Source: a virus (Duplodnaviria > Heunggongvirae > Uroviricota > Caudoviricetes). Taken from it: a stretch of 64,000 bases of DNA. Location: the IMG/VR virus record IMGVR_UViG_3300028797_000097, one strand, 5' to 3'. This document shows positions 1 to 64,000 of this stretch, piece after piece (within the stretch, counting starts at the first letter, position 1; each line of letters opens with the position of its first letter). The position numbers were made by a program, and so were the translations under genes. Below the pieces are notes generated by a model. That model made no database searches. It was not told where the DNA came from and saw only the letters and a list, made by a program, of their open reading frames with translations.

Positions 1-554
1 CTATTCATGATTCCAGCTAATTCTTCACCTTTATCATAAGCTTGATAAACAGATTGTGCTTGTGATGTTATAGTATCAGAAAGTCTAAAATATTGTGGTG
101 TTGTTACAAAAATTAATAAACGAATAATATCATTAAATGCAGAGGTATTATAATAACCATCTATTGGATATGCTCTAAATTTAAAAGATATACTTAATGG
201 TTCGGCAGATTTAGGAAATTGTTGTGTCCAACCGTCAGTTACTAATGGCGGTTTGTAAGTATTTCTTTGCTGAGCAAACATTTTCATCCACTTGTGCTGA
301 GTAAACTTCTTAATCTTTTCATTAAGAACTGCAGCAGGTGAATCACCCCAAGTAGTAGAATATGAAATTTCAGGAATTTCATCAATTATTCCAGTAACAG
401 CGGTTTTACCAGCAAGAAAATTATTCATGCTTTCCACATCTTCTTGACATGTAGTAACAGTAAGAGTAACAGTATGTGCTCTTGTGTAAGGAGAGTCGTT
501 CAAATCTATAATATTTGAGCCAGTCGGCTGATTATAATAACTAATTAATGCCAT
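1..554 (-). CDS. Structural protein, partial (baseplate or tail-tube associated, in the gp48/gp54 position). The N-terminal 184 codons are in the window and the gene continues past the window start.
   Basis: ATG at 554-552 on the minus strand. I checked the frame codon by codon and it is open to position 1. It lies directly downstream of the tape-measure-like gene. The translation begins MALISYYNQPTGSNIIDLND. Confidence 0.4.
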   Translation of the reverse strand, partial: MALISYYNQPTGSNIIDLNDSPYTRAHTVTLTVTTCQEDVESMNNFLAGKTAVTGIIDEIPEISYSTTWGDSPAAVLNEKIKKFTQHKWMKMFAQQRNTYKPPLVTDGWTQQFPKSAEPLSISFKFRAYPIDGYYNTSAFNDIIRLLIFVTTPQYFRLSDTITSQAQSVYQAYDKGEELAGIMN

Positions 555-557
555 ATA

Positions 558-2339
558 TTAATCTTCTGCTTTACCTGCTGGAACGATTGGTTCTTGGTCC
601 TTAACATACTTGAACCACTTAGATAATGTAGTATTTATAGTATCAAGTGTTGTTTTAATTGCTGCACTCTGTTCATCCTTCTGCATCTGAGAAACATACT
701 GTGCAGAAATATTGGACTGAGTATTATCCGCATTATTAATACTTGCAACAGTATTATTTTCTTTTAAGATAGTCATAACAGACTTTGCAACAGCATTACT
801 GAAGGCATCAGTTGTAGGATTCATTACATCTGACGTGACTTTATCTTTAATTTCACCAACAGCAGTTTTAATATCAGTTAATATATTAGTTATTGGAGAA
901 AGTGCTTGTTCAAATGCATTGACTGTTGGAGATGTTTTTGCTTTAGAAGTTTCAGAAGCTGTTTCTTTCTTTTCTTCTGATGCTCCGCCAAATAACCACT
1001 TAATACCTTTAATAACGGCTTTGATTAAACCGCCAAGAAGACCAACTACGAGTGTTACAACAATATCAGCTAAGAATTTGACAATTCCTATGATAGCATC
1101 ATAAATCATACCACCAATCATAGCAAATACTTCTACAATCTTCTTAACTGCTTCTACAATCTTGTCACCAAAGAGGACGAATACAAGGATAATAAATCCG
1201 AGTAATAACAAGACTGCAGCGATAATTATAAGCCAACCACCGATAGAAACAGCAAGTTTAATACCTTCGAATACAAACTTTAATTTGTTCAATGCCATTT
1301 CAGCGATATGCTCGATGGTAGTACAAATTCTCTTGAATATACCGATAGAAACAGCCATTGAGTGTTCAGAACTGGTAAATGTAATTCTTAAAATATGGAA
1401 TGCAACTTCTAAGCCCCACTTAGCAATTAAGAACATGACCTTCATTACATGGAATACAGTAGTGAGTGTTGATATTAATATTGCAGGACCTTTGAATAGC
1501 AAGAATGCAATTCCAGCATAGAATATTATTGTCTTTGTAACTTCTTCAATTTTTTCTTTTATCGGTTTTGCAAGTTTATTCCAGAATCCTTTAAAGAATG
1601 CAATACCTAAAATTATATAAGGTAGCAAGTGCATAAATACACCTGCAATTAAAGCAACAGGATTTAAAATACCTTTTAAAATCTTTCCTAAACCAGCCAT
1701 GAACTGTTTTCCATTAACTGGGAATTTTGGCGCTGGTATTTTAGGGAATTTCTTCATATCAAAGATAAGCTGACTCTGATTTCCCTTTGGATTGAGCAAA
1801 CGTTGTCTTGCATCTGCTTCTTGACGTTTCTTTTCATTTTCAACAAATGCTTTTGTTTGTTCTGTTTGCGCTTTTACTTGATCACCACTTGTTTGTCTAA
1901 TTGTTTCCTGATTATCAATAAATCCTTTTTCAACAGCTGTTTGTAAACCGTTGAATGCAGAAGCTAAAATTGGGTCCATTGCACTAGCGACGCCAGTTGT
2001 TCCTTCACCTACGAAAGATTCTACATTTTCTGATGGCGGAGTTAATGTTTCAGTTAATTGTGCATCTTGTGCAGCAGCTTCAGTTGAAACTGGTTTTTCA
2101 AAAAAATCTCGCATTATTCCAACAAGCTGATTAATACCAGTATTAATATCAACAAGAGTTACTCTTATACTATCAAGGTTAATATTAGTGCTTCCTATTC
2201 CATGTTGACATGCGGATAAAATATAATCAATGGAGGTTAAGCTTCCATAACCATTACCTTTAAGAGAACGTAATATTGCTATCTTTTCGTCCTCATCTTT
2301 AATATTTTTTTGCACCAATGCCTTATTTAACTCTGCCAT
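558..2339 (-). CDS. Tail tape-measure / baseplate hub length-determinator-like protein (gp29-like, 593 aa)
   Basis: The size matches T4 gp29 (590 aa). It has a coiled-coil N-terminal part, multiple long hydrophobic segments and a Q/E/K-rich region. It sits between hub-like and tube-like genes. TATAAATA lies 6 nt upstream on the minus strand. Confidence 0.45.
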   Translation of the reverse strand: MAELNKALVQKNIKDEDEKIAILRSLKGNGYGSLTSIDYILSACQHGIGSTNINLDSIRVTLVDINTGINQLVGIMRDFFEKPVSTEAAAQDAQLTETLTPPSENVESFVGEGTTGVASAMDPILASAFNGLQTAVEKGFIDNQETIRQTSGDQVKAQTEQTKAFVENEKKRQEADARQRLLNPKGNQSQLIFDMKKFPKIPAPKFPVNGKQFMAGLGKILKGILNPVALIAGVFMHLLPYIILGIAFFKGFWNKLAKPIKEKIEEVTKTIIFYAGIAFLLFKGPAILISTLTTVFHVMKVMFLIAKWGLEVAFHILRITFTSSEHSMAVSIGIFKRICTTIEHIAEMALNKLKFVFEGIKLAVSIGGWLIIIAAVLLLLGFIILVFVLFGDKIVEAVKKIVEVFAMIGGMIYDAIIGIVKFLADIVVTLVVGLLGGLIKAVIKGIKWLFGGASEEKKETASETSKAKTSPTVNAFEQALSPITNILTDIKTAVGEIKDKVTSDVMNPTTDAFSNAVAKSVMTILKENNTVASINNADNTQSNISAQYVSQMQKDEQSAAIKTTLDTINTTLSKWFKYVKDQEPIVPAGKAED

Positions 2340-2371
2340 ATATACTATTTATAGTTTCTGATTTTTATAAT

Positions 2372-2398
2372 AAAAAATCACTCCCAAATAGGAGTGAT
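2372..2398 (-). terminator. Rho-independent terminator hairpin (atcactcc/ggagtgat) flanked by A and T runs
   Basis: 8-bp stem with a 6-nt loop. A T-run follows on the minus strand after the end of gene 2420..3895. Confidence 0.55.
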
Positions 2399-2419
2399 TT
2401 ATATTAAATTCTGAAATTT

Positions 2420-3895
2420 TTAGAAGTATTTGCCACCATCGAAATCAGTTTTTGGTTTTAGACCTTGTTTAGAGACTCTATAATAGTAGTCATAATCGCC
2501 TTCTTTATATTCTTCAGGATTAGAAGTATAGTTTCCTTCTTCATTGAACTGCGAATAATAGGCAGAATATGGAACATTATACTGGTCACGTAAGGTTTTA
2601 TTACCAAAAGAGATTGTTTGGTCGACATTATGACCGAAACCAGATAATGACATATATTCTTTTTCAACAAGCCATTCATTGGTGTATTCAACACCCCAAA
2701 CTTCTGGATTAAAACCAGATGTTATATCTTCTGGGTCTAAATACATTGGTTTATAACCAATAACATCACCTTTCTTGACATGCTGTTCATTTATGATACA
2801 GTCAGCAGATGCATAAATTGGTCGTGTGTGCAAGATTGGTTTATCTCCACTAACTGTTTCTGTAGCAGGAATCCAAATATTTGTTACCTTTGTAAGAAGC
2901 TTTGCATCTTCTTCATAAGTAGTCAATTCATCAGTTTCCCTATAATCATATGTCGTTATGTATGCAGAAGTTTTTATTCCTTTATATTCATACGGGACAA
3001 GTTCAGTCTTTGGATTACCGTTCAATACATAAGTATGACCAACCTTTGTCTGATAAATCTTGCTGAATTCATAAGGAGTAGTTAAAGAACCGTCTTTATT
3101 ACCAAATGTTGCAGCATGATAAAGATAATCTCCTTTATTTAAAGTAATATAGGTATTAATCTTTTCAATAATCTGTGCATCTTTAATCGGCTTATAAAGG
3201 AATGCTTCCATAGTAAAGTTAAACGAAACCTTAATCTGTCTCCAGTCTTCTTCACCCATGGATTCACTTTGAATGTCCCATGTCATAGTTTCAAGTTTCA
3301 TCTTGATACTTCTACGTTTATTGAAGAACCAGAATTCCTTAACATCAAAGAATGCAGCAGGCTGGAATCTTACAGCGATTTGTTCGACAATCTGTTCAGC
3401 ATCTGTCATTTTTTCGCAGTTTGCTTCCATTGAAACAGAAATATTATATGGAACCGGTTGAACATCAGACCAGAACTTATCTTGTTGGTCACATACCAAT
3501 CCAGCATTTTCCAAATCCTTGTTATAGAATGCACGAGTTTCGTAAATGCCTTTTGCTCTTTCAGTTGCAAATTGCATACTATCCAATCTATAAGTAAGAT
3601 TTGGTAAACTTATATAATATTTGTTACCAGATTCTTGTTCAGTTCTGAAGTCATGGGACTTGTTTCTTGGACCGAATTTAATCGGAACATTGATTGTTTT
3701 GACTGGTTCACCGAACTTATTATAACGAATAACTTTCAATTCGTTAAAGAAATTCTCGAACCCGATAAACAGACTACGCATTGTGTCTGCATAGAAATAA
3801 TTTTGAGGATAACCGAAATTAGGAGCTCCATCAGCAGTTCCTTTCCAATATCCATGTAAACTTGGGTCATACCCTTCTTGTGTGTAATTTGCCAT
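2420..3895 (-). CDS. Putative baseplate hub / tail structural protein (491 aa)
   Basis: Long ORF in the structural block upstream of the tape-measure-like gene. No recognisable enzymatic motif. Confidence 0.35.
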   Translation of the reverse strand: MANYTQEGYDPSLHGYWKGTADGAPNFGYPQNYFYADTMRSLFIGFENFFNELKVIRYNKFGEPVKTINVPIKFGPRNKSHDFRTEQESGNKYYISLPNLTYRLDSMQFATERAKGIYETRAFYNKDLENAGLVCDQQDKFWSDVQPVPYNISVSMEANCEKMTDAEQIVEQIAVRFQPAAFFDVKEFWFFNKRRSIKMKLETMTWDIQSESMGEEDWRQIKVSFNFTMEAFLYKPIKDAQIIEKINTYITLNKGDYLYHAATFGNKDGSLTTPYEFSKIYQTKVGHTYVLNGNPKTELVPYEYKGIKTSAYITTYDYRETDELTTYEEDAKLLTKVTNIWIPATETVSGDKPILHTRPIYASADCIINEQHVKKGDVIGYKPMYLDPEDITSGFNPEVWGVEYTNEWLVEKEYMSLSGFGHNVDQTISFGNKTLRDQYNVPYSAYYSQFNEEGNYTSNPEEYKEGDYDYYYRVSKQGLKPKTDFDGGKYF

Positions 3896-3940
3896 AAATA
3901 ACCTTTAATTATATGATATTTATAGAATTTAAAGTCTTTT

Positions 3941-3948
3941 TATAAATA
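3941..3948 (+). promoter_or_regulatory. T4-type late promoter motif TATAAATA, 4 nt upstream of ATG 3953
   Basis: Exact TATAAATA. The same motif recurs immediately upstream of many structural genes in this window. Confidence 0.45.
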
Positions 3949-3952
3949 TATT

Positions 3953-4960
3953 ATGAAATTAAAACTAGTATATAAATGTGAAATTTGTGGATTAAATGAC
4001 TTAAATAAGCGTGGTTTAGGTACACATTTACAATTTAAACATTCTGATATTTCTAAAGAAACATATTATAAAAAATATTTAAAATGTATTGATGAAGATA
4101 CTTGTAAAGTTTGCGGGAAACCAACAAAATTTTTATCATTCAAAGTGGGATTTGCTAATTGCTGTTCAAAAGAATGTAGTAGAAAATGGAATAATAAAAG
4201 AATACAAGATAGTAATTTAGATAAATTTGGGGTTAAAACACCATTTGAGTTAAAAGAAATACAAGAAAAAGTTAAAAATACAATAAAAGAAAAATACAAT
4301 TGTGATAATATATTTCAAGTATCAGAAATAAAAGAAAAAATAAAACGGACATTAAAAGAAAAATATAATGTTGAGTACCCGTTAGAGTGTGAATTTTTTA
4401 AGAATAAAGCAAAAGAAACAACGTTTTTAAGATATGGTAATGAAAATTATAGAAATTCATTAAAAGCAGAAGAAACTTGTTTAAAAAACAACGGGGTTAG
4501 ACATCCGGCACAGTCAGGTATAATTGCGAAAAAAACAAGAAGTAAATATATTTATAATAATATAACATTTGATTCTAGTTGGGAACTTGCATATTATATT
4601 TGGTTAAAAGATCATAATATTAATTTTGAATATCATACAATAAAATTAGAATATGAATTTAATAATAATTTATATTATTATTTTCCTGATTTTTTGGTAG
4701 AAAATGATTTGATAGAAATTAAAGGCGATCAGTTTTTATCGGAAACTGGAAATTTAATTTCACCCTATAAAAATACTAATAATGAAAAATTAATTAAAAA
4801 ATTTGAATGCATGAAAAATAATAATGTAAAAATTATTTCTAAAATAGAAATAAAACCTATTATTTTATATATAAAAGAAAAATATGGAAAAAACTTTTTA
4901 AATAAATTTAGGGAGAAAAATCAGAATGTTTCAGAAAACTGCAGAACTTCGTGGTCATAA
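3953..4960 (+). CDS. Zn-finger / tandem-repeat / PD-(D/E)XK nuclease-like protein. It is either homing-endonuclease-like or a DNA-recognition subunit, and it occupies the TerS position upstream of terL.
   Basis: N-terminal C-x2-C-x12-H-x4-H (YKCEICG...HLQFKH). Tandem repeats of about 30 aa (KEKYN...SEIKEKIKRTLKEKYN). C-terminal motif PDFLVENDLIEIKGD resembling a PD-(D/E)XK core. The stop overlaps the terL start. Confidence 0.45.
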   Translation: MKLKLVYKCEICGLNDLNKRGLGTHLQFKHSDISKETYYKKYLKCIDEDTCKVCGKPTKFLSFKVGFANCCSKECSRKWNNKRIQDSNLDKFGVKTPFELKEIQEKVKNTIKEKYNCDNIFQVSEIKEKIKRTLKEKYNVEYPLECEFFKNKAKETTFLRYGNENYRNSLKAEETCLKNNGVRHPAQSGIIAKKTRSKYIYNNITFDSSWELAYYIWLKDHNINFEYHTIKLEYEFNNNLYYYFPDFLVENDLIEIKGDQFLSETGNLISPYKNTNNEKLIKKFECMKNNNVKIISKIEIKPIILYIKEKYGKNFLNKFREKNQNVSENCRTSWS

Positions 4961-5846
4961 TGAGGTCGTAGAATTAACTAAAGAACAAATGGATGAATAT
5001 GTAAAATGTTCTACAGATATTTTTTATTTTTCCAAATACTTTTATATTTTAAGTGATGAAGGTGAAGCGCCAATACATTTAAGAGAATACCAAGAACGTA
5101 TAGTTCGCTGTCTTGTTGGAAAATATTATGATAAAGAAGGTTCTATTAGAAATAATAGAATAATAATGCAAGGGCGACAGACAGGCAAGACTACTCTGGC
5201 CACATTATATATTTTATGGTATGCACTTTTTAATGGAGACAAAACTATCGCTGTTCTGGCTAACAAGGAAGACCAAGCAAAAGAAATTATGTTGAGAATT
5301 CGCTCAGCTATTTTGAAACTTCCACTTTGGTTACAACAAGGAATTAATCCTGATAGAGGTGGTTGGTCAAAAGAAAGTATCGGTTTTGATAACGGAACTA
5401 AGATATTCTGTGCTGCTTCTGGTTCTTCTGCTATTAGAGGTAAATCTGTTGACTTGATGCTTGTCGACGAATTTGCATTCTTGCCTGAAGAAGAAGCTAA
5501 GGACTTCATTAAGTCTGTTTTCCCTACCCAATCTGGTAGAAAGGATGCTATGATGATTCTTATTTCTACACCGCATGGTATGAATGAATTTTATAACATC
5601 TGGATGAAAGCTATTTCTGGTGCAAGTTCTTATGTTCCTGCAAAGATTCAATGGTATGAAATTCCTGGAAGAGATGAAGCTTGGAAGAAGAGAATGATTC
5701 GAGACTTCGGTATTCAGATGTTCCAACAGGAATATGCTTGTTTAACTGGAGAACATAAAATAACAGTTCGATCCGAGGAAGGAATCGAACTAACGGAACC
5801 GATTTCAAAACTATATGAACTTTGGATGGACGGTTTCTTAAGATAA
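4926..5846 (+). CDS. terL: Terminase large subunit, ATPase domain only (gp17-like N-terminal domain, 306 aa)
   Basis: Walker A QGRQTGKTT, Walker B DLMLVDEFAF, coupling motif ILISTPHG and the FQQEYACL motif match the T4 gp17 ATPase. The ORF stops where the RNase-H-like nuclease domain would start. Confidence 0.8.
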   Translation: MFQKTAELRGHNEVVELTKEQMDEYVKCSTDIFYFSKYFYILSDEGEAPIHLREYQERIVRCLVGKYYDKEGSIRNNRIIMQGRQTGKTTLATLYILWYALFNGDKTIAVLANKEDQAKEIMLRIRSAILKLPLWLQQGINPDRGGWSKESIGFDNGTKIFCAASGSSAIRGKSVDLMLVDEFAFLPEEEAKDFIKSVFPTQSGRKDAMMILISTPHGMNEFYNIWMKAISGASSYVPAKIQWYEIPGRDEAWKKRMIRDFGIQMFQQEYACLTGEHKITVRSEEGIELTEPISKLYELWMDGFLR

Positions 5847-5849
5847 AAA

Positions 5850-5880
5850 TAAAATCACCTTTAAAGGTGATTTTTTATTT
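5850..5880. terminator. Bidirectional rho-independent terminator shared by convergent genes
   Basis: Hairpin atcacc-tttaaa-ggtgat flanked by an A-run and a T-run. The minus-strand stop of gene 5875..6738 lies inside the T-run. Confidence 0.6.
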
Positions 5881-6738
5881 TCGTTTAAACGGATTTAATA
5901 ATTTTGTATATTCATTTTCAGGATAATCTATTGATTTATCAGTAGGTTGATCCTTATATTTTAAATTTTCTACACTATCTATTCTTGTTCTATTTAATTT
6001 TTCTTCCCATTCATCTAATGAACGATGATAATAATGGAACAATCTAATATCACAATTTGATACATTTATTTTTGCTTTTGGTCCTACAACTTTTGGTTCA
6101 AATGTTGTATTATTTGGTAGTGTTACAGGATAATTATTAATAAAATGTGGATATACAAATTTTATATGGTCCATAGTATTTTTTAAAAATCTATGAATAA
6201 ATGGTTTTACATCAACAAATGTTTCTTGATTATATTTTTCACTGACATACTTACAATCATCAATCATTGGTTTTTGTCTTGTTTTTGGTGTTTTAGATGA
6301 TTTATAAGAAATATTTGTTCTAGGAACACCAAATTGATAAATATCATTTTCATTTAATTTTTTTAAATAATCATTTATTGTTTTATATTTTGTTTTATCA
6401 AACCATAGATATTCGTCATCATCACAGAAAAATTGATATGTGTATTTATTATTTGTATTAACATATCTAGTATAATAATATTGTTGAACATTTAAAAATT
6501 TAGATTTATCATATAATAAAACAACATCTACTTTTTCATTATCTTTAAATTTTTCTTTTATATTACAACAATTACTTTCATTATCTACAATAATAATATG
6601 GTCAAATCCACACCAATTTAAATAGTGGTCAACCCATGAATCTATATCGCATTTTTTATATAATTTTGTTATTAATATAACTTCAGAAGAAATTGGTTTT
6701 GTTTTATATGGATTTTTCAATTCACTAGTTCTAAACAT
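5875..6738 (-). CDS. Putative GT-A fold glycosyltransferase
   Basis: HIIIVDNESN (GT2-like nucleotide-sugar binding motif) and an acidic FCDDDEYLW (DXD-like) motif. Confidence 0.35.
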   Translation of the reverse strand: MFRTSELKNPYKTKPISSEVILITKLYKKCDIDSWVDHYLNWCGFDHIIIVDNESNCCNIKEKFKDNEKVDVVLLYDKSKFLNVQQYYYTRYVNTNNKYTYQFFCDDDEYLWFDKTKYKTINDYLKKLNENDIYQFGVPRTNISYKSSKTPKTRQKPMIDDCKYVSEKYNQETFVDVKPFIHRFLKNTMDHIKFVYPHFINNYPVTLPNNTTFEPKVVGPKAKINVSNCDIRLFHYYHRSLDEWEEKLNRTRIDSVENLKYKDQPTDKSIDYPENEYTKLLNPFKRK

Positions 6739-6748
6739 TTTTCACCTA

Positions 6749-7525
6749 TTAAATTACACTTTGATATTGTTCAGCAAAAGTTCTGAAAATTTCAATATAC
6801 ATCTTAATTATATTAACTGTTTCTTTTGCACTGAACTGATTATTCTTAAATCCATCAGAGTCAATAAAATCTATCTTTAATTTGACCGTAGCATATACAG
6901 AACGCTGATTTACTGAATACCCTAGTATATCTATTCTGGAACCATTATCGACGTTCTGGCGCACGTATGGAGCGAAATATTTATTTAATTGCTTAATATA
7001 ACTCTTAACATCTGTATTTATTTCATTACGCATTTCAAAGATTTTAATTTTTAAAACAGCAAAAGCTTCAGTCTTAGTAACTTCGACACCTTTTAAGGCA
7101 CAATTATCAATATTGTGAACTAATAATAAAAGTTGATTTTTTAACAATATATTATCAGCCTTTTTCTTATCGACTTTTATAGTATTCTTTTTAAGCTGTT
7201 CAAGGCAATAATTTGTTGGGACCATCGCATTATAGCCTTCATTGTAAAAATTAACAACAGATTCCATAAGTTCTCTTGGCATCTTAATTATATTATAACC
7301 AAAAGTTCTGACATTTCTTACTATTTTATCATAATATTTTGAAAATTCATTATTTTGAGAATTCTCATTAAGCGAGATAGAAGAACGAATAAAATCAATG
7401 GGGTTAACGTCATTAATATAAGCTTCAAACATTTTTTCCATGTTAAGCTTAACATCTTTATTGAGATGCTTAGCCTTTCTTTCCATAATTTTTTCGACTT
7501 CTTGTTTATAATCTAAAAATTCCAT
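6749..7525 (-). CDS. Hypothetical protein (258 aa), late-promoter driven
   Basis: ORF with TATAAATA about 30 nt upstream on the minus strand (7556-7563). Confidence 0.45.
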   Translation of the reverse strand: MEFLDYKQEVEKIMERKAKHLNKDVKLNMEKMFEAYINDVNPIDFIRSSISLNENSQNNEFSKYYDKIVRNVRTFGYNIIKMPRELMESVVNFYNEGYNAMVPTNYCLEQLKKNTIKVDKKKADNILLKNQLLLLVHNIDNCALKGVEVTKTEAFAVLKIKIFEMRNEINTDVKSYIKQLNKYFAPYVRQNVDNGSRIDILGYSVNQRSVYATVKLKIDFIDSDGFKNNQFSAKETVNIIKMYIEIFRTFAEQYQSVI

Positions 7526-7636
7526 AAGTTTCGTGTCCCAATAGTAGTCTTTTATTATTTATAGTTTAGGGGTTTACAATTATTTTGAAAAATGTTATAT
7601 TTAGGTCAAACACTTAACAAAAAGGAAAAATCATCT

Positions 7637-8413
7637 ATGAAAAAAATCTATTCAATCTTTATTATGTTGGCGTTTGCACTCTTTACGGGTTGTACGACAG
7701 TCGACGAAACCGAAAGAGCAGTTGTTCTTGAATTCGGTAAGTACAGCGAAACTTTCGGACCAGGATTGCACTTCTATAATGTGTTCATGAAGAGCATTGT
7801 TACGATTCCCGTCAAAACACAGCTTGAAGCAAGCACATTCGAAGCAGGTTCTAAGGACCTTCAGCAAGTTGTTGTATCGTCAAACGTTAACTATCACGTA
7901 GATCCGCAAGCAGTTGGTAAGGTATATTCGAATTATGGTGTAAATTATGTTCAGACTATTCTTCAGCCTAAAATTAAGGAAACGGTTACGTCTATTACAC
8001 CACAGTATGTCCCTGAAGAAATGTTGCAGAAGCGAGAAGAAATTAATATTAGAATGAAAAATGCATTGAAGGCAAAGCTTGATTCTGCAGATGCACATAT
8101 TGTTATCGATGGTTTTACTGTAACTGGTTTCCAATTTACTCCTGCATTTAATTCTGCTATTGAAGAAAAGCAGGTTGCAGAACAGAAGGCATTGAAGGAA
8201 AAGAACGTTCTTAAGCAGATTGAATATCAGAATGAACAGAAGGTCGCAAAGGCAAGAGCTGATTCTACCGAAATGGCAATTAAGATGGCAACATTGAAGT
8301 CCCAGTCTGGCAAGGAATACTTGATGCTCAAGTGGATTGAAAAGTGGAATGGTCAGTTGCCGAATATGATGCCTGGTGATAACAAGATTATCCCAATGGT
8401 TAATGGACTTTAA
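7637..8413 (+). CDS. SPFH/band-7 (prohibitin/HflC-like) lipoprotein
   Basis: RBS aaagga is 7 nt before ATG 7637. Signal peptide MKKIYSIFIMLAFALFTGC with a Cys lipobox. SPFH core (VVLEFGKYSETFGPGLHF...). The annotated 7592 start overlaps a promoter-like repeat. Confidence 0.7.
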   Translation: MKKIYSIFIMLAFALFTGCTTVDETERAVVLEFGKYSETFGPGLHFYNVFMKSIVTIPVKTQLEASTFEAGSKDLQQVVVSSNVNYHVDPQAVGKVYSNYGVNYVQTILQPKIKETVTSITPQYVPEEMLQKREEINIRMKNALKAKLDSADAHIVIDGFTVTGFQFTPAFNSAIEEKQVAEQKALKEKNVLKQIEYQNEQKVAKARADSTEMAIKMATLKSQSGKEYLMLKWIEKWNGQLPNMMPGDNKIIPMVNGL

Positions 8414-8449
8414 AAACACCTAAAAATCTCCATATTTAGGGTCAAATCA

Positions 8450-8482
8450 AAAATACCAGTATTTTATACTGGTATTTTTTTA
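8450..8482. terminator. Bidirectional terminator (ataccagta/tactggtat stem)
   Basis: 9-bp stem flanked by A and T runs between convergent genes. Confidence 0.6.
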
Positions 8483-8824
8483 TTTTTTATTATTATTTCT
8501 ATTATTTTTTGTCTTACTTAATCGCCACTTTAGAAAGTCTCTTACTTTTTGTAAATCTGGATATTTAACGACTTGGTTTTCTGTAATATCATTCCAAATG
8601 TCCATATAACCGTTATACCAGCAGATAAACCACCAATAGTTTTGTGTCCCATACGCACGATATGAAATAATATCTGGACGACATTCATCCATTTTTCTTA
8701 CAAACAGATAAGATTCTTTACCAAAGTCATATCCGTCTTGGAAGAAAGAACCTAAGTCATATTGGGCAATATTATCAACCAATTCTTTATTTAAAAAGTT
8801 TGTTCTACTAGTTATATTATCCAT
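8480..8824 (-). CDS. LysM-like phage tail/baseplate protein (tail protein X-like)
   Basis: RPDIISYRAYGTQNYWWFICWYNG...NQVVKYPDL resembles LysM-like tail-X family motifs. TATAAATA lies 5 nt upstream. Confidence 0.35.
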   Translation of the reverse strand: MDNITSRTNFLNKELVDNIAQYDLGSFFQDGYDFGKESYLFVRKMDECRPDIISYRAYGTQNYWWFICWYNGYMDIWNDITENQVVKYPDLQKVRDFLKWRLSKTKNNRNNNKK

Positions 8825-8832
8825 ATTATTAT

Positions 8833-9654
8833 TTATATCTGATAATTATTATATAAATTACGGTATCTTTCCATTATTAAATGTTTTCCTTTAATATGGT
8901 CAAATAATCCGTCAGTTCTTTCATGTGCTTGATGCATAATTTCAATATCTTTTGAAATTCCAACATTTAAACCAGCATACATAGCATCTATACCCATAGC
9001 TACATCTTCATAACCCCAGCCTTTAGCAAATGTTTTACTGTCAAATAAGGCATTATCTATACCATATTCTTTTTTCATAAATTCTATGTGTTTTAGTAAT
9101 CCTGTTTTAGTTATACCGAAATTACATGACCAGCCAATCATTCCAGTAAGCATTAAATCCATTTTTTCATCAAATGTTTTTGCATTATTCCATGCTTTTA
9201 TTGCACCAGAAGTTATCCTAAGATCGTCATAATTTAATGGTCTTTTTTGCCAAAGTTCATCCATATTAGCGGTCAATAAATCAGATGCTGGAACTTTTAT
9301 GTTATCGATTGGTGTATGTCTTCTAGTTCCAAAGACTAAATCATATTTTTCTAATAATTTTTTATAATTTACAATTACTTTTTTATTTGCTAGCCAAGAA
9401 TCACCATCTATAAAAATTAATGCATCTGTTTTATTATTAAGAAAATATGATATTACAGAATTTCTATTAGTGCATCTTCCAGGATTTTTACTATTATCAA
9501 TTATATAAACATTTTTATAAAAATTAACTGGCATTTTACCATCTGATAATACATATATCATTGTAGGTATTTCAGTTTGATTATATATTGAAAAAATGGC
9601 TTTACTTAAAGATTCTTCTTGATTATGATTTGTTATTGCTATTGTTATATCCAT
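8833..9654 (-). CDS. Family-2 (GT-A) glycosyltransferase
   Basis: IAITNHNQEESL...IYVLSDG, DXD motif IFIDGDSW and a WGYEDVAMG motif. TATAAATA lies 4 nt upstream. Confidence 0.65.
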   Translation of the reverse strand: MDITIAITNHNQEESLSKAIFSIYNQTEIPTMIYVLSDGKMPVNFYKNVYIIDNSKNPGRCTNRNSVISYFLNNKTDALIFIDGDSWLANKKVIVNYKKLLEKYDLVFGTRRHTPIDNIKVPASDLLTANMDELWQKRPLNYDDLRITSGAIKAWNNAKTFDEKMDLMLTGMIGWSCNFGITKTGLLKHIEFMKKEYGIDNALFDSKTFAKGWGYEDVAMGIDAMYAGLNVGISKDIEIMHQAHERTDGLFDHIKGKHLIMERYRNLYNNYQI

Positions 9655-9715
9655 GACATATTTATAAAAAGAAAACCGTCTTTATTCAAGACGGTTTATA
9701 ATATTCTAATTTAAA

Positions 9716-12700
9716 TTATTGAAATGACCATGTACTTGTTGAAGCATCCCAATGTAAATCACCTTGACCCATCGCAGTAGTAAGGAAATCAAATAGCTTA
9801 CCAAGCATGCTATTAGGATCAGCTTTATATGTTTTTGCGGAAACTGTACCATCAGCAGAAACAATCATTGCATTTGATAATTCTACAACATTTGGATTTT
9901 CAATATCTGCATAATTTACCTTATTACAATTTGGGTCAGATACATCATGATTTGCACCACTAAAGAAATAACCGTCATATTCATATGCTTTAAGGCGACC
10001 ATTACCAATAGCAAATATTATACCACTATTTGGTATTGCTACCATCTCATCATTAATCCAAGCAGATGTAGTTCTTACACAACCATCTACTTTTTGGTTA
10101 TACTGACCCATAATAGTTTGATGCTGATTTGCTTTTAAGTATGCGCCAATAGTTGTGGAATGATGTCCTCTATTAACGTTACCTATACCCATACCAATCT
10201 GACAAGAACCGCTTAAACCATTATTATAAGTACCAATTAAAATATTATTACTATAATAAAGGTCACTATCACTAAATAATGTATTTCTATCACCAATTAA
10301 TACATTAGAATTATATTTTTTAGAAACACCATTGAGAACACCAAACATATAGTTTCTATCATTATGATCACTAGTATGTCCTAGTATATTTCCATGATCT
10401 GTAATACCAAATAATGTACCTGATTTAGTTGCACCAAAATAGTTATCAGTACCAATAATAGCATTATCAGTAGTAGTACCAGCAGATGTTTTAATATAGT
10501 TATTAGCACCATATACGAAGTTACGGTCTAATCTGTTATTAGTTGGTGGGACAGTAATTTCTAATCTATTACCTACACCATAAACGAAGTTTCTACTTGC
10601 ATTATTACTGTCTGTAGTTAAGTGCGCAGTTTCTGAGCCTAAATAACCAACACTATTCATTTCACCTATAACATAGGTTCCAATTGAATTTTGAAGAGTA
10701 TTACCAATACCACAGAGTAAGCATTCACAAAGATATTTAGCAATAAAGTCTCCATAGATAAATGAACGGTTTGTATACATAGCAACAGAATCGCTAAGGT
10801 CATTATAAGTATCGGTTTCATGCATATTACCAAAAATATAAGTTTCATTGGTATTATATGCAGCTCCTTTAAATATTATATTATTTTTTAAGCATTGAGT
10901 AGCGCCATTTAAGCTAGAACAAAAATTATTCGGTTTATCTGCTCTATAATATCCTTTGAATAAGAAGTTTTCTGTGGTATATCTGTTATTTGCTGAAAGG
11001 ACAGAACCGAATAATACATTTTGTGTAAATACTGAATTAACTTGTTTTTCAGTATCAAATGTAGCAGTAACTTGTGAATTAATTATAATATTATCAGCTA
11101 GATATTCAACACCAGAGAAACTTAAAGTATCACAGTTTTCAGAACCTTGAGAATTTAAGAAGATATTTTCGGTGAAATATCCCTGTGCAAATGTTGGTGC
11201 ATATGCTTTCAAGTCAGTATTATGAAGAATATTAGCATTAGCTATACAAAAATGATCAATTTCAACTTTTCTGGAATTAAACATTATATTTTTACTAAAT
11301 GAACCATTAAAATAAGGCCAACCAATATGTTTATGTAATATTATCTCACCATCATTACCAAGACTTTCCAGATTATATAGGAAGTTATACTCAATATTAC
11401 CTTCTTCTGCAGAGAATGTATCAGGAAAATCTACACCATGAGCATAGTTTCCGTGTATTGTGGTTGCATATATAGATGTTGATCTGATATATTGTAAATC
11501 ATAAAGTTTGTTATCATCAAATGAATGTGAAAATATATTTACAGAACCATTTGCATGATTTATAATATTATTTGTTCCATAAGTTGAAATAAGTTTAAAA
11601 TTACCAGGACTACCAACATTTTCAAAGTAATTATTATATAATGAACCACTTAATTCAAACCTACCGCCACCACCGGCAACATGTTTAACGGTATTACGAT
11701 TAAACTCACCACCACCTGAAATAGTTACATTAGAGACATCGTAAAATTCGTTTCCAATAATTCCTGGCGATCCTTCATTGTAGTTTCTTATATATTTTAC
11801 TCCACGAGCATGAGTAAAATCATTATCTTGAAATGGCATTTCAACAAATTGATTACCATAATAAGTGCTACGAATATTGCCGTAATCTATTTTTACTGTA
11901 GCATTAGTAAATTCATTGTGTTCAAAACCATACTTATACCAATCATCTGGTTTATTAACACCAACAATAGTAGAAAAATATATTTTATTAAGACCTACAC
12001 CAGCATCAGAATGACCAAGTGAAAAGTCATAGCCAGAAAAAAGTGATAAAAATGCAATATTATTATGGCCATCAATACGCGAACGAATATTGAAATTTTG
12101 ATAACCGATACTTCTAGTGTCAAATTTTACCGTATTACTATAATCTGGCAAATAATAATTATTTGCATTTAAGTTAGTAACACCTATTACGATATTTTCA
12201 CCACCAGATGCTAATACTCCTTTACCAATTGCAATATCATAGTTACGAATAGCAGAGTTTTCAAGACCAAATGCTAATGTAAAACCATCGTTATTCTGGC
12301 TAGTACTATCTAATTCCAAATCACTTTGTGTGGTTTCGGAATAGTTTTTAGAACCGAAAATGAAAGCGTTTCTTGTAGTGTTGGCAGAGTTATCGTTACC
12401 AACAATAAAATTCTGCGTATTATAAACTTTTGTATTATTGTCTTTAATTAATTTATCAGTGCTTTTAGATTCATTACCATTACCAATAATGATAGAATTA
12501 CCATGTGCGGAGTTACCAGAACCAATATAGTAATTATTATCGCCTTCTATATCAGTATCATGATCTTCAGACCAGTTTTTCCAGCTATTGCTGGCACCTT
12601 CAAGATCTTGCAATAATTCTATAATTTTATCATCACGATTCTTTAACGGTCCAATTGTATTTGCTTGTAACCAGTTACCATCAGCAACGGTATTTCTATC

Positions 12701-12760
12701 CCAGCTTGAAACTGGCAATTCCTCATTAAATTCTTCTACGGTAGGTATATTAGTTGCCAT
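9716..12760 (-). CDS. Large beta-helix repeat tail fibre / tailspike-like protein (1014 aa)
   Basis: Long N/G/S/Y-rich degenerate repeats typical of beta-helical fibre proteins. Late promoter TATAAATA lies 25 nt upstream. Confidence 0.55.
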   Translation of the reverse strand: MATNIPTVEEFNEELPVSSWDRNTVADGNWLQANTIGPLKNRDDKIIELLQDLEGASNSWKNWSEDHDTDIEGDNNYYIGSGNSAHGNSIIIGNGNESKSTDKLIKDNNTKVYNTQNFIVGNDNSANTTRNAFIFGSKNYSETTQSDLELDSTSQNNDGFTLAFGLENSAIRNYDIAIGKGVLASGGENIVIGVTNLNANNYYLPDYSNTVKFDTRSIGYQNFNIRSRIDGHNNIAFLSLFSGYDFSLGHSDAGVGLNKIYFSTIVGVNKPDDWYKYGFEHNEFTNATVKIDYGNIRSTYYGNQFVEMPFQDNDFTHARGVKYIRNYNEGSPGIIGNEFYDVSNVTISGGGEFNRNTVKHVAGGGGRFELSGSLYNNYFENVGSPGNFKLISTYGTNNIINHANGSVNIFSHSFDDNKLYDLQYIRSTSIYATTIHGNYAHGVDFPDTFSAEEGNIEYNFLYNLESLGNDGEIILHKHIGWPYFNGSFSKNIMFNSRKVEIDHFCIANANILHNTDLKAYAPTFAQGYFTENIFLNSQGSENCDTLSFSGVEYLADNIIINSQVTATFDTEKQVNSVFTQNVLFGSVLSANNRYTTENFLFKGYYRADKPNNFCSSLNGATQCLKNNIIFKGAAYNTNETYIFGNMHETDTYNDLSDSVAMYTNRSFIYGDFIAKYLCECLLCGIGNTLQNSIGTYVIGEMNSVGYLGSETAHLTTDSNNASRNFVYGVGNRLEITVPPTNNRLDRNFVYGANNYIKTSAGTTTDNAIIGTDNYFGATKSGTLFGITDHGNILGHTSDHNDRNYMFGVLNGVSKKYNSNVLIGDRNTLFSDSDLYYSNNILIGTYNNGLSGSCQIGMGIGNVNRGHHSTTIGAYLKANQHQTIMGQYNQKVDGCVRTTSAWINDEMVAIPNSGIIFAIGNGRLKAYEYDGYFFSGANHDVSDPNCNKVNYADIENPNVVELSNAMIVSADGTVSAKTYKADPNSMLGKLFDFLTTAMGQGDLHWDASTSTWSFQ

Positions 12761-12785
12761 ATTAAGTCCTTTTTTAATCTTATCT

Positions 12786-12793
12786 TATTTATA
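12786..12793 (-). promoter_or_regulatory. T4-type late promoter TATAAATA (minus strand) upstream of the 1014-aa fibre gene
   Basis: Exact motif 25 nt upstream of the start at 12760. Confidence 0.45.
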
Positions 12794-12889
12794 ATATTTT
12801 CTGGACATTATAAAATATTATTTTAAAGAAATTTCAGAATTTATTTAAAATAAGTTTACAAAATTCTATAAACCTTTTATATTTGTTTC

Positions 12890-13200
12890 ATATTTTTTAC
12901 ATTAAAGTCCTATTACTGGCTCGGAGTTCAACTCAATGAATTGTCGGATAAGTTTAGGCTAGTTGGAATCATAGGTGTGGTTCCAGGTAAAAACTAATTC
13001 ACCATCGACGTATTACTATAGCATGTAATACTTTAAGCCGCCATTGGTATTGAAAGATGTAGCTGGAGTACAGGATGACCGACCCATAAGCTTTCAAATA
13101 AATCCACTTAGTCGAAGACAGATGATCTTTTGCCTATTTTCCTAAATAGGCTTATTGTCTCAGAACAGATATTTTGAACGTGTGTGTAGATAAGTTTAAT
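12890..13200. other. ORF-free region of about 300 bp with visibly elevated GC and several hairpins. Candidate structured RNA (sRNA, tRNA-like or intron remnant).
   Basis: No ORF of 60 aa or more. The region reads as GC-richer than its surroundings (estimated about 45% against a genome-typical 32%). It contains a perfect 8-bp stem gcctattt/aaataggc and a ggtg...cacc hairpin. Confidence 0.25.
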
Positions 13201-13211
13201 ATAAATAATAT

Positions 13212-13682
13212 ATGAATTTTAAAGATTATGTAGATAAACACTTAGATTTATTAAATGAGGTCAAAGGTATTGATTTAATCAATAATTTTAAAAAAGTATT
13301 CCCATTTTCTAAGGAAAGTAATCTTACAGTAAAGCATTTTAATATAAAAGGTGAAGATACTGATACATTAGAAGCTACTGGTACAGTTTCTTCAGAATCT
13401 GAACCAGGTAATTCATATGTTTGTATGGCAAAATTTCATAGAGAAAATAATGAATTGCCATTTTCTTTACAAAATATGTGTAAAGTTTCTTGTAATTGTA
13501 ATGCTTATAGATATAATTTAAGCCATCCAAATTCCAAGAATTCTTCTCAAGCAGAGCCTATTCCAGGATATGCAAGTATAGCTAACACAGTAAGAAACCC
13601 GGATAAAAATGTAGGTGTTTGCAAACATTTATATGCATTTCTGCACTTTTTATATGAAAAAGGAATTATAAGAAATAACTAG
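13212..13682 (+). CDS. Cys/His-rich protein with a SWIM-like CxC...CxH motif
   Basis: VSCNCNAY ... VCKHLYAF. The spacer is longer than in a canonical SWIM domain. Confidence 0.35.
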   Translation: MNFKDYVDKHLDLLNEVKGIDLINNFKKVFPFSKESNLTVKHFNIKGEDTDTLEATGTVSSESEPGNSYVCMAKFHRENNELPFSLQNMCKVSCNCNAYRYNLSHPNSKNSSQAEPIPGYASIANTVRNPDKNVGVCKHLYAFLHFLYEKGIIRNN

Positions 13683-13692
13683 GAGATAAAAA

Positions 13693-14001
13693 ATGTATAA
13701 AAACAAGTATTTTACAAAGAATAACGAAATCGACGTTACAGAGATGCTTAACGCAATTCCTGCACAGATGACTCTTGACGAAAAGACCGATTGGCTTGAA
13801 GCATTCGATTGTCTTGATGAAGAGACACAGGATGAATTGGTAGGTGTTCGTAACATCATGTCTGAACGTCGCCATACCCCAGTTGCAGACGATGAAATCG
13901 AAGATGAAACTGAATTTTCTGACGAACCAGAAGATGAAGCAGAAGCTTATTTCATGCGTAAAGCAAATGAATTCGATAGAAAGAAATCAATGTCTCGATA
14001 A
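13693..14001 (+). CDS. Small, highly acidic protein (102 aa)
   Basis: Strong RBS (taggagataaaaaATG). D/E-rich C-terminal half (DDEIEDETEFSDEPEDEAEAYF). Confidence 0.5.
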   Translation: MYKNKYFTKNNEIDVTEMLNAIPAQMTLDEKTDWLEAFDCLDEETQDELVGVRNIMSERRHTPVADDEIEDETEFSDEPEDEAEAYFMRKANEFDRKKSMSR

Positions 14002-14022
14002 TTAGAATAATTAGAAAAAAGT

Positions 14023-14059
14023 AACGTATTGTTTACATAGCAATACGTTTTTCTATATT
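14023..14059 (+). promoter_or_regulatory. Composite terminator hairpin plus sigma70-type promoter (TTTACA-N16-TATATT)
   Basis: Stem aacgtattg/caatacgtt with the -35 element in the loop, then a T-run and CTATATTT. The -10 ends 7 nt before ATG 14067. Confidence 0.5.
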
Positions 14060-14066
14060 TGTAAAT

Positions 14067-14942
14067 ATGATAAATTATAATAATCCTAAATTAAGAGTCC
14101 TTAATTGTACACACTATGACATGGACGGTTGCGGTGCTTCTATTGTCTTAAAGAATTTCTATGAAGATGTTATTGTAGTTCCTGTAACTTATAACACGGA
14201 ATGGAAACTTCTTGATGACATTCGTCAATATGAAGGAAAGTATGATGCAATTATTTGCACAGACTTCTATCCAGCACAGACAATCAATGATTTAAGAAAG
14301 TTGTCAACTACATTAGTTCTTGACCATCATGAATCGGTTGTCGATAAGAATAACGATACTGATATTATTATCAATACGTTATATTCTGGAACTAAGCTTG
14401 CCTATAAGTTTGTCAGTAAGTTCAAAGACGTTTCATATCTTGAAAAGCTAGTTGATATTATTGACGATTATGACATGTTTAGACTGAAGATTCCAGCAAG
14501 TGTATATTTCAATAACCTTTTCTGGGAAATGGGTCATAAGTGGTTTACCAGACGTTTCATTACTGGAAATACAGTAATGTACCCTGAAGAAAAGCGATAT
14601 TTTATCGATGCCAAGAAAGAATTTGATAAAATGTATGAAACACTTGAAATTACAGATTTAGCTAGAAACGGTGTATTCTTTGAAACAGACCGATTCCATT
14701 ATGAATGTATCGAAGCACTCAAGAAAGACGGTTATAAGTGGTTTGCAATCAAGAATAAAGGTAATATTTCTGTTCGTTGTGATGATATTGATTTAACTGA
14801 AATTTTCAAGAAACTTGGTCGCGGAGGTGGTCATGCACATGCGGGTGGAGTTCCTCTTACTAAGACAGATAATGTTGCAGAATGGGTAAGAAAAATTGAA
14901 TACTTTATCGATGATTATTACATGAATATGATTGATGATTAA
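14067..14942 (+). CDS. DHH-DHHA1 phosphoesterase (NrnA/RecJ-like)
   Basis: DHH motifs HYDMDGCGAS and LVLDHHE, and the DHHA1 motif GRGGGHAHAGG. Confidence 0.7.
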   Translation: MINYNNPKLRVLNCTHYDMDGCGASIVLKNFYEDVIVVPVTYNTEWKLLDDIRQYEGKYDAIICTDFYPAQTINDLRKLSTTLVLDHHESVVDKNNDTDIIINTLYSGTKLAYKFVSKFKDVSYLEKLVDIIDDYDMFRLKIPASVYFNNLFWEMGHKWFTRRFITGNTVMYPEEKRYFIDAKKEFDKMYETLEITDLARNGVFFETDRFHYECIEALKKDGYKWFAIKNKGNISVRCDDIDLTEIFKKLGRGGGHAHAGGVPLTKTDNVAEWVRKIEYFIDDYYMNMIDD

Positions 14943-14994
14943 AAAGAAAAGGATATATTTACATATATCCTTTTTTATATTTTAAATTTTTAAA

Positions 14995-15933
14995 TTAAAG
15001 AATTTTATAACCTTTTTGCTTTAAGAATTCAACCGCTTCTTGTACTTGCCTACTTGATCTTCTTTGCATGATTTCTTGTTGGAATTTTTGAGTAAATTTC
15101 TTAAGAGCATCTGGATCTTTTATCTCTGCAGGTAATCTATCGTAAACACCAAGTTCTTCAGCTTTTTTACAAAGGACGTTTGGTCTAAAACGTTTAGTAA
15201 TAACAAGGTCCATAATTTCATCTTCTGTTCCAGTGCGAAGAATATCTACAACTTCAGGTTGAGTTCTAATTTCCAATCTATTCCAAATCTTTGGTTTCAT
15301 AATTGGTTGGTTGAAATTGAACTTATAACTATCTTTATTTGCTCTTGATTGCAACTGACCGATAGTATAACCTTTTCTAATTAATTTACTATGGTTTCCA
15401 GAATAGAAATCAGCAATATCGCTTTCATCTTTCCAACCTTCAATAGTTGCTTTTAATATATGTTGACGAACAGCCTTTTGAACTTCTGCATCAGGTTTAA
15501 TATCAATGTCTAAGTCATTATTCGGCATTGCAACATAATCTTGAGAAGTATCTTCATCGTCTTCCTTAGGGAAACGGTTGATAGTTCCGGTATATTCAGG
15601 AATGTCGATATATTTGTTCTTATACTGTTCGATTACTTCATCAGTTAAAATTTCAGAAACGAACCAAGGAACACGATAATTTTCACCCATGGTTAAATAA
15701 CCAAACATTAAAGCTCGTTTTGCAAAATTATCTGCTCTTTTTAAGAACTCACTTTTTTCTTCCCTGTTATTACCAACATTGCCACTTTTTAAGAATTTGA
15801 TTAAGTTAGTAATTGTATTATGACATGCTACGAAATAACTTTTTTTGTATTGGCTATTTTTATTTTCTTCTACAAGTTCTTTAGTTTTTGCAAGTGCTTT
15901 TCTCAAGCCAAGCATTAATGAATCATATCCCAT
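14995..15933 (-). CDS. Hypothetical protein (312 aa)
   Basis: Clean ORF on the opposite strand between early genes. Confidence 0.45.
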   Translation of the reverse strand: MGYDSLMLGLRKALAKTKELVEENKNSQYKKSYFVACHNTITNLIKFLKSGNVGNNREEKSEFLKRADNFAKRALMFGYLTMGENYRVPWFVSEILTDEVIEQYKNKYIDIPEYTGTINRFPKEDDEDTSQDYVAMPNNDLDIDIKPDAEVQKAVRQHILKATIEGWKDESDIADFYSGNHSKLIRKGYTIGQLQSRANKDSYKFNFNQPIMKPKIWNRLEIRTQPEVVDILRTGTEDEIMDLVITKRFRPNVLCKKAEELGVYDRLPAEIKDPDALKKFTQKFQQEIMQRRSSRQVQEAVEFLKQKGYKIL

Positions 15934-15991
15934 AGTATTTTCCTTAATTTTTATTATATTTATAAAAAATACGGATAAATGTAAAATTTTA

Positions 15992-16019
15992 TTTACAATA
16001 ACCAGAAAATTTCTATATT
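15992..16019 (+). promoter_or_regulatory. Sigma70-type promoter TTTACA-N16-TATATT upstream of uvsW
   Basis: A good hexamer pair with the CTATATTT motif. Confidence 0.5.
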
Positions 16020-16051
16020 TTATATGATATAATATAAATAGAATAAAAAAT

Positions 16052-17533
16052 ATGGTTGATATTGTAATTGAAAAATCTAACGAATCTTTTGCTCAGCTAC
16101 ATTGTGACGAAGAAATAAATCATGAAATAAATAACCTTTTTTCGGCTTTTGCTCCAGGTTATAGATTCAATCCAAGATATGTAAATCACCTCTGGGATGG
16201 AAAAACCAGAGTCTATTCTCCTATTACACAGTTACTTCCAATAGGGTTAGTTTCTAACCTTATGAAGTGGTGTGATACTAAGAAATATACGTATAAAATG
16301 GATTTTTTCGATGATTTTACTGATGAAATTGATAAGGATGAATTAAGAGAAACTATCAATGGATATGTAAAAAAATTCGATGTAAGAGATTATCAGTTTA
16401 AGGCAGTTTATGAAGCATTAACTAATAAGAAAGGTATTTTGCTTTCTTGTACTGGTTCTGGTAAATCTTTGATGATTTATTGCATTTTCAGATATTTGCT
16501 TGAAAAGAAGAAATTGAAACATTTATTGCTTATTGTTCCTAATACATCGCTCGTAGAACAGATGTATACAGACTTTATTGATTATGGTTGGGATAATATC
16601 GAAGATTCTGTTGAATTATTGTATTCTGGTAAGAAACCAACTTATAGATTACCAGTTTTGATTTCCACTTGGCAAAGTTTACAAACTCAAGATAAGAGTT
16701 TCTTTGATAAGTATAATTGTGTTCTTGTTGACGAGTGCCAACAGAGTAAAGCAAACGTTCTTTCAAAAATTTTGAAAGCTTCATTCAATGCAGAATATAA
16801 GATAGGAACTACTGGTACTTTACCTAAGGAATTATCTGACCAGTTAGTTATTAATTCGGTCATTGGTAACGTTATTTTTGAATTGAAATCCTCTCAACTT
16901 ATCGATGAAGGATATTTGGCTAAAATGTCTGTTGCTGGTATTTTCTTGAAATATCCAGATGAATTTATTGCAGAAAATAAGAATAGAACGTATCAAGAAG
17001 AAGTAAAGATGGTCGAGGAATATGAGAATAGAAATGACGTCCTCAAGTTTATTATTGACCATTCGAAACCTACTGATAATATGCTCGTTTTATTGACTCA
17101 TAAGGCACATTTACAGTCTACTATTGAATATTTAAAGAAGTTATATCCTGATAGAAATGTAAGCGAAATTAGTGGTGATATTAAGACTAAGACTAGAGAA
17201 AATATTAGAACAGGAATTGAAAATGAAGAAGGTTCGATAATTGTTGCTACTTATAAAACAATGGCAGCAGGTGTCAATATTCCTAAATTACACAGTGTCG
17301 TTCTTTATTCTAATAGTAAATCCAGAATCCAAGTTTTACAGTCTATTGGTAGAGGATTGAGACTTCACAAGACTAAAAATAAGGTCATTATTTACGATAT
17401 TATTGACGATTTAAGTTATAAAACAAGAACTGGAAAAACCAAGAAAAATTATTGTATGCAACATTACGATGAAAGATTGGAGTTCTATAAAGAACAGAAT
17501 TTCCCAGTAATTACGATAAATCGCAACATTTAA
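16052..17533 (+). CDS. uvsW: UvsW-like SF2 DNA helicase
   Basis: The N-terminus HCDEEINHEINNLFSAFAPGYRFNPRY...WDGKTR aligns with the T4 UvsW N-terminus. Walker A TGSGKS, VDECQ and FLKYPDEF...KNRTYQEE are conserved. Confidence 0.85.
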   Translation: MVDIVIEKSNESFAQLHCDEEINHEINNLFSAFAPGYRFNPRYVNHLWDGKTRVYSPITQLLPIGLVSNLMKWCDTKKYTYKMDFFDDFTDEIDKDELRETINGYVKKFDVRDYQFKAVYEALTNKKGILLSCTGSGKSLMIYCIFRYLLEKKKLKHLLLIVPNTSLVEQMYTDFIDYGWDNIEDSVELLYSGKKPTYRLPVLISTWQSLQTQDKSFFDKYNCVLVDECQQSKANVLSKILKASFNAEYKIGTTGTLPKELSDQLVINSVIGNVIFELKSSQLIDEGYLAKMSVAGIFLKYPDEFIAENKNRTYQEEVKMVEEYENRNDVLKFIIDHSKPTDNMLVLLTHKAHLQSTIEYLKKLYPDRNVSEISGDIKTKTRENIRTGIENEEGSIIVATYKTMAAGVNIPKLHSVVLYSNSKSRIQVLQSIGRGLRLHKTKNKVIIYDIIDDLSYKTRTGKTKKNYCMQHYDERLEFYKEQNFPVITINRNI

Positions 17534-17582
17534 ATATAAATATCATACACACAAACGTATAAACAAAAGTGAGGAATAAAAA

Positions 17583-18218
17583 ATGAACTATCTATATATT
17601 GGCATTCTATCAATTGCCGCAATCATAATAATTGGCTTGGGTATCAAGCTTGCAATCACAAAAGCAAACATCAAGAAGAAGAAGGAACTTGCAGCAAAAC
17701 GTAAGGAACTTCTTGCAAAGCGTGACCATGAAATCATGGAAGACACAGCTAAGATTCTTGAAAAGTTCCCGCCTGCAAATGGTCCAGATCCGATTAAGGA
17801 ACCAGACTATGATAACCAGTATACTTCTGAAAATTCAGAACCGTTGGTTATTGCAGAAAAGGATGAACTTACTGAACTTTCTGAAAAGCTTGATGAAGTC
17901 GATACTCATGGTAATGTTATTACAGCTGCAACCGATAAACTTGGAATCATTGCATCTAAGCCAATTCCGGTTGAAGGTGTTATCGATGAAGAATCCTTAA
18001 AGACAATCGGTGAAGCAGTTGCAGCACTTGAACCTAAGAAGACTAGAAAGAAGACAACTAAGAAGGCTACAAAGAAGCCTGCCAAGAAACCAGCTAAGAA
18101 AGCAACTCCTAAGAAGGCAGTTAAACCAGTAAAGGCTAAGGATATTGGTGTTACAGTTGTTGAAGAACCAGTCAAGCCAAAACGTAAATACACTAAGAAA
18201 GCAAAGGTAACTAAATAA
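17583..18218 (+). CDS. Membrane-anchored protein with a histone-H1-like K/P/A-rich C-terminal tail
   Basis: N-terminal TM segment IGILSIAAIIIIGLGI. C-terminus KKTTKKATKKPAKKPAKKATPKKAVKPVKAK. Confidence 0.5.
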   Translation: MNYLYIGILSIAAIIIIGLGIKLAITKANIKKKKELAAKRKELLAKRDHEIMEDTAKILEKFPPANGPDPIKEPDYDNQYTSENSEPLVIAEKDELTELSEKLDEVDTHGNVITAATDKLGIIASKPIPVEGVIDEESLKTIGEAVAALEPKKTRKKTTKKATKKPAKKPAKKATPKKAVKPVKAKDIGVTVVEEPVKPKRKYTKKAKVTK

Positions 18219-18616
18219 TGAGTGATATGGTATGTGATATTTGTGGTGAACCATTTACATCTACCCGTCATAGAGGTTCACATTATTGGAATAAGCACAA
18301 GATTAAATATTCTGAATATGTAAATCAGAATTCTGCAATTAACAATGTTATTGACGAAATGAATAAGCCAGATGTTGCAGTCCAGCAACCACAGGTTATT
18401 CAAGAAGCTAAGACAGTAAAGCCTGCAGAAGCATTGTTCCAGCCGACTCAGATTACCGAAGCTAAGGAATTTGTCAATGAAGCACCAGCAGCAATTATTG
18501 ACAGAGAACTTATGAAGGAAGCTGAACGTAAGGACACAGATTTTGTTCAGACTGTCAGAAATCCATATAAGGATTTATATAATGATGGTGGTCAGGTTCT
18601 TAATGAATGGCTTTAA
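18218..18616 (+). CDS. Small protein with an N-terminal C2H2-like zinc finger
   Basis: CDICGEPFTSTRHRGSHYWNKH (C-x2-C-x12-H-x4-H), the same spacing as in the 3953 protein. Confidence 0.45.
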   Translation: MSDMVCDICGEPFTSTRHRGSHYWNKHKIKYSEYVNQNSAINNVIDEMNKPDVAVQQPQVIQEAKTVKPAEALFQPTQITEAKEFVNEAPAAIIDRELMKEAERKDTDFVQTVRNPYKDLYNDGGQVLNEWL

Positions 18617-18792
18617 AAATTAAATAAAAAATACAAATAAATGTTTCCAAACGCAAAAATTTGGAAACATTTTTCTATATTTACTTATATAAATAAACTA
18701 GTTGATAATAATAAAATGATGAAGATTGGGGCGTGGATTTTCATCAATTATCAATGGAAAGCGCATGACGATGAATAATAAGGAAGATAAAT

Positions 18793-19923
18793 ATGGCAAA
18801 TAAATTACTTGCGAAGATGAAGAAGGATAAGGCTTTTGTAGATTTGTTAACTACAGAAAAGAAGCCGATTGAATGGTTAAGTACCAACTGTATCTCAGTA
18901 AACTTATTGCTTTCTGGTAAAATCAGAGGTGGTATTAAGAAAGGTTCAATCAGTATGATTGCAGCAGGTTCTGGCTGGGGTAAATCTATGATTGGTTATG
19001 CGGTTCTCAAGTCTGCTCAGGATTCTGGTATGAACTGCTTTATTATCGACACAGAAAACAGTGTCAACTATGAATTGCTTACAAAACTTGGTATTGATAT
19101 GAAGGAAGTCGGTGTTTTCGGTCCGACAAACCTTATTCCAGCAATTAAGCAATTTATTATTAAGCTGGCTGATGGTCAGACTTTGGAAGAAAGACGTAAT
19201 ACCTTTATTTTGTTTGACTCTTGGGGCCCACTTGTTACCCAACAGTCTGTTGATAAGGGTGCAGAAGGTAGTTCCGCTGCTGATATGGGTAGCACTCCAA
19301 GATTCAAGAACGAACTTGCTAACCATTTGCTCGGTGCTGGTTTTACTACTCTCGTTATGAACCACGTCTATGCTTCTCTCGAAATGTATGGTGATCCGTA
19401 TAAGATTCCAGGTGGTATGAGACTTATCTTTAATGCTGATTCCATTATGCTTGGTTCTAGTGCTAAGAAGGAAAAGGATAAGGAAAAGAACATTCTCGGT
19501 AAGATTATTACTGCAGGTGTTGCAAAGGGTCGTTCTGCTAAGGAATTCGTTAAGACACAATATCTTATCTTGCATGCTGGTGGTATTTCTCCATATTACG
19601 GTTTGCTTGATGAAGCCATGGAATCTGGTTGTGTCTTCAAGCCGAAGCCGGGATATTATGCTAGAACTGATTATGACGTCGATAAGGAAACTGGCGAAGT
19701 CACTAAGCAGTGGAGAGAAACAGAACTTTATTGCGCACAATTCTGGATTCCATTATACAAGGATGAAAAGTTCAGACATTATGTAGAAAATAAGTTCGCA
19801 TTCGAAGATCAGGTTCTTATTTCTTCTAACCAGGACGTCATGAAAATGCTCAATGGTGAACAGGAAATCGTTGATGATGCTCCAGAAATTATTGATTCTG
19901 AAGAGTATGAAGACGAAGAATAA
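18793..19923 (+). CDS. uvsX: UvsX RecA-like recombinase
   Basis: ISVNLLLSGKIRGGIKKGSISMIAAGSGWGKS and PGYYARTDYDVDKETGEVTKQWRE match T4 UvsX blocks. It has an acidic C-terminus. Confidence 0.9.
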   Translation: MANKLLAKMKKDKAFVDLLTTEKKPIEWLSTNCISVNLLLSGKIRGGIKKGSISMIAAGSGWGKSMIGYAVLKSAQDSGMNCFIIDTENSVNYELLTKLGIDMKEVGVFGPTNLIPAIKQFIIKLADGQTLEERRNTFILFDSWGPLVTQQSVDKGAEGSSAADMGSTPRFKNELANHLLGAGFTTLVMNHVYASLEMYGDPYKIPGGMRLIFNADSIMLGSSAKKEKDKEKNILGKIITAGVAKGRSAKEFVKTQYLILHAGGISPYYGLLDEAMESGCVFKPKPGYYARTDYDVDKETGEVTKQWRETELYCAQFWIPLYKDEKFRHYVENKFAFEDQVLISSNQDVMKMLNGEQEIVDDAPEIIDSEEYEDEE

Positions 19924-19946
19924 GAAAAAATCTAAATAAAAATTAA

Positions 19947-19980
19947 AGGTAACTGTCGCCAGTTACCTTTTTTCTATATT
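19947..19980 (+). promoter_or_regulatory. Terminator hairpin (aggtaactg/cagttacct) followed by a T-run and the CTATATTT promoter-like element
   Basis: Same architecture as 14023, 18641, 30663 and 47683. Confidence 0.5.
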
Positions 19981-20032
19981 TGCATAAAAATGATTACGAT
20001 TATCCTGGTATATATAAGGATAAAGGTAAAAA

Positions 20033-21412
20033 ATGACTGATATTGAATTTGAACAAATAATTATTAAGACAATTTATGCAAATCCTGAAGTTTCTGGTAA
20101 GATAATTCCAGAACTTGATACTGGTTGGTTCACAAATGTTGACCACAAATACATCGTTAATGCCATTTTGGAATATAATTCTAAGTTTTCTGCAGTTCCT
20201 AATGCGATTGAAGTTAAAAGACTTTTGTCTGATCAGAGAACAGTAGATGAATTCGAAAAGTGCATGTCTATTAACGATGCAGATGTTAATACACCATATA
20301 TTCTTGATGAAATTCAGAATTTCATTAGAAAACGTTTAGGTAGACAAGTATGTATGGATTATAACGAATATTGTTCTACAGGTAAGTCTAAAGGTAGTTT
20401 TGCTGATGAAATGGCTTATGCTGAAACATTTACGTTTGATACCAAGGTTGGTTTCTCATTCTTCGAAGAACCAGAAGTAATCTTTAATGACATTATTACT
20501 AATGAAAGATTATATCCTACTGGTTGTAGAGCAATCGATGAAATGATTGGTGGTGGTTTACATCCTAAGTCTATTTCTTTGATTATGGCTCCTACCAACG
20601 TTGGTAAAACTTTGTTTATGTGTTCTATCGCATCTGCATTATTACTTGCAGGTTTGAGAGTTCTTTATGTTTCATTCGAAGACTCTGAAGTTAAGATTGG
20701 TCAAAGAATCATGCAGAATTTGTTTGATATTAACCAAACAGAACTTAGAGCTTTGTCTAAGGATGCATATAAGAAGCTTTGGATGAAGAATACACAACAG
20801 ATTGGTCATAATAAGCTTGTTATTAAGGAATATTCAGAAGGTTGTATTAATGCACTTGCATTGAAGGCATTGATTAGAGAACTTAGAGACAAGCGTGGTT
20901 TCGTTCCTGATGTATTGATTGTTGACTATATCGGATGTATGATTCCTAATGGACGACCAAATGCAAATGAAAACGATAACTCCAAGTTAAGAGAAATTTG
21001 TGCTCAGGTTAGAAGTATTGGTATGGAAATGGATATTCCAGTTCTTTCTGCAGCACAGTCTAACAGAGGTGGTTATGGTAAGGGTGAAATTGGACTTGAT
21101 GATGCAGCTGACTCTTTCGGTCAGACAATGAAGGCAGACGTTATCTTTGGTGTTACTCAGTCTCCAGAACTTAAGGAAGGAAGTATGTATCTGGTTAAGC
21201 TTCTGAAGACCAGATATGGTCAACCAAAGTGTCCATTAGCTACGATTGGTGTCGATATTGGTAAACAGCGTATTTTTGACTTGAAGACATTTAATAATGC
21301 TGCAGTTCCAACACAAGGTGCCAATATATTTAATCAACCACAAGAGCAACAATCTGTTTCTGCTTCTAATATTGAAGTAACACAGAATAATTTAAACACT
21401 TTTGAATTTTAA
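20033..21412 (+). CDS. DnaB-family replicative helicase (T4 gp41-like)
   Basis: Walker A MAPTNVGKT, Walker B LIVDYIGCM and the H4 block AAQSNRGGYGK. Confidence 0.8.
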   Translation: MTDIEFEQIIIKTIYANPEVSGKIIPELDTGWFTNVDHKYIVNAILEYNSKFSAVPNAIEVKRLLSDQRTVDEFEKCMSINDADVNTPYILDEIQNFIRKRLGRQVCMDYNEYCSTGKSKGSFADEMAYAETFTFDTKVGFSFFEEPEVIFNDIITNERLYPTGCRAIDEMIGGGLHPKSISLIMAPTNVGKTLFMCSIASALLLAGLRVLYVSFEDSEVKIGQRIMQNLFDINQTELRALSKDAYKKLWMKNTQQIGHNKLVIKEYSEGCINALALKALIRELRDKRGFVPDVLIVDYIGCMIPNGRPNANENDNSKLREICAQVRSIGMEMDIPVLSAAQSNRGGYGKGEIGLDDAADSFGQTMKADVIFGVTQSPELKEGSMYLVKLLKTRYGQPKCPLATIGVDIGKQRIFDLKTFNNAAVPTQGANIFNQPQEQQSVSASNIEVTQNNLNTFEF

Positions 21413-21424
21413 TGAAGGTAACTT

Positions 21425-21805
21425 ATGATAAACGTATCAGACTTATCAGTAAATGAGGAAGTAACAGAATCTGAGAGCAAAGATTCTTTTTACAAGCGAC
21501 TTAAAGCCGCTGGTATAGACTTTGACGACATCGATTCTGATTCCAGATTACCTAAATATATGATTAAGGTAATCAAGAATGAACCCAAGGAATATAATAA
21601 GTTCAATAATGTTCTTTATAAGCTTAATAAGGATAAGATTGTTACTATTGTCGATTCTATGGCCTATTTGGTCGAGGATTGGTTTGAACCCAATATCTTG
21701 ATTAAGTGTTTAGACGAAATGAACTATTATTCCCTTATGAACGGGTTAAAAAAGAAGTATTTAGTAGATAGAAGTTCATCTGATTTAGAAAATTTCTTTG
21801 TCTAA
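21425..21805 (+). CDS. Hypothetical protein (126 aa)
   Basis: ORF between the helicase and the loader-like gene. Confidence 0.4.
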   Translation: MINVSDLSVNEEVTESESKDSFYKRLKAAGIDFDDIDSDSRLPKYMIKVIKNEPKEYNKFNNVLYKLNKDKIVTIVDSMAYLVEDWFEPNILIKCLDEMNYYSLMNGLKKKYLVDRSSSDLENFFV

Positions 21806-22439
21806 TATGGTTGATAAATATCAAATTTATATGCTGTATAAAACCGTTAAGAAAATGTGGAATGCAAAACGGTTTAATACAGCAGTTTTTAACGATTTTT
21901 TTGATGATACTTTAGAGAACTATCTAATTTCTCAGTATATACATGAAAGTCCTAGAGTAGAATATATGGCAAATTACGGAATTAAGCTCGTAAATGAGAT
22001 TAATTGCGGTTTAATTGATGTTGAACATTGGTTAATGTATGTCATGATGAAGTGTCTTTGTGACAAAAAATGTCCCGAAATGCCCGAAATAAATTCTATA
22101 AATAAATTAAAGGACAACATGATTTTCAAAAAACGTCCTATTATAGATTCTCAAATCAAGCTTATTCAGAGTTTAATTGCTGAGAAAGGTTCTGGTTTGA
22201 ATGAATTTATGGACACAAGATTCTCTTTGTATGATCTGGACGCGAATCAAGAAAATCAAGCCTACAAAATGTATAGTATAAGCCAGTTGGATCCTGAGTT
22301 TTACATCCAGGGTTTTAAGGCAGGGAAGTTTAAAATAGATATGGACAAGATTAAGAGTATTGATTACAAAAGATTTATAATGTTTACAAAGATGATATTA
22401 AAATTAAATCAAGAAATATCAGATAAAAATGTAAACTGA
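21798..22439 (+). CDS. gp59-like helicase loading protein (putative)
   Basis: 213 aa against 217 aa for T4 gp59. It lies directly upstream of gene 32 as in T4. The N-terminus YQIYMLYKTVKK resembles gp59 YKLYLMIKQH. Confidence 0.4.
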   Translation: MSNMVDKYQIYMLYKTVKKMWNAKRFNTAVFNDFFDDTLENYLISQYIHESPRVEYMANYGIKLVNEINCGLIDVEHWLMYVMMKCLCDKKCPEMPEINSINKLKDNMIFKKRPIIDSQIKLIQSLIAEKGSGLNEFMDTRFSLYDLDANQENQAYKMYSISQLDPEFYIQGFKAGKFKIDMDKIKSIDYKRFIMFTKMILKLNQEISDKNVN

Positions 22440-22521
22440 TAGAAACGTAAAATTATGTTTCTATATTTAGAGCGTCAATTGAATGGTCAATTGGGATAAA
22501 AACAAAAGGATAAAATAAATT

Positions 22522-23589
22522 ATGCCAATAAAGAGAAATAACTTGAACGCACTTTATAGTGCAATGGATAACCTTAACATCGGTAAGAAAGACAACAAGC
22601 AGAAGTCATACGAAATCGAAGGCTTATTTAAGCCAAAGATGGGTGCTGACGGTAAGTTTACTGTTGTTCTTAGATTCCTTCCAGCACACCCAGACGAGGA
22701 AATTCCTTGGGTAGAAAACCGTTCTCACATGTTCCAGCTTTCTAATGGTGCATGGTTCGGTTGTGACTGTGCTAAGAAGTGGAATGAACCATGTCCGATT
22801 TGTGATTATAACGCAAAGATTTGGAATAAGTATGGTAGAACCGATGAAGCTCGTTCCCGTGTAAAGGATAAGTGGAAGCCAAAGTTCTATTCTAACGTTT
22901 ATATCGTTAAGAATCCGAATGCTCCAGAAACAGAAGGTCGTGTTTATCGTCTTGAATATGGTCGTGCAATCATGAAGATGATTCAAGATGCAATGGCTGA
23001 TAAGGATGATGCCGAACTTGGTGTAATTCCAGGTATTAATCCGTTCTCCTGGTGGGGTCCGAACGATAAGGCAGTTCTTGCTGGTGATGATAAGGCTGGT
23101 GCAAACTTTGTTTGGGAAGGCGTTAAGGGTTCTAACGGTCCTAACTACTCTAGCTCTCACTTTAGCAATCCTCGTAGAATGTGCAAGCTTGGTCAGGATG
23201 GTAAGCTCGTCGAAATGACTGATGCAGAACTTGATGTCGTTGAATCTCAGCTCTTCACATTGAAGGATATTGAAAAGCAGAAGGATCAGCTCCGTTCTTA
23301 CGAAGACATTCTTAAGTTCTACAAGACCAAGAGTGGTGAAGATTTGTTTGCAGAATTTGAAGATGGAACTGATTATACTGCAACTGTCAATACAGGTAAG
23401 ACTGTAGAAGCTGATGATGACGATATGTTTGAATCAACTCCGAAGAAGACTGCAGAAGTTCCAATGGAAAAGGAAGTTCCTACTGAACCGCTTTTCGAAC
23501 CAGAATTTGAAGCAACAAAGCCAACAACTTCTAGTGTCGAAGCAGCGGAAGATGAAGAAGACTTCTTTGCAAGACTTGCAAATGGTTAA
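22522..23589 (+). CDS. gp32 single-stranded DNA-binding protein
   Basis: LRFLPAHPDEE, a zinc site (H...CDC...CPIC) and YIVKNPNAPETEGRVYRLEYGRAIMKMIQDAM aligning with T4 gp32 [31 protein letters not shown]. It has an acidic C-terminal tail. Confidence 0.9.
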   Translation: MPIKRNNLNALYSAMDNLNIGKKDNKQKSYEIEGLFKPKMGADGKFTVVLRFLPAHPDEEIPWVENRSHMFQLSNGAWFGCDCAKKWNEPCPICDYNAKIWNKYGRTDEARSRVKDKWKPKFYSNVYIVKNPNAPETEGRVYRLEYGRAIMKMIQDAMADKDDAELGVIPGINPFSWWGPNDKAVLAGDDKAGANFVWEGVKGSNGPNYSSSHFSNPRRMCKLGQDGKLVEMTDAELDVVESQLFTLKDIEKQKDQLRSYEDILKFYKTKSGEDLFAEFEDGTDYTATVNTGKTVEADDDDMFESTPKKTAEVPMEKEVPTEPLFEPEFEATKPTTSSVEAAEDEEDFFARLANG

Positions 23590-23662
23590 ATTTTAGTTCT
23601 CCGAAATAAAAAATGTAAAACATAAGATGTAAAAGTCTTATGTTTTATTTTAGGATTTTATT

Positions 23663-23980
23663 ATGACAAAAAAGACAGAAACAAAAACAAAGAAAGTTGA
23701 TTTACAGAGAGCTAAGGATATTGCAGAAGTAATTGGAACACTTTCACAGTTTACACCAAGATTCGATACTGAAAATATTCCGCTCTTTTCAAGAAGATTT
23801 CTTCTCAAGAATTTACTTGGATTTACAGAAGAAGAATTAGAAGAAAATGACATTCTCATTAATGATGAATCTAATGCAATTCTTAAATCATTAGAATATA
23901 TGAGAAGTCCAGCAAATCAGGAAACTCCTGAAGTTGTAACAAAAACAAAAACTAAAAAACCAACAACAAAGGTAAATTAA
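23663..23980 (+). CDS. Hypothetical protein (105 aa)
   Basis: ORF with a plausible start; no recognisable motifs. Confidence 0.4.
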   Translation: MTKKTETKTKKVDLQRAKDIAEVIGTLSQFTPRFDTENIPLFSRRFLLKNLLGFTEEELEENDILINDESNAILKSLEYMRSPANQETPEVVTKTKTKKPTTKVN

Positions 23981-23981
23981 A

Positions 23982-24734
23982 ATGATTGATACAAATAGCA
24001 TGTATGGTAATGTTCAAGAAGAACAGGATTCATTCGTTCAACTTCAGAAGCAACTTAAGCAGAAGGTTGAAGGTCAAAAGTTAACAGCAGAAGAAATTCA
24101 ACTTCCAGATTTCCCAAAGGAATATAATCCAGAAACTGCACTTCAGACTATGTTCAATATGCAGGAAGCACTTCAAAATATTCTTGCTGCAAAGCGTGGA
24201 ACTTTGGCTCCGACAAATAAGGAAGATAATTTCAAGAATGCAGTTCGTTCTGGTTATTTTATGATGTCCACTGTTACTGAGATTTGGGAATTCTTTGACC
24301 AACTCAAGAAGGATAATTATGAAATTACTGACCTTGTTAAGTATGAAATTATTGATGCTTGGCACTTCGTTATGAATCAGCTTCTTTATCTCAAGTATAA
24401 GCCAACATTTACACTTCCACAGCTTTACGATTTTGCTGTCGCTGATTTGAAGACTGGTACAATCGGTACTTCTGACCTTCATTATCTCGTCGGTGAATTC
24501 ATTGAAGCAGTTGGTGAACTTTATCAGAATTCGAGTTATAAGGATTGGAAGACTTATAAGGAATGGAAGGAAGATCCTCTTAAGATTAAGGAACTTGGCG
24601 ATACAATGTTGATTAAGTTCTTTAAGATTTTTGTAGCAATTAACCTTACACCTGATCAGATTTATCAGTTCTATTATAACAAGAACATCGAAAATGTCGA
24701 AAGACAGAAGGTCGGTGGAAGATACGAAAAGTAA
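23982..24734 (+). CDS. All-alpha NTP pyrophosphatase (MazG / dimeric dUTPase / dCTPase-like)
   Basis: Tandem ExxE...ExxD-type motifs (EIWEFFD...YEIIDAWHF; GEFIEAVGEL). Confidence 0.45.
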   Translation: MIDTNSMYGNVQEEQDSFVQLQKQLKQKVEGQKLTAEEIQLPDFPKEYNPETALQTMFNMQEALQNILAAKRGTLAPTNKEDNFKNAVRSGYFMMSTVTEIWEFFDQLKKDNYEITDLVKYEIIDAWHFVMNQLLYLKYKPTFTLPQLYDFAVADLKTGTIGTSDLHYLVGEFIEAVGELYQNSSYKDWKTYKEWKEDPLKIKELGDTMLIKFFKIFVAINLTPDQIYQFYYNKNIENVERQKVGGRYEK

Positions 24735-24787
24735 TTAAATTCTGACATTTTTATAAGAAGAGAAGATTTCATATCTTCTCTTTTTAT

Positions 24788-24795
24788 TATAAATA
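24788..24795 (+). promoter_or_regulatory. T4-type late promoter TATAAATA, 4 nt before ATG 24800, preceded by a terminator hairpin
   Basis: Exact motif. Upstream hairpin agagaagat/atcttctct. Confidence 0.45.
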
Positions 24796-24799
24796 ATGT

Positions 24800-25948
24800 A
24801 TGGCAGTTAATGAAGATAAAAAATTATCAGATTATGAACTAAAGACTTTGAGAGAGCTTCAACAGTCTAGCAATACAGCATATGTTCCAGCATTTACTGA
24901 AACAGAAAACTATAAATTTGATTCTAAAGAATTAAATGGACAAGTTTTACAGGCTGGAACTAATGTAACTATTGATAATAATAACGTAATTCGTGCTACA
25001 GATACAAAATTAAAAAGTAGTGATAATATTTCTGTTACATCAGATAATAAATTAGTATATACTGGTCCTCAAGGAGAAGGAACAGATCTTGAAGAAGATA
25101 GTACAAATTTATCAATTGGAAGACAATCAGATGGTAAATATAAAGTAAATCTTAATCTTGGCTATGGTTCAGAAGTAGCACAAGTTCATAGCGGTGCAAC
25201 AACTTATAATTGTACTTCTACATTTTTTACTTCTTCAGATGGCGGTAAATCAATAAAAGGTAATTTTGCAGGATTTGTAAATAATGCCATAACATTTGGT
25301 AGAGACCCAAATGAAGGTAATGTTCCAAATAGTAACCTTAATCTTGTTATTAGTGAAGATATTTCTGTGCAATATTGGAATGGTGGTTCAACAGATAGAT
25401 GGATTTTAGCTACTCCAGATGATGTATTATCATTTAAAAAAGTAAATGGAACATATCCACCTTATGCAAGTCGTGTTCGTGGTGATTATTATTCTCAGCT
25501 TATTTTTAATATGCCAAATATTGCTGCATTAACTTTACATACATGGTGGCTTCAACATGTAACTCATAGAGAGAATATTTTTGTTCAAGTTAATATGGGT
25601 GAAAGAATGCATGCATTATATATTTTTAATGGTATTGGCGATGATAATGAAGGTGCAAATTTTTATTTCTATCATAATGGATTAGTATATAAAAAAGAAA
25701 ATGTAAGTAAAGGAACTTTTGTTAATATTGCTAATATAGTTAACTGGAAATTATATACTGATTTATCTGGGTATGGAATTGAAAATGGTGCAGGCAACTC
25801 AAGACTAGTTAATTCATTACCTTTTACAACAAACACTAGAGGTGATGGTCAGGATGAATGGCTGATTTGCACAGTTCAAAGATTTTATTGTATACATGAA
25901 ACAGTTAATAATAAACATAATTATTATTTTATTGAATCTATGTATTAA
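24800..25948 (+). CDS. Tail fibre / receptor-binding-like protein, paralog 1
   Basis: Shares an N-terminal module (AGTNVTIDNNNVIRATDT...DNISVTSDNKLVYTG) with the next two genes and with the long fibre at 53190. The C-terminus is variable. Confidence 0.5.
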   Translation: MAVNEDKKLSDYELKTLRELQQSSNTAYVPAFTETENYKFDSKELNGQVLQAGTNVTIDNNNVIRATDTKLKSSDNISVTSDNKLVYTGPQGEGTDLEEDSTNLSIGRQSDGKYKVNLNLGYGSEVAQVHSGATTYNCTSTFFTSSDGGKSIKGNFAGFVNNAITFGRDPNEGNVPNSNLNLVISEDISVQYWNGGSTDRWILATPDDVLSFKKVNGTYPPYASRVRGDYYSQLIFNMPNIAALTLHTWWLQHVTHRENIFVQVNMGERMHALYIFNGIGDDNEGANFYFYHNGLVYKKENVSKGTFVNIANIVNWKLYTDLSGYGIENGAGNSRLVNSLPFTTNTRGDGQDEWLICTVQRFYCIHETVNNKHNYYFIESMY

Positions 25949-25957
25949 TGAGGATTT

Positions 25958-27091
25958 ATGGGAAAAATTAAAAGAAAGAAATTGTCATCATTTGAAACTA
26001 AAACACTATCTGAATTAAAAGAAATGGATGATAGAGGTAATAGCGTTTATATCCCATATATTCAACCTATTGACAATAACTATAAGCATGAAATTTCAGA
26101 ATGTGCAGAAAAATTAACTGCTGGTGAAAATATTCAGATAACTAACGAAGGGAGAGTAAACGCTACTGACACCCGTTATGTTGCTGGCGATAATATTGAA
26201 ATTAGTTCTGATGGAAAAGTGTCTTATGTAGGTGATGCTCCACAAACATATGCAACAGGAAGAGGATTAAGATTAACAAATAATACTAATATTTTAGCAT
26301 TAAACCTAGAAACAGATGGTGGGTCAACGTTTACATCGCAATATGGTTCAAAATTATCGCCTGTTACATTTAAAAATAATTACACATTAGAATTAGCTGG
26401 AAATGCAATGGATTCACTTTTTGTTCAAGTTGCAGATAGTGATAGAACCGACGGTTATAAAGTAATATGTTTAGATAATGATGGAATTACATTAAGAACT
26501 TCTTTAACTGCTACTGATACTAAAAAATATTATTGCACAAATGGTACTACTCGTGCTTGGTATAAATCCGCACAACAACCGTCAGGATATACAAAAATAA
26601 GAACATCTGATTATACTCATTTTGCTATTGATGTAGGAAATATTGGTCTATTATCAATGTCTGCTTTATTTTTACAAAGTCATAATAATAGAGAAACAAT
26701 TATTAATATGTTAAATAGAACAAGTGATAAAGAACCTGATTTAATACTTGTAAATGATACGTCATATAAGGCTGATGCATTTATATATGAACAAGGTTTA
26801 TTATCAGGTGCTACTAATATAAGTTTAAATACATCATCTGCAAATTATGCAACTATTGCAAAATTTGAAAACTCACAAAATAAATGGGTATCGTCATTTA
26901 CTCCTAATTATTATATTAAGACTGATGGAACGACACGTGTTGCATTACCGCCATTTTGTGGAAATGTTTTATCAATGGTAAATGGTAGTACATATACTGG
27001 CTTATTTTCTACACTTAGATTTATTCCAGCTGTTTCACTAGATACAACAAATTCAAAAACAACTATATCAATGGTATCAATGGAGTATTAA
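25958..27091 (+). CDS. Tail fibre / receptor-binding-like protein, paralog 2
   Basis: AGENIQITNEGRVNATDTRYVAGDNIEISSDGKVSYVGD. Divergent C-terminus. Confidence 0.5.
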   Translation: MGKIKRKKLSSFETKTLSELKEMDDRGNSVYIPYIQPIDNNYKHEISECAEKLTAGENIQITNEGRVNATDTRYVAGDNIEISSDGKVSYVGDAPQTYATGRGLRLTNNTNILALNLETDGGSTFTSQYGSKLSPVTFKNNYTLELAGNAMDSLFVQVADSDRTDGYKVICLDNDGITLRTSLTATDTKKYYCTNGTTRAWYKSAQQPSGYTKIRTSDYTHFAIDVGNIGLLSMSALFLQSHNNRETIINMLNRTSDKEPDLILVNDTSYKADAFIYEQGLLSGATNISLNTSSANYATIAKFENSQNKWVSSFTPNYYIKTDGTTRVALPPFCGNVLSMVNGSTYTGLFSTLRFIPAVSLDTTNSKTTISMVSMEY

Positions 27092-27094
27092 ATT

Positions 27095-28633
27095 ATGGCA
27101 GGATGGAAACAAAATAATAAAAATGAATTAGTAAAATTAAATAGTTATAGTAAAACTGATACTACGGATGCCGAGATACCTGTTGTTATTCCAGATGCAG
27201 GTAAAAATGCAAGATTTAAAGTTACTGATTTAGCTCCTGTATATAAAGATGATGAAAATAATTGTCTTAAAATCGAAGATGGTGTTATTTCTAAAACAGA
27301 CACAACATATCAGTCAGGTGATGATGTTATAAAAGTTAATACTGTTGGTAATGAAAATATTATTAGTTGTGATGGTTTTGGTGGTAAAAAATATGTTGCA
27401 GGAACAGCAATCCAAGTAACTGAAACTACTAATACTACCACTAATAAAGCAACATTTTCAACGCTTAAATCCTCAGAAGATAAATTGATGGGTAATATCC
27501 AAACCTATCAAAAACATCAACCTACTTACAGAAAAAATAGTAAAACAGAATTTGCTGGTTTTGCCAATTTATATGGTGTTATTGGAGACCCATGGTGGTC
27601 AGAATCATCACCAAATTCATATACAACAATTGCTAGAATTTCTGGTGGCAGAATTCATTGTTATAATAGTCAAATACAAGAAAAAACATATTATATAAAT
27701 GGTGATACTTCATCAGATGGATTATATAAATTTAATCAATATGCAATACATATGGCACGTGTTGGTGGTATATATGTAGATTATGCTTTTTTAACAAATC
27801 ATTTTAATCGTGAATTATATATTTCAAGAACATATACTCAATTTGATGCTAATCAAGGATCAAATTATGGTTGTAAATTTTATATAACAGAAAATTCTGG
27901 AAGTACTCGTAGACTTAGAGTTATAATTTATTCATGCGGTTATATTTGTGAAGGTTATTCAACTTCAAGCAATCCAGAAATTTGTTTACAAGATATTTGT
28001 TATTGGAATTGGTCTAATGGCCAAAATGGAAATAGTTTTAATTATATATTAAGACCAATAGATTCTTCATATAAGTTAAGAGATTATGGTTATAATGCAG
28101 TTTCTGTTCCAATAGAAAATGATGGCGGTGGACATGCTTTTATTACTGGAGGGATATGGCAGCTTGATAAATATTATGATTCAAATAATATACCATGTAC
28201 AGTAATGAATGATACATGGACAGAATTTGACTATACATGGTCATATAGTCAAACTGTTGGTTGGCGGCCTCAAATAGTACCAGGAACAGGTGTATCATAT
28301 AGCGCGCCAAAAACTATAACACAATATTCTAATTTTTATAAAACAGCAGATCCTCGTTATAATTATTGGCAAACAGCAAATAAAATTAGAACAAAATATT
28401 GTTATAATACAGATGTTGCAACAATAATGACCCTATCTCCTGATAATGCAAATTATGGTAAATATTCAACAATTTTACATGAAGGTGAAGTTCATAGAAA
28501 TTTTAATGAAGTATGTCCAATCTCATATGATGAATATTTTTCTAGTTTTAAATTTATGGTTAATGGATATGGCGTAACAACAGTAAATGGTAAAGATTAT
28601 GATACTGTTTATTTAGTTGATATGAGAAACTAA
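27095..28633 (+). CDS. Tail fibre / receptor-binding-like protein, paralog 3
   Basis: N-terminal module DGVISKTDTTYQSGDDVIKVNTVGNENIISCDG. Trp/Tyr-rich C-terminal domain. Confidence 0.45.
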   Translation: MAGWKQNNKNELVKLNSYSKTDTTDAEIPVVIPDAGKNARFKVTDLAPVYKDDENNCLKIEDGVISKTDTTYQSGDDVIKVNTVGNENIISCDGFGGKKYVAGTAIQVTETTNTTTNKATFSTLKSSEDKLMGNIQTYQKHQPTYRKNSKTEFAGFANLYGVIGDPWWSESSPNSYTTIARISGGRIHCYNSQIQEKTYYINGDTSSDGLYKFNQYAIHMARVGGIYVDYAFLTNHFNRELYISRTYTQFDANQGSNYGCKFYITENSGSTRRLRVIIYSCGYICEGYSTSSNPEICLQDICYWNWSNGQNGNSFNYILRPIDSSYKLRDYGYNAVSVPIENDGGGHAFITGGIWQLDKYYDSNNIPCTVMNDTWTEFDYTWSYSQTVGWRPQIVPGTGVSYSAPKTITQYSNFYKTADPRYNYWQTANKIRTKYCYNTDVATIMTLSPDNANYGKYSTILHEGEVHRNFNEVCPISYDEYFSSFKFMVNGYGVTTVNGKDYDTVYLVDMRN

Positions 28634-29313
28634 TGAATATAGTAGTAATTAATAAAAATCAAGAAGATAAAATTAATTTAATTGAAGACAAGATACATGA
28701 GTTTAATCATGTATTTTGTTTTGATAGATATAAACCAGATACAACAGTTCCAGCTGTTTATAATACAGAAGGAACTGGATTCTTGGCAGGTAAATGTAGA
28801 GACATCGGTGCAGCATATTTTGACTATAAAGGAGATTTCTTATTTCTTGATGGCGATAAAGTTCCAGAAGGCGATTTGAATATTATTCCTGAAATCGGTG
28901 CTGCCTGTGTTTTACTCGGTGTTGGTAAAAATGATCATCGTCAATTTATGCAGCAAGAAAATATAACGAAAGAATATAATTGGGATGAAGGTTTCGATTG
29001 TAAAAATCCGTTAAATTTTGTATATAGTTGTGGTATTTATCTTTCTCAGAAAGCAGTAGACTTAATGAGGAAAATAAACGGCGGTAGGATATTTCATCCT
29101 TGTTTTGATGGAACTTGGGGTGATGAAGACCGTTGGATTGGTGATGTTTTAGGTTTTTATAAAATTCCGATTTTTTATACTACAAAGGTAACACTGTCTG
29201 GACATATTACTTCTACTAGAGATGACCCGATGTCAGAAAAAGCACAGAATTTACACATAAACATGATAAAACGAATTCATTTGAGACAGGAAAAGTTGGG
29301 ATTACAGTTCTAA
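28633..29313 (+). CDS. GT-A fold glycosyltransferase (DXD plus WGxED motifs)
   Basis: FLFLDGDK and TWGDEDRWIGDVLG. Confidence 0.45.
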   Translation: MNIVVINKNQEDKINLIEDKIHEFNHVFCFDRYKPDTTVPAVYNTEGTGFLAGKCRDIGAAYFDYKGDFLFLDGDKVPEGDLNIIPEIGAACVLLGVGKNDHRQFMQQENITKEYNWDEGFDCKNPLNFVYSCGIYLSQKAVDLMRKINGGRIFHPCFDGTWGDEDRWIGDVLGFYKIPIFYTTKVTLSGHITSTRDDPMSEKAQNLHINMIKRIHLRQEKLGLQF

Positions 29314-29350
29314 TTTTTTATAAATAATATAAAATTATTAAGGAGAAAAC

Positions 29351-30637
29351 ATGAATTTAAGTGAAGCAAGAGATATTCTCGGTAAATGTGGATATTCATT
29401 TTTGAAAGAATCTACAGAATTAACCAGAGATATTATGCTTAAATATGCTAAGCAATTAGCACAGCAAAATGATAAAATTGGTATTATCAAGGGAAAAAAC
29501 CCAGAAGATGGTGATTTTGATATAATCATTTATTATAATAATGATAAGATTAAAGTTGCATCATATAAAGGTTATGAAAATGAAGTTTATGTAAGGGAAT
29601 TCAAGAGTTCTTTATCTGGAATGCCAGCAAAGAAAGTTGAAACCTTAGAAGATTTACGTTCATATATTGATTCTACATTGAAATATATGGAAAAATATAA
29701 AGAAGACAACAATAATCAATACAAAACAAGTGTCGAAGATATTGAAAAAGATAAGGAAGAATGGGCTAACAACATGGATCAAAACGAGTCATTAAAACTT
29801 AAAAAAGCATTACAGTTCCTTGCTGAATGCGGTTATACAATTAGTAAAAATACAAGAATTGATGAAATGTCTCGTGCATCTGACCGTGTTCTTGGTCATG
29901 ATTCTGCAGAAAACTTGCTTTATATGCTTGCTGACTGGAAGAAACAGTATGACAGAACTGGTAAGAATGCTACATTAGGTCAATTTGCCAAATTTGTTCA
30001 AGATAATGGCATTAGTTGGGACTTAATTAGTGGTCTCAGCTTACCAGGATTACCAAGAACAGAACCTCCTACACGTTCATCTAGGAGAATTGATTTGGAA
30101 GCTATTATTGCTTCTTTACAAGGTCAGCTTGGACAAGATGTTAGCGATGTTCGTAACCGTGTTGATTTAGGTAAGGATGATTACGATAGATTAATCGACA
30201 CCTTCTGGGATTATTATGAAAAGAACCGTGATGGTGAAGATGTTTCTGCACTTGTTGATTCTGAAAATTTCCAGGCACTCATTAGATTGTTTGCTGAAGA
30301 ACCAGAAACTGCACAGGAAGTCTTTGGTAGAAACTATGACAAGGCTAATAGCAAGTTACAGAGATTTATTAATCCTGATTCCGCAGCTGCTTTGATTGGC
30401 GAATTCTGGGATTGGTATTATGCTAAGAAGGCTGGTCGTGACATTGACTTCGATCCAGAAAAGGCAGAAAAGATTGCAGACTTGCTTGAAACCCCGAATG
30501 CTAAGGATGAAATTTTCGGCGGTAACGGTTCTTACTATACTGTTCTTAGAACAATTAGTAACATTGTTGGTAGACAGCTTGGTCAGAGAGATGCAGACTT
30601 CGATTACGATTCTTTGAATGGTGATTTGAGCCTCTAA
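29351..30637 (+). CDS. Member of the N-terminal-module family (two copies of the module), 428 aa
   Basis: Strong RBS aaggag. MNLSEARDILGKCGYSFLKE at the N-terminus and a second copy LKLKKALQFLAECGYTISKNT at about residue 145. Confidence 0.5.
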   Translation: MNLSEARDILGKCGYSFLKESTELTRDIMLKYAKQLAQQNDKIGIIKGKNPEDGDFDIIIYYNNDKIKVASYKGYENEVYVREFKSSLSGMPAKKVETLEDLRSYIDSTLKYMEKYKEDNNNQYKTSVEDIEKDKEEWANNMDQNESLKLKKALQFLAECGYTISKNTRIDEMSRASDRVLGHDSAENLLYMLADWKKQYDRTGKNATLGQFAKFVQDNGISWDLISGLSLPGLPRTEPPTRSSRRIDLEAIIASLQGQLGQDVSDVRNRVDLGKDDYDRLIDTFWDYYEKNRDGEDVSALVDSENFQALIRLFAEEPETAQEVFGRNYDKANSKLQRFINPDSAAALIGEFWDWYYAKKAGRDIDFDPEKAEKIADLLETPNAKDEIFGGNGSYYTVLRTISNIVGRQLGQRDADFDYDSLNGDLSL

Positions 30638-30662
30638 TATATCGTTTCAGACAACATTAAAT

Positions 30663-30699
30663 AAAAAGGGTTGACGGCAGTCACCCTTTTTGCTATATT
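30663..30699 (+). promoter_or_regulatory. Terminator hairpin overlapping a canonical sigma70 promoter TTGACG-N17-TATATT
   Basis: Stem gggt(t)gac/gtcaccc with a T-run. The -35 is at 30671-30676 and the -10 at 30694-30699. It drives the NfeD-like/flotillin pair. Confidence 0.6.
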
Positions 30700-30726
30700 T
30701 AGGAAAAACTTACAAGGAGATATAAA

Positions 30727-31218
30727 ATGATAGTAATCGCTTGGACGATTGTTGGTTTAACTGCACTTTTCATTATCTGCAGCTGCATAAAGAGTTGCGT
30801 CAGAATGGCAACAATGGAACGCTTTAAAAACGTTCCCATTCAGACACCTACCTTAATTGCAGATAAGAATAAGATTATTCAGTCATTATTTGATGATGAC
30901 GCTGAAAAGTTTTTCAAATATAAAGGTATAACATTCTGGTATTATAAGGATTCAAAGGATTACTTTGAAAAGCAGAGTTTTAGTGTTGCTGATGTAAAGA
31001 ATAAGATTGCACAGAAGTATGATGAACTCAAACAAGAACATCCAGGAATTACAGATTTTTTTGTTTCCATGACAAAACAAAATAATTATTTGACATGGGA
31101 ATTTGATCCGATTGACTTAAACTCTTATGTTCCGCCAAAGTCAACTAAGGATATTTGTATCGATGAGCTTAACAAATTAATAGAAAACAATGAAATAAAG
31201 GAAAAACATGACATCTAA
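30727..31218 (+). CDS. NfeD/YuaF-like membrane protein partner of flotillin
   Basis: N-terminal TM helix followed by a soluble domain of about 130 aa. It is immediately upstream of and overlapping the flotillin gene, as in the host yuaF-floT / yqiJ-yqiK operons. Confidence 0.4.
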   Translation: MIVIAWTIVGLTALFIICSCIKSCVRMATMERFKNVPIQTPTLIADKNKIIQSLFDDDAEKFFKYKGITFWYYKDSKDYFEKQSFSVADVKNKIAQKYDELKQEHPGITDFFVSMTKQNNYLTWEFDPIDLNSYVPPKSTKDICIDELNKLIENNEIKEKHDI

Positions 31219-32806
31219 TATGATCTACCCAATACTTATCGGAATTGCAGTAATTGCTTTAAGTATTCTCTTTTTTGCGTCTTATATCAAAGCCGCACCA
31301 GATGAAGTTAAAATCATCTCTGGTTTCCGACAACTAAGGACAATTATCGGACATTCAGGATTTAGAATTCCGTTCCTTGAGCAAGTCGATACTTTAAGCT
31401 TAAAGCTTATTCCAATCGATGTTAAGACCTCCGGTATTCCAACGTCAGATTATATTAATATCGCAGTTGATGCAGTCGTTCAGGTCAAAATTTCTGATGA
31501 AACTGCTGATATTAAGGTTGCTGCACAGAACTTCTTAAATAAGAATCCAGATGAAATTAAGAAGATGATTAGTGAAGTTCTTGAAGCAAACATGAGAGAG
31601 ATTGTTGGTCAAATGGAACTTGTCAAGCTTGTTAATGACAGACAACAGGTTTCTAAGAAGGTTCTCGAAAATGCTTCTCCAGACTTAAAGAAACTCGGTA
31701 TTGTTATTCAAACATTTAATATTCAGAACTTCTCTGATTCAGCAAAGGTTATTGAAAACCTCGGTGTTGACAAGGCAGTTGCAATTCAGAAAGCAGCAGC
31801 AATTTCTAGGGCCAATGCAGAAAGAGACGTTAAGATTGCTCAGGCAGAAGCAGCTAAGGAAGCAAACGATGCACAGGTTGCATCTAACCTCGAAATCGCA
31901 CAGAAGCAAAACGACTTAGAAGTTAAGAAGGCTGACCTTAAGAGAATTTCCGATAGCAAGAAGGCTGAAGCTGATGCCGCTTACGAAATTCAGAAGCAAG
32001 AACAGCAAAAGACCATTAACATTGCAGCTGCAGCAGCTGAAGTTGCAAAGCAGGAAAAACAGATTGAAATTCGTGAAAGAATGGTAGCTGTTAGACAGAA
32101 GGAACTCGAAGCTGAAATCCAGAAGAAGGCAGAAGCAGAAAAGCAAGCACAAATTCAGAAGTCTGATGCTGACCTTTATAGACAACAGAAGGAAGCTGAA
32201 GCAGCACTCTTCACACAGAAGCAACAGGCTGAAGCTATTAAGGCTAAGGCTGAAGCTGATAAGCAAAAAGCATTCGCTGAAGCTGCAGCAACTAAGGCTA
32301 AGGGTGAAGCAGAAGCTGATGCTGTAAAGGCTAAGGGTCTTGCAGAAGCAGCAGCACTTGACCAGAAGGCTGAAGCTATGAAGAAGTATGGTGATGCAGC
32401 AAGACAGGAAATGCAGCTCAGAACTATTGAAAAGTATTTCGAACAGTTACCAGCTATTGCAAGTGCCGTTGCAAAACCGATGGAAAAGATTGGCAATATC
32501 AATATGTATGGTGAAAGCGGTACAGCTAAGCTCACTGGCGATATTACCAAGACACTTACACAAGTTTCTAGTGGTTTAACTGATTCTCTTGGTATTGATC
32601 TTAAGACTGTTCTCGGTTCTATGTTCGGTGCACATCTTGCTGGACTCGAAAAGAAACCGTCGCAGGTCCCTGTTGAAGTTGCAAAGAACGATCCAGCAGT
32701 TCCAGCTACCCCAGCTCAGGCTACTCCAGTAGAATCTCCGGTTCAAATGTCTGAATCTGATATTGAACAGGCAGCAGCAGCATTTCTTAGAAAGCGTAAG
32801 CACTAA
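31208..32806 (+). CDS. Flotillin-like SPFH protein (FloT/YqiK-like, 532 aa)
   Basis: N-terminal TM segment, SPFH domain and a long A/E/K-rich flotillin-type coiled-coil (AEAEKQAQIQK...KAEADKQKAFAEAAATKAKGEAEADAVKAKG). Confidence 0.85.
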   Translation: MTSNMIYPILIGIAVIALSILFFASYIKAAPDEVKIISGFRQLRTIIGHSGFRIPFLEQVDTLSLKLIPIDVKTSGIPTSDYINIAVDAVVQVKISDETADIKVAAQNFLNKNPDEIKKMISEVLEANMREIVGQMELVKLVNDRQQVSKKVLENASPDLKKLGIVIQTFNIQNFSDSAKVIENLGVDKAVAIQKAAAISRANAERDVKIAQAEAAKEANDAQVASNLEIAQKQNDLEVKKADLKRISDSKKAEADAAYEIQKQEQQKTINIAAAAAEVAKQEKQIEIRERMVAVRQKELEAEIQKKAEAEKQAQIQKSDADLYRQQKEAEAALFTQKQQAEAIKAKAEADKQKAFAEAAATKAKGEAEADAVKAKGLAEAAALDQKAEAMKKYGDAARQEMQLRTIEKYFEQLPAIASAVAKPMEKIGNINMYGESGTAKLTGDITKTLTQVSSGLTDSLGIDLKTVLGSMFGAHLAGLEKKPSQVPVEVAKNDPAVPATPAQATPVESPVQMSESDIEQAAAAFLRKRKH

Positions 32807-32919
32807 TAAGAAATAGATTAAATAAAAAGATCAGACTTATGTCTGGTCTTTTTGTTGTATTTTTAAAAAATTAAAATATTTTTACATTTAATAAATAAGA
32901 AAATAGAAAAATACTATAT

Positions 32920-33795
32920 TTGTTATTGATTATGAGAACAATCCAGACAATACAAAATCAATATGATAATATCATGAAGCCATTAGTATGGTCGGATAAA
33001 GTTGCAAAGAATTTTTTGAATTGTATAAAAAATCCAATTGTAGTAGAAAAGAAAGACATGATACCGCAATGGAAGATTTGTACTGTTAGCGACACTAAAA
33101 GACGAACTGAAAGTATTGGTTCTACTGATGTTTTAATTTTAGATTATGATGATCCGAATTATAGCATAAAGGAATTTGAAGATAGTTTTAGAGAATATTT
33201 CTATGTATTACATACTTCACATTCTTATGATGGAACAAACCAGAAGTTCAGAGTATTTTTGTTTCTTGATAAAGAATATGATATAAATAGAATGTTTTAT
33301 AAATGTTTTAATCAAGCATTTAGTCCATATCATTTTCTTGTAAATTATTTTCCACATGCAGATAAGGCATCATTCGTTAGAGCACAGTTCTTTAAGGTTC
33401 CTTGTGTAAAATATAAAGGTGCACCTTATTATTACAGTTGTCATAACGGTAAGTTATTTGACCCTGCTAGTGCAATCGGGTTTGAATTTAGAATGGCTTA
33501 TGAATATTGTGTAGAGAAACAAGAAGAACATCTTAAGCAACTTGAAAAACGAGCAAAATGGTATCGCAAGATGCATGGTTCAATCGATTTAACGAATGCA
33601 AAACAATATATAAATGAAAAGATTGAAACATGTGAAGCTGGTGGTAGACATATGCAGATTTTAGGTCTGGCATGTTGGTTTAAGAAGATTGGCGGAACGT
33701 TTAAAGAATTTGAGGAAATAATGCCATCATGGGCTGATAAAGGTTTCCATAAACAGATGGAACATATTAGACATGAATGGGATAGATTTAGGTAA
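32920..33795 (+). CDS. Archaeo-eukaryotic-type primase (Prim-Pol, BT4734-like) with a C-terminal PriCT-1 domain
   Basis: hhhDhD motif VLILDYDD, sxH motif YVLHTSHSYDG.NQKFRVFLFL and a PriCT-1-like GGRHMQILGLACWFKKIGGTFKEFEEIM. Confidence 0.55.
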   Translation: MLLIMRTIQTIQNQYDNIMKPLVWSDKVAKNFLNCIKNPIVVEKKDMIPQWKICTVSDTKRRTESIGSTDVLILDYDDPNYSIKEFEDSFREYFYVLHTSHSYDGTNQKFRVFLFLDKEYDINRMFYKCFNQAFSPYHFLVNYFPHADKASFVRAQFFKVPCVKYKGAPYYYSCHNGKLFDPASAIGFEFRMAYEYCVEKQEEHLKQLEKRAKWYRKMHGSIDLTNAKQYINEKIETCEAGGRHMQILGLACWFKKIGGTFKEFEEIMPSWADKGFHKQMEHIRHEWDRFR

Positions 33796-33797
33796 GT

Positions 33798-34583
33798 ATG
33801 AAAGACGTATATCAACAATTATGGGAAGCATTCAGTGATATATATTTCGAAGAAGTTCCGCACAAATATACAGATAGTTACGGAACGAAATATACATCAG
33901 TTACTACATTTGTCGGTCAACTTGAAGTAGAAAAAGACTGGGACTTAATTGCAGAAAAAGCAATTAAAAAGAAAGACAGTCAATATAAGGGAATGACTGT
34001 GGAACAAGTCAGAGCAGCCTGGAAAGCTTCAGGCGACTATGCTTGTCAGTTAGGAACTTATGTCCATAGTGTTATGGAACTTGGTTGGCAAAATAAGGAA
34101 TTTTATCCTGATGAGAATGTTCTTGCAAAATATCCTGGAATGAAGGAAGATTTTGAATATAGAAAACAAAGATGTAAGAAAGCTTTGTCTATTTTGAAAG
34201 AACGTTATATTCCCATCAAGAATGAAACAATTGTTTATGACCGTGACTGGCAGTTGTGTGGAACTATTGACTTCTTATGTTATAATAAAGTAAAGAATTG
34301 TATTGCAATCCTTGACTGGAAGACAAACAAGAAATGGGATTTTAACAATAGGTATCAGAAACTTAGAGCTCCGTTCGATATGATGGACGATTGTAATATT
34401 AACCATTATGAGTTACAGTTAAATACCTATAAGGCAATTTTAGAGAAACATACGGATATTAAAGTTGGTGAAATGTTATTGGTTCAAATTCCAAATAAAG
34501 AAAAGGAATTAATCGAAACACATCAATGTAAGGATTGGCAAAAAGTTTTAGTTCCGTATTTAGACAGTTTACACAAAAAATAA
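33798..34583 (+). CDS. PD-(D/E)XK exonuclease (YqaJ / lambda-Exo / Cas4-like)
   Basis: GTIDFLCY...IAILDWKTNKK (D...D/E-x-K) followed by a QxxxY motif (YELQLNTYKAILEK). Confidence 0.55.
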   Translation: MKDVYQQLWEAFSDIYFEEVPHKYTDSYGTKYTSVTTFVGQLEVEKDWDLIAEKAIKKKDSQYKGMTVEQVRAAWKASGDYACQLGTYVHSVMELGWQNKEFYPDENVLAKYPGMKEDFEYRKQRCKKALSILKERYIPIKNETIVYDRDWQLCGTIDFLCYNKVKNCIAILDWKTNKKWDFNNRYQKLRAPFDMMDDCNINHYELQLNTYKAILEKHTDIKVGEMLLVQIPNKEKELIETHQCKDWQKVLVPYLDSLHKK

Positions 34584-34616
34584 ATTATATATAAAAAACA
34601 ATATAAAGGTGAAAAA

Positions 34617-35108
34617 ATGAAAGTATCAGAAGTACAGATTACAAATTTCCAGCTCCAGCAACTTTTTGAGGAATTTAATTCCCGTTTGACTGTAGATGGT
34701 ATTAATGCTAAGTATTCTTGGTTCATGTATAAGAATAGCGAAGCAATGGCTCCATTGTATAGTCAGTTGATGAATGAACTTTATGATGAACGTAAGGAAC
34801 CAGATTTTCCGGCTATGTTCTCTGAAGGTCAGCTTCTTATCGAAAAGTATCGTGATCGCGATGCTGAAGGTAAGGAAATTAACGATAAGGCTGGTAATGC
34901 TCAGTTTACTCAGCATAGAGAAGAATATGTCAAAGAATATCAGGCTTTGAGAGAAAAGTATAAGGAATTATTCGAAAAGATTGACAAGAAACCCGAAGTA
35001 AACCGTGAAATTTATATGAAAAATGTAAGTTTTATGGCTACTCAGTTGGAATTGTCAGAATTCCCGAATAATACGAAGCCATATATTATTGGTCTTCTCG
35101 GCTATTAA
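34617..35108 (+). CDS. Hypothetical protein (163 aa)
   Basis: ORF with RBS; no recognisable motifs. Confidence 0.4.
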   Translation: MKVSEVQITNFQLQQLFEEFNSRLTVDGINAKYSWFMYKNSEAMAPLYSQLMNELYDERKEPDFPAMFSEGQLLIEKYRDRDAEGKEINDKAGNAQFTQHREEYVKEYQALREKYKELFEKIDKKPEVNREIYMKNVSFMATQLELSEFPNNTKPYIIGLLGY

Positions 35109-35157
35109 TTTAAAATAACATTTAAAAAGAAACCGCTTTTAACAAGCGGTTTTTTAT

Positions 35158-35165
35158 TATAAATA
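35158..35165 (+). promoter_or_regulatory. T4-type late promoter TATAAATA, 7 nt before ATG 35173, preceded by terminator aaccgctt/aagcggtt
   Basis: Exact motif. The upstream hairpin plus T-run at 35131-35156. Confidence 0.45.
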
Positions 35166-35172
35166 ATGTAAG

Positions 35173-35967
35173 ATGATAACTAATAAAACTGTATTTAATG
35201 TTAATCGTGTAGCAATACCATTCTCTAAGAAAGAATTAGAATCGGTAATCAATCAGAATGTAGTAAATGGGTATATTTCTACTACATATGATAATTTAAT
35301 ACAAACTTTGGAAGATATTTCCCGTTCTAAGGAATATCCAGTTGTATTAAATCCGAATGAAATTTTTACTTCATCTAATAATCCGTTAATTAGAAATGAC
35401 GTTTTGATTAGGGTTGAAGGTTTACAATCCTATGGTGAATTCATTAATAATGTTATAAGAGATAGCGAAGATGGTTATTGGACCGATTTTATGACTTATT
35501 CTGAATTATTCAAGGATGAAATCAAGAAAGTCAAAATACTTGCTTATAAGAAGTTTTTGTGGAATTATCATAATATTGATGAATGGTTTACGTCTAAGAA
35601 TATCGGTTTGATTGACGATGATAAGAATATGTTGGTTACTGATTTCCAGACATTTAAGGAAAGAGTTTTATTAACAGATGACTATGAAACCTTTATTGAT
35701 TCTTGTAAAACAGAAGATGTTGCTAACGCTATAAAATATATCATAAAGAAAGGTTGTGAAGTTTTACAAAAATATAAGGTTGAACTGAATAATCATATTG
35801 CGATTGATAATAAAAGACAGACAAATATAATTTTGAAGAATCCAATTATTACAAAGATATTCTTACAGTCTTCTGCTGCATCTCGTTGCAAGAAAGACTG
35901 GCCAAGAATTAAATTTACTACATTGGATAAGAAATCATTTGACACTATTGGTATTTGGGAAGTTTAA
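35173..35967 (+). CDS. Late (structural module) protein, 264 aa
   Basis: First gene after the late promoter; overlaps the next gene. Confidence 0.4.
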   Translation: MITNKTVFNVNRVAIPFSKKELESVINQNVVNGYISTTYDNLIQTLEDISRSKEYPVVLNPNEIFTSSNNPLIRNDVLIRVEGLQSYGEFINNVIRDSEDGYWTDFMTYSELFKDEIKKVKILAYKKFLWNYHNIDEWFTSKNIGLIDDDKNMLVTDFQTFKERVLLTDDYETFIDSCKTEDVANAIKYIIKKGCEVLQKYKVELNNHIAIDNKRQTNIILKNPIITKIFLQSSAASRCKKDWPRIKFTTLDKKSFDTIGIWEV

Positions 35968-37268
35968 TTATGTCATTTAAAAAATCAGAAACTATTACAA
36001 AGGAAGGCGGATATAGAAAGTTTGATTCCGTCGAGGAAATGCAATCAGCTACTAACTGGTTTTTTAAATACATTACTTATAATGATGGAACTACTGAAGA
36101 GTGGACTCCAGGACATTTACCAAATAAAAATAAGAATGATTATCCACCTCCGCTTGGAGAAGTAACTGGAACGATCTTCTTAGATTCTTCTCCTGGTATC
36201 ATTTACATGACCAGTCTTATTGGTGATATTATCATCGATACGAAAGGTCCTGAATTTGTTTCTGAAGATGTTCAGTATGTAGTTATTGATTCTAACAGAA
36301 AGTGTAGCTTTACAATTAATTCTGATACGTTAATTGATGTTTGCCAATTAAGAATAAAATGTGGTGATGACGTTCTTTATGAATGTCTTAGAAAAGAAAC
36401 AGAACATACAATTTCTGAAAGTATTTCTAAACTATCTTATAATAAGACAGGAAATACTTATGTTTTGTCTTTTACATTAGATAAAAGCTATTCAGTTGAT
36501 AAACTTAATGAAGATCAGCTTAAGATTGAAGTCTGGGATATTGCAGCAAATAAAGCTGAATATACAACAGATGGAAAATGGGATTATATAACACTTGATG
36601 ATGATGAGAAAATCCAACATCTTATTATTGATTTTATTGATATTTATCCAAAAAATATGATTGTTTCAAAAAACATTGAAGGAAAAGTATTAGTTAGGGT
36701 TACTAATCCAAATAAGTTTTTATGGGCTTATCAACCGACAGTAAATTTATTTAATGATAGTATTGGTGTTATTGATGAATCAACATTAACATATTATGCA
36801 GATCAGGGAGTATTAACCTTTTATATTACACATATTAATAAGAAAGGAAATATCAATGTTGAAGCATGGATTGATGTTGATAATAATGAAATTAAAGAAT
36901 TTGTAAGAAATGCAACTTATGCTGATGCTACATTAGGACCATTTATATTTGCTGATGAAGGACGTAAGTATAAATTTAATTCTTATACTCCAGAATATCT
37001 TACTGACGAAATATATAAGGCATTTGTAAAATTTACAGAAGATTTCTTGAATACTTCGCAGGAAAGTTTGTCTACTGGAAATGCTGTAAGTACACTTGAA
37101 AAAATTGCTAGAATAAATAATTTTAATGACCCATTCAGAACAGAAACTCCTTTGCTTAGTGAATATGTAAAGCAGTTTAATATTGAAGTAAATCCAAATT
37201 TAAATGAATATGTATATTTCTTGGATGCAGCAAGAACTATAAAGGACAAGGAAACTGATGGAAATTAA
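35955..37268 (+). CDS. Late structural-module protein, 437 aa (baseplate/wedge candidate)
   Basis: Translationally coupled chain of late genes. Confidence 0.4.
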   Translation: MGSLIMSFKKSETITKEGGYRKFDSVEEMQSATNWFFKYITYNDGTTEEWTPGHLPNKNKNDYPPPLGEVTGTIFLDSSPGIIYMTSLIGDIIIDTKGPEFVSEDVQYVVIDSNRKCSFTINSDTLIDVCQLRIKCGDDVLYECLRKETEHTISESISKLSYNKTGNTYVLSFTLDKSYSVDKLNEDQLKIEVWDIAANKAEYTTDGKWDYITLDDDEKIQHLIIDFIDIYPKNMIVSKNIEGKVLVRVTNPNKFLWAYQPTVNLFNDSIGVIDESTLTYYADQGVLTFYITHINKKGNINVEAWIDVDNNEIKEFVRNATYADATLGPFIFADEGRKYKFNSYTPEYLTDEIYKAFVKFTEDFLNTSQESLSTGNAVSTLEKIARINNFNDPFRTETPLLSEYVKQFNIEVNPNLNEYVYFLDAARTIKDKETDGN

Positions 37269-38577
37269 CGATTTACCACAACAATATAAAGACGAAGCAT
37301 ACAGACTTCTTCGTTCTATCTATAAGTTTATTCCTTATTATAACCAGATTAAAGGAACGTATCTTGGTATACAATTTATTTTAAATACCATGGGTTTATG
37401 TGCATCGATTGTCGAGCTTTGGGCAGCACCTAATAATATTACGAACTTTTCTGAAAATGCAGAATATTATAGAGAAGATGAAATCCATGCAGTTCGTAGA
37501 TTTACTGAAGATGTCGCAATGCATGCAGGAGTTAAAGATTATTATTTAACTTCTACATTTGATGTTGATTTGACTTCTCAAGCTGGCATTACATTTAAAG
37601 AATTTAACGGTATGGCTAAGACAATAATTACCGTTATTAATGAAGTTCGTCCAGTTACAAGATGTTTAAGAAAATTATATTACTTATTGCTTGTTAATTC
37701 AAATATTCATTTTGATTATTATTTTGAAAATCAAAAATCTCCTAATTTGGAATATGGTAATCCAGGTGTAGTTGGTGAAAATCCATATAATTTAGATTTT
37801 AGAAGATTTGACTATTTGTGGTATTGTTATAGAGATGAACCATTTAATAAATGTGAATATGATTTTAGATTAAAACAATTATCAAAAATATATTTACCTT
37901 ATGATGCATTAGGTGCTAGATTTACTCCAAATGGTGATGATTATACAACTGATAGCACTTATACAATGATTAATACTTATTTTAATCTAAATAAGTTAAA
38001 TGTAAAGTTAAGAAAATCGCAAGTAGAAAAATTTAGATTTAAGATTTTTATAAGACGTAGAGATAGGATTTTTGATATTCGTTCTACACCTGTTATAGAA
38101 GGAAATCTCGGAACTGATATTAGTATCAGTTTAGATCGTAACGGTATTTATATAAATTTATTAAATGCTGGTTTACAAACTGCATTAAATTTAGATGAGT
38201 TATTTTCTGATTTACGTCCATTACCAACACCAGCTGGGAAAAAAGGACAACTTGGTAATTATGATTTATTCATTGCGACTAATTTTATTATTGTCTTAGG
38301 AACTAATTACTTATTCCAAGATAAGGATATTTATGATTGGTCGCAGAATGCAGAAATTAACTTCTTATTAGACGAATACTGTGGATTAATTCCAGAAGCA
38401 TCGAGCTATGCTAGTGGTGTTCATCTTGCTTCTCAGCATAATGATGTATTGGTTGGTGAAGATATGTCTGAAGAAGATGATACTGAATATCCAGATGGAT
38501 TATTAACATATTCAGAAGATGATAATGATGATTCTGCATATATTACCACAGAAGACGGTGAATATATATATAGATAA
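37258..38577 (+). CDS. Late structural-module protein, 439 aa
   Basis: Overlapping start; acidic C-terminus. Confidence 0.4.
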   Translation: MEINDLPQQYKDEAYRLLRSIYKFIPYYNQIKGTYLGIQFILNTMGLCASIVELWAAPNNITNFSENAEYYREDEIHAVRRFTEDVAMHAGVKDYYLTSTFDVDLTSQAGITFKEFNGMAKTIITVINEVRPVTRCLRKLYYLLLVNSNIHFDYYFENQKSPNLEYGNPGVVGENPYNLDFRRFDYLWYCYRDEPFNKCEYDFRLKQLSKIYLPYDALGARFTPNGDDYTTDSTYTMINTYFNLNKLNVKLRKSQVEKFRFKIFIRRRDRIFDIRSTPVIEGNLGTDISISLDRNGIYINLLNAGLQTALNLDELFSDLRPLPTPAGKKGQLGNYDLFIATNFIIVLGTNYLFQDKDIYDWSQNAEINFLLDEYCGLIPEASSYASGVHLASQHNDVLVGEDMSEEDDTEYPDGLLTYSEDDNDDSAYITTEDGEYIYR

Positions 38578-38588
38578 AGAGAGGATTT

Positions 38589-39059
38589 ATGGCAAGAGCA
38601 AAAACACTTAAATTAAAAGCTGGAACTAATATTACATTGACAAAAGATGATACATCTGTAACAGTAGGATGTATTAGTGATGGTCCATCTGTTACTAATG
38701 AAAAAATCAAAATTTATGATATAAAAATTATAGCAGACCGGCAAGAATCAACAGGCTATCGTTTTGATGGTACGCCATCTGCAGAAGAATTAATATCTTT
38801 ATTGGTTGGTGATACTGGAGCTGGTAGTTTAGCAATATTAAGAGCTATAGAAGATGTCGGTGAAGGCATAAAAAATGAAAAATGGTATTATTTACAAGAT
38901 ATTAGTGGTTGGCATATTGAAATGCAGTCAAACATGTATGTTTTTACATTTATCCATACTAATGCAGTAACTAGTATTTCCCATGATGTTATTACATGTA
39001 ATGTTGGAAAAACTGGTGAAGGATATAGTACAGTATGGACACTATCACATATGCAATAA
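38589..39059 (+). CDS. Late structural-module protein, 156 aa
   Basis: N-terminus KLKAGTNITLTKDD resembles the fibre N-terminal module. Confidence 0.4.
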   Translation: MARAKTLKLKAGTNITLTKDDTSVTVGCISDGPSVTNEKIKIYDIKIIADRQESTGYRFDGTPSAEELISLLVGDTGAGSLAILRAIEDVGEGIKNEKWYYLQDISGWHIEMQSNMYVFTFIHTNAVTSISHDVITCNVGKTGEGYSTVWTLSHMQ

Positions 39060-39089
39060 TTTAAAACAATAATATTACAATAAAAAGGG

Positions 39090-39118
39090 TTGACAAAAGT
39101 CAGCTCTTTTTCTATATT
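39090..39118 (+). promoter_or_regulatory. Canonical sigma70 promoter TTGACA-N17-TATATT upstream of the cadherin-like gene
   Basis: -35 at 39090-39095 and -10 at 39113-39118. Near-identical context to the promoter at 30671 (aaaaagggTTGAC...tttttCTATATTT). Confidence 0.6.
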
Positions 39119-39177
39119 TATTTAAATTAATTAGAAAACTATAAATATATAGAATTTTTAATAAGAAGGTAATAAAA

Positions 39178-42100
39178 ATGAAAAAGATAATCGGAATATT
39201 ATTAGTTTTAGCTGCATTTGTTTTTTCTGCAGACTATAAGCCGTTTAACTTTGAAACTATCCCACAAGATTCTGCAAGTCAACAGGATCAATTTGATTAT
39301 ATGCTTCAATATAAGTTATATGGTCATGATTTTATCAAAATGGGAAATGATGTTCGTATTCCAGACAAGTCAGGTTGGAATGGTACTGTAGGTAATATTA
39401 CTTCTAATGCAAGATTGACCTTGGGCGGTCCGATTCTTGCAAATGGTAGTATTTCTATGGGTGATGGTCCAAATAATATTACTGGACCAGTTCGCTCAGT
39501 CGATTTTGATCTTGGAAATGTAAATAATTCCAAAATCGCAAGCCCTGTTTGCTTAAGCGGAACCGCAAATGCTAATGCATTGTCTGCGATTGAAGATCAT
39601 AAGACTTATTCTTTCGATGCAAACATTTGTAAGGACAGCGTTCCTGCTGCACCTACAAATCTTTATATGCCGATTGTTGATTGGGATAATCTTGGTGCTG
39701 ATGTTAAGTTGGATGATATTGTTTTAAGTGGCAATGATGCTACAGATACTATTTTTGTTCCTAAAGGTGAAGGCGCATATAAGATTTTAATTGATAAGAT
39801 TCAGTTTGGCCTTGGCGGAACTAATGCAAGCCATTTGTATGTTAAGATGCAAGATGGCGGTAGATTGACCCAGATTTTCGTAAAGAATTTTATTTATGGA
39901 AATCATGCTACAATTCAGGTTGTTTATGATACTGACAGTGGAAGCGTAGTATTGAATCAGGACCAATATCGTGGTAACTTGATGTTCTATTCTAATAATG
40001 TTATCAGTTTTGATAATATGGACTATGCTCCTATTCAAGGTTCATTTATTTCTACTGATTCAATTTTCTTGGGAAGAAACGTTAATATTTCTGGTCAGTT
40101 ATTGACTAATAAGCTTGAAATTGGAAATGATATTGATGGTAAAAACTTCAGATTTGTTAAATTCGACCCTGATACAATCGATGTTAAGCTTGATAAGTAT
40201 GGTGGTTTGAGAGAAAATGATTCTACTGTTATTATTCCTATTGAACTAAGTGATACTGCTACTATCGCTGTATATTTTAGATATTGTTTTGATTTGAAAG
40301 ATGGTGTAACTGTTGAAGATTTTAATATTCCGCCTACATTCCCTATTTGTAACATCGATCAACCGAAAGAAGTATCTATTCCTATCGGTTCAAAGATTCC
40401 AAGTGATCCAATTAAGGTAAATGTTAAAGTCGATACATTGACAGAAAATGAATATCTTGTAATTAAGATTGATAGCATTTCTGGTGCTATTCTTCCTGAT
40501 GGTAAGACTGAAGGAGAATTAAAGATTAAGATTATTGACGCTCCTATTGGACATGTTGAATTTGATACTACAAAGACATATGAGTTTGAGGAAAATAAAC
40601 TTGGTGAAGTAGATGTAATCAAGATTTTAAATGGAACTGAAAATACTCGTTTCCATCTTGATAGTGCATATACTGATAGATATGAATTGGATAGCTTGAC
40701 TGGTAAGTTGACACTTATTGGTGAACCATTAGATTATGAAAAGGCTGCAATCGATGTTATTAAGGTTACATTGACTGATACTGGCAATGTAAGTGTAACT
40801 CGTAATATTCCTATTACAGTAATTGACGTTAATGAAGCACCTACTATCGATGATGTAACTGCTAATCTTCCGGAAAATCTTATTCATCCATTCATGGTTG
40901 AAAAGTTAGTTGCAAAAGATCCAGATACTAAGACAACATTTACTCAAAATGTTTTCAGTATGCTTGAAGGTGATACAAGCTTATTTAGAGTAGATTCTGA
41001 TGGTGAAATTTGGGCAAAGAAGACATTTGACTATGAAACTGATCAGAAAACCTATACTTTGAAGGTTTTGGTTCATGATAAGACTAATCCAGCATTGAAG
41101 GATAGTGCTATTGTTACTGTTAATATCACAAACAGCAATGATGGTCCTAAGTTTGACAGAAATGATACTACATTCCATGTAAATGAAAATGAACCATTTA
41201 AGGATAGTGTAAAGGCAACTGACCAGGATGGTGATAAGATTACTTATTCTATCATTGGAAGTGTTCCATTCAAAATTGATTCTACTGGCGTAATTACTTC
41301 TACTAGAACATTTGACTATGAAAAAGAAAAAGAATTTACATTCAAGGTCATTGCTGATGATGGTAAAGCAAAAGATACAATGACTGTAAATATTATAGTA
41401 GACAATGTAAATGAGCCTGTTCATACCAAAGATACAACTTTTGTTGTAGATGAAGGTAAAACTGGTGAAATCGGTAAAGTCAAAGGAGAAGATGAAGATG
41501 GAAAGCCTGTTAAATTTTCTTGCGATGATAGTGTGCATTACAGCATCGATACTAATACTGGTATTCTTAGACTGGTAGACCCATTTGACTATGAGATTAC
41601 AAAATCTGATACCATAAAGGTATTTGTTACTGATAGTCTATTTACAGATACTGCCATAGTTATTATTAATGTTAATAATGTAAATGAACCTCCTGTATTA
41701 CAGCCAAATGATTCTCTTACAGTTCCAGAAAATTGTAAGAATTGTATTGTTGGTATTATTACAGCAGTTGACCCTGACAGTGATAAGGTAATTTACGAAG
41801 TTAAGGAACCTGGTTTCACAATCGATACAAATGGAGTATTAAAGCTCACTGATCCTCTTGATTATGAGAAAACTCCAGAAGTTAAGATTACAGTTATTGC
41901 AAAGGATTCTAGTGGCGCAGCTGATACTGCCACCTATATAATTAAGATAACTGATATTAATGAACCAGTCCATGTTCAAGATACAACTTGTTCTGTAAAG
42001 GAAAATTATACTGGTAAGGTTTGCAAGATTACAGCAACTGATGAAGATAAAACAACTCCTAAATATATAATTACCGATACTACAAATTATTCTATCGATT

Positions 42101-43986
42101 CTACTGGTGTAATTACTATTAAGAACCCGATTGATTATGAAAAGAAGACTAAGGACACAGTAACTGTTATTGTAACTGATGACGAATTTTCTGATACCGC
42201 ACAGGTAATTATCAGAGTTCTCGATGAACCTGAAAAGGTTGAAATTACCACATGGGATGATGAAAAGCCTAAAGATACAGTAAAGACAAATGACCCAGAT
42301 CATAAGTTCGAATGGGAACTTTGTGAAGGTGATAGCTGTATTAAGCATGAAGAATTTCCGCATATCAAGAAAGATACAACTATCAAGGTATGTAATGATA
42401 AGAAGACTGTTTGTGATTCAGTTGTAGTTTTATTCAATGATGCACCTCCAGTTGTTACTTTGACAAATGCAAAGTCTACTGATGCATTGATTGACTATAT
42501 TACAATCGAAGAACAGAAGGACGATAAGATTTATGTCAACAAGAAAGAAAATCCAATTACTGTAACTGTTAGAGATACTGTTCATAAGACAGAAAAGAAA
42601 TTTGATATTAAAGTTAAGCTTGATACAATTCCTACTAAGGATATTAAGATTAAGGAATATAACTACTTGATTGATGAATCTCTTGCAACTCATACAGCAA
42701 TAGGTAACAATCTTATTGAAGTTTCTGAAGTTATTTCTGTTGACGGTAATAAGATAACAATTTCTAAGATTGTTGATAAGAAGACAATGGAACCAATCGA
42801 TACAGTTCAAACTGTTACTTATCATAAGAAGGTTGGTGGTAAGGACGTAGTTGTTTCTTATAAGACTGATAATCTTACTGGTCAGAGAGTTTCTGATTAT
42901 GAAATTTCTTACATGGCTGATTCTTGCACTAAGGTTACATATACTGTAAATGATAAGAAGGAAATTGTTAAGAATAAGGAAGGAAATATTGCATATAATA
43001 TCACTTATGATTATGTAGATGATTTTGGTAACAAAGCATCTGCATCAGTTGAAATTATCTTCGACGATATTCCGCCTAAGGTTGAAATTCTTGGACCTGG
43101 TCCAATGGAACATTTCAATACAAATGCAATTCCAGTTAAGTGGACAGTTAATGGCGAAACACAAGATACTTTGACATTACAGAGACTTGAAAAAGGTGTT
43201 AACTATATTATCAGAAGATATGTAGATAAGGCTGGTAACGTCGCTGCTGATACAGTCACAGTTCTTATGAATGAAGCCAAGGATATTGATATTGAAATTA
43301 TCAATCCAGTAACCAAGGTTGACCAGGATAAAGTTGATGAATATTATTCTGAAGGTCATAAGTATAATGATAAGAAACCGTTTGACGTCAAGTTTGTTGA
43401 CCCGAAGAACGATACAATTCCAGATGTAATTGGTGTTGGTTTCAAGGTTGATATTGTACTTCCGTCTGTTTCTCCTACTGGTTCTCTTGCAACATTGGAT
43501 GACATTGTAAAGAATGGTCAGATTCCAGTTGATGATAAGGGAAATATCGTTGGTGCTTCTACAAAGGGAATTCCAGTAGATAAGTATGTTGAAGAACATT
43601 GTACTGAAGAATTCCAGAAGGATTACGATAAGTATGGTTTGAATATTCCGCTTTATGACGTTACTTATAAACTTCATCTTTGGGTATATACAACTACTGC
43701 AAACTATGTAAATGATTTTAATATTGAATTTACATTGAATGATGAAGCTAAGACTACTACAGCAGGAACTGTCCAGATGGTTATCGACTGGTTGTCTGAT
43801 AAGGATGGAAACGTCAAGGCTAAGAACCATCATGCTTTAGGAACAGGCGCATATATAACCAAGTTGTTCAGCACTTCTGTTGCAAAACACCGTTGTGATT
43901 ATAAGGATCAAGTTAAGGGTGATAGAACTGTAAAGAAGGATGAAACAATGAAAACATTTGGTTATAAGCGACCAAACAACAAGTAA
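39178..43986 (+). CDS. Giant secreted cadherin-repeat protein (1602 aa)
   Basis: Sec signal peptide MKKIIGILLVLAAFVFSADYK. Multiple repeats of about 100 aa ending in cadherin-type linkers (VIDVNEAPTI, NSNDGPKF, VDNVNEPVH, VNNVNEPPV, ITDINEPVH). Confidence 0.7.
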   Translation: MKKIIGILLVLAAFVFSADYKPFNFETIPQDSASQQDQFDYMLQYKLYGHDFIKMGNDVRIPDKSGWNGTVGNITSNARLTLGGPILANGSISMGDGPNNITGPVRSVDFDLGNVNNSKIASPVCLSGTANANALSAIEDHKTYSFDANICKDSVPAAPTNLYMPIVDWDNLGADVKLDDIVLSGNDATDTIFVPKGEGAYKILIDKIQFGLGGTNASHLYVKMQDGGRLTQIFVKNFIYGNHATIQVVYDTDSGSVVLNQDQYRGNLMFYSNNVISFDNMDYAPIQGSFISTDSIFLGRNVNISGQLLTNKLEIGNDIDGKNFRFVKFDPDTIDVKLDKYGGLRENDSTVIIPIELSDTATIAVYFRYCFDLKDGVTVEDFNIPPTFPICNIDQPKEVSIPIGSKIPSDPIKVNVKVDTLTENEYLVIKIDSISGAILPDGKTEGELKIKIIDAPIGHVEFDTTKTYEFEENKLGEVDVIKILNGTENTRFHLDSAYTDRYELDSLTGKLTLIGEPLDYEKAAIDVIKVTLTDTGNVSVTRNIPITVIDVNEAPTIDDVTANLPENLIHPFMVEKLVAKDPDTKTTFTQNVFSMLEGDTSLFRVDSDGEIWAKKTFDYETDQKTYTLKVLVHDKTNPALKDSAIVTVNITNSNDGPKFDRNDTTFHVNENEPFKDSVKATDQDGDKITYSIIGSVPFKIDSTGVITSTRTFDYEKEKEFTFKVIADDGKAKDTMTVNIIVDNVNEPVHTKDTTFVVDEGKTGEIGKVKGEDEDGKPVKFSCDDSVHYSIDTNTGILRLVDPFDYEITKSDTIKVFVTDSLFTDTAIVIINVNNVNEPPVLQPNDSLTVPENCKNCIVGIITAVDPDSDKVIYEVKEPGFTIDTNGVLKLTDPLDYEKTPEVKITVIAKDSSGAADTATYIIKITDINEPVHVQDTTCSVKENYTGKVCKITATDEDKTTPKYIITDTTNYSIDSTGVITIKNPIDYEKKTKDTVTVIVTDDEFSDTAQVIIRVLDEPEKVEITTWDDEKPKDTVKTNDPDHKFEWELCEGDSCIKHEEFPHIKKDTTIKVCNDKKTVCDSVVVLFNDAPPVVTLTNAKSTDALIDYITIEEQKDDKIYVNKKENPITVTVRDTVHKTEKKFDIKVKLDTIPTKDIKIKEYNYLIDESLATHTAIGNNLIEVSEVISVDGNKITISKIVDKKTMEPIDTVQTVTYHKKVGGKDVVVSYKTDNLTGQRVSDYEISYMADSCTKVTYTVNDKKEIVKNKEGNIAYNITYDYVDDFGNKASASVEIIFDDIPPKVEILGPGPMEHFNTNAIPVKWTVNGETQDTLTLQRLEKGVNYIIRRYVDKAGNVAADTVTVLMNEAKDIDIEIINPVTKVDQDKVDEYYSEGHKYNDKKPFDVKFVDPKNDTIPDVIGVGFKVDIVLPSVSPTGSLATLDDIVKNGQIPVDDKGNIVGASTKGIPVDKYVEEHCTEEFQKDYDKYGLNIPLYDVTYKLHLWVYTTTANYVNDFNIEFTLNDEAKTTTAGTVQMVIDWLSDKDGNVKAKNHHALGTGAYITKLFSTSVAKHRCDYKDQVKGDRTVKKDETMKTFGYKRPNNK

Positions 43987-44062
43987 TAAATAAACCAGGA
44001 GTAAATCCTGGTTTTTTATTTTAGGGTTTACAACTAAAAAATATTTGCTATATTATAATATT

Positions 44063-44245
44063 ATGCAAAAAACAAAAATTGATATCGTAGTATTTGTAGT
44101 TATTTTTATTTTCGTATTTAGTTTAATGATATTTGGATGTAGTTCTGAAAGTTCTACTTCTCCTGAAGATATGTATCAGAAGTGTATTACTGTTAACGAA
44201 GAAAATCCAGATGCATGTGACCAAGAATTTACAATATATAAATGA
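44063..44245 (+). CDS. Small lipoprotein (60 aa)
   Basis: ATG 44063 lies within the TTG-start ORF listed at 44045. Hydrophobic signal with IFGC, then an acidic Cys-containing mature part. Confidence 0.45.
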   Translation: MQKTKIDIVVFVVIFIFVFSLMIFGCSSESSTSPEDMYQKCITVNEENPDACDQEFTIYK

Positions 44246-44724
44246 ATTATTTAAAAACATATTTCGCAATTATTGCCAAAGCGGCAGGGAGAGAGCCATC
44301 GATATTATATGATAAGCATCATATAATTCCTCAGTCATTGGGTGGTCCAGACGTGCCTACGAACTGGATTTATTTAACCCCTAGGGAACATATGATTGCA
44401 CATCATTTGCTTGCCAGAGCTTATCCAGACGTCGAATTATTGCAGTCTGGATTTAACCTGAAGAAAGTCTGTATTAAGTATTATGACTATTATAGATGGT
44501 CTATGAGGTTAAAAGACTTAGCAGGTATGATAGAATATAGTAAGAATAAAAAAGAGATTGTAACGCGTTTAAGAGTGCTTCTGGACGCAATTGGTGATGT
44601 AGACCTAGATAAACATATTCCGGTAAAACAACAGCCTAATATGGTCAAATCTAAAGCACCAGCAGTTACTGAAAAAACTGAAAAAATAGAAACTAAAAAA
44701 GGAAAAAAGAAATGCAAAGAATAA
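44242..44724 (+). CDS. HNH homing-endonuclease-like protein
   Basis: DKHHIIPQSLGGPDVPTNWIYLTPREHMIAHH (HNH H-N-H core). Located upstream of nrdD, a common homing-endonuclease context in T4-like phages. Confidence 0.75.
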   Translation: MNYLKTYFAIIAKAAGREPSILYDKHHIIPQSLGGPDVPTNWIYLTPREHMIAHHLLARAYPDVELLQSGFNLKKVCIKYYDYYRWSMRLKDLAGMIEYSKNKKEIVTRLRVLLDAIGDVDLDKHIPVKQQPNMVKSKAPAVTEKTEKIETKKGKKKCKE

Positions 44725-44915
44725 TTGGAATCTTACTGTTACTATGTGGCATGTCATTTGCATGTTCACCCTTCTTCACTTCTGAATTTTGTAAGGAGAT
44801 AGATTTCTGGAATACTCAGTATTCTAGTTATCATTACAAATATTTTGAAATTTCTCCTAACTGGCTACTCTGGATTAACGGTTATCAAGCGTTTAATTTC
44901 ACGATTCGTTTCTAA
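44712..44915 (+). CDS. Small secreted or lipoprotein-like protein (67 aa)
   Basis: Signal-like N-terminus MQRIIGILLLLCGMSFAC. Confidence 0.3.
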   Translation: MQRIIGILLLLCGMSFACSPFFTSEFCKEIDFWNTQYSSYHYKYFEISPNWLLWINGYQAFNFTIRF

Positions 44916-44938
44916 ATAAAAATTTACAAATTAATTTA

Positions 44939-44968
44939 AACTATGCAAAATTTTGCATAGTTTTTTTT
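44939..44968 (+). terminator. Rho-independent terminator (aactatgcaa/ttgcatagtt) plus T8
   Basis: Perfect 10-bp stem followed by a T-run. Confidence 0.6.
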
Positions 44969-45188
44969 ATATTTGATATGAAATTTGTAACGTAAAAAAT
45001 AATAAATAATTATATTTGTCGGTTGAAGTTTATGTTAAATCTTAGTGAAAAAATTTCTCAAAAATGTAGCTTTAAAATAGTAAAGGCTACATTTTTCATT
45101 GTGCTATAAATATAAAACCGATAAAGAAAATGAAAGTTATTAGTGTTGTGAATTAAATGTTTATTGAGCGTTTATAAAGAGGAAATAG

Positions 45189-47660
45189 ATGATTAAAAAC
45201 GTAATTAAGCGAGATAATCGCAGACGAAAATTCAACATTGCAAAAGTATATACAGCCATAGAAAATGCATTTAAATCAATAAATGAAAAATATACAGAAG
45301 AAGGTATAGACCAATTAGTTGATGAAGTAGTCGAGAAGATTTCCGCAAATGATGCCAAGTCAGCAAGAGTTGAAGATATTCAGAATGTTATTGAAAAGAC
45401 ATTGATGAATAGCGGATTCGGAACAGTTGCTAAGGCATTTATTTTATATAGAGACGAACGTAACCGTGCACGTGAAACAAAATCAGAAATTGTAAAGACC
45501 ATTAAGGAAATTACAGAGTCTGATATTAAAAGTTCGAATATTTTAAGAGACAATGCAAACGAATCTGGTGCTACTCCTGCTGGAACATACGGTAAGATTG
45601 CATCTGAAACGAATAAGATGTATAACCTGTTGAATAACATCAACAGAAAGTATGCACAGGAACATAAGGACGGACATTTACATATCCATGACCTTAACCA
45701 GTATAATTTGACATTCAACTGCTTGTTTGCTCCAGTTGGAAAGTTATTGAAGAACGGTTTTGACTCTGGAACTGGTTTCTTACGTTCCCCGAAGTCAATC
45801 CAGACTGCAGCAGCATTGACAGCAGTTATTCTTCAGCTCCAGTCCAACCAGCAATATGGTGGTATCGCTGATGATAATCTCGATTTTGATTTAGCACCGT
45901 TTGTCGATATTTCATTTAGAAAGAATCTTAAGGAAGAATTAGAAAGATATATAGAATATAATCCAGATCATGAAGAAATGACCAATCTTGATGAAGTTGC
46001 AACAGCTTCTATGAACTGGCCTTCTGCACTTCTTTATACTAAGTTCCCTAAGATTTGTGTTATTAAGGCAATTCAGAAGACAGATGATGATACACATCAG
46101 GCTATGGAAGGTCTTATTGGTAATTTGAATTCTTTACAGTCTCGTTCTGGAAACCAAGTTCCATTTAGTTCTTTGAACTTCGGTCTTAATACTTCTAATT
46201 GTGGTCGTATGATTAGCAAGAATCTTATTAAGTCTCAGATGGAAGGTCTCGGTGACGGATTGACAGCAATTTTCCCAATCTTGATTTTCAAGTTGATGGA
46301 AGGTTACACAAAGAATCCAGAAGATCCTAACTATGATTTGTATCTCGACTCTATTAAGTGTCTTGCTCGTAGATTCTACCCGAACTTTGTAAAGGTCGAT
46401 AGTTCCTTCAATAAGCCATACATCAAGTATGAAACTAAGGAAGTTGAAATTCTTGAAAATGTTATTGGTGTTAAGGTTCGTGGTAAAGATGAAGCAACAA
46501 TTATCCCAATGCAAGACCAGAAGTTTGATAAGTTTGTCTATCAGTATGATGTAGGTCAAGGTGACTATTGGGAAATTGAAGAAATTTCTGGAAATAAGTT
46601 GAAGTTGAAGAAACTCATTGAAAATACAACTATTTCTACTATGGGTTGTAGAACCAGAGTTATTGGTAATATCAATGGTGCTGAACAGACAACTGGTAGA
46701 GGTAACTTTGCATTCCATACAATTAACCTTCCTAGACTTGCTATTGAAGCTCATATCGCAGCAAAGGATGAAGAAGAACGTAAGACTATTTTCTTCGAAA
46801 AGCTTGCTGAAATGCTTGAAGATGCAAAGGGAAGTTTGCTTGACAGATTCGCATTGATTTCTAACAAGACATATGAGAATTTCCCATTTACTATGCAACA
46901 GGGTCTTTATCTCACATCTGATGACCAACCGCATGAAGTTACTGATAAGATTGGTGAAGTTCTTAAACAGGCTTCGTTGTCAATCGGTTACGTCGGTCTT
47001 GCTGAAACCATGTTACTCTTGACAGGTAAGACTTATGGTGTTGACCATGAAATTGATGATTATGCTTTCTCTATTGTAAAGACTATTCGTGAATTTGTTG
47101 ATAAGACACAGAAGGAAACTCATTTGAACTGGTCTTGTTTCGCTACTCCAGCTGAAGCAGTTGCAGGTCGTTTTGCTAACATCGATAAAAATCTTTTCCA
47201 GAATGAAAAGAAGCTTGCTGATGTAGATTTACAGAGAGTCTTCGGTAAGGGTTATTACACAAATAGCCACATGCTTGATTATTCTTTGGAAACTACTCTT
47301 GAAAACAAGATTAAGATGGAAGCTCCATATCACAAGATTACAAATGCTGGTCATATCTTCTATTACAAGTTGAATGGTGACTTGTCTAAGAATCTTGAAG
47401 CGGTCAAGGCAACTATTGATGCCATGTATGAAGGTGACCTTGGTTATTTCACTTGCACATTTGACAGTGATACTTGTACTAAGTGCCATTTCCATGGAAT
47501 CATCAATAATGAATGTCCATGTTGTGGTAACAAGAATGAAGACGAGATTATTCGTGTTAGAAGAATTACCGGATATTTGACTGGTTCTCCTAAGAAGACT
47601 ATTTTTAAGTCTTGGAATGATGGAAAATTAGCAGAATTGAGAGACCGTCATAATATTTAA
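45189..47660 (+). CDS. nrdD: Anaerobic ribonucleoside-triphosphate reductase NrdD (class III, glycyl-radical)
   Basis: ATP-cone N-terminus. C-terminal Zn ribbon CTKCHFHG...CPCCG and glycyl-radical motif RVRRITGYL. Confidence 0.9.
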   Translation: MIKNVIKRDNRRRKFNIAKVYTAIENAFKSINEKYTEEGIDQLVDEVVEKISANDAKSARVEDIQNVIEKTLMNSGFGTVAKAFILYRDERNRARETKSEIVKTIKEITESDIKSSNILRDNANESGATPAGTYGKIASETNKMYNLLNNINRKYAQEHKDGHLHIHDLNQYNLTFNCLFAPVGKLLKNGFDSGTGFLRSPKSIQTAAALTAVILQLQSNQQYGGIADDNLDFDLAPFVDISFRKNLKEELERYIEYNPDHEEMTNLDEVATASMNWPSALLYTKFPKICVIKAIQKTDDDTHQAMEGLIGNLNSLQSRSGNQVPFSSLNFGLNTSNCGRMISKNLIKSQMEGLGDGLTAIFPILIFKLMEGYTKNPEDPNYDLYLDSIKCLARRFYPNFVKVDSSFNKPYIKYETKEVEILENVIGVKVRGKDEATIIPMQDQKFDKFVYQYDVGQGDYWEIEEISGNKLKLKKLIENTTISTMGCRTRVIGNINGAEQTTGRGNFAFHTINLPRLAIEAHIAAKDEEERKTIFFEKLAEMLEDAKGSLLDRFALISNKTYENFPFTMQQGLYLTSDDQPHEVTDKIGEVLKQASLSIGYVGLAETMLLLTGKTYGVDHEIDDYAFSIVKTIREFVDKTQKETHLNWSCFATPAEAVAGRFANIDKNLFQNEKKLADVDLQRVFGKGYYTNSHMLDYSLETTLENKIKMEAPYHKITNAGHIFYYKLNGDLSKNLEAVKATIDAMYEGDLGYFTCTFDSDTCTKCHFHGIINNECPCCGNKNEDEIIRVRRITGYLTGSPKKTIFKSWNDGKLAELRDRHNI

Positions 47661-47682
47661 TAAAAACAACTAGAAAAAAATC

Positions 47683-47711
47683 ATACGGGTTGAAAAACCG
47701 TATGGTTTTTC
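47683..47711 (+). terminator. Terminator hairpin (catacgg/ccgtatg) plus T-run, followed by CTATCTTT
   Basis: 7-bp stem with a 9-nt loop. Confidence 0.55.
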
Positions 47712-47734
47712 TATCTTTAAGCAAAAGGAAGCGA

Positions 47735-48028
47735 ATGTTAGATACTTTAATGTTAATCTGTGGTTTTTGTGGAGCTGGTGCTTTTGCAGTTTGTTCATTA
47801 CCACAAGTTATTAAAGCTTATAAAACTAAGTCGACAGGTGATATAAGTATTTTCTTTATTATCTTGTCAATTATCGGTAATTTATGTAGTGCTGCTTATA
47901 TATTCTATACTAATTATATAAGTGGAATGTGGCAATATCCGCAATATGTAAATTATACTTTGGCAACTATACTTATATTTATCCTTCTCGGGTTAAAACT
48001 AAAATATGATAAGGAAAATAAAAAATGA
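47735..48028 (+). CDS. PQ-loop / SemiSWEET-like small membrane protein (97 aa, three predicted TM segments)
   Basis: RBS aaaggaag before ATG 47735. PQ motif CSLPQVIKAYKTKSTGDISIFFIILSIIGN. The stop overlaps the next start (ATGA). Confidence 0.5.
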   Translation: MLDTLMLICGFCGAGAFAVCSLPQVIKAYKTKSTGDISIFFIILSIIGNLCSAAYIFYTNYISGMWQYPQYVNYTLATILIFILLGLKLKYDKENKK

Positions 48029-48684
48029 GTATAATGGATCTTATCGGTGTTCAAAGAGGAATTGATTTTGAACATAGTTTACCAACTGTAATGCGATATA
48101 AACCTGATATAAGAGAAGGTTATGAATATGGCAGTTTTGAACCTAAATATGGTCATACGCCAAATTGGCAACCTTTATGTAGTAATTCTTCAGACTTATA
48201 TAAAGAAATCGTTTTAGCATGTAAGCAGGTTGCAAAAGTTACAGAAATGAAAAATCCAATAGGTAATGATCCTTTTTGGCATCGTAGTGGACCTGAACGT
48301 GCAGGAACGATTGTTTCTAAGATAATACAGCTTTGTAATGATATTGCTATTGCTACTCGACAAGGTCAAGGCAATGTTATTGTATTAAATACTAAGATGT
48401 ATGATTTATTACGTGAGTTAACATTTGGTTTTATGGATTGCCCATTTATTTCTGAATCTGCTCCAGGCGTATTAAAGATTGTTGGAAGAGATGCTTTTAA
48501 AATGGATTTTGACGATTATTCAAATTATCCAGAAGCTATTATGACATATCATTCTAATAATTCGTGTGTATGTGGTGCTATTGCAGCACTTAGTCCTACC
48601 GAGACTTATTTTTCAATTAATACTGATATGGAAGGAACAGAGAATTATTATAGACTTTTAAGGGTAAAAGATGAATTACAGTAA
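48025..48684 (+). CDS. Paralog A of an uncharacterised 220-aa family flanking nrdG
   Basis: Homologous to 49152..49823 (M.I.DLI.VQ; GTIVSKIIQLCNDIAIATRQGQGNVIVLN vs CGVLLTNLMKECNSIRTSTRRCAGNYILIN; C-terminal YYRL). Confidence 0.5.
   Translation: MSIMDLIGVQRGIDFEHSLPTVMRYKPDIREGYEYGSFEPKYGHTPNWQPLCSNSSDLYKEIVLACKQVAKVTEMKNPIGNDPFWHRSGPERAGTIVSKIIQLCNDIAIATRQGQGNVIVLNTKMYDLLRELTFGFMDCPFISESAPGVLKIVGRDAFKMDFDDYSNYPEAIMTYHSNNSCVCGAIAALSPTETYFSINTDMEGTENYYRLLRVKDELQ

Positions 48685-64000: not shown

Follow-up and report, generated by a model that had tools for sequence, protein, structure and literature searches.

Atypically split inteins in the terminase large subunit (TerL) of T4-like phages were described by Dassa et al. 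2009 (PMC2677866) and have been reviewed since (PMC11766414). Two of them, AceL-TerL with an N fragment (IntN) of 25 aa and GOS-TerL with one of 37 aa, trans-splice in vitro (PMC11766414). In the fractured-gene arrangement the N-half with its IntN, a freestanding homing endonuclease gene (HEG) and the C-half with its C fragment (IntC) are adjacent on one strand (PMC2677866).

The locus presented here lies in the window, which is the whole 64-kb stretch of phage DNA that was analysed. It very probably encodes one piece of a two-piece TerL that is rejoined by a split intein, with a freestanding homing endonuclease gene directly upstream. This reading combines the anatomy of the N-half, the C-halves and same-contig pairs found in relatives, the similarity to TerL inteins, an insertion polymorphism and a mosaic tract. 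Both the split-intein terminase half and the mobile nuclease are of kinds already known.

With GOS-TerL, AceL-TerL and Cat the locus shares a T4-type TerL whose insertion point, just before C(E/S)F(L/I)GS, separates the ATPase domain from the nuclease domain, a short predicted IntN with block A only (35 aa in the window versus 25-37 aa) and the nucleophile Cys1. On the C-half side, it is relatives of the window phage that show the long IntC of about 101-125 aa with blocks B (T/S-x-x-H), F and G, and the nucleophile Cys+1. The locus differs from these inteins in sequence and phage clade, a single sequence of the window family missing CatC, and in that its genomic context is visible, with the halves uncoupled and tens of kb apart in relatives. 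GOS-TerL, AceL-TerL and Cat are reportedly also treated by Thiel et al. 2014, Bachmann & Mootz 2015 and Stevens et al. 2018 (PDB 6DSL).

Further comparisons concern gene order and mobility. The window and its relatives together hold the same components as the fractured gene, but the window HEG is upstream of the terL N-half (terL-N) and not in the fracture, it is neither GIY-YIG nor Vsr-like/EDxHD, and no C-half adjoins terL-N, an arrangement matching step IV, ‘genomic uncoupling’, of the model of Dassa et al. 2009 (PMC2677866). The fractured order itself (possible TerS, terL-N, HEG of the DUF7487 family, terL-C) is found in the more distant relatives L162 and L164, and an ORF of the HEG family is directly downstream of terL-N in about 18 of 84 loci. 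With the cyanobacterial split DnaE intein (Ssp, Npu), too, the two parts of an essential enzyme come from genes far apart and are united by protein trans-splicing, but its split site is canonical (IntN of about 100-123 aa, IntC of about 36 aa), and it occurs in a cellular host without an associated HEG. The window HEG resembles the freestanding phage endonucleases T4 Seg and Mob and the PD-(D/E)XK homing endonucleases I-Ssp6803I and I-Bth0305I in being intergenic, sporadic and beside an essential conserved gene, in its donor-type flanking tract, and in combining a modular DNA-binding part with a nuclease domain.

The terL N-half and its 35-aa tail

The features on the terL side of the locus are as follows.

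4926..5846, + strand: terL N-half ORF, 306 aa
4926..5738, + strand: TerL N-extein (aa 1-271), a gp17-type packaging ATPase domain ending ...FQQEYA
5739..5846, + strand: predicted IntN, 35 aa (Cys272-Arg306) plus stop codon, CLTGEHKITVRSEEGIELTEPISKLYELWMDGFLR, with only intein block A (N1); assigned from the junction Cys of homologues, selection, a profile match and precedent (PMC2677866, PMC11766414)
5851..5874, both strands: terminator-like hairpin, bidirectional and of the intrinsic type, ending terL-N and the convergent glycosyltransferase gene
5875..6738, - strand: glycosyltransferase gene, convergent with terL-N

The ORF matches Pfam Terminase_6N over aa 79-275 (E = 2.5e-20) as well as PHROG terminase large subunit families. 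The gp17 ATPase domain that the first-pass annotation had read from the sequence is thus present, as are the terminator and the convergent gene that it had placed 3' of terL. The nearest unsplit TerLs are 41-43% identical to the window TerL. The alignment with one of them, the full-length T4-like TerL of Pelagibacter phage Mosig (43% identity), breaks off at the ATPase/nuclease boundary. Similarity to unsplit TerL reaches precisely as far as FQQEYA|C, where the unsplit protein continues with the Cys of CEFLGS. The same annotation was right that the RNase-H-like nuclease domain is missing from this ORF, but wrong that the gene stops right after FQQEYACL, since 35 residues (Cys272-Arg306) follow FQQEYA.

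This tail (CLTGEHKITV...FLR) is in frame with aa 1-271 and is under purifying selection, with a pN/pS of 0.21 versus 0.14 for the extein. Homologues were examined as the best 120 of 488, 118 of which are full-length. All 120 are N-halves and none exceeds 359 aa. Among the best 120, each of the 118 full-length proteins has a Cys at the junction, followed by a tail of 30-76 aa (median 35) that conforms to C-[LIC]-x-G-x-x-x-[VI]-x-[VI]. Used alone as a PDB query, the IntN has no match, and an exact look-up of the window TerL-N protein in the contig collection returns no record. The tail is read as the predicted IntN of an intein that is split atypically, like GOS-TerL, AceL-TerL and Cat. The first-pass annotation had offered a split terL with its nuclease domain encoded elsewhere as an alternative; that part is supported, with the addition that the split would be made by a split intein, whose IntN is the last 35 residues that it overlooked.

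C-halves in relatives and the predicted splicing

The matching C-half family comprises 90 proteins, nearly all of 344-400 aa, with an IntC of about 101 aa ending HN|C and then the Terminase_6C nuclease domain. Across the 90 proteins, D37 and H38 of block B and C102 (Cys+1) are invariant, and the penultimate His and terminal Asn (N101) are found in nearly all; three members carry a precomputed PF14890 Intein_splicing match. In L084, a 348-aa ORF adjoining the N-half encodes an IntC (...KCTPDH...NGLINHN) followed by CSFLGSSQTLI and Terminase_6C. Both halves are found on the same contig in eight IMG/VR phage contigs. In IMGVR_UViG_3300037455_000543, the N-half (87% identical to that of the window) lies at ~185.5 kb and the C-half at ~239.8 kb, about 54 kb apart. 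A TerL spliced in silico from the window N-extein and the C-extein of this contig is collinear with full-length Mosig TerL, with no gap at the junction (E = 1e-107), and the Mosig counterpart of the splice junction is ...FQQEFE|CEFLGS.... Comparison of relatives for split-gene or intein organisation, as the earlier annotation had advised, yields N-halves with IntN and C-halves with IntC. Separate ORFs with a gp17-type nuclease domain, which it had listed as evidence against its own preferred reading, are seen in relatives as IntC-nuclease ORFs on N-half contigs.

A fused IntN+IntC profile built from seven sequences matches PDB 6dsl_B, ‘Consensus engineered intein CatC’ (E = 1e-5), with profile positions 36-138 aligned to chain residues 14-111, and next the gp41-1, DnaX, RadA, NrdJ-1 and VidaL inteins. 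The two top-listed PDB matches of this profile are spurious repeat-protein matches with no significant stretch and were set aside. A single fused intein sequence has no match in Pfam or PDB.

The C-half of the window phage itself was sought in several ways. A regular expression for the intein C-terminus (HN[CST]) applied to all six frames of the window gives nothing convincing, and tblastn of the Mosig TerL C-domain and of the L084 and L119 C-halves against the window does not find it. The ORF around one weak tblastn match (33067-33360, E = 0.07) belongs to no Pfam family, and this match was discarded as a C-half. Exact 29-mers then led out of the window for 7.4 kb on its left side (overlap 100% identical) and for 9.5 kb on its right side (identity 97.5%). 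Contigs at 99.6-100% identity are present in IMG samples 3300028914, 3300028887 and 3300031998. The contigs reaching this far contain no C-half and do not overlap any C-half locus, and the neighbours of the L119 C-half have no homologue in the window. A nuclease-domain ORF elsewhere, for which a search had been proposed at the first pass, is present in relatives, with none in the window or its two extensions. Two other candidates were considered for inteins: the TerL of Desulfovibrio/Nitratidesulfovibrio phage SRB7757 was rejected as a same-site case because it carries its intein at another place, the Walker B motif, and no intein is evident by eye in NrdD (823 aa).

In the proposed mechanism, the large terminase would be encoded as two pieces, the one in the window consisting of the ATPase domain (aa 1-271) and the 35-aa IntN. 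By analogy with relatives, the genome should carry the second piece outside the window, a protein of ~350 aa with an IntC of ~101 aa (blocks B, F and G, ending His-Asn), then Cys+1 and an RNase-H-like nuclease domain. Once both pieces have been translated, the IntN would dock into the IntC and complete the Hint fold. Protein trans-splicing would then join ...FQQEYA to C(S/E)F(L/I)GS..., producing a normal TerL of ~520 aa with both ATPase and nuclease. Splicing of the window TerL is a prediction, and the catalytic residues are conserved across the family.

The intein fragments could instead serve as a dimerisation module that holds the TerL halves together as a non-covalent heterodimer without splicing, which is very unlikely. 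It is true that, depending on how the nucleophiles are combined, some split-intein relatives splice slowly or not at all (PMC11766414), but AceL-TerL, GOS-TerL and Cat do splice (PMC11766414), and the catalytic positions are conserved in both halves, with Cys1 in 118 of 118 full-length N-halves, the block B D-H and Cys+1 invariant, and His-Asn in nearly all C-halves.

The gene upstream of terL

The features on the upstream side of the locus are listed below, with the residues of the encoded protein given as aa positions. Conservation of these residues refers to a 45-sequence family alignment.

3941..3948, + strand: T4-type late promoter motif TATAAATA, found by motif search, 5' of the HEG
3951..4933, + strand: 983-bp insertion relative to HEG-less L010, which has 36 bp there (blastn)
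3953..4960, + strand: freestanding homing-endonuclease-like gene, 335 aa; assigned from Pfam, PHROG, conserved residues, an AF2 model and presence/absence among relatives
aa 9-30: C2H2 finger (C9/C12/H25/H30 nearly invariant)
aa 51-75: C4 zinc ribbon (C51/C54/C71/C75 nearly invariant)
about aa 77-195: helical DUF7487 repeats (Pfam DUF7487, E = 8e-19)
about aa 197-320: PD-(D/E)XK nuclease domain (E211, D246 and K257 invariant; E255 nearly so)
4926..5345, + strand: divergent, HEG-linked 5' tract of terL-N, ~420 nt, from comparison with HEG-less genomes

The ORF overlaps terL by 35 nt. Its three repeats of ~25-30 aa are alike, the similarity of r2 and r3 being exceeded by 0 of 300 shuffles and that of r1 and r2 by 1 of 300. 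The first-pass annotation had noticed a Zn finger, tandem repeats of about 30 aa and nuclease-like residues here, and all three are recovered as the C2H2 finger, the three repeats and the conserved E/D/E/K. The ORF matches PHROG 3339 and 12131, both annotated ‘homing endonuclease’ (1e-17 and 1e-15), and its AF2 model (pLDDT 88) has structural matches to PD-(D/E)XK nuclease folds. It does not fit the E-D-x-H-D motif with a His general base (EDxHD/Vsr-like, I-Bth0305I). The family has at least 752 homologues spread over many loci, and a literature search found no mention of DUF7487.

The gene is absent from L010, a relative 96% identical to the window. In blastn, window 2400-3950 pairs with L010 2697-4250, and the next aligned block is window 4934-8400 against L010 4287-7755; the HEG-less L010, L011 and L012 are 84-96% identical to the window across the aligned flanks. 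In L003-L005 the HEG is reduced to a 48-aa stub, and L009 has a 33%-identical homologue in its place on the opposite strand. The motif TATAAATA has 27 matches in the window versus 14.6 expected; it also precedes terL-N in L010, L011 and L012, where the HEG is missing, and is therefore read as terL's own promoter. The late promoter that had been assigned to the upstream gene does exist at 3941-3948, but belongs to terL in the HEG-less relatives.

The 5' part of terL-N differs from the rest of the gene. Relative to HEG-less L010 and L011, terL nt 1-420 are 79% identical and nt 421-918 are 97-98% identical, and the differences between the window and L010 per 60 nt are 18, 6, 14, 20, 18, 7, 6, 3, 0, 2, 2, 2, 2, 0, 1 and 1. 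The HEG-bearing and remnant genomes are closer in the 5' part of terL. Contigs L022 and L023 begin at window position 5325. The divergent 420-nt tract appears to have arrived with the HEG and looks like a co-conversion tract. The HEG would thus have inserted between the late promoter of terL and its start codon, bringing ~420 nt of donor terL, and the encoded endonuclease would presumably cut HEG-less alleles. As far as its domains and distribution can tell, ORF 3953..4960 is a separate selfish element, a putative freestanding homing endonuclease outside the packaging machine. The PHROG annotation and the insertion polymorphism favour what the first-pass annotation had given as its alternative for this gene, and membership in a known homing endonuclease family is what it had expected to count against its main proposal.

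That main proposal, in which TerL would permanently keep nothing but its ATPase motor while the Zn-finger/PD-(D/E)XK protein encoded upstream recognises and cleaves DNA in trans, in place of both TerS and the TerL nuclease, is highly improbable. In its favour, the protein combines modules for DNA binding with a PD-(D/E)XK active site that looks intact, the gene is co-transcribed with terL-N from the late promoter, and no TerS homologue is detected in the window, where Mosig gp16 and the TerS-like upstream ORF of L162 find nothing as queries. However, the ORF itself has no TerS homology in Pfam, PHROG or NCBIfam, and it lacks the conservation 5' of terL that marks TerS, being missing from the closest relatives. 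Because the gene is absent, a stub or replaced in relatives, it is not essential for packaging, and this pattern rules against both the ‘TerS position’ and cleavage in trans. The proposal also leaves no role for a 35-aa tail with an invariant Cys1, in relatives the IntC is followed by an ordinary nuclease domain of the gp17 type, and the HEG family, with its many members and loci, is annotated as homing endonuclease.

The possibility that ORF 4926..5846 is a pseudogene, or an ordinary terL that was frameshifted, truncated or misassembled, can be dismissed almost entirely, although metagenomic contigs of the window population do break near the terL locus. Independent assemblies (NCBI, ENA, JGI, Logan) yield more than 100 protein clusters that share the 296-359-aa N-half architecture and are 53-92% identical, the ORF is under purifying selection and is directly followed by a terminator and convergent gene, and no nuclease-domain remnant is present in any frame of the window.

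Evolutionary setting and meaning

The two-piece TerL and its neighbouring HEG invite a broader scenario, which is offered as a speculation that is more probably wrong than right. The Zn-finger/DUF7487 family might be the element that fractured terL at the unusual block A/block B position in an ancestor of a large T4-like clade, whose hosts are apparently anaerobic, with the HEG still homing to both flanks of terL-N. Its nuclease domains would be interchangeable, PD-(D/E)XK here and HNH-like in L162, where the motif was recognised by eye and Pfam gave no confirmation. Later uncoupling of the halves by tens of kb might then have left TerL assembly reliant on trans-splicing, which would act as a post-translational checkpoint on the start of packaging.

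The split-intein reading removes an apparent anomaly, as the packaging motor of the window phage would not be nuclease-less. It gives a natural genomic context to split inteins that are familiar chiefly from fragments of metagenomes and from their use in protein engineering, and the new IntN/IntC pairs could enlarge the set of short-IntN split inteins with which proteins are labelled. The locus also appears to be a clear-cut natural case in which a freestanding homing endonuclease is accompanied by its co-conversion tract, and it connects DUF7487, a Pfam family that is uncharacterised, with homing at a gene split by an intein. As for the phages themselves, a whole T4-like clade apparently makes its essential terminase only by trans-splicing, from separately encoded halves that are often tens of kb apart.

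The terL ATPase half and its tail

In a tblastn search of 50,697 phage records, the ORF encoding the TerL ATPase domain (terL-N) matches 2,593 TerL genes with a maximum identity of 43%; almost all of these alignments break off at residue 272 of the query. Full-length TerL from Pelagibacter phage Mosig matches best, and homology to it ends at FQQEYA; Mosig reads ...FQQEFE-CEFLGSVNTLIS... on into the nuclease domain. The first-pass annotation was correct in describing a truncated TerL but overlooked the 35 residues past FQQEYA, CLTGEHKITVRSEEGIELTEPISKLYELWMDGFLR, that precede the stop codon. The gene and its 3' flank are arranged as follows:

4926..5846 (+): terL-N, 306 aa; Pfam Terminase_6N (E = 2.5e-20) and PHROG terminase large subunit families
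5851-5874: bidirectional terminator-like hairpin, directly 3' of terL-N
5875..6738 (-): glycosyltransferase gene, convergent with terL-N, 3' of the hairpin

This family-2 glycosyltransferase gene is variable among related loci, being 56-99% identical in L010-L012 and L022 and missing from L003-L005 and L009, where a 258-aa gene lies directly 3' of terL-N.

The best 120 of 488 terL-N homologues (53-92% identical) are all N-halves, the longest at most 359 aa, with no full-length TerL among these 120. Within this set, the junction residue is Cys in 118 of the 118 full-length terL-N homologues, in which the tail after it spans 30-76 aa (median 35). The tail follows the pattern C-[LIC]-x-G-x-x-x-[VI]-x-[VI]...G......[IL]..[LIV]Y, corresponding to intein block A and the first beta-strands, and is under purifying selection (pN/pS of 0.21 versus 0.14 for the extein across nine close relatives). 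Judged by sequence, the 35-aa tail is a split-intein N fragment (IntN). A PDB profile search using a query built from seven sequences of IntN fused to the C fragment (IntC) returns 6dsl_B, 'Consensus engineered intein CatC', as the best credible match (E = 1e-5), followed by the gp41-1, Spl DnaX, Pho RadA, NrdJ-1 and VidaL inteins. Two repeat-protein entries in the same search were rejected as spurious, without a significant stretch. Cat is the consensus of the AceL-TerL/GOS-TerL family (PMC11766414), and the GOS gp17-like terminase split intein has been described as 'fractured at an unusual point' (Dassa et al., 2009; PMC2677866).

A contiguous intein occurs in the 691-aa TerL of Nitratidesulfovibrio phage SRB7757 (PV062637.1, an unannotated record; L002 2872-4947), at the Walker B motif (FIDE|CVTGDT...TSHN|CAF), an insertion site unlike that of the window's split intein.

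The nuclease half in relatives

With the Mosig nuclease domain as query, a screen of about 100 related IMG/VR loci identifies a 348-aa ORF adjoining the N-half of L084 in divergent orientation. Its sequence, MLIKCGEEW...KCTPDHIF...VYTPLNVDGEYYQTTNGLINHN|CSFLGSSQTLI..., continues into a Terminase_6C domain. When this ORF is used as a database query, 90 proteins match, nearly all of 344-400 aa with PF17289, and 3 of the 90 have a precomputed PF14890 Intein_splicing match. The block B Asp-His, terminal Asn and Cys+1 are invariant in the C-half alignment, and HN|C is kept in nearly all C-half proteins.

Eight IMG/VR contigs hold both halves. In IMGVR_UViG_3300037455_000543, the N-half (87% identical to the window's) lies at ~185.5 kb and the C-half at ~239.8 kb. 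Joining the window's N-extein in silico to the C-extein of this contig gives a 522-aa protein that is collinear with full-length Mosig TerL and gapless at the junction (E = 1e-107). No C-half was found in the 64-kb window, in the 7.4 kb beyond its left end (contig 100% identical in the overlap) or in the 9.5 kb beyond its right end (contig 97.5% identical). Because relatives have a C-half, the window's genome presumably has one as well.

Some N-halves of this T4-like clade lie on contigs of 400-680 kb (P0007, P0072, P0110), and IMG/VR contigs L018 and L076, also with N-halves, measure 411-424 kb. These sizes are far above that of a typical T4-like genome, for which jumbo phages, concatemers and chimeric assemblies are all possible explanations.

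The predicted homing endonuclease gene

The 335-aa protein encoded upstream of terL-N (3953..4960, +) is part of a family (PF24308, DUF7487) with at least 752 members, and the two PHROG families that it matches, 3339 and 12131, carry the annotation homing endonuclease. Its conserved residues comprise a C2H2 finger, a C4 zinc ribbon and a predicted active site, E211...P-D246...E255-x-K257. The gene is, on these sequence grounds, a predicted mobile, freestanding homing endonuclease gene (HEG). Window positions 3951-4933 form a 983-bp insertion replacing 36 bp of L010, which is 96% identical to the window on each flank; the gene is also missing from L011 and L012. In L003-L005 just a 48-aa ORF is left, 82% identical to the first 44 residues of the endonuclease, and this is a decayed remnant. 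In L009 this intergenic space holds a homologue 33% identical to the upstream protein, encoded on the other strand. Features bearing on the insertion are:

3941-3948: TATAAATA motif (late promoter), also 5' of terL-N in HEG-less genomes
L003 2866-3012, also in L004 and L005: 48-aa remnant, N-terminal C2H2 finger only, at the same site

Given its presence in HEG-less genomes, the TATAAATA motif is therefore terL's own late promoter, behind which the insert landed. Both the presence/absence pattern of the upstream gene and the C-halves in relatives contradict the proposal that its product complements a nuclease-less TerL.

Differences from L010 within terL-N cluster in the first ~420 nt (79% identity versus 97-98% in the remainder). 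In this 5' tract the HEG-bearing L009 (87%) and the remnant-bearing L003 (84%) are closer to the window than L010 is. Such a mosaic is what homing would produce through co-conversion. Contigs of the same population end or start at window positions 3847 and 5325, exactly the edges of the insertion plus divergent tract, which points to HEG-plus and HEG-minus variants living side by side in these samples and disrupting assembly there. The breaking IMG/VR contigs (L180, L181, L022 and L023) are 99.6-100% identical to the window.

A local HMM survey of terL-N neighbourhoods across all the loci retrieved finds family members adjoining terL-N in 27 loci, not counting the window. The member lies directly downstream, at the fracture position, in ~18 of 84 loci and upstream in only 1 of 70, again not counting the window. 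L162 has the classical fractured-gene order on a single strand (3356-7008):

3356-3892: possible TerS
3892-4797: terL-N with IntN
4884-5885: Zn-finger/DUF7487 endonuclease
5869-7008: IntC with terL-C

L164 (3552-6921), like L162 a more distant relative of the window, likewise has terL-N, endonuclease and terL-C in order on one strand. The L162 endonuclease shares the window's Zn-finger/DUF7487 module but differs in its C-terminal domain, which appears HNH-like by eye, without Pfam confirmation. The L164 N-half has an extra Hint-like insertion within the ATPase domain. In the model of Dassa et al., the window thus corresponds to the 'genomic uncoupling' stage, to which a secondary insertion of a HEG on the opposite side of terL-N has been added.

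Genomic setting and significance

The window is a T4-like myophage fragment (G+C ~31%) encoding gp15, UvsW, UvsX, a gp41-type helicase, gp32 and NrdD. Other genes include:

7592..8413 (+): SPFH/Band 7
31208..32806 (+): SPFH/Band 7, also with a flotillin domain
33798..34583 (+): second, unrelated PD-(D/E)XK protein (Pfam PDDEXK_1, E = 8.5e-7), inside the replication/recombination block
39178..43986 (+): 1602-aa protein with four cadherin-type repeats
45189..47660 (+): NrdD, an anaerobic ribonucleotide reductase of 823 aa that has an ATP-cone plus an additional insertion; no evident intein

The SPFH/Band 7 pair is unusual cargo for a T4-like phage, and the NrdD gene points to an anaerobic host.

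By its sequence features, the locus combines a bona fide split-intein TerL N-half with an adjoining, predicted freestanding homing endonuclease. Both elements are of known kinds, and the window therefore contributes a further member, not a new mechanism. Its interest is modest, and lies in how large a clade appears to depend on a trans-spliced terminase, in the visible uncoupling of the terL halves and in the association of the fracture with DUF7487, an endonuclease family yet to be characterised.

What the first reader, a model, noticed from the sequence alone, without database searches (positions are those of the whole stretch)
7556..8482. Second SPFH protein (prohibitin/HflC-like lipoprotein) as an opposite-strand moron flanked by direct repeats
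The gene 7637..8413 sits between minus-strand late structural genes. It has a signal peptide plus lipobox and is bracketed by the repeated motif ATATTTAGG(G)TCAAA (7598-7612 and 8432-8447), consistent with a promoter duplicated around an inserted moron. Two different SPFH-family proteins in one phage genome is notable. HflKC-type proteins modulate FtsH, the protease controlling lambda cII.
Basis: partly seen in the sequence, partly recalled or inferred. Interest (0 to 1): 0.5.

Follow-up and report, generated by a model that had tools for sequence, protein, structure and literature searches.

The report
Host-derived prohibitin lipoprotein gene in phage
An uncultured T4-like rumen phage carries a self-contained, opposite-strand gene for a prohibitin-type membrane-scaffold lipoprotein that it evidently took from its probable host Fibrobacter; this is a well-supported but fairly ordinary accessory-gene insertion whose function is still unknown.

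Summary
The gene is real: 7637..8413 (+), 258 aa, Pfam Band_7 E=2e-33, with signal peptide and lipobox (LFTG|C19). The Cys is conserved in 91/120 homologs.

It is a prohibitin-type (SPFH4) protein, not an HflK/HflC equivalog. Best solved relatives are eukaryotic PHB1/2.

The insertion reading holds. Close relatives carry the gene in the same slot. Three more distant relatives have the gp25-like gene joined directly to the 258-aa gene by a 16-19 nt spacer, with no SPFH gene. The ~950-bp block brings an early-class promoter, a bidirectional terminator and a new late promoter for the downstream gene.

The flanking "direct repeat" exists (7597-7610 and 8432-8446) but is only modestly above chance. 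The upstream copy is the -10/start region of the promoter. The downstream copy is replaced or diverged in relatives that keep the gene, so it is at most a decaying remnant.

The closest cellular homologs (65-69% identity) are chromosomal Fibrobacter lipoproteins. The second SPFH gene, a flotillin at 31208..32806, also looks Fibrobacterales-derived.

dN/dS of 0.03-0.2 shows the phage copy is under purifying selection. The link to FtsH and lambda cII is unsupported. Function is inferred: a lipid-anchored, extracytoplasmic SPFH cage made early in infection.

The parts
7637..8413 (+). CDS of the prohibitin-type SPFH lipoprotein (258 aa; stop at 8411-8413)
   Evidence: Translation. Pfam Band_7 E=1.9e-33. 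PHROG 200. Profile search of solved structures: best hits are prohibitin 1/2, E=8e-29. AF2 model plus Foldseek: best match is the human PHB complex, E=1e-17. dN/dS 0.03-0.2 among phage copies.
7637..7693 (+). Signal peptide with lipobox (MKK / hydrophobic core / LFTG-C19); the Cys19 codon is 7691-7693
   Evidence: The sequence fits the PROSITE-type lipobox pattern. A lipobox Cys is present in 91 of 120 homologs and is invariant in the 45-sequence alignment A1. More distant homologs have an N-terminal TM anchor instead.
7573..7601 (+). Early-class sigma70-like promoter: -35 TTTACA (7573-7578), 17-nt spacer with TGn (7593-7595), -10 TATATT (7596-7601)
   Evidence: Scan hit with 10/12 matches and an extended -10. 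The pattern TTTAC-N17-19-TATAWT occurs 7 times against 1.45 expected, all but one just upstream of a same-strand gene (11538 lies within gene 9716..12760). The consensus is (G)GTT[TG]AC(A)-N17/18-CTATATTT. Both hexamers are invariant in all relatives. It matches the T4/PST early consensus TTTACW-N17-TAYWAT (PMC4122927) in 11 of 12 hexamer positions (-10 TATATT has T for A at position 5).
7621..7626 (+). Ribosome-binding site AAAGGA, 10 nt before the ATG
   Evidence: Read directly from the sequence; conserved in relatives.
7588..7610 (+). Upstream copy of the imperfect direct repeat (core ATATTTAGGTCAAA at 7597-7610). It overlaps the -10 box and the predicted transcription start.
   Evidence: The positions after TATATTTAG vary among relatives.
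8422..8446 (+). Downstream copy of the repeat in the 3' UTR (core ATATTTAGGGTCAAA at 8432-8446). Probably a degenerate promoter fragment.
   Evidence: Absent in L007/L008/L020/L027 and diverged in L021/L028.
8449..8479 (.). Bidirectional intrinsic terminator: a 14-bp stem (AAAAATACCAGTAT/ATACTGGTATTTTT) with A and T runs on the two sides. It ends the SPFH transcript and, on the minus strand, transcripts leaving the gp25-like gene.
   Evidence: (I1). Relatives with a different 3' UTR carry a different hairpin at the same place.
7556..7563 (-). T4-type late promoter TATAAATA for gene 6749..7525. It lies inside the inserted block and is absent from the empty-site junction.
   Evidence: TATAAATA occurs 27 times against 14.6 expected, mostly just upstream of genes on the matching strand. 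The empty-site spacer has no such box.
6749..7525 (-). Flanking late gene p258 (258 aa, unknown function); left border of the insertion site
   Evidence: No Pfam or PHROG hit. In L029/L030/L035 its ATG follows the gp25-like stop codon after 16-19 nt.
8480..8824 (-). Flanking late gene, gp25-like baseplate wedge (114 aa); right border of the insertion site
   Evidence: PHROG 15542, 1269 and 7145. Late promoter at 8830-8837(-).
30671..32806 (+). The other SPFH locus. Early-class promoter (GGGTTGAC...CTATATTTAGG, with a hairpin in the spacer), a 163-aa membrane protein (30727..31218) and a 532-aa flotillin-like protein (31208..32806).
   Evidence: Band_7 plus Flot domains. NCBIfam FloT match at 253 bits, below the equivalog cutoff of 700. 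The closest named homolog is a Fibrobacterales flotillin at 66% identity. Promoter sequence.

Best explanation
What it is: a ~950-bp accessory-gene cassette (about 7526-8479) in an uncultured, low-GC T4-like rumen phage. It lies in the short spacer between two late genes, the gp25-like gene and p258. The cassette holds:
- one gene for a prokaryotic prohibitin (SPFH4-type) whose N-terminal membrane anchor is a lipoprotein signal;
- a phage early-class sigma70-like promoter;
- a bidirectional terminator;
- on the other strand, a new T4-type late promoter that restores expression of p258.

Origin: the gene descends from a chromosomal lipoprotein gene of Fibrobacter, the probable host. It has since adapted to phage base composition and is kept under purifying selection.

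Inferred mechanism: the gene is transcribed early by host RNA polymerase. The protein is exported by the Sec pathway and lipidated at Cys19. It then assembles on the extracytoplasmic face of a host membrane into the ring or cage typical of prohibitin and HflK/C complexes, through its SPFH1/2 domains and long coiled-coil helix. This adds to or replaces the host's own scaffold. The likely effect is to compartmentalise or stabilise envelope and membrane proteins, possibly membrane-protease clients, during infection. It probably works alongside the phage's second host-derived SPFH system, the flotillin locus.

Shown: gene, fold family, lipobox, insertion, promoter class, terminator, host affinity, selection.

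Inferred: expression timing, lipidation, oligomeric cage, cellular role.
For: Family and fold:
- Pfam Band_7 at 116 bits.
- Profile against solved structures: prohibitin 1/2 E=8e-29 to 2e-25, HflK 9e-12, stomatin 5e-6, QmcA 6e-4.
- The AF2 model (pLDDT 75.6) has the full SPFH1/SPFH2/long-helix protomer. Foldseek's top hits are the human PHB complex, then HflK/C, erlin and stomatin cages.

Lipoprotein: the lipobox is conserved in 91 of 120 homologs and Cys19 is invariant in A1. Distant homologs use a TM anchor at the same place, which implies the same outward topology.

Insertion:
- The same slot is occupied in L001-L011, L016-L021 and L037/38, even though the outer flanks are rearranged.
- Empty sites occur in three independent IMG/VR contigs, with a 16-19 nt spacer.

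Regulation:
- The promoter belongs to a class over-represented upstream of genes (7 against 1.45 expected) and is invariant in relatives.
- Terminator.
- Late promoters are enriched, 27 against 14.6 expected.

Host origin:
- All cellular hits at 65-69% identity are Fibrobacter MAGs, in a chromosomal context of GH44, Fe-ADH, Fib_succ_major, MatE and SRP54.
- The phage clade is nested inside the Fibrobacter-associated clade in an NJ tree.
- The flotillin's closest named relative is also Fibrobacterales.

Function retained: dN/dS 0.03-0.2.
Against: - No experiment or transcript data exist. Promoter timing is inferred by analogy with T4, and the promoter preferences of Fibrobacter RNA polymerase are not known to me.
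- Sorting of the lipoprotein (inner membrane, outer membrane or cell surface) cannot be predicted for Fibrobacter.
- No partner or client was identified, and no protease gene is adjacent.
- The function of bacterial p-prohibitins themselves is uncharacterised (PMC2636767). The role of phage SPFH genes is stated to be unknown in the papers I read (PMC7760394, PMC13239085).
- Host assignment rests on gene similarity only; there is no CRISPR-spacer evidence.
- The direction of the event (gain here, or loss in the empty-site lineage) is inferred from architecture, not from a rooted phage phylogeny.
- The gene's GC content (38.9%, rank 5 of 60) is not distinctive, because core genes such as gp32 and uvsX are equally GC-rich.
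Confidence: 0.55

Rival explanations
1. Superinfection-exclusion or envelope-blocking lipoprotein. The early-made, lipid-anchored protein alters the periplasmic face of the envelope so that later phages cannot adsorb or inject DNA. This would be analogous in role, not in fold, to T5 Llp or T4 Imm/Sp.
For: - Early-class promoter and a lipoprotein signal.
- Accessory gene, absent from some relatives.
- Two divergent alleles of the SPFH core (nt identity 65-82% at 7700-8200) sit within otherwise 96-99% identical flanks. That pattern is expected for genes involved in phage-phage or phage-host conflict.
- One paper speculates that a phage SPFH lipoprotein acts in adsorption or DNA entry (PMC13239085).
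Against: - dN/dS between the alleles is only about 0.2, and 0.03-0.05 within alleles. There is no sign of positive selection.
- The protein is a close copy of a conserved host housekeeping-type gene rather than a phage-specific invention.
- To my knowledge, no known exclusion protein has this fold.
- No PADLOC match.
Confidence: 0.2
2. One reading: an HflK/C-type modulator of FtsH, carried to tune a lambda-cII-like lysis/lysogeny decision.
For: Weak similarity to the HflK/HflC models and structural similarity to HflK/C cages that enclose FtsH. Eukaryotic prohibitins also regulate an FtsH-type (m-AAA) protease (PMC2636767, PMC13376388). Some protease-related role therefore remains possible.
Against: - Scores are far below both equivalog cutoffs: 50 vs 159 bits for HflK and 24 vs 134 for HflC.
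- It is a single gene, not an hflK-hflC pair.
- The phage is T4-like: it encodes gp15, gp25-like, gp32, UvsX, UvsW and gp41-like proteins and uses TATAAATA late promoters. I found no integrase or repressor among the window ORFs I scanned.
- Cultured-phage homologs sit among small early genes in large phage genomes (98-137 kb), not within a recognisable lysogeny module, although one of the three (phi6255) was obtained by prophage induction.
Confidence: 0.05
3. The flanking repeats are functional recombination modules, like the PeSL promoter/stem-loop cassettes of T4-type phages. They would have mediated, and could still mediate, insertion or excision of the gene.
For: - The two intergenic regions share a 21/25 match that includes the promoter's extended -10 (p about 0.003-0.009).
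- The downstream copy is followed directly by a stem-loop.
- This phage does have PeSL-like composite hairpin-promoter elements elsewhere: 30661-30700, 39080-39125 and 14025-14060.
- PeSLs are documented drivers of indels in T4-type genomes (PMC2839356, PMC4122927).
Against: - The downstream copy is lost or diverged in relatives that retain the gene. The copies do not co-vary.
- The order downstream (-10-like element, then hairpin) is the reverse of the composite elements elsewhere in the window.
- The empty site contains no promoter with which to recombine.
- The observed recombination breakpoints lie inside the CDS, near 7700 and 8200, not at the repeats.
- Repeats of 10-21 nt are common by chance in this region.
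Confidence: 0.15
4. A virion-associated or otherwise structural protein, since it lies among late and structural genes and SPFH proteins have been detected in jumbo-phage particles.
For: An SPFH-domain protein was detected by LC-MS/MS of Eneladusvirus virions (PMC7760394). The neighbours here are late genes.
Against: - It lies on the opposite strand, with an early-type promoter and no TATAAATA box.
- It has an export signal plus lipobox.
- It is absent from related phages that keep the flanking structural genes.
Confidence: 0.03

Closest known systems
Prokaryotic prohibitins (SPFH4 / p-prohibitins of Hinderhofer et al. 2009, PMC2636767) and eukaryotic PHB1/PHB2
   Same: The best sequence and fold matches are prohibitins. 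Length is about 255-275 aa. The layout is an N-terminal membrane anchor, SPFH1/SPFH2 domains, a long coiled-coil helix and a C-terminal tail. It is a single gene without an NfeD partner. The predicted topology is extracytoplasmic.
   Different: The anchor is a lipobox Cys rather than a transmembrane helix. This variant was seen only in the Fibrobacter-associated clade and its phage copies. The gene is encoded by a virus. Identity to PHB1/2 is about 20%.
Fibrobacter chromosomal 'prohibitin family protein' lipoproteins (e.g. loci L039-L049; P0066)
   Same: 65-69% amino-acid identity over the full length. Same lipobox, same length, and the same invariant residues. The phage clade nests among them.
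   Different: The host copies have 51-54% GC (GC3 about 0.8), against 38-39% (GC3 about 0.33) in the phage. The host gene sits among housekeeping and CAZyme genes, next to a Fib_succ_major protein. The phage gene has phage promoters.
SPFH/prohibitin genes annotated in cultured phages (PHROG 200), e.g. Acinetobacter phage nACB2, Fusobacterium phages Fnu1/FNU3, Yersinia fHe-Yen9-04, Erwinia Eneladusvirus and Mammaliicoccus phi6255
   Same: Same family; 71 phage records hold homologs. All are accessory genes of large phages with unknown function (PMC7760394, PMC13239085).
   Different: Only 25-35% identity. The three I checked have a TM signal-anchor rather than a lipobox, and sit co-directionally within arrays of early genes rather than as an opposite-strand insert between late genes.
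E. coli HflK/HflC-FtsH complex
   Same: SPFH superfamily with a periplasm-facing cage architecture. It is a structural match (E about 1e-14 to 1e-10).
   Different: Fails both equivalog models. There is no paired K/C genes, no long N-terminal cytoplasmic extension, and a lipid anchor instead of a TM anchor. No FtsH link was tested.
Morons of lambdoid phages, and PeSL-bounded cassettes of T4-type hyperplastic regions (PMC2839356, PMC4122927)
   Same: An extra gene with its own promoter and terminator, inserted between two genes that are adjacent in relatives. The promoter fits the T4-type early consensus in 11 of 12 hexamer positions.
   Different: Classical morons are expressed from prophages, whereas this phage looks strictly T4-like. 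The flanking repeat is not a conserved composite promoter/stem-loop pair.

Membership tests
SPFH / Band 7 superfamily | Significant match to the SPFH domain model (PF01145) above the curated threshold | tested here: met
   116.4 bits against a cutoff of 23.6, E=1.9e-33, residues 21-200.
SPFH / Band 7 superfamily | SPFH alpha/beta domain followed by a long coiled-coil helix, as in the cage-forming protomers | tested here: met
   The AF2 model (pLDDT 75.6) has strands at 17-88, helices at 90-150, a strand at 155-167 and a long helix at 169-221. Foldseek probability is 1.00 to the PHB, HflK/C, erlin, stomatin and flotillin protomers.
SPFH / Band 7 superfamily | Assembly into a membrane-attached oligomeric ring or cage | not testable with these tools
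   Only a monomer model could be made. This needs multimer prediction or cryo-EM.
Prohibitin subfamily (SPFH4 / p-prohibitin) | Closer to prohibitins than to the HflK/C, stomatin or flotillin subfamilies | tested here: met
   PDB profile search: PHB1/2 E=8e-29 to 2e-25, HflK 9e-12, stomatin 5e-6, QmcA 6e-4. The Foldseek top four hits are PHB. Sources name the close homologs 'prohibitin family protein'.
Prohibitin subfamily (SPFH4 / p-prohibitin) | N-terminal transmembrane anchor | tested here: not met
   It is replaced by a cleavable signal peptide plus lipobox. Distant homologs (<45% identity) and cultured-phage homologs have the TM anchor. The same topology is expected, so this is a variant anchor.
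HflK / HflC (FtsH modulators) | Score above the NCBIfam equivalog cutoffs (TIGR01933 for HflK, TIGR01932 for HflC) | tested here: not met
   50.1 bits against 159.4, and 24.2 bits against 134.4.
HflK / HflC (FtsH modulators) | Adjacent paired hflK-hflC genes that form a hetero-oligomer | tested here: not met
   It is a single SPFH gene between unrelated minus-strand genes. phmmer finds no paralog in the window. The only other SPFH gene is a flotillin 23 kb away.
HflK / HflC (FtsH modulators) | Physical or functional interaction with FtsH | not testable with these tools
   Needs pull-down or genetic experiments in Fibrobacter or a surrogate host.
Bacterial lipoprotein (Lgt/LspA substrate) | N-terminal basic region, hydrophobic core, and a lipobox [LVI..][ASTG..][GAS]-C within the first 15-35 residues | tested here: met
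   MKK, then IYSIFIMLAFA, then LFTG-C19. It fits the PROSITE PS51257-type pattern, which I scripted. The Cys is invariant in A1.
Bacterial lipoprotein (Lgt/LspA substrate) | Actual acylation and signal peptidase II cleavage | not testable with these tools
   Needs globomycin or palmitate labelling and a C19 mutant.
Moron-type accessory insertion | The flanking genes are directly adjacent in related genomes (an empty site) | tested here: met
   In L029, L030 and L035 the gp25-like stop codon and the p258 ATG are separated by 16-19 nt.
Moron-type accessory insertion | Own promoter and terminator, transcribed independently of the neighbours | tested here: met
   Sequence level only. Promoter TTTACA-N17(TGn)-TATATT at 7573-7601, a 14-bp hairpin with T-run at 8449-8479, and opposite-strand orientation.
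Moron-type accessory insertion | Expression from a repressed prophage | tested here: not met
   The gene content is T4-like. I found no lysogeny gene among the window ORFs I scanned. 'Moron' therefore applies in architecture only.
PeSL (promoter-early stem-loop) cassette boundary | A conserved composite early promoter plus stem-loop on both sides of a variable ORF | tested here: inconclusive
   The upstream promoter has no stem-loop. Downstream there is a degenerate -10-like fragment followed by a stem-loop. That fragment is lost or diverged in relatives. True composite elements exist elsewhere in the window.

The most novel reading that the evidence does not exclude
A lytic T4-like phage of the cellulolytic rumen bacterium Fibrobacter has captured both of its host's membrane-scaffold systems, a lipid-anchored periplasmic prohibitin and a flotillin module. 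It expresses them from one early-promoter class in order to rebuild host membrane microdomains during takeover. The purpose could be to keep the envelope energised and intact through a long infection, to exclude competing phages, or to neutralise a membrane-based abortive-infection response. That would be a previously undescribed host-takeover strategy based on SPFH cages.
Probability: 0.12. Interest if true: 0.6.

Novelty: new member of a known kind. Interest (0 to 1): 0.35.

Why it matters
- **Host link.** The gene ties a deeply divergent, uncultured rumen T4-like phage lineage to a probable host. Its gp15 is about 27% identical to that of any cultured phage. The genomes reach at least 170-240 kb, and some are mis-binned as Methanobrevibacter MAGs. 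The probable host, Fibrobacter, is a key fibre degrader; my two literature searches on Fibrobacter phages turned up no characterised one.
- **Clean example of gene gain.** The empty and filled sites show exactly what is needed to drop an opposite-strand gene into a late operon: a promoter, a bidirectional terminator and a compensating late promoter.
- **Open question.** It adds a lipid-anchored variant, and a two-SPFH phage, to the still unexplained recurrence of SPFH genes in large phages. It does not itself answer what these genes do.

Tried and rejected
- DNA search of the 4-kb neighbourhood against INPHARED: no match. There is no cultured relative.
- phmmer of the protein against all window ORFs did not find the second SPFH. 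Pfam scans of about 50 ORFs were needed.
- PADLOC: no meaningful hit for either SPFH protein or the neighbours. I dropped a defence or anti-defence assignment.
- I first took the 67-73% identical copies on 194-454 kb contigs (L012-L015) for other jumbo phages. Their 55% GC shows that they are not relatives of this phage. Their neighbours hit jumbo-phage-type PHROGs: tRNA nucleotidyltransferase, MoxR-like ATPase and metallophosphoesterase. Whether they are a high-GC megaphage, a mobile element or chromosome stays unresolved.
- Elevated GC as evidence of recent transfer: rejected. The gene ranks 5th of 60, but gp32 and uvsX are as high. Both phage alleles have phage-like GC3.
- The repeat as a genome-wide motif: rejected. 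There are no further exact copies in the window. The 2-mismatch hit at 30695 turned out to be the -10 box of the flotillin-operon promoter.
- The repeat as a target-site duplication: the empty-site spacer (AGGGTGACAAGAAACT) shows no convincing copy of it.
- No tRNAs in the window.
Full report
**1. Observation.**

The ORF at 7637..8413 (+) encodes a 258-aa protein beginning MKKIYSIFIMLAFALFTGCTTVDE. It matches Pfam Band_7/SPFH at 116 bits (cutoff 23.6) and PHROG 200, annotated 'lipoprotein' (E=2.5e-43).

It has an AGGA ribosome-binding site at 7623-7626, and the MKK N-terminus aligns with the bacterial homologs. Automatic gene calls in public data extend the gene to the ATG at 7592, which lies inside the promoter spacer.

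The repeated motif is present at 7597-7610 and 8432-8446.

A second SPFH protein is present at 31208..32806: a 532-aa flotillin-like protein with Band_7 and Flot domains.

**2. The phage.**

The window is a T4-like myophage. It encodes a gp15 tail-sheath stabiliser, a gp25-like wedge protein, a TerL N-terminal domain, UvsX, UvsW, gp32, a gp41-like helicase and NrdD. GC content is about 32%.

It has no DNA-level relative among 50,697 phage records. Its gp15 is only about 27% identical to that of any cultured phage.

It uses T4-type late promoters. TATAAATA occurs 27 times against 14.6 expected, mostly just upstream of genes on the matching strand. These include both neighbours of the SPFH gene, at 7556-7563(-) and 8830-8837(-).

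It also has a second promoter class, (G)GTT[TG]AC(A)-N17/18-CTATATTT. This pattern is found 7 times against 1.45 expected, and more often with a relaxed pattern. It sits upstream of the DHH phosphoesterase gene, uvsW, the cadherin-repeat giant gene, the flotillin operon and the SPFH lipoprotein gene. This class is close to the T4/PST early-promoter consensus TTTACW-N17-TAYWAT reported for PeSL elements (PMC4122927); the SPFH promoter's -10, TATATT, differs from it at one position.

**3. Anatomy of the locus.**

- Promoter: -35 TTTACA at 7573-7578, a 17-nt spacer with TGn, and -10 TATATT at 7596-7601.
- Ribosome-binding site: 7621-7626.
- CDS: 7637-8413.
- 3' UTR carrying the repeat look-alike: 8422-8446.
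- Terminator: a perfect 14-bp hairpin flanked by A and T runs at 8449-8479, which should terminate in both directions.
- Late promoter on the minus strand at 7556-7563, serving p258 (6749..7525).

**4. Relatives: filled and empty sites.**

Copies at 80-100% protein identity occupy exactly the same slot, [p258(-)][SPFH(+)][gp25-like(-)]. They come from many rumen or ruminant-gut metagenome contigs (L001-L011, L016-L021, L037/L038). The slot is kept even though genes further out are rearranged or replaced: GT2 genes, TerL/portal/sheath, and a homing endonuclease.

Three independent IMG/VR contigs of a more distant lineage differ. Their gp25-like protein is 75% identical and their p258 is 56-58% identical to the window's. 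In them the gp25-like stop codon is followed after 16-19 nt by the p258 start codon. There is no SPFH gene, no terminator and no TATAAATA box.

The roughly 950-bp block at 7526-8479 is therefore an insertion relative to that arrangement. The less parsimonious alternative is a precise deletion in the other lineage. The block carries everything needed for independent expression, plus a compensating late promoter for the gene it cut off from its operon.

**5. The repeat.**

A local alignment of the two intergenic regions gives AAAAATGT-TATATTTA-GGTCAAA against AAAAATCTCCATATTTAGGGTCAAA. This score is reached by 0.9% of shuffles and 0.3% of random real segment pairs. Chance repeats of 10-21 nt are also frequent in this 1.2 kb.

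The upstream copy is simply the extended -10 box and start region of the promoter. The same CTATATTTAGG forms the -10 box of the flotillin-operon promoter.

Across relatives the two promoter hexamers are invariant, but the bases after TATATTTAG vary: AGGTC, AAGTC, AGCTC and AGATC.

The downstream copy is replaced by unrelated sequence in L007/L008/L020/L027. It has diverged to TTACTTAAGGCCAAAA in L021/L028.

So the pair is not maintained by selection. At most it is the decaying trace of a partial promoter duplication. Recombination that is actually visible at this locus has its breakpoints inside the CDS, near 7700 and 8200. The promoter-plus-signal-peptide segment and the coiled-coil segment are 96-99% identical between genomes whose SPFH cores are only 65-82% identical. 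Both core alleles have phage-like composition.

**6. What the protein is.**

A profile search of all solved structures ranks eukaryotic prohibitin 1/2 first (E=8e-29 to 2e-25). HflK (9e-12), stomatin (5e-6) and QmcA (6e-4) follow well behind.

The AlphaFold model (pLDDT 75.6) shows the complete protomer: an N-terminal helix, SPFH1/2, a helix of about 50 residues and a short C-terminal helix. It matches the PHB, HflK/C, erlin and stomatin cage subunits.

It scores far below the HflK and HflC equivalog cutoffs. In the classification of Hinderhofer et al. it is a p-prohibitin, SPFH4, a subfamily with no characterised bacterial member (PMC2636767).

A lipobox Cys is present in 91 of 120 homologs and is invariant in the 45-sequence alignment. 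More distant homologs, including three from cultured phages, carry an N-terminal transmembrane anchor at the same place. The lipid anchor therefore substitutes for the TM anchor and predicts the same outward-facing topology.

**7. Origin and host.**

A scan of one genome per prokaryotic species found 65-69% identical copies only in Fibrobacter (11 species representatives). They lie in an ordinary chromosomal context: GH44, Fe-ADH, a Fib_succ_major protein, MatE and SRP54.

The 97% identical hits in two 'Methanobrevibacter' MAGs are 31% GC phage contigs with the same gene order. They are evidently binning errors.

In an NJ tree the phage alleles form one clade nested within the Fibrobacter-associated lipoprotein clade. 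The flotillin's closest named relative is also Fibrobacterales, at 66% identity.

The phage copies have GC3 of about 0.33, against about 0.8 in the host. dN/dS is 0.03-0.05 within alleles and about 0.2 between them. This points to an old capture that is functionally maintained.

**8. Mechanism.**

Shown: fold family, export and lipidation signal, independent regulatory signals, insertion, selection and host affinity.

Inferred: early transcription by host RNA polymerase; Sec export and acylation at Cys19; assembly into a prohibitin-like ring or cage on the extracytoplasmic face of a host membrane; organisation or protection of membrane and envelope proteins during infection, possibly together with the phage flotillin module.

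Alternatives are superinfection exclusion (plausible), HflKC-style control of a cII-like switch (disfavoured), a virion component (disfavoured) and PeSL-like mobility of the cassette (weak).

The papers I read state that the role of phage SPFH genes is unknown (PMC7760394; PMC13239085).

**9. Verdict.**

The 'moron-like insertion' and 'lipoprotein' readings are well supported. The 'duplicated promoter' is weak, and the HflKC/cII idea is not supported.

SPFH/prohibitin genes are already annotated in at least 71 phage records. This is therefore a new member of a known kind. Its useful by-products are a probable Fibrobacter host for an uncultured phage lineage, a clean pair of filled and empty sites, and a phage with two host-derived SPFH systems under one promoter class.

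Noticed in passing
window 30661-30700, 39080-39125, 14025-14060: Composite terminator-promoter elements. A hairpin plus T-run is embedded between the -35 box (GGGTTGAC or GTTTACA) and the -10 box (CTATATTT) of early-class promoters. They resemble the PeSL elements of T4-type phages.
   Followed up: partly
window 7700-8200; compare L009, L011, L018, L021: Intragenic mosaic. The SPFH core exists as two phage alleles (dS about 1.0, dN about 0.2). The signal-peptide/promoter part and the coiled-coil part are 96-99% identical between the same genomes. This indicates allele exchange within the gene.
   Followed up: yes
L037 (JAFRFB010000097.1) and L038 (JAFQXD010000042.1): Contigs of 172-191 kb, deposited as Methanobrevibacter MAG contigs, carry this phage's gene order at 31% GC. 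They are almost certainly phage contigs mis-binned by composition.
   Followed up: partly
window 3953-4960 (+) and 4926-5846 (+): A DUF7487/homing-endonuclease-like ORF sits between gp15 and the TerL gene and overlaps the TerL start. It is absent from L019, L037 and L038, where gp15 and TerL are adjacent. The TerL ORF here is only the 306-aa N-terminal ATPase part, so the nuclease half must be encoded elsewhere.
   Followed up: partly
window 5875-6738 (-) and 8833-9654 (-): Two family-2 glycosyltransferase genes bracket the p258/SPFH/gp25-like trio. They are much more variable between relatives (56-75% identity, or absent) than their neighbours (91-99%). The locus therefore behaves as a hyperplastic region inside the late-gene block.
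   Followed up: partly
L012-L015 (contigs of 90-454 kb, 55% GC): A 67-73% identical SPFH lipoprotein sits in a co-directional array of small unknown genes. Nearby are a tRNA nucleotidyltransferase, a MoxR-like ATPase with a VWA-like partner, a metallophosphoesterase, DUF932 and an IS605 OrfB. This could be a high-GC megaphage or mobile element of Fibrobacter. Its nature is unresolved.
   Followed up: partly
window 30727-31218 (+): A 163-aa protein with one N-terminal TM helix has its end overlapping the start of the flotillin gene, in the position where bacterial flotillin operons carry an NfeD/YqiJ-type partner. It has no Pfam, NCBIfam or PADLOC hit.
   Followed up: partly
window 39178-43986 (+): A 1602-aa protein with multiple cadherin/Big_9 repeats (Pfam Cadherin E=1.5e-42), preceded by both early-class and late promoters. 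It may be a fibre or adhesin.
   Followed up: no
window 48025-48684 and 49152-49823 (+): Two short ORFs with weak Gp23 (major capsid) similarity flank an NrdG-like radical-SAM activase gene (48671-49183), downstream of nrdD. Either they are capsid-fold fragments or decoration proteins, or the hits are spurious.
   Followed up: no

Follow-up and report, generated by a model that had tools for sequence, protein, structure and literature searches.

Distant T4-like phages and jumbo phages of the ruminant gut are predicted to encode an extended cow-rumen-2 RNA

Between two divergent genes of the phage DNA analysed here (a stretch of 64,000 nt, referred to below as the window) lies a gap of 451 bp (12761-13211) without a credible open reading frame (ORF), and the question that it raises is what, if anything, it encodes. 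The gap is flanked by the start of a 1014-aa ORF on the minus strand (9716-12760) and by a 156-aa ORF on the plus strand (13212-13682), and the longest ORF inside it has at most 33 aa. No reading frame is conserved among the relatives described below, stops and frame breaks occurring in all frames across the lineages, and a small-ORF or other coding explanation was therefore rejected. An earlier note on this DNA had described an ORF-free, GC-elevated island at this place, and both properties were found; its further claim that no other sizeable region of the window lacks an ORF does not hold, a second ORF-poor gap of 464 bp (GC content 0.256) being present at 44725-45188. The GC content in 200-nt segments peaks at 0.395 (12900-13099) and is 0.215-0.31 on both sides; the body of the predicted RNA (12905-13165) has 0.387, as against 0.139 and 0.217 in the remainder of the gap (12761-12904 and 13166-13211, respectively). 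The rise is large relative to intergenic DNA and modest relative to coding DNA, because 10.7% of all 261-nt segments are equally GC-rich (mean of the window 0.325, sd 0.049).

A cmscan search of all 64 kb against Rfam returned one match, the cow-rumen-2 family (RF02947, typed 'Gene; sRNA'), at 102.8 bits (E = 1e-18). The match is not truncated (model positions 1-106 of 106) and lies above the gathering score of 66 bits, a threshold that no other family reached anywhere in the window; a permissive search of 12600-13400 at E <= 10 yielded only noise besides it. The candidate structured RNA of the earlier note, which had named the lack of a covariance-model match among the outcomes that would refute it, is thus supported by a full-length match of this kind, and covariation in relatives both supports and extends the fold; among the identities that the note had listed, sRNA was the right one. 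Cow-rumen-2 is said to be one of the orphan motifs that Weinberg et al. obtained in 2017 by comparative genomics of metagenomes, and to our knowledge the family had previously been assigned to no organism. In the literature searched, only the Rfam 15 papers mention the name, which is absent from the accessible part of the text of PMC5737381.

Genes for tRNAs and small stable RNAs are frequent in T4-like phages, and a tRNA-like element, an intron remnant, a retron msr/msd, an RNase P-like RNA or a homologue of T4 RNAs C and D could be envisaged at such a site, but all of these are extremely improbable. ARAGORN found 0 tRNA or tmRNA genes in the window, and no family of the tRNA clan matched 12600-13400 at E <= 10. 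Neither group I nor group II introns matched at E <= 10, and the locus lies between divergent genes, none of which is interrupted. No retron, RNase P or tmRNA family matched in Rfam at this cut-off either; no reverse transcriptase was seen in Pfam and PHROGs scans of the neighbouring window ORFs, nor was its domain in representative ORFs of four related loci (L001, L022, L156 and L258). A cmscan of the T4 region encoding rnaC and rnaD gave no cow-rumen-2 match at E <= 10.

The conserved unit extends well beyond the Rfam model. An nhmmer profile running from the promoter to the tail retrieved 65 loci (55 distinct), with E-values reaching 1e-98, on contigs of IMG/VR viruses, JGI metagenomes and goat-gut MAGs, and it aligns to 12840-13199 of the window (E = 4e-78). 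Among the IMG/VR contigs with the apical motif, 24 of 26 also exceed the RF02947 threshold. Of the matches to the pattern TAGCNGGNNNACAGGATGACC in bacterial genomes and metagenomes, only those confirmed by nhmmer were used; most had arisen by chance in high-GC bacteria, and those in other bacterial genomes did not survive the profile search. The RNA, about 290 nt in the window (Table 1) and 300-370 nt in relatives, was assigned to the plus strand because G-U pairs sit in covarying stems. On this comparison the 106-nt Rfam model represents only the middle third of a conserved unit nearly three times longer, which adds a 5' domain, a multi-branch domain, a pseudoknot, a 3' domain and a promoter. 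The predicted 5' end lies near a conserved ACAT (12899-12902) but may lie as far upstream as ~12890; the RNA would extend to 13161 at least, with an uncertain 3' end and conservation reaching ~13186. The span originally singled out, 12800-13210, encloses the complete element.

Table 1. Coordinates of the predicted RNA, its parts and neighbouring signals in the window
Feature	Position	Strand	Basis
Minus-strand TATAAATA motif of the divergent 1014-aa fibre-like gene (ORF start 12760)	12786-12793	-	
Predicted promoter of the RNA gene: GTTTAC (12854-12859), 18-nt spacer, TATATTTG (12878-12885)	12854-12885	+	Consensus scan, alignment
Predicted RNA, ~290 nt	12899-13186	+	nhmmer profile and conserved blocks in relatives
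5' domain, absent from Rfam model	12904-12959	+	RNAalifold and column-pair scan
P1a	12909-12913/12954-12958	+	RNAalifold; many double changes in P1
P1b	12915-12917/12951-12953	+	RNAalifold
P2	12922-12924/12944-12946	+	RNAalifold
Hairpin with conserved loop AACUCAAU (consensus CAAYYCAAUG)	12927-12929/12938-12940	+	Column-pair scan
Variable multi-branch domain with pseudoknot	12960-13003	+	
P3 closing stem, UAGUU/AACUA	12960-12964/12992-12996	+	Compensating sequences across lineages
Hairpin P3a	12965-12971/12978-12984	+	
Pseudoknot, P3a loop GGUG with CACC before core	12974-12977/13000-13003	+	Compensating pairings
Core, Rfam cow-rumen-2 motif	13004-13110	+	cmscan match; both main stems covary strongly in relatives
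Core hairpin, 7 bp, UAGCA-type loop UAUAGCAU	13010-13016/13025-13031	+	Stem covaries in relatives
Single-stranded AGCCGCCA after core hairpin	13036-13043	+	
Long core stem	13050-13056/13091-13097	+	Double changes at several pairs, 14-16 of 25 sequences
Internal loop AUGUAGC/UAAG of long stem	13057-13063/13087-13090	+	
Apical element ACAGGAUGACC of long stem	13070-13080	+	
Conserved 3' domain	13111-13186	+	Sequence conservation past Rfam model
Hairpin A, AAGA/UCUU (putative)	13115-13118/13126-13129	+	By eye
Matched words ACAGAU	13118-13123 and 13165-13170	+	Lineage-specific matched direct repeats
Hairpin B, loop UCCU	13132-13139/13144-13151	+	Pairing kept in relatives
UUAUUGUCUC after hairpin B	13152-13161	+	
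Conserved tail AUAUUUUGAACGUG, candidate part of the RNA or of the next promoter	to ~13183	+	
Sigma-70-like TTGAAC-17-TAATAT, overlapping the 13200-13207 area	TTGAAC 13174-13179	+	
TATAAATA motif, T4 late-promoter type, before the 156-aa ORF; outside the RNA	13200-13207	+	

A single-sequence fold of 12885-13165 gave a minimum free energy z-score of -0.56 against shuffles; the folding energy is not above chance, and the evidence for structure is therefore comparison rather than thermodynamic stability. Both of the pairings that had been quoted as stable hairpins exist. The unremarkable folding energy and the presence of two or three promoters in the region would fit a locus with no functional element at all, where a divergent promoter region has its composition by chance or an ORF has decayed, the latter being an explanation that the earlier note had said would refute its proposal. 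Such a reading has next to no probability in view of the covariance-model match, of conservation across phages that cannot be aligned by nucleotide BLAST outside the RNA, of the compensatory changes and of the missing conserved frame.

In the multi-branch domain, the closing stem P3 has at least 4 bp in 18 of 18 distinct lineage combinations, with several different pairing sequences, and at least 5 bp in 61% of cognate versus 18% of non-cognate combinations. The pairing of ggtg with cacc, first noticed as a hairpin, proved to be genuine but to form a pseudoknot rather than a hairpin. The sequences show compensating pairings of eleven different kinds (GGUG/CACC, GAAC/GUUC, GGG/CCC, AAUCG/CGAUU, ACUGUA/UACAGU, GUUCG/CGAAC, AUUAG/CUAAU, ACUCC/GGAGU, GCUCC/GGAGC, GAUGC/GCAUC and AGUG/CACU), and loop and linker can form at least 4 contiguous bp in 16 of 18 cognate pairs versus 12% of 304 non-cognate pairs; the predicted pseudoknot is thereby well supported.

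Covariation likewise supports the predicted fold of the 5' domain. Its 15 pairs are paired in 95.8% of cells (78.5% in shuffles; 30-42% in slid controls) and comprise 51 double-change cells as against 12.0 expected, a count reached by 0 of 500 shuffles. By eye, AAAGUCC in the 5' part and GGCUUA in the 3' part resemble the strands of helix P4 of RNase P RNA. For P4 the 5' CCUA would be required; it pairs with a local UAGG instead, and this pairing covaries (CAUA/UAUG, CUAA/UUAG, CUCA/UGAG) while the 3' GGCU is fixed, so the P4-like helix is not supported; a short AAGYC/GGCUU contact is possible. Two further candidate pairings were discarded as inconsistent between lineages: AUCGAC/GUCGAA, as a helix enclosing the core, and GUCGGU/ACCGAC, joining the 5' domain to the apical hairpin. 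A generic scan for conserved complementary segments recovered the known helices and was too noisy for new ones.

The 3' domain shows little classical covariation. Hairpin B, the gcctattt/aaataggc pairing of the earlier note, was found and is conserved in relatives, in which it is kept through G-U pairs and one U-A to C-G exchange; in most of them no U-tract comes after it. For the complement of the matched direct-repeat words, no consistent partner was found inside the RNA or in the window.

A consensus scan gave TTTACA-17-TATATT (10 of 12 matches) as the best promoter site in 12500-13500. In an alignment of 29 sequences the promoter elements occupy the same position: the second element has the consensus tAtaTTTg, and roughly half of the sequences have the upstream TTTAC or a close variant, whose position is overlapped in several others by a terminator-like hairpin. 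Sites of the form TTTAC-N16-19-TAnnTTTG number 3 in the 64 kb (0.85 expected). The consensus of T4 early promoters has GTTTAC at -35 and that of Bacteroidota promoters has TAnnTTTG at -7; because the elements resemble both, we infer a promoter of the early, host-RNA-polymerase type. Just upstream of it, terminator-like hairpins were seen by eye in several relatives. The label 'early genes' in the earlier note is provisional, both genes flanking the gap having a TATAAATA motif of the T4 late-promoter type just upstream. The minus-strand copy of this motif explains why the left part of the gap is AT-rich; together, the RNA gene and the flanking promoters explain the entire gap.

Gene content places the RNA in phages of ruminant gut communities, both distant T4-like phages and jumbo phages. 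Among the genes of the window and related loci are those for UvsW, UvsX, a gp41-type helicase, neck and baseplate proteins of T4, a fragment of gp23 and a gp46/47-like nuclease. Two IMG/VR viral contigs match the window at 99.6-99.7% identity. The occurrence in ruminant gut metagenomes that marks cow-rumen-2 is likewise indicated by the origin of the 55 distinct relatives, which come from viral contigs of rumen and goat gut. The gap had no blastn match among 50,697 records of cultured phages, and UvsX finds relatives of only 28-30% identity, so no cultured relative or host can be named. Several copies may occur in one genome. A phage of the window's type (~170-190 kb) has two diverged copies, ~61 kb apart, on contig JAFRFB010000097.1 and likewise on JAFQXD010000042.1, and a third type of the RNA lies on JAFQXD010000097.1, another contig in the same bin.

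The genes next to these copies bear on whether the RNA acts in cis. It stands at a near-fixed distance behind its promoter (measured to the 5' domain), most loci have a co-oriented ORF 20-60 nt beyond it, no terminator lies between the RNA and the next co-oriented gene in the window or in most loci, and the several copies per genome each stand at the head of a transcription unit; the RNA could thus be the 5' part of a longer early transcript. It might then be a cis-acting 5' element, such as a put-like antiterminator, a 5' stabiliser or a read-through leader, much as the put RNAs of HK022, which are cis-acting processive antiterminators of ~70 nt with two stem-loops, stand just downstream of two early promoters. 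We consider this quite unlikely. In at least four lineages (L011/L206, L169, L239 and L179/L221) the next gene is convergent, and in L011 and L206 there is a clean intrinsic terminator after the last conserved block, which leaves nothing downstream to control there. The downstream genes vary by locus (a SWIM-like ORF, a baseplate protein, unknown proteins, convergent genes) and share no function, and the downstream ORF often has its own TATAAATA promoter between it and the RNA. The commonest neighbours are gp46/47-like genes (13 of 36 loci), and no protein family is adjacent in all contexts among the related loci. The RNA is also far larger and more conserved than known antiterminator RNAs: like put, it is a structured RNA just after a phage early promoter, co-oriented and present in more than one copy per genome, but it has ~290 nt, and some copies precede a terminator and a convergent gene. 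A riboswitch or leader was rejected on the same unrelated or convergent downstream genes and on the mostly absent U-tract after hairpin B.

Action in trans is favoured because the downstream genes differ by locus and no antisense targets of the conserved loops were found within the window. The comparisons identify the island as a gene for a structured non-coding RNA, an extended cow-rumen-2 RNA, and with moderate confidence we regard this RNA as free-standing, expressed early and active through its fold. Host RNA polymerase would transcribe the RNA early in infection, and the product would fold into a compact tertiary structure and work in trans, through that fold and not by base-pairing to a target mRNA. 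Roughly 45 nucleotides in loops and junctions are near-invariant; the invariant AGCCGCCA, AUGUAGC/UAAG, ACAGGAUGACC, CAAYYCAAUG and UUCCU...AUAGGCU would bind a conserved partner, which may be a host or phage protein or another copy of the RNA, and several genomic copies would raise its dosage.

A role as a replication-origin transcript, akin to those of T4 oriF, oriG and oriE, would have the RNA form an R-loop that primes the leading strand, the copies marking multiple origins. T4 origins are located at uvsY and inside fibre gene 34, and the neighbours here include a fibre gene and UvsW in the window and a weak UvsY-like match and gp46/47-like genes in relatives. Gene orientation switches at the locus, where the cumulative GC skew of the window has its minimum, and a promoter and an AT-rich downstream stretch are present, though these features are not specific; in one relative (L185) iteron-like tandem repeats follow right after the RNA. 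In T4, origins lie near divergence points; oriF and oriG consist of a promoter and an AT-rich unwinding element, and oriE, which has iterons, requires an early promoter (PMC3016281). The resemblance extends to a promoter-driven untranslated transcript at a divergence and skew-switch point, with several such sites in a genome, close to genes for fibres and recombination. At T4 origins, however, R-loops form independently of specific sequence (PMC3016281), and T4 origin RNAs have no conserved sequence or fold; the RNA here is defined by one and keeps it through many compensatory changes. The direction of transcription changes where the skew has its minimum, so that the two are confounded, and other copies (L001/L258 type) lie between co-oriented genes. 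An origin function, which would not account for the conserved fold, is very unlikely, and it and a cis-leader role are both less likely than a free-standing RNA.

Alternatively, the RNA may be a ribozyme or an RNA-only homo-oligomer of the ROOL or GOLLD kind instead of a protein-binding sRNA. We hold this to be unlikely, though its size (290-370 nt), multi-way junctions, pseudoknot and near-invariant nucleotides resemble those of complex-fold RNAs: no known ribozyme family matched in Rfam, no cleavage or ligation site can be named, and the RNA is smaller than ROOL (581 nt on average). ROOL and GOLLD are phage- or prophage-associated and usually lie near tRNA genes; the window has none. They share with the RNA here the character of complex-fold non-coding RNAs with multi-way junctions and pseudoknots, but no sequence or model similarity, and ROOL is about twice as long. 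ROOL was first seen in cow rumen data (PMC5737381). GOLLD, ROOL and OLE form homo-oligomeric RNA-only complexes, those of ROOL and GOLLD being oligomeric cages (PMC12286853). T4 RNAs C and D are likewise phage-encoded stable RNAs of a T4-type genome, but they belong to a tRNA cluster, are shorter (139 and 119 nt) and have no detectable homology.

Compared with the Rfam entry, with which it shares the hairpin with the UAGCA loop, the linker after it, the stem with AUGUAGC/UAAG and the apical element, the predicted RNA has in addition the 5' domain, multi-branch domain, pseudoknot, 3' domain and promoter. An orphan structured RNA known as a short metagenomic motif thereby acquires a phage carrier, a gene structure, in which a promoter of host type precedes the RNA and a genome bin holds up to three paralogues, and a fuller architecture of ~290-370 nt, in which the pseudoknot is well supported and the 5' domains are interchangeable. 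This would move it from 'small RNA motif' to the large complex-fold phage RNAs such as ROOL and GOLLD. The full-length definition makes the RNA testable for structure, oligomerisation and activity in vitro and for expression in rumen metatranscriptomes.

A bolder possibility, which we consider unlikely, is that the extended RNA belongs to a new class of large phage RNAs and has a biochemistry of its own; made early from diverged gene copies, of which a genome bin holds up to three, it could be a ribozyme or a self-assembling RNA-only particle. In a more speculative variant, the stretch that the matched direct-repeat words enclose (hairpin B, 47-74 nt) might serve as a reiterated template or realignment unit, comparable to telomerase RNA or the DRT2 ncRNA. 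Alternatively, the R-loop of the RNA might load the replication and late-transcription machinery beside the late promoters that follow. The TATAAATA motif occurs at 27 sites in the window, many of them directly upstream of ORF starts, and either TATAAATA or TATAGATA is found after the RNA in several relatives.

An ORF search of the window left a 451-bp stretch (12761–13211) without a credible ORF, none inside it exceeding 33 amino acids, and in 200-nt windows the GC content peaked at 0.395 over 12900–13099 against 0.215–0.31 around it. The gap centre (12905–13165) has a GC content of 0.387 and the remainder is strongly AT-rich (0.139 to the left of the centre and 0.217 to the right), which bears out the ORF-free, GC-elevated island flagged in the earlier note. 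The island is distinct from intergenic DNA but only mildly so from coding DNA, because 10.7% of 261-nt windows match or exceed the GC content of the gap centre (window mean 0.325, s.d. 0.049), and its folding energy is unremarkable on its own (z = −0.56). It is not the sole sizeable ORF-free region, as had been claimed; composition and ORF search revealed a second ORF-poor gap (see table), in which Rfam search gave no match. Also present in that second gap are TATATTTG motifs, a TATAAATA and a hairpin resembling a terminator (aaactatgcaaaattttgcatagttttttt); at ~44713 a short ORF begins whose signal sequence is lipoprotein-like.

At curated thresholds, Rfam 15 gave one match in the entire 64 kb, to cow-rumen-2 (RF02947, typed in Rfam as 'Gene; sRNA'), scoring 102.8 bits where the gathering threshold is 66 (E = 1e-18) and covering 106/106 model positions. 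The reading as a structured RNA was thereby supported, and our confidence that an extended cow-rumen-2 RNA gene occupies this locus is very high. Other readings offered earlier fell away: ARAGORN detected neither a tRNA nor a tmRNA across the 64 kb, a permissive Rfam search of the gap returned nothing beyond noise besides cow-rumen-2 and hence no intron or retron remnant, and no reading frame is conserved across relatives of the RNA, which speaks against a degraded ORF. Readings as a tRNA-like, intron, retron or RNase P-like RNA were likewise rejected on ARAGORN, Rfam and local covariation, as was, on testing, homology to the T4 stable RNAs rnaC/rnaD. The element thus belongs to a known, functionally orphan family and so represents no new kind of RNA. 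Among searchable publications, only the Rfam 15 papers mention cow-rumen-2, describing its structure as refined with R-scape; a 2017 survey reportedly described these motifs, and the name is absent from its main text. To our knowledge, cow-rumen metagenomes had been the family's only source, and neither an organism nor a function had been attached to it. As far as checked, the phage assignment, the promoter, the multiple copies and the much larger pseudoknotted architecture are new.

Features of the RNA locus and of related sites
Feature	Position	Strand	Remarks
1014-aa ORF	9716–12760	−	Left border of gap, start facing gap
TATAAATA	12786–12793	−	Precedes fibre-like gene
Predicted RNA promoter	12854–12885	+	GTTTAC (12854–12859), 18-nt spacer, TATATTTG (12878–12885); best promoter-like site in region
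5' domain	12904–12959	+	Stacked P1a and P1b around invariant P2 and hairpin; conserved loop CAAYYCAAUG
Multi-branch domain	12960–13003	+	P3 UAGUU/AACUA
Core (Rfam motif)	13004–13110	+	Both main stems covary strongly
3' domain	13111 to ~13186	+	Small hairpin A, conserved hairpin B, then UUAUUGUCUC and conserved tail
Repeat word ACAGAU	13118–13123, 13165–13170	+	
Hairpin B	13132–13151	+	Conserved in relatives
TATAAATA	13200–13207	+	Precedes 156-aa ORF; overlaps RNA tail
156-aa ORF	13212–13682	+	Right border of gap
TTTAC-N16-19-TAnnTTTG	14032–14066	+	Predicted host-type promoter
TTTAC-N16-19-TAnnTTTG	62793	−	Predicted host-type promoter
TATAAATA	15964	−	Further example
TATAAATA	16033	+	Further example
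Second ORF-poor gap	44725–45188		464 bp, GC 0.256
Repeats in L185 (related locus)	About 140–210 nt downstream of its ACAGGATGACC motif		

An exact-pattern scan found the apical motif in 26 IMG/VR viral contigs, some of 210–424 kb; 24 of these scored above the Rfam cut-off, and cow-rumen-2 was the only RNA family found around the motif in the 26. Comparison of their flanks showed that conservation extends well past the 106-nt motif on both sides. An nhmmer profile built from 13 representatives, running from promoter to tail, was then searched against all 264 fetched loci, among them loci from pattern scans of bacterial genomes and metagenomes, where most raw matches arose by chance. It retrieved 65 genuine copies (E down to 1e-98), representing 55 distinct sequences, in IMG/VR, JGI metagenome contigs and goat-gut MAG contigs. 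Taken together, comparisons among the copies show a conserved, multi-domain, pseudoknotted RNA gene with a promoter of its own, phage-borne and sometimes multi-copy.

In the 5' domain, 95.8% of cells are paired over 15 pairs, compared with 78.5% in shuffles, and the 51 double-change cells (12 expected) were reached by 0/500 shuffles; pairing falls to 30–42% when the partners are slid. Stem P3, which takes several sequences across lineages, closes a single hairpin in the window; relatives have two or three inside it. The first of these hairpins pairs through its loop with the linker immediately ahead of the core (GGUG/CACC in the window), with ten further compensating pairings among relatives and at least four contiguous base pairs in 16/18 cognate loop/linker pairs against 12% of non-cognate pairs; the ggtg...cacc pairing noticed earlier as a hairpin is therefore present, as a pseudoknot, and the gcctattt/aaataggc hairpin corresponds to hairpin B. 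Classical covariation is sparse in the 3' domain. On either side of hairpin B lies the same short word, and the two copies vary in concert from lineage to lineage: ACGGAAUAU occurs twice in L001 and GCAGGU twice in L156, both relatives of the RNA, and other lineages carry CCAAAAG, CUAAAAG, AGCAAAAGA or GAAAAAGA, each twice. One 6-mer repeat alone lacks significance; across cognate head/tail pairs, however, the longest shared word averages 7.2 nt against 5.4 nt in non-cognate pairs, and at least 7 nt are shared by 61% against 14%. No complementary partner of the words was found inside the RNA or in the window. The plus strand is fixed by G-U pairs in the covarying stems, and the 3' end is only approximate; no terminator follows the RNA in the window.

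Among relatives, the first promoter element is TTTAC or a close variant in about half of those aligned, the second has the consensus tAtaTTTg, and between it and the first conserved RNA block, a few bases short of the latter, lies a conserved ACAT. In T4 early promoters the −35 consensus is GTTTAC, and in Bacteroidota the −7 consensus is TAnnTTTG; on this resemblance, the RNA would be transcribed early by the host RNA polymerase, possibly that of a Bacteroidota host. Only three sites of the form TTTAC-N16-19-TAnnTTTG occur in the window. At 14032, the ATG of a DHH phosphoesterase gene (14067) lies 5 nt past the motif, a spacing that suggests a nearly leaderless mRNA; at 62793, an ATG lies 17 nt past the motif. 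The window has 27 sites with the T4 late-promoter consensus TATAAATA, many directly upstream of ORF starts; the motif also precedes the UvsW gene and genes that the earlier note had called early; a sigma-70-like site also overlaps the RNA tail. With TATAAATA before both flanking genes and an RNA gene with its own predicted promoter, the whole 451 bp would thus be accounted for.

The window encodes UvsW, UvsX recombinase, a gp41-type helicase and a baseplate-wedge-like protein, and related loci encode a neck protein, a baseplate hub protein, a gp23 fragment and gp46/47-like nuclease subunits, which points to distant T4-like and jumbo phages as the carriers. The closest cultured relatives share 28–30% identity in UvsX, and a blastn search of 50,697 phage records with the RNA region gave no match. 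The window is 99.6–99.7% identical to two IMG/VR viral contigs and 93–96% identical, fibre gene interior excepted, to pieces of two Methanobrevibacter-binned contigs. The 'Methanobrevibacter' contigs of 173 kb and 191 kb each hold two RNA copies ~61 kb apart, and a third copy, more diverged than these, sits on a separate contig from the same bin; a second copy would be expected outside the window, consistent with the single match inside. These goat-gut MAG deposits (loci L051, L065, L127, L135 and L145; GenBank JAFQXD010000042.1, JAFRFB010000097.1 and JAFQXD010000097.1) carry T4-type genes and the phage RNA and are near-identical to the window; they are probably mis-binned phage DNA, because T4-type proteins occur there with bacterial-type promoters.

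The commonest neighbours of the RNA are gp46/47-like (SbcC/SbcD-like) genes (13/36 loci). In copies of the L009/L156 type beside such genes, unrelated GC-rich sequence replaces the 5' domain, so the RNA is modular; this altered domain lies ~150 nt upstream of the core in L009, L156, L145, L163, L191 and similar loci. We infer, with moderate to low confidence, that the RNA would act in trans, free-standing and through its fold, because paralogues keep the core and vary the peripheral hairpins, because invariant nucleotides lie in loops and junctions with no contiguous seed and no complementary targets in the window, and because downstream genes are unrelated among loci (a SWIM-like ORF in the window; a baseplate protein, unknown proteins or convergent genes elsewhere). 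Furthermore, the related loci L011/L206 have a convergent gene next, and there is a clean intrinsic terminator past the final conserved block, so that the RNA forms a complete unit there. Such convergent, terminated copies weaken a cis-acting role as antiterminator, stabiliser or leader, for which the fixed position behind a promoter and the frequent read-through geometry would argue. A variant of fold-based action, a catalytic or self-assembling RNA, is suggested by analogy with the large orphan RNAs ROOL and GOLLD.

Less probably, the RNA could be a replication-origin transcript. The locus coincides with a gene-orientation switch and the cumulative GC-skew minimum of the window, although this signal is confounded with transcription direction; T4 origins, located near uvsY and inside fibre gene 34, sit at such switches and use promoter-driven RNA. 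However, R-loop formation at T4 origins is not sequence-specific, whereas a conserved fold defines the cow-rumen-2 RNA, and other copies lie between co-oriented genes. In L185, about six tandem 11-nt repeats (GTTAATAGATT / GTTAATAAGAT) directly after the RNA resemble iterons, as an origin might carry.

In L022, a related locus, the gene divergent from the RNA promoter (11308–11973, minus strand) has a weak UvsY-like match (PHROGs, E = 8.5e-5). The 156-aa ORF shows a CxC...CxH pattern (SCNCNAYRY...GVCKHLY) reminiscent of a SWIM zinc finger and has no Pfam or PHROGs match. Within the 1014-aa ORF, the N-terminal-encoding ~85% of the fibre-like gene (9877–12463) is unalignable with the L127 and L135 contigs, otherwise 93–96% identical, while the same stretch is 99.6% identical in L016 and L023; it resembles a receptor-binding region that has been swapped or is hypervariable.

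Follow-up and report, generated by a model that had tools for sequence, protein, structure and literature searches.

Several late mRNAs of an uncultured T4-related jumbo phage probably begin at or beside the start codon

Several late mRNAs of an uncultured jumbo phage from the ruminant gut (rumen), a distant relative of phage T4, probably begin at or beside their start codons. This conclusion is drawn from the sequence of a 64-kb stretch of its DNA, hereafter called the window, in which the octamer TATAAATA repeatedly lies a few nucleotides before an ATG that lacks a Shine-Dalgarno (SD) sequence. We judge it likely that this octamer serves as a T4-type late promoter and that it gives leaderless or near-leaderless mRNAs at the short-spaced genes, as a first-pass annotation had proposed. 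Every sequence-level test that was run supports this reading, namely box enrichment, the bimodal relation between spacing and SD, the placement of terminators, the lack of alternative starts, persistence of the arrangement in relatives, and how T4 and phage CBB differ.

Results

The phage and its relatives

The phage is a member of a group of large, widespread, T4-related jumbo phages that are uncultured. Its genome measures about 415 kb (330-470 kb in its relatives), such that the window represents about 15% of the total, and only 5.5% of the window is non-coding. PHROGs and Pfam searches identify T4-family genes for gp15-like, UvsW, UvsX, gp41-like, gp32 and gp25-like proteins, a T4-type set for replication, recombination and tail formation; the same searches leave most genes downstream of boxes without an assigned function, and the window holds no tRNAs. 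By UvsX, the nearest cultured group is the Rak2-like jumbo phages, at only about 27-30% identity. Neither a megablast search with 12 kb nor a tblastn search with the product of the gene starting at 24800 matched any of 50,697 phage records. When that protein was scanned against IMG/VR, JGI metagenomes and GTDB genomes, only near-identical relatives were recovered, and the diverged relatives used for comparison (loci designated L plus a number) come from exact-protein look-ups.

A T4-type late box is concentrated just upstream of genes

The exact octamer occurs 27 times in the window, 1.85-fold above the 14.6 ± 4.0 occurrences in dinucleotide shuffles, and none of 100 shuffles reached 27. The chance expectation given originally, about 10 hits per strand, was somewhat high, as the shuffles yield about 15 for both strands together. 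The boxes sit on the gene's own strand and are concentrated just 5′ of genes: 19 of the 27 lie no more than 100 nt upstream of a same-strand gene start, a placement for which the 55 other permutations of the octamer average 3.2 sites. Enrichment near starts over a shuffled background, the test named in the first-pass annotation, is strong. With the upstream regions themselves (75% A+T) as the material for 1000 dinucleotide shuffles, the 60-nt upstream regions contain 17 boxes where 1.75 ± 1.3 are expected (maximum 8), and spacings of 4-11 nt are found for eight boxes where 0.28 are expected (maximum 3; mean 0.6 for the other 55 permutations). One-mismatch boxes are almost absent near starts, and a search for them produced no convincing additional short-spaced site. 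Among the 19 exact boxes upstream of same-strand genes, no column is conserved in the 20 nt 5′ of the box, and thus there is no -35 element.

Ten boxes had been reported before, and their coordinates and spacings in nucleotides are all exact: 3941 (4), 24788 (4), 35158 (7), 53158 (24) and 45105 (76) on the plus strand, and 2353 (6), 7563 (30), 8837 (5), 9666 (4) and 12793 (25) on the minus strand. Nine further boxes were found, at 13200 (4), 16033 (11, UvsW), 29319 (24), 39140 (30), 17535 (40) and 18688 (97) on the plus strand and at 53123 (19), 3924 (21) and 15964 (23) on the minus strand. The description of the downstream genes as structural or late is borne out only for those encoding the gp15-like and gp25-like proteins and UvsW, the last being a late gene in T4. 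An HNH endonuclease and several very large ORFs also stand behind boxes, and most of the products have no recognizable function.

Spacing separates genes with and without a Shine-Dalgarno sequence

The distances between box and ATG fall into two groups. In the short group they are 4, 4, 4, 4, 5, 6, 7 and 11 nt, all without an SD, and in the long group they are 14-40 nt, with an SD always present. No exception to this relation was seen in the window or in loci L003, L006, L007, L018 and L020, where the SD energy is -0.4 kcal/mol or weaker at spacings of 11 nt or less and -3.0 kcal/mol or stronger at 14 nt or more. The eight short-spaced genes all start with ATG and have anti-SD duplex energies of +0.2 to +2.3 kcal/mol, whereas the other genes of the window have a median of -5.3 kcal/mol, most of them having strong SDs, as had been noted earlier for the early genes. 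Boxes with longer spacings are the following.

3917-3924, minus strand: late box 21 nt before the ATG at 3895, with SD; gene for a gp15-like tail sheath stabilizer (2420-3895), divergent to the box at 3941
53116-53123, minus strand: late box, 19-nt leader with SD AAGGAG
53158-53165, plus strand: late box, 24-nt leader with SD; 1128-aa ORF
29319-29326, plus strand: late box, 24-nt leader with SD AAGGAG
12786-12793, minus strand: late box, 25-nt leader with SD; 1014-aa ORF
15957-15964, minus strand: late box, 23-nt leader with SD
39140-39147, plus strand: late box, 30-nt leader with SD; 1602-aa cadherin-domain ORF
7556-7563, minus strand: late box 30 nt before the ATG at 7525
17535, plus strand: late box 40 nt from the start
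45105, plus strand: late box 76 nt from the start (nrdD in the first-pass annotation)
18688, plus strand: late box 97 nt from the start

The likely start site can be read from the bases that follow the box. A purine peak stands at the fifth nucleotide after the box, which is A at 15 of the 19 sites (9 of 12 long-leader sites) and which coincides with the A of ATG where the spacing is 4 nt (N4). We infer that transcription starts at this position. In T4 the late box occupies -13 to -6 (PMC1524935). The purine peak there is at the sixth nucleotide, and strict T4 geometry, with +1 at that nucleotide, would put the start of N4 transcripts at the U of AUG, such that a shift of 1 nt is needed. At the N6, N7 and N11 sites, leaders of 2-7 nt would be predicted. 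Leaders of this length make poor leaderless mRNAs in Escherichia coli. The candidate leaderless mRNAs form only weak structure in their first 36 nt (mean -0.75 versus -1.97 kcal/mol, n = 8).

Short-spaced sites and their terminators

The eight short-spaced boxes and the hairpins associated with them are arranged as follows.

24788-24795, plus strand: late box TATAAATA, 4 nt before the ATG at 24800
24796-24802, plus strand: spacer ATGT and the ATG of a 382-aa ORF (24800-25948); the A of ATG is the predicted +1
24753-24787, plus strand: intrinsic terminator hairpin and T-run, -16.8 kcal/mol, ending 1 nt before the box at 24788
3941-3948, plus strand: late box 4 nt before the ATG at 3953; HNH homing-endonuclease-like ORF (3953-4960), in a 57-nt divergent intergenic region
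13200-13207, plus strand: late box 4 nt before the ATG at 13212; 156-aa ORF
13132-13151: terminator-like hairpin 47 nt upstream of the box at 13200
9659-9666, minus strand: late box 4 nt before the ATG at 9654; family-2 glycosyltransferase gene (8833-9654)
9673-9697, minus strand: intrinsic terminator hairpin directly 5′ of the box at 9666, -13.1 kcal/mol
8830-8837, minus strand: late box 5 nt before the ATG at 8824; gp25-like baseplate wedge ORF (8480-8824)
2346-2353, minus strand: late box 6 nt before the ATG at 2339; 593-aa ORF (558-2339)
2375-2400, minus strand: intrinsic terminator hairpin 5′ of the box at 2353, -15 to -16 kcal/mol
35158-35165, plus strand: late box 7 nt (ATGTAAG) before the ATG at 35173; 264-aa ORF
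35127-35155, plus strand: intrinsic terminator hairpin directly 5′ of the box at 35158, -13.9 kcal/mol
16033-16040, plus strand: late box 11 nt before the ATG of the UvsW gene (16052-17533), no SD

Because hairpin and T-run terminators lie immediately upstream of the boxes at 24788, 35158, 9666 and 2353, the genes behind these boxes appear to be independent of read-through. The gene at 24800, whose anti-SD energy is +2.3 kcal/mol (no SD), encodes a product with a poor, all-beta AlphaFold model (pLDDT 54), and neither a Foldseek search against the PDB nor a PDB sequence search with this product gave a match.

The arrangement is conserved yet varies between orthologues

In relatives whose proteins are 68-86% identical, the box, the ATGT spacer and the ATG of the 24800 gene are unchanged, and the segment ATTATAAATAATGT-ATG is identical in L003, L005 and L020 (68-72% protein identity). 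The DNA upstream of this conserved box is wholly unrelated in L003 and L005, and hairpins of different sequence occupy the place of the 24753-24787 terminator in L020 and L018. A homologue at 34% identity has a terminator followed by TATAAATA and then a 15-nt leader with the SD AAAGGAAAA, and thus the promoter is kept whether the leader is present or absent. The arrangement at 35158 is identical in L002, L003 and L020, and the L006 orthologue of the 13212 gene also has TATAAATA-ATGT-ATG.

Other orthologues differ in spacing. For the glycosyltransferase gene, the box is at N4 in the window, at N6 in L006, and has the form aATAAATA-N4 in L007. The gp25-like gene has its box at 19 nt in L006 versus 5 nt in the window, and the reverse is seen for the 7525 gene, whose box is only 6 nt from the ATG in L006 versus 30 nt in the window. 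The UvsW gene has a box at 9 nt in L005 and none in L006, where CTATATT alone precedes the ATG, at a distance of 6 nt. In relatives of higher GC content the box takes the variant form TATAAACT. In L009, the 12-nt palindrome AGTTTATAAACT comprises two divergent boxes, each 6 nt from an ATG, within a 24-nt intergenic region.

Early promoters can also abut start codons

The habit of placing a promoter against a start codon extends to the early sigma-70-type promoters of two to four genes. Sequences of the form TT(G/T)ACA-N16/17-(C)TATATT fit the bacterial scheme of a TTGACA-like -35, a 16-18-bp spacer and a TATAAT-like -10. About 11 intergenic sites have such a sequence, in front of the replication genes for UvsW, UvsX, the gp41-like protein and gp32. 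Two of these promoters end close to an ATG.

14032-14059, plus strand: early promoter TTTACA-N16-TATATT, 7 nt before the ATG at 14067 of a DHH phosphoesterase gene, no SD
44027-44054, plus strand: early promoter with 8 nt between the end of its -10 and the in-frame ATG at 44063

The promoter at 14032-14059 had been noted previously as a sigma-70-like element ending 7 nt before its ATG, and we confirm it. L005 and L006 retain the 7-nt gap with different spacer bases. The early -10 of UvsW, CTATATT at 16013, lies 32 nt before the ATG.

Discussion

Alternative explanations

The short-spaced genes could instead be translated from longer transcripts that start upstream, with initiation at an internal AUG that is independent of an SD and relies on termination-reinitiation coupling or on ribosomal protein S1 binding to an unstructured A/U-rich stretch. 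On this account the box would act as an AU-rich enhancer of translation, or would be a promoter with no bearing on the short-spaced genes. We regard this account as unlikely, even though two sites speak for it. The box at 8837 overlaps the stop codon of the glycosyltransferase gene and the ATG follows 8 nt past this stop, so that translational coupling could explain this site. Likewise, UvsW lacks an SD even on the leader of about 25 nt that its early promoter would provide, and therefore SD-independent initiation on leaders probably does occur here. However, a strong terminator ends 0-20 nt before the box at four of the seven sites with spacings of 7 nt or less, one other site is in the 57-nt divergent intergenic region, and another is preceded at 47 nt by the terminator-like hairpin. 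A role as enhancer is also at odds with the same exact octamer being present 19-40 nt upstream of SD-led genes, too distant for a ribosome-binding site, and with the near absence of one-mismatch variants near starts.

Three other accounts were rejected. Mis-called start codons, with true starts downstream and boxes followed by ordinary leaders, are rejected on start and homologue evidence and seem to us very improbable. Longest-ORF calling did misplace other starts in the window (7592, 21798, 32920, 35955 and 44045), but no SD-led in-frame ATG, GTG or TTG exists in the first 45-70 codons of any short-spaced gene, and in both UvsW and the glycosyltransferase the Pfam or PHROG domain starts at residues 1-3. 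Moreover, about 100 homologues of the 24800 product, 378-388 aa long, share the same Met start and the N-terminus MAVNEDKK, and independent gene callers picked the same starts on other contigs. An archaeal host (Methanobrevibacter), with TATAAATA acting as a TATA box and transcription starting about 25 nt downstream, was considered because binning had placed contigs of this phage in two goat-gut MAGs that carry the label Methanobrevibacter sp., the GC content of about 32% is similar, and the motif resembles a TATA box. Bacterial signals make this highly unlikely: eleven intergenic sites fit the sigma-70 form TT(G/T)ACA-N16/17-TATATT, the terminators are of the bacterial hairpin and T-run type, and the gene content is that of bacterial T4-like myoviruses. 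Archaeal starts would also place the N4-N7 transcripts inside ORFs and would leave SDs untranscribed, because these sit between box and ATG, and composition-based binning of large low-GC phage contigs is error-prone. Finally, the proximity of boxes to starts might reflect chance in AT-rich intergenic DNA, given that upstream regions are 75% A+T and that the window-wide excess is only 1.85-fold. The enrichment at 4-11 nt, where no shuffle in 1000 exceeded three sites and the other permutations average 0.6, and the persistence of the arrangement in diverged relatives leave this account with virtually no credibility.

A possible route from box to protein

If TATAAATA is a late promoter giving leaderless mRNAs, it would presumably be read by host RNA polymerase carrying a phage sigma factor of the gp55 type, through a single -10-like box and no -35, as in T4 late promoters. 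About 40% of the late promoters in the window (8 of 19) would leave no 5′ leader. Transcripts from the four N4 sites would have the A of AUG as their first base, and those from the N5-N7 sites would start 0-3 nt before AUG. The ribosome would then bind the 5′-terminal AUG without SD pairing, while the remaining late promoters (14-40 nt) would give ordinary SD-led mRNAs. Because an internal AUG without an SD would be poorly translated, only transcripts from the late promoter may be translatable, which would tie the translation of these genes to late transcription.

More tentatively, the fusion of promoter and AUG could be a deliberate control device in this clade, whereby protein is made only from a gene's own late or early promoter and never from read-through, an idea that we think is doubtful. 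If true, it would constitute a promoter-coupled translational license in place of the hairpin occlusion used by T4, and would imply a host, or a phage-modified ribosome, with a high capacity for leaderless translation. In T4, RegB performs an SD-directed shut-off, and the mRNAs considered here would also escape control of this kind.

With regard to the factors involved, the window encodes one candidate.

21425-21805, plus strand: 126-aa protein, a candidate late co-activator of the gp33 type; its conserved C-terminus is a clamp-binding-like tail ending in SDLENFFV

PHROGs, Pfam, phmmer and PDB sequence searches revealed no gp55 homologue in the 64-kb window, about 15% of the genome, and no gp45 homologue was detected there. 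Both may lie elsewhere, as the genome spans about 415 kb.

Relation to known systems

T4 late promoters consist of the box TATAAATA and are served by the gp55 sigma factor, the gp33 co-activator and the gp45 sliding clamp (PMC1524935). The phage described here shares with T4 the identical 8-bp box, the lack of a -35 element, the placement of boxes before genes for tail and baseplate proteins, UvsW and a homing endonuclease, and genes for gp32, UvsX, UvsW, gp41-like and gp15-like proteins together with the candidate gp33-like protein and its clamp-binding-like tail. In contrast, every T4 box is at least 13 nt from its start (0 of 26 at 12 nt or less), usually 23-29 nt, which leaves room for an SD, whereas 8 of 19 are at 4-11 nt here. 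The Rak2-like phages CBB and GAP32, also jumbo phages distantly related to T4, have a T4-like late motif, ATAAATA, upstream of structural genes (PMC5259590). The boxes in the sampled structural region of CBB are 28-58 nt from starts, all with an SD and none short-spaced.

The Thermus phages YS40 and Lalka27a have mRNAs that begin with the A or G of the initiation codon, transcripts from late promoters included (bioRxiv 10.64898/2026.04.20.719267). Their late -10 is TAGGGT and leaderless mRNAs are the norm of the host, whereas only a subset of genes is concerned here and most have strong SDs. The cI transcript of phage lambda from PRM is leaderless as well, but is an isolated regulatory case. 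In poxviruses, the core of the late promoter (TAAATG initiator) overlaps or abuts the ATG. These eukaryotic viruses use their own RNA polymerase and produce poly(A) leaders by slippage, and the likeness is one of resemblance only, without homology. For T4 genes e, soc, 49 and I-TevI, hairpins hide the SD in early read-through transcripts (PMC3014915). The functional logic may match, in that only transcripts started at the late promoter would be translatable, although the means is an RNA hairpin in T4 and would be a need for a 5′-terminal AUG here. A literature search on leaderless mRNAs with TATAAATA, T4-like or late promoters found no earlier description.

T4 late transcription is a textbook system in which promoters always leave a leader and a ribosome-binding site, whereas at many genes of this phage the box is joined to the start codon, in an arrangement that is conserved yet variable between orthologues. 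Should 5′-end mapping confirm the predicted starts, abundant late genes would be translated by the leaderless route in a host that relies on strong SDs otherwise, and nature would have a simple means of letting the promoter in use determine translation. Such starts may be mis-scored by gene callers and annotators that insist on a ribosome-binding site. The TATAAATA-N4-ATG rule also defines compact modules of promoter and start codon that are directly testable in reporters.

The phage and its relatives

The window has a GC content of ~32%, and megablast with 12 kb of it matched none of 50,697 deposited phage genomes. Its T4-type gene set marks it as a distant T4 relative:

2420-3895, minus strand: gp15-like tail sheath stabiliser
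8480-8824, minus strand: gp25-like baseplate wedge protein
16052-17533: UvsW
18793-19923: UvsX
20033-21412: gp41/DnaB-like helicase
21425-21805: candidate gp33-like co-activator (126 aa), between the helicase and gp32 genes
22522-23589: gp32
45189-47660, plus strand: NrdD

UvsX shares at most 27-30% identity with that of any cultured phage, jumbo phages being nearest. Homologues of window proteins, exact or close, occur on metagenomic contigs of 330-470 kb, two of which are from goat gut, and one copy of the Rfam 'cow-rumen-2' RNA is present in the window. Together, these features place the source in a clade of uncultured jumbo phages from the ruminant gut.

The RNA (RF02947, an orphan structured motif from rumen metagenomes) lies at 13004-13110 (plus strand, 102.8 bits), flanked by an early-like promoter (12855) and a terminator-like hairpin, just upstream of the gene starting at 13212. 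A syntenic copy occurs in a 366-kb relative (L006 3368-3473, minus strand, 96.8 bits), and thus the motif is carried by jumbo phages.

Late boxes near start codons

The first-pass annotation had proposed that the 8-nt T4-type late box, TATAAATA, abuts start codons and yields leaderless or near-leaderless mRNAs. The ten box sites that it listed are exact in position and spacing, and nine further boxes lie upstream of genes. Although the raw count of 27 boxes only moderately exceeds that in shuffles (14.6 +/- 4.0), the positional signal is far stronger. Specifically, 19 of the 27 precede a same-strand gene start by no more than 100 nt in a window that is only 5.5% non-coding, whereas the 55 other orderings of these eight letters give 3.2 such sites on average. 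Enrichment near starts against a shuffled background, the check suggested at the outset, gives 17 boxes in the 60-nt upstream regions (75% A+T) versus 1.75 +/- 1.3 expected from 1000 dinucleotide shuffles. The 20 nt preceding the box contain no conserved column, and therefore no -35 element.

Box-to-ATG distances fall into a short class of eight genes (4, 4, 4, 4, 5, 6, 7 and 11 nt) and a long class of eight genes at 19-30 nt, plus single genes at 40, 76 and 97 nt. None of the eight short-spaced genes has a Shine-Dalgarno (SD) sequence (anti-SD duplex energies of +0.2 to +2.3 kcal/mol), whereas SDs are mostly strong at the other genes (median -5.3 kcal/mol, with 70% at -4 or stronger). The few remaining SD-less genes mostly have mis-called starts or an ATG just behind an early promoter. 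Five related loci show the same split: boxes at 11 nt or less all lack an SD, and those at 14 nt or more all have one.

Predicted transcription start

In T4 the late box spans -13 to -6 (PMC1524935), which makes the sixth nucleotide after the box +1; correspondingly, the T4 genome has a purine peak there (20/26). In the window the peak is at the fifth nucleotide, with A in 15 of 19 sites. This A is also present at 9 of 12 long-leader sites, where it cannot derive from an ATG, and relatives carry a purine at this position in 16 of 18 sites counted from their sequences. From this base composition, we infer that transcription starts at the fifth nucleotide. At 4-nt spacing this would be the A of the ATG, making the mRNA perfectly leaderless, while spacings of 5-7 nt would leave leaders of 0-3 nt and the 11-nt spacing of UvsW one of ~7 nt.

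We consider it probable that TATAAATA acts as a late promoter of the T4 type and that its mRNAs, at sites spaced 4-7 nt, are leaderless or nearly so, with translation beginning at a 5'-terminal AUG. To the extent that sequence analysis can show, and with the start site predicted, the original proposal is supported. A plausible consequence is that only transcripts begun at a gene's own promoter would be translatable. In T4 genes e, soc, 49 and I-TevI, a hairpin that hides the SD likewise restricts translation to own-promoter transcripts (PMC3014915).

Alternative explanations

Ribosomes might instead initiate without an SD on transcripts arriving from upstream, which we regard as unlikely overall. 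Strong hairpins with a trailing T-run terminate immediately ahead of boxes 24788 (-16.8 kcal/mol), 35158 (-13.9), 9666 (-13.1) and 2353 (about -16), and a terminator-like hairpin (13132-13151) precedes box 13200. Box 3941 shares a 57-nt divergent region with box 3924, the back-to-back box of the gp15-like gene. Short-spaced genes would thus mostly not be fed from upstream. Box 8837 is the only one to overlap the preceding gene's stop codon, which makes translational coupling possible there; SD-independent translation is viable at this site and perhaps contributes at UvsW.

Mis-called starts are very improbable: the first 45-70 codons of the short-spaced genes contain no in-frame ATG, GTG or TTG with an SD, the UvsW N-terminal and glycosyltransferase domains begin at residues 1-3, ~100 homologues (378-388 aa) of the 382-aa product of the gene at 24800-25948 (plus strand) share its N-terminus, and gene callers chose the same starts on independent contigs. 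An equally slim prospect is that the box is an archaeal TATA box, a reading prompted by two goat-gut MAGs labelled Methanobrevibacter sp. that include the phage contigs JAFQXD010000042.1 (191 kb) and JAFRFB010000097.1 (173 kb), but opposed by sigma-70-type promoters, bacterial-type terminators and SD positions. Because promoters and terminators are bacterial-type, this placement is most likely a binning artefact, and the labels could mislead host assignment. Chance placement is least credible of all, with eight boxes at 4-11 nt against 0.28 expected from dinucleotide shuffles of the upstream regions.

Elsewhere, the longest-ORF starts of 7592-8413, 21798, 32920, 35955 and 44045 are probably wrong; likely true starts are an ATG near 7640, ATG 32932 (for 32920), ATG 35970 (for 35955) and ATG 44063 (for 44045). 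ORF 21798 is 213 aa as called, versus 210-211 aa in relatives.

Conservation and comparison with other phages

Before the 24800 gene, ATTATAAATAATGT-ATG is identical in relatives with 68-86% protein identity, and in L003 and L005 the sequence farther upstream is entirely unrelated. A homologue with 34% identity (L018/L019) has its own terminator and the same TATAAATA, followed by a 15-nt leader with the SD AAAGGAAAA. Across these homologues, the promoter appears to be constant and the leader optional. The gene at 35173 keeps box-ATGTAAG-ATG in relatives, and the orthologue of the 13212 gene in L006 has 4-nt spacing. Other spacings vary: the glycosyltransferase gene has 4 nt in the window, 6 nt in L006 and aATAAATA-N4 in L007, the 7525 gene 30 nt versus 6 nt in L006, and the gp25-like gene 5 nt versus 19 nt in L006. 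Relatives L008 and L009 (46-50% GC) use a variant box, TATAAACT (L008 13889; L009 730, 14702 and 19284). In L009, a 12-nt palindrome, AGTTTATAAACT (15527-15538), comprises a pair of divergent, overlapping boxes, with an ATG 6 nt away from each, within an intergenic region of only 24 nt.

The 26 boxes upstream of T4 genes are spaced at least 13 nt and usually 23-29 nt, with none at 12 nt or less. The jumbo phage CBB, a T4 relative with the late motif ATAAATA (PMC5259590), has spacings of 28-58 nt in its structural region, with an SD at every one. Short spacing is thus absent from T4 and from the single CBB region sampled. A literature search found no report of T4-type late promoters giving leaderless mRNAs; Thermus phages make leaderless late transcripts, but from other promoter motifs. 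The proposal of leaderless mRNAs from such boxes is specific, concerns a conserved arrangement and depends on the predicted start site.

HNH/DUF7487 homing-endonuclease-like genes are inserted at differing places (window 3953-4960, plus strand; L002 2337-3413; L003 3421-5061). The window copy is driven by a late box at 4 nt, recalling the late expression of T4 homing endonucleases.

One late box inside a plus-strand ORF, 21798-22439 (22097-22121), precedes 14 nt with an SD and the in-frame ATG 22119, is kept in L003, L005 and L020, and could yield a shorter late isoform of 107 aa, like internal starts in T4 genes. Another intragenic TATAAATA, in plus-strand ORF 32932-33795 (33282-33294), is kept in L003 and L020 and has an in-frame ATG 2 nt downstream.

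Early promoters and transcription machinery

A second motif, TT(G/T)ACA-N16/17-(C)TATATT, occurs at ~11 intergenic sites, mostly before replication genes, and fits a bacterial sigma-70-type early or middle promoter. Only 7 nt separate its end from the ATG of the DHH phosphoesterase gene, just as the first-pass annotation stated, and this spacing is kept in L005 and L006 although the spacer bases differ. The motif also ends 8 nt before ATG 44063, 11 nt before ATG 32932 and, in L006, 6 nt before the UvsW ATG. Since early promoters are also short-spaced, fusion of promoter to AUG appears to be a general habit of this clade, extending beyond late promoters, and suggests that the host, or the infected cell, can translate leaderless mRNA.

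Searches of the window, which covers only ~15% of the genome, yielded no homologue of gp55 or gp45. The candidate gp33-like co-activator is identical on 193 contigs and has a confident structure model (pLDDT 81.7). The protein ends in a tail (...SDLENFFV, conserved as L-x-x-F-F-x) similar to those with which T4 gp33 (...TLDFLL) and gp55 (...SLDFLY) bind the clamp.

NrdD is 823 aa in the window versus 716 aa in L006, and its PHROG match falls into two segments (residues 3-408 and 478-822), a pattern suggestive of an insertion of ~70-100 aa. Finally, a paralogous family with the N-terminus MNL-x-EA is encoded at 29351-30637 (plus strand) and, as three tandem copies on the minus strand, at 50994-51605, 51620-51994 and 52008-52442.

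Follow-up and report, generated by a model that had tools for sequence, protein, structure and literature searches.

A probable host-recognition module in a T4-like phage: three fibre-type paralogs, exchanged as one block, beside a conserved glycosyltransferase gene

The host-range determinants gp37/gp38 of T-even phages and gp17 of T7-like phages are islands of low identity, with variation in distal surface loops. TSP1-TSP4 of the Ackermannviridae (CBA120, S117) are β-helix depolymerases with recognizable domains and conserved N-terminal XD domains. Mycobacteriophages and chloroviruses are known to glycosylate capsid or tail proteins with transferases that they encode themselves. The peripheral baseplate proteins gp10 and gp11 and the short tail fibre gp12 of T4 are each trimeric. 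According to PMC3004832, consecutive genes sharing a polycistronic mRNA encode all three, and the products lie at the periphery of the baseplate and are thought to be derived from one primordial fold.

We analyzed a locus in a window of 64,000 nucleotides, the whole stretch of DNA under study, from a T4-like phage (gp32, UvsX, UvsW, and gp3-like genes). Four ORFs on the plus strand make up the cassette: p1 (24800-25948, 382 aa), p2 (25958-27091, 377 aa, with a GAGGA ribosome-binding site), and p3 (27095-28633, 512 aa) code for fibre-like paralogs, and p4 (28633-29313, 226 aa) codes for a soluble single-domain GT-A glycosyltransferase. All four are genuine, with exactly the coordinates given in the initial annotation. 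The gaps are 9 nt between p1 and p2 and 3 nt between p2 and p3, and the p3 stop overlaps the p4 start in TAATG. The four genes are one tightly packed operon, preceded by a terminator hairpin and by TATAAATA, which resembles a T4 late promoter. The gene 5' of the cassette, read earlier as an NTP pyrophosphatase, is a dUTPase_2/MazG-type NTP pyrophosphohydrolase, and the neighbours (UvsW, UvsX, DnaB, gp32, primase, and exonuclease) bear out the placement in the replication region. That p1-p3 sit amid replication genes and not in a tail module counts against a fibre role. A separate long-fibre cluster is found elsewhere in the window (53190-61188).

The C-termini of p1-p3, initially described as unrelated, turned out to be largely homologous: p1 and p2 match almost end to end, and p3 over about 290 residues. 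BLASTP aligned ~330 residues of p1 and p2 (6e-20), and hhalign paired their residues 1-346 (99.3%, E 1.5e-20). With hhalign, p3 matched both p2 (E 1.9e-7; p2 residues 15-297, p3 residues 7-291) and p1 (E 6.5e-6; p1 residues 4-293, p3 residues 10-265). What chiefly sets it apart is a large insertion, roughly 140 residues long, in its C-terminal half; the extreme C-terminal strands of p3 and p1/p2 also appear to line up in a MAFFT alignment. In a tree across allele classes the genes group by position, not by phage. Judged from sequence, p1-p3 are full-length paralogs whose triplication is older than all the allele classes, consistent with their not being recent duplicates.

Closely related phages differ sharply at this locus. 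Between the window and L022, the flanking products are nearly identical (UvsX 99.5%, DnaB 98.3%, gp32 97.7%, pyrophosphohydrolase 98.8%, flotillin-like 97.0%, exonuclease 97.3%), whereas p1, p2, and p3 share 32, 30, and 28% identity and p4 shares 92%. Nucleotide homology ends at window position 24797 and returns at 28591. Against L012, identity is 96% for the pyrophosphohydrolase and 89% for the p4 N-terminus (36 residues available) versus 40, 36, and 34% for p1-p3. Relative to L009 and L008, dN/dS is 0-0.04 in the flanks (dS 0.11-0.17) and 0.30-0.55 in p1-p3 (dS 0.23-0.60). All five allele classes retain the trio together with the 226-aa transferase. By these comparisons p1-p3 are a sharp hypervariable island, exchanged en bloc, and the breaks coincide exactly with the start of p1 and the stop of p3. 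Comparing the cassette among relatives, as the initial annotation proposed, thus revealed an island in near-identical genomes but not the suggested insertion by modular acquisition: all relatives examined have the cassette at one and the same position, with no sign of recent insertion. This pattern fits a co-inherited host-specificity fibre module. Wholesale swapping between almost identical phages marks p1-p3 as a probable host-recognition module.

Within each protein the variable patches fall in the C-terminal third, with conservation at the N-terminus and in the last strand. For p1, whose metagenomic orthologs make up ~100 clusters at 90% identity, the most variable patch is residues 321-360 (25760-25879, plus strand), where identity to the window is 41-50% and entropy 0.63-0.78 across 100 orthologs; in the same set the first 80 residues are 84-92% and the last 22 residues 94-100% identical to the window. 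The corresponding p2 patch is residues 281-320 (26798-26917, plus strand; identity 39-43%, entropy 0.86-1.06), and the lowest nucleotide-identity bin against L008 and L009 is 71% at 26700-26999. In p3 the variable region covers residues 341-460 (28115-28474, plus strand), with patches at 341-360, 381-400, and 441-460, identity to the window of 31-46%, and entropy up to 1.15; nucleotide identity to L009 is 72% at 28200-28499. Between allele classes the N-termini have diverged to 34-64% identity. This N-terminal divergence is unlike classical fibres with a fixed anchor. A search for the template repeat of an Mtd-like diversity-generating retroelement found no direct repeat of ≥40 nt involving the variable patches, and the single repeat touching the cassette (51 nt, 75% match) lies at 25990-26040 in the conserved p2 N-terminus.

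Structure prediction of the C-terminal part, also proposed earlier, gave a β-rich domain in the AF2 model of p2 (residues 150-377; mean pLDDT of 10-residue blocks mostly 73-94, but 49-62 around residues 321-350), though its fold matches nothing known. Confidence was low for residues 1-150, a common outcome when a fibre shaft is modelled as a monomer. Searches of p1-p3 against Pfam, PHROG, PDB sequences, and INPHARED returned no match, and no homology of the distal domain to receptor-binding or depolymerase domains was found.

The shared N-terminal module of p1-p3 is genuine and far above chance. It consists of two copies of a 22-residue repeat, at residues 48-90 of p1 (24941-25069), 51-94 of p2 (26108-26239), and 49-96 of p3 (27239-27382), all on the plus strand, with the p1 consensus LTAGxNIxIxxxNVISATDTxYTAGxNIxI. 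A general repeat HMM built independently from 671 repeat instances in other proteins matches all three (3.8e-17 over p1 residues 49-90, 1.5e-18 for p2, and 2e-11 for the more diverged p3). The module had also been assigned to the long fibre at 53190. It was not detectable there: BLASTP gave nothing significant, the family motif HMM only E 0.54, and the general repeat HMM nothing below E 5. Searched against the other window proteins, the N-terminal and motif HMMs had no match (53190 at E 0.54 and E 25, best other ORF 0.025).

Of 1.84 billion representatives searched by profile, 757 matched, with ~15 clusters full length. Among the 150 matches listed, most others cover only profile positions 50-110, in proteins that are roughly 100-1590 aa long and contain 2-11 copies in tandem. 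Most of 71 repeat-bearing proteins are without a Pfam match; the informative domain matches were Big_3 (10), Phage_tail_C (3), Phage_fiber_rpt (2), Gp10_C (2), BppU_N (1), and Collagen (1), along with several tail-fibre and tail-protein PHROGs. Five single-member domain matches in this set look spurious. P0064, a protein encoded on a podovirus-like contig two genes downstream of the portal gene, has four copies of the repeat. Since at least one bacterial YadA/SLH adhesin also has it, the repeat marks fibrous proteins generally and not phage tails only. By sequence, the fibrous repeat architecture of p1-p3 is one common to annotated phage tail and tail-fibre proteins, and the repeat is present in tandem in hundreds of large proteins.

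Upstream of p1, a terminator-like hairpin with a U-tract (24755-24787, plus strand), 3' of the NTP-pyrophosphohydrolase gene, divides the cassette from the preceding unit. The RNA fold of 24735-24800 has -19.1 kcal/mol (z -4.8), a stability equalled in 0 of 200 shuffles. By sequence, L012 has a different hairpin at this site, and L001/L011 have what appears by eye to be another inverted repeat. The hairpin is followed at 24788-24795 (plus strand) by TATAAATA, identical to the T4 late-promoter consensus and 4 nt 5' of the p1 start codon. This distance to the ATG is awkward for a promoter. The window holds 27 copies versus 14.6 expected. Twenty of them are intergenic, though intergenic DNA is only 9% of the window, and 18 are ≤120 nt upstream of a same-strand long ORF. 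The element precedes p1 in all four allele classes with p1 upstream sequence available, even amid differing surroundings. Elsewhere in the window it stands before the genes for the gp3-like protein, the long fibre, and a 1602-aa cadherin-domain protein, and is absent before the gp32, DnaB, pyrophosphohydrolase, primase, and exonuclease genes. Its presence upstream of UvsW and NrdD counts against a late-type reading. From this distribution we infer promoter function for TATAAATA and late transcription of the cassette. p1-p4 would then be a single transcription unit and, being transcribed from a T4-late-type element, would be made when structural proteins are made.

The assignment of p4 as a GT-A glycosyltransferase holds, on the strength of its AF2 model (pLDDT 92.8, pTM 0.91), fold matches, and an invariant DxD. 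Foldseek gave 84 PDB matches at E≤1e-3. Those listed are mostly GT-A glycosyltransferases (probability 1.00, TM 0.5-0.63), among them ColGalT1, K4CP, RmlT, LARGE1, TarP, GalNAc-T2, Mimivirus R699, and STIV A197, with nucleotidyltransferases and eIF2B subunits lower down. The DxD motif, D73-G-D75 within FLDGD (28849-28857, plus strand), is invariant in 28 family members, as are D31-R32 and E165-D166. By analogy with GT-A enzymes, the DxD is the predicted metal and nucleotide-sugar site, and D31 and E165-D166 have putative roles assigned in the same way. The window p4 has no Pfam match at E≤0.1 and is thus below GT2 detection; 3 of 28 relatives match PF00535 Glycos_transf_2 (best E 2.8e-6), and two carry PF00535 in precomputed annotation. 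Full-length p4 copies from all allele classes are 85-99% identical (dN/dS 0.02-0.05), and the gene appears to belong to the conserved backbone, not to the exchanged block. Neither is the p4 family bound to the p1-p3 family, as L018 and L020 have p4 homologs without p1-p3 relatives.

What p4 modifies is a tentative matter. Our preferred guess for its substrate is a virion fibre protein, which p4 would glycosylate during assembly. In every allele class p4 is translationally coupled to p3 behind the late-type promoter. The protein is a bare catalytic domain, soluble and 226 aa long, and lacks any membrane or oligomerisation module. In L020, another large phage (259 kb), its homolog directly follows genes matching tail-fibre PHROGs. 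These features argue against the somewhat doubtful alternative that p4 acts not on the phage's own proteins but, like the prophage transferase TarP, on a glycopolymer of the host envelope (LPS, capsule, or teichoic acid), which would block superinfection or progeny loss on cell debris, or, less likely, on phage DNA. That alternative draws on the wall-teichoic-acid transferases RmlT and TarP among the listed fold matches, a Stealth-type capsule phosphotransferase gene near the L020 homolog, and the strong conservation of p4 beside variable fibres, as expected for a substrate that is itself conserved, whether a host molecule or one derived from nucleotides. The nucleotide pyrophosphohydrolase gene upstream of the cassette is also in keeping with it. 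Against it, the fold of the T4 DNA glucosyltransferases is a different one, GT-B.

The initial annotation proposed that p1-p3 are alternative tail-fibre tips or receptor-binding proteins. The repeat and the hypervariable island are best read as pointing to a fibre-type role in host interaction, but the three are not alternative tips with unrelated C-termini: they are full-length paralogs, and all of them are always kept. We consider it probable that p1-p3 are an anciently triplicated fibre-type family, most likely trimeric tail or baseplate host-recognition proteins, expressed late with p4 and swapped as one allele; trimeric state, virion location, and receptor binding are putative. Each protein would comprise a conserved ~45-residue N-terminal segment, a shaft of two 22-residue β-repeats, a linker, and a β-rich C-terminal head that ends in a conserved strand and bears hypervariable patches. 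The flanks are conserved, with the pyrophosphohydrolase gene and the promoter to the left and the glycosyltransferase gene to the right, and homologous recombination within them would swap p1-p3 together. The resulting phages would be near-isogenic but probably unlike in host specificity.

The fibre repeat, late-type promoter, and hypervariability would suit any exposed fibrous virion protein equally. It is possible, though unlikely, that p1-p3 are head or neck fibres or whiskers like T4 Hoc or fibritin, which do not set host range and vary through binding environmental surfaces (mucus, plant fibre) or as exposed antigens. The separate long-fibre cluster and the Ig-like Big_3, typical of decoration proteins, in 10 of the 71 repeat-bearing proteins are in keeping with this. 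However, p1-p3 themselves have no Ig-like or capsid-binding domain in Pfam, and an exact en-bloc swap to 28-32% identity in a 97-99% identical backbone is typical of host-specificity genes. We give little weight to p1-p3 being intracellular or cell-associated non-virion proteins of a hyperplastic region, for example in anti-defence or superinfection exclusion, where arms-race variation would resemble that of receptor-binding proteins. Their place between replication genes, raised dN/dS, and lack of detected homology to known structural protein domains are compatible with such a role. Against it, the proteins sharing the double repeat are annotated, if at all, as tail or fibre proteins or surface adhesins, the late-type motif is present, and inspection of the N-termini revealed no obvious signal peptide or membrane segment; gene content is also constant, always three position-specific orthologs, unlike typical hyperplastic regions. 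Just as improbable is that p1-p3 are obligate partners of one receptor-binding assembly of unseen fold, possibly a 1:1:1 heterotrimer on compatible N-terminal repeats, with block replacement forced because three chains must co-evolve, and with the Ser/Thr-rich repeat (SATDTxY) O-glycosylated by p4 as bacterial heptosyltransferases do on autotransporter repeats.

Read as host-recognition proteins, p1-p3 differ from TSP1-TSP4 in having no detectable depolymerase or XD domain, in whole-protein replacement including the N-terminus, in their three fixed position-specific orthologs, and in their replication-region locus. Like T4 gp10-gp11-gp12, they are three sequential, probably co-transcribed genes in a T4-type phage. 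Neither in sequence nor in fold did we find homology to any of those three proteins. Like STIV A197 and Mimivirus R699, both among its fold matches, p4 is a single-domain GT-A protein of about 200 residues with a DxD; it differs from small viral GT-A enzymes in a sequence below Pfam GT2 detection, and its glycosylation role is putative. As with gp37/gp38 and gp17, p1-p3 form a low-identity island in a conserved genome with variation concentrated distally. In those phages the swap is confined to the distal portion of a single fibre gene, whereas here the exchange takes in three complete genes, from the first start to the last stop codon.

Three tandem fibre-like paralogs, p1 (24800-25948, 382 aa), p2 (25958-27091, 377 aa) and p3 (27095-28633, 512 aa), and the adjoining gene p4 (28633-29313, 226 aa) are encoded at precisely the coordinates of the initial annotation. 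As it stated, the gene upstream of p1 codes for an NTP pyrophosphohydrolase, which is of the dUTPase_2/MazG type. Only 9 nt separate p1 from p2 and 3 nt p2 from p3, p3 and p4 overlap in TAATG, and p2 and p3 have the ribosome-binding sites GAGGA and GGAG, respectively. In the gap between the pyrophosphohydrolase and p1 there is a hairpin, stable (z -4.8) and carrying a U-tract, as well as the octamer TATAAATA. The GC content of the cassette is about 30% versus 34-35% in the flanks, and none of the four proteins matched Pfam or PHROGs. The cassette had been described as inserted in the replication region; nothing pointed to a recent insertion, the order pyrophosphohydrolase, three genes and 226-aa gene being constant in every relative recovered.

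The genome is low in GC (about 32%). It codes for a gp32-type single-strand DNA-binding protein, UvsX, UvsW, a DnaB-type helicase, a primase, an exonuclease, NrdD and a gp3-like tail-sheath stabiliser, a gene set that marks the phage as a distant T4-type myovirus. Against the gp32 proteins of cultured phages its own reaches only about 30% identity, and no near match to the region is present among 50,697 GenBank phage records. A megablast of 24000-30000 against the INPHARED phage records gave no match, nor did tblastn with p2, p4 and the repeat block of the database protein P0064, where the low-complexity filter may have masked the repeat query. The known relatives are metagenomic contigs only, up to 182 kb, the length of ERZ11466716 NODE_21. 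Scans of IMG/VR and JGI metagenomes yielded very few loci, and the majority of relatives were recovered by looking up exact proteins in the ENA and Logan assemblies. Near the anaerobic ribonucleotide reductase genes, the ORFs at 48025-48684 and 49152-49823 are paralogs (28% over 224 residues, E 5e-19).

In contig L022, amino-acid identity to the window protein is 99.5% for UvsX, 98.3% for DnaB, 97.7% for gp32, 98.8% for the pyrophosphohydrolase, 92% for p4, 97.0% for a flotillin-like protein and 97.3% for the exonuclease. The corresponding values for p1, p2 and p3 are 32%, 30% and 28%. Nucleotide homology between the two (95%) ends at 24797, at the end of TATAAATA just before the p1 ATG, and picks up again at 28591, a short way ahead of the p3 stop and p4 start. 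A similar profile is seen in L012 (pyrophosphohydrolase 96% over the 93 aa available; p1-p3 40%, 36% and 34%; p4 89% over the 36 aa available). Less diverged trios are found in L001 (71%, 65% and 69%; p4 95.6%, exonuclease 97.3%) and L009 (81%, 74% and 74%; pyrophosphohydrolase 100%, p4 99%). By the lengths of p1/p2/p3, there are at least five allele classes: 382/377/512, 382/376/520, 378/346/439, 404/362/452 and at least 367/361/446 aa. Mosaicism extends beyond the cassette, as the pyrophosphohydrolase (23982-24734 versus 7936-8712 in L001) is 66% identical in L001 and gp32 94%. Contig L005 was discarded as a case of cassette swapping, since in the nucleotide profile its mosaic boundary falls inside the gp32-pyrophosphohydrolase region and not at the cassette; in the comparison with L005 (385-2589), the gp32 region has 80-91% nucleotide identity and the cassette about 100%.

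Compared with L009 and L008, the flanks have a dS of 0.11-0.17 and a dN/dS of 0-0.04, versus 0.23-0.60 and 0.30-0.55 for p1-p3, and the bins of lowest nucleotide identity are in the 3' part of each trio gene. Across ortholog sets of about 100 (p1), 60 (p2) and 20 (p3) sequences, conservation is highest in the first 80 residues and the last strand. Variation peaks in patches at residues 321-360 of p1, 281-320 of p2 and 341-360, 381-400 and 441-460 of p3. A diversity-generating retroelement was rejected as the source of this variation, as no template repeat was found. In a tree of all copies, the sequences cluster by position as first, second or third genes and not by phage. Together, the identities, the break points and the tree imply that the triplication predates the allele classes, that each copy has retained its own identity, and that the three genes are inherited and replaced as a single unit, with p4 part of the conserved backbone.

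The C-termini of the three proteins had been considered unrelated, which the alignments refute. p1 and p2 are 26% identical over about 330 residues (E 6e-20), and their profiles align over residues 1-346 (99.3% probability, E 1.5e-20). The p3 profile aligns with that of p2 (p2 residues 15-297, p3 residues 7-291; 93.7%, E 1.9e-7) and with that of p1 (E 6.5e-6). In a 13-sequence MAFFT alignment the last strands also seem to correspond (LYSTIRFIP...LVSxxY, YFSSFKFM...YLVDMRN and CTVQRFYCIHE...YFIESMY). The main difference of p3 is an insertion of about 140 residues, and all three are full-length paralogs. An AlphaFold2 (AF2) model of p2, built from an alignment of 49 sequences, cannot be trusted for residues 1-150, a usual outcome when a fibre shaft is predicted as a monomer. 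Residues 150-377 form a beta-rich domain with a mean pLDDT per 10-residue block of mostly 73-94, falling to 49-62 around residues 321-350. With this model, a Foldseek search of predicted viral structures returned nothing at E<=1e-3, and a PDB sequence profile search with the trio profile gave noise only. On these searches the head domain has no recognisable relative.

The N-terminal motif is common to p1, p2 and p3, as first reported. It also occurs in four tandem copies (LTAGxNIQIxxxxISATDTKYTAG) in P0064, encoded two genes downstream of the portal gene on a podovirus-like contig. Against 1.84 billion representative proteins the family profile had 757 matches, about 15 clusters of them full-length. 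Among the 150 matches listed, most of those that are not full-length cover only profile positions 50-110, and the partial ones have 2-11 tandem repeat copies, the proteins being roughly 100-1590 residues long. When 71 repeat-bearing proteins were scanned against Pfam, most had no match; the informative ones were Big_3 (10), Phage_tail_C (3), Phage_fiber_rpt (2), Gp10_C (2), BppU_N (1) and Collagen (1), while five further single-member matches look spurious. In PHROGs they match, among others, several families of tail-fibre, tail and minor tail proteins. In a separate scan of ten proteins, P0266 was found to be a repeat-bearing YadA-stalk/anchor adhesin with an SLH domain. A repeat HMM rebuilt from 671 repeat instances in proteins other than p1-p3 matches p2 (1.5e-18), p1 (3.8e-17) and p3 (2e-11) in the window. 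The module is therefore a short stretch of fibre shaft made of two 22-residue units, real but a general fibre repeat.

The initial annotation extended this module to the long fibre at 53190, where it is not detectable: BLASTP of p1-p3 against that protein found nothing significant, the family motif HMM reached only E 0.54 at a non-N-terminal site, and the general repeat HMM had no match below E 5. The long-fibre cluster (53190-61188) includes a 1128-aa protein with internal 108-nt repeats. A 702-aa protein (56939-59047) has collagen-like Gly-X-Y runs, is 25% identical to the 53190 protein over 326 residues (E 3e-9) and matches phrog_24103, as do five of the 71 repeat-bearing proteins.

The octamer TATAAATA, the T4 late-promoter consensus, occurs 27 times in the window (14.6 expected), for example at 3941-3948, 13200-13207, 24788-24795, 39140-39147 and 53158-53165. 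Intergenic sequence is only 9% of the window and holds 20 of the copies; 18 are within 120 nt upstream of a long same-strand ORF. Copies precede the genes for the gp3-like protein, the long fibre, a 1602-aa cadherin-domain protein, p1, the protein after p4, UvsW and NrdD, and none of the 27 precedes those for gp32, DnaB, the pyrophosphohydrolase, the primase or the exonuclease. The copy before p1 is kept in all four allele classes for which p1 upstream sequence is available, even where the adjacent hairpin sequence is wholly different. From this distribution and conservation we infer that p1-p4 form a late transcription unit, with the caveat that in the window the octamer is just 4 nt from the p1 ATG. 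Five copies in all sit only 4-6 nt before a start codon, an unusual spacing for a promoter that may point to leaderless or very short-leader mRNAs.

The 428-aa gene after p4 (29351-30637) has its own TATAAATA and AAGGAG site and a 147-residue N-terminal extension absent from the 280-281-aa proteins of L001, L011 and L022; it is a second variable spot adjoining the cassette. Further downstream, precomputed Pfam hits of an identical ortholog assign Band_7/flotillin domains to a 532-aa protein (31208-32806), which is 97% identical in L022; phages rarely encode flotillin-like proteins. In the 1602-aa protein (39178-43986), with TATAAATA upstream, Pfam detects several domains of the cadherin and bacterial Ig-like types (E 1.5e-42); possibly it is a large surface protein or a decoration protein. 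Just upstream of it, a small ORF (38589-39059) has a marginal fibre-repeat match (E 0.004). A 42-nt element at 30660-30701 and 39079-39120 (83% identity between copies) forms a hairpin with runs of T, includes TTGAC and has TATATTTA after it; it resembles a terminator and a sigma-70-type promoter in one.

The assignment of p4 as a GT-A glycosyltransferase was upheld by its AF2 model, which is confident (pLDDT 92.8, pTM 0.91) and has 84 PDB matches at E<=1e-3. Those listed are mostly GT-A glycosyltransferases, among them ColGalT1, K4CP, RmlT, LARGE1, TarP, GalNAc-T2, Mimivirus R699, STIV A197 and KfiA; lower in the ranking come nucleotidyltransferases and eIF2B subunits, which share the fold. 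A PDB sequence profile search with the p4 profile gave noise only. Homologs at about 40% identity are common in metagenomes. D31-R32, FLAG, FLDGD (D73, D75), YxCG and G163-x-E165-D166, part of an FDGxWGxED block, are invariant in 28 homologs, three of which match Glycos_transf_2 (best E 2.8e-6). A dN/dS of 0.02-0.05 indicates that p4 is under strong purifying selection. On a 259-kb phage contig the p4 homolog directly follows genes matching tail-fibre PHROGs; on a 168-kb contig its partner is a Methyltransf_24 gene, beside a large YadA-head-like gene. Because neither contig has relatives of p1-p3, the transferase family is not bound to the fibre family. The 168-kb phage-like contig (L018, 4807-6587) also carries an IS200/IS605-type pair, a Y1 transposase and an OrfB/TnpB-like gene, about 1.5 kb upstream of the p4 homolog.

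The best-supported reading is that of a late operon that would encode three ancient paralogous fibre-type virion proteins, together forming an exchangeable host-recognition module and followed by the conserved transferase. It draws on the fibre repeat, the late-type signal, the C-terminal patch variation and, above all, the exact block replacement in a near-clonal backbone. Weighing against it are the head domain without known homology, the unusual genomic position and an N-terminus that also diverges between allele classes. One rival reading takes p1-p3 as decoration fibres not setting host range, against which the block replacement speaks. Another takes them as non-virion arms-race proteins, against which the fibre repeat and late-type signal speak; the locus would then still be a clean arms-race island. 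The conserved transferase next to the trio raises the possibility of glycosylated phage fibres; p4 could instead modify host glycopolymers or DNA. If p1-p3 are host-recognition proteins, this uncultured T4-like lineage is a natural experiment in which near-isogenic backbones carry at least five alleles, deeply diverged from one another, of a sharply bounded three-gene module. Host-range determinants would then be predictable from sequence and swappable by design, and the trio would define a new fibre-head family without known structural relative.

The closest functional analogue is the TSP1-4 cluster of the Ackermannviridae, tandem host-recognition genes with related N-termini that similar phages exchange and from which host range can be predicted (PMC8432352). 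Within T4-type phages the closest formal analogue is gp10-gp11-gp12, three consecutive genes on one mRNA whose products are at the baseplate periphery and appear descended from one primordial fold (PMC3004832). By sequence and fold the trio did not fall into either family. The likeness is one of organisation and not of demonstrated ancestry. The feature in the initial annotation is real, if partly mis-described: the cassette is probably a new and uncharacterised form of something familiar, the exchangeable host-recognition genes of phages, and is unusual in its clean boundaries and fixed three-paralog make-up.
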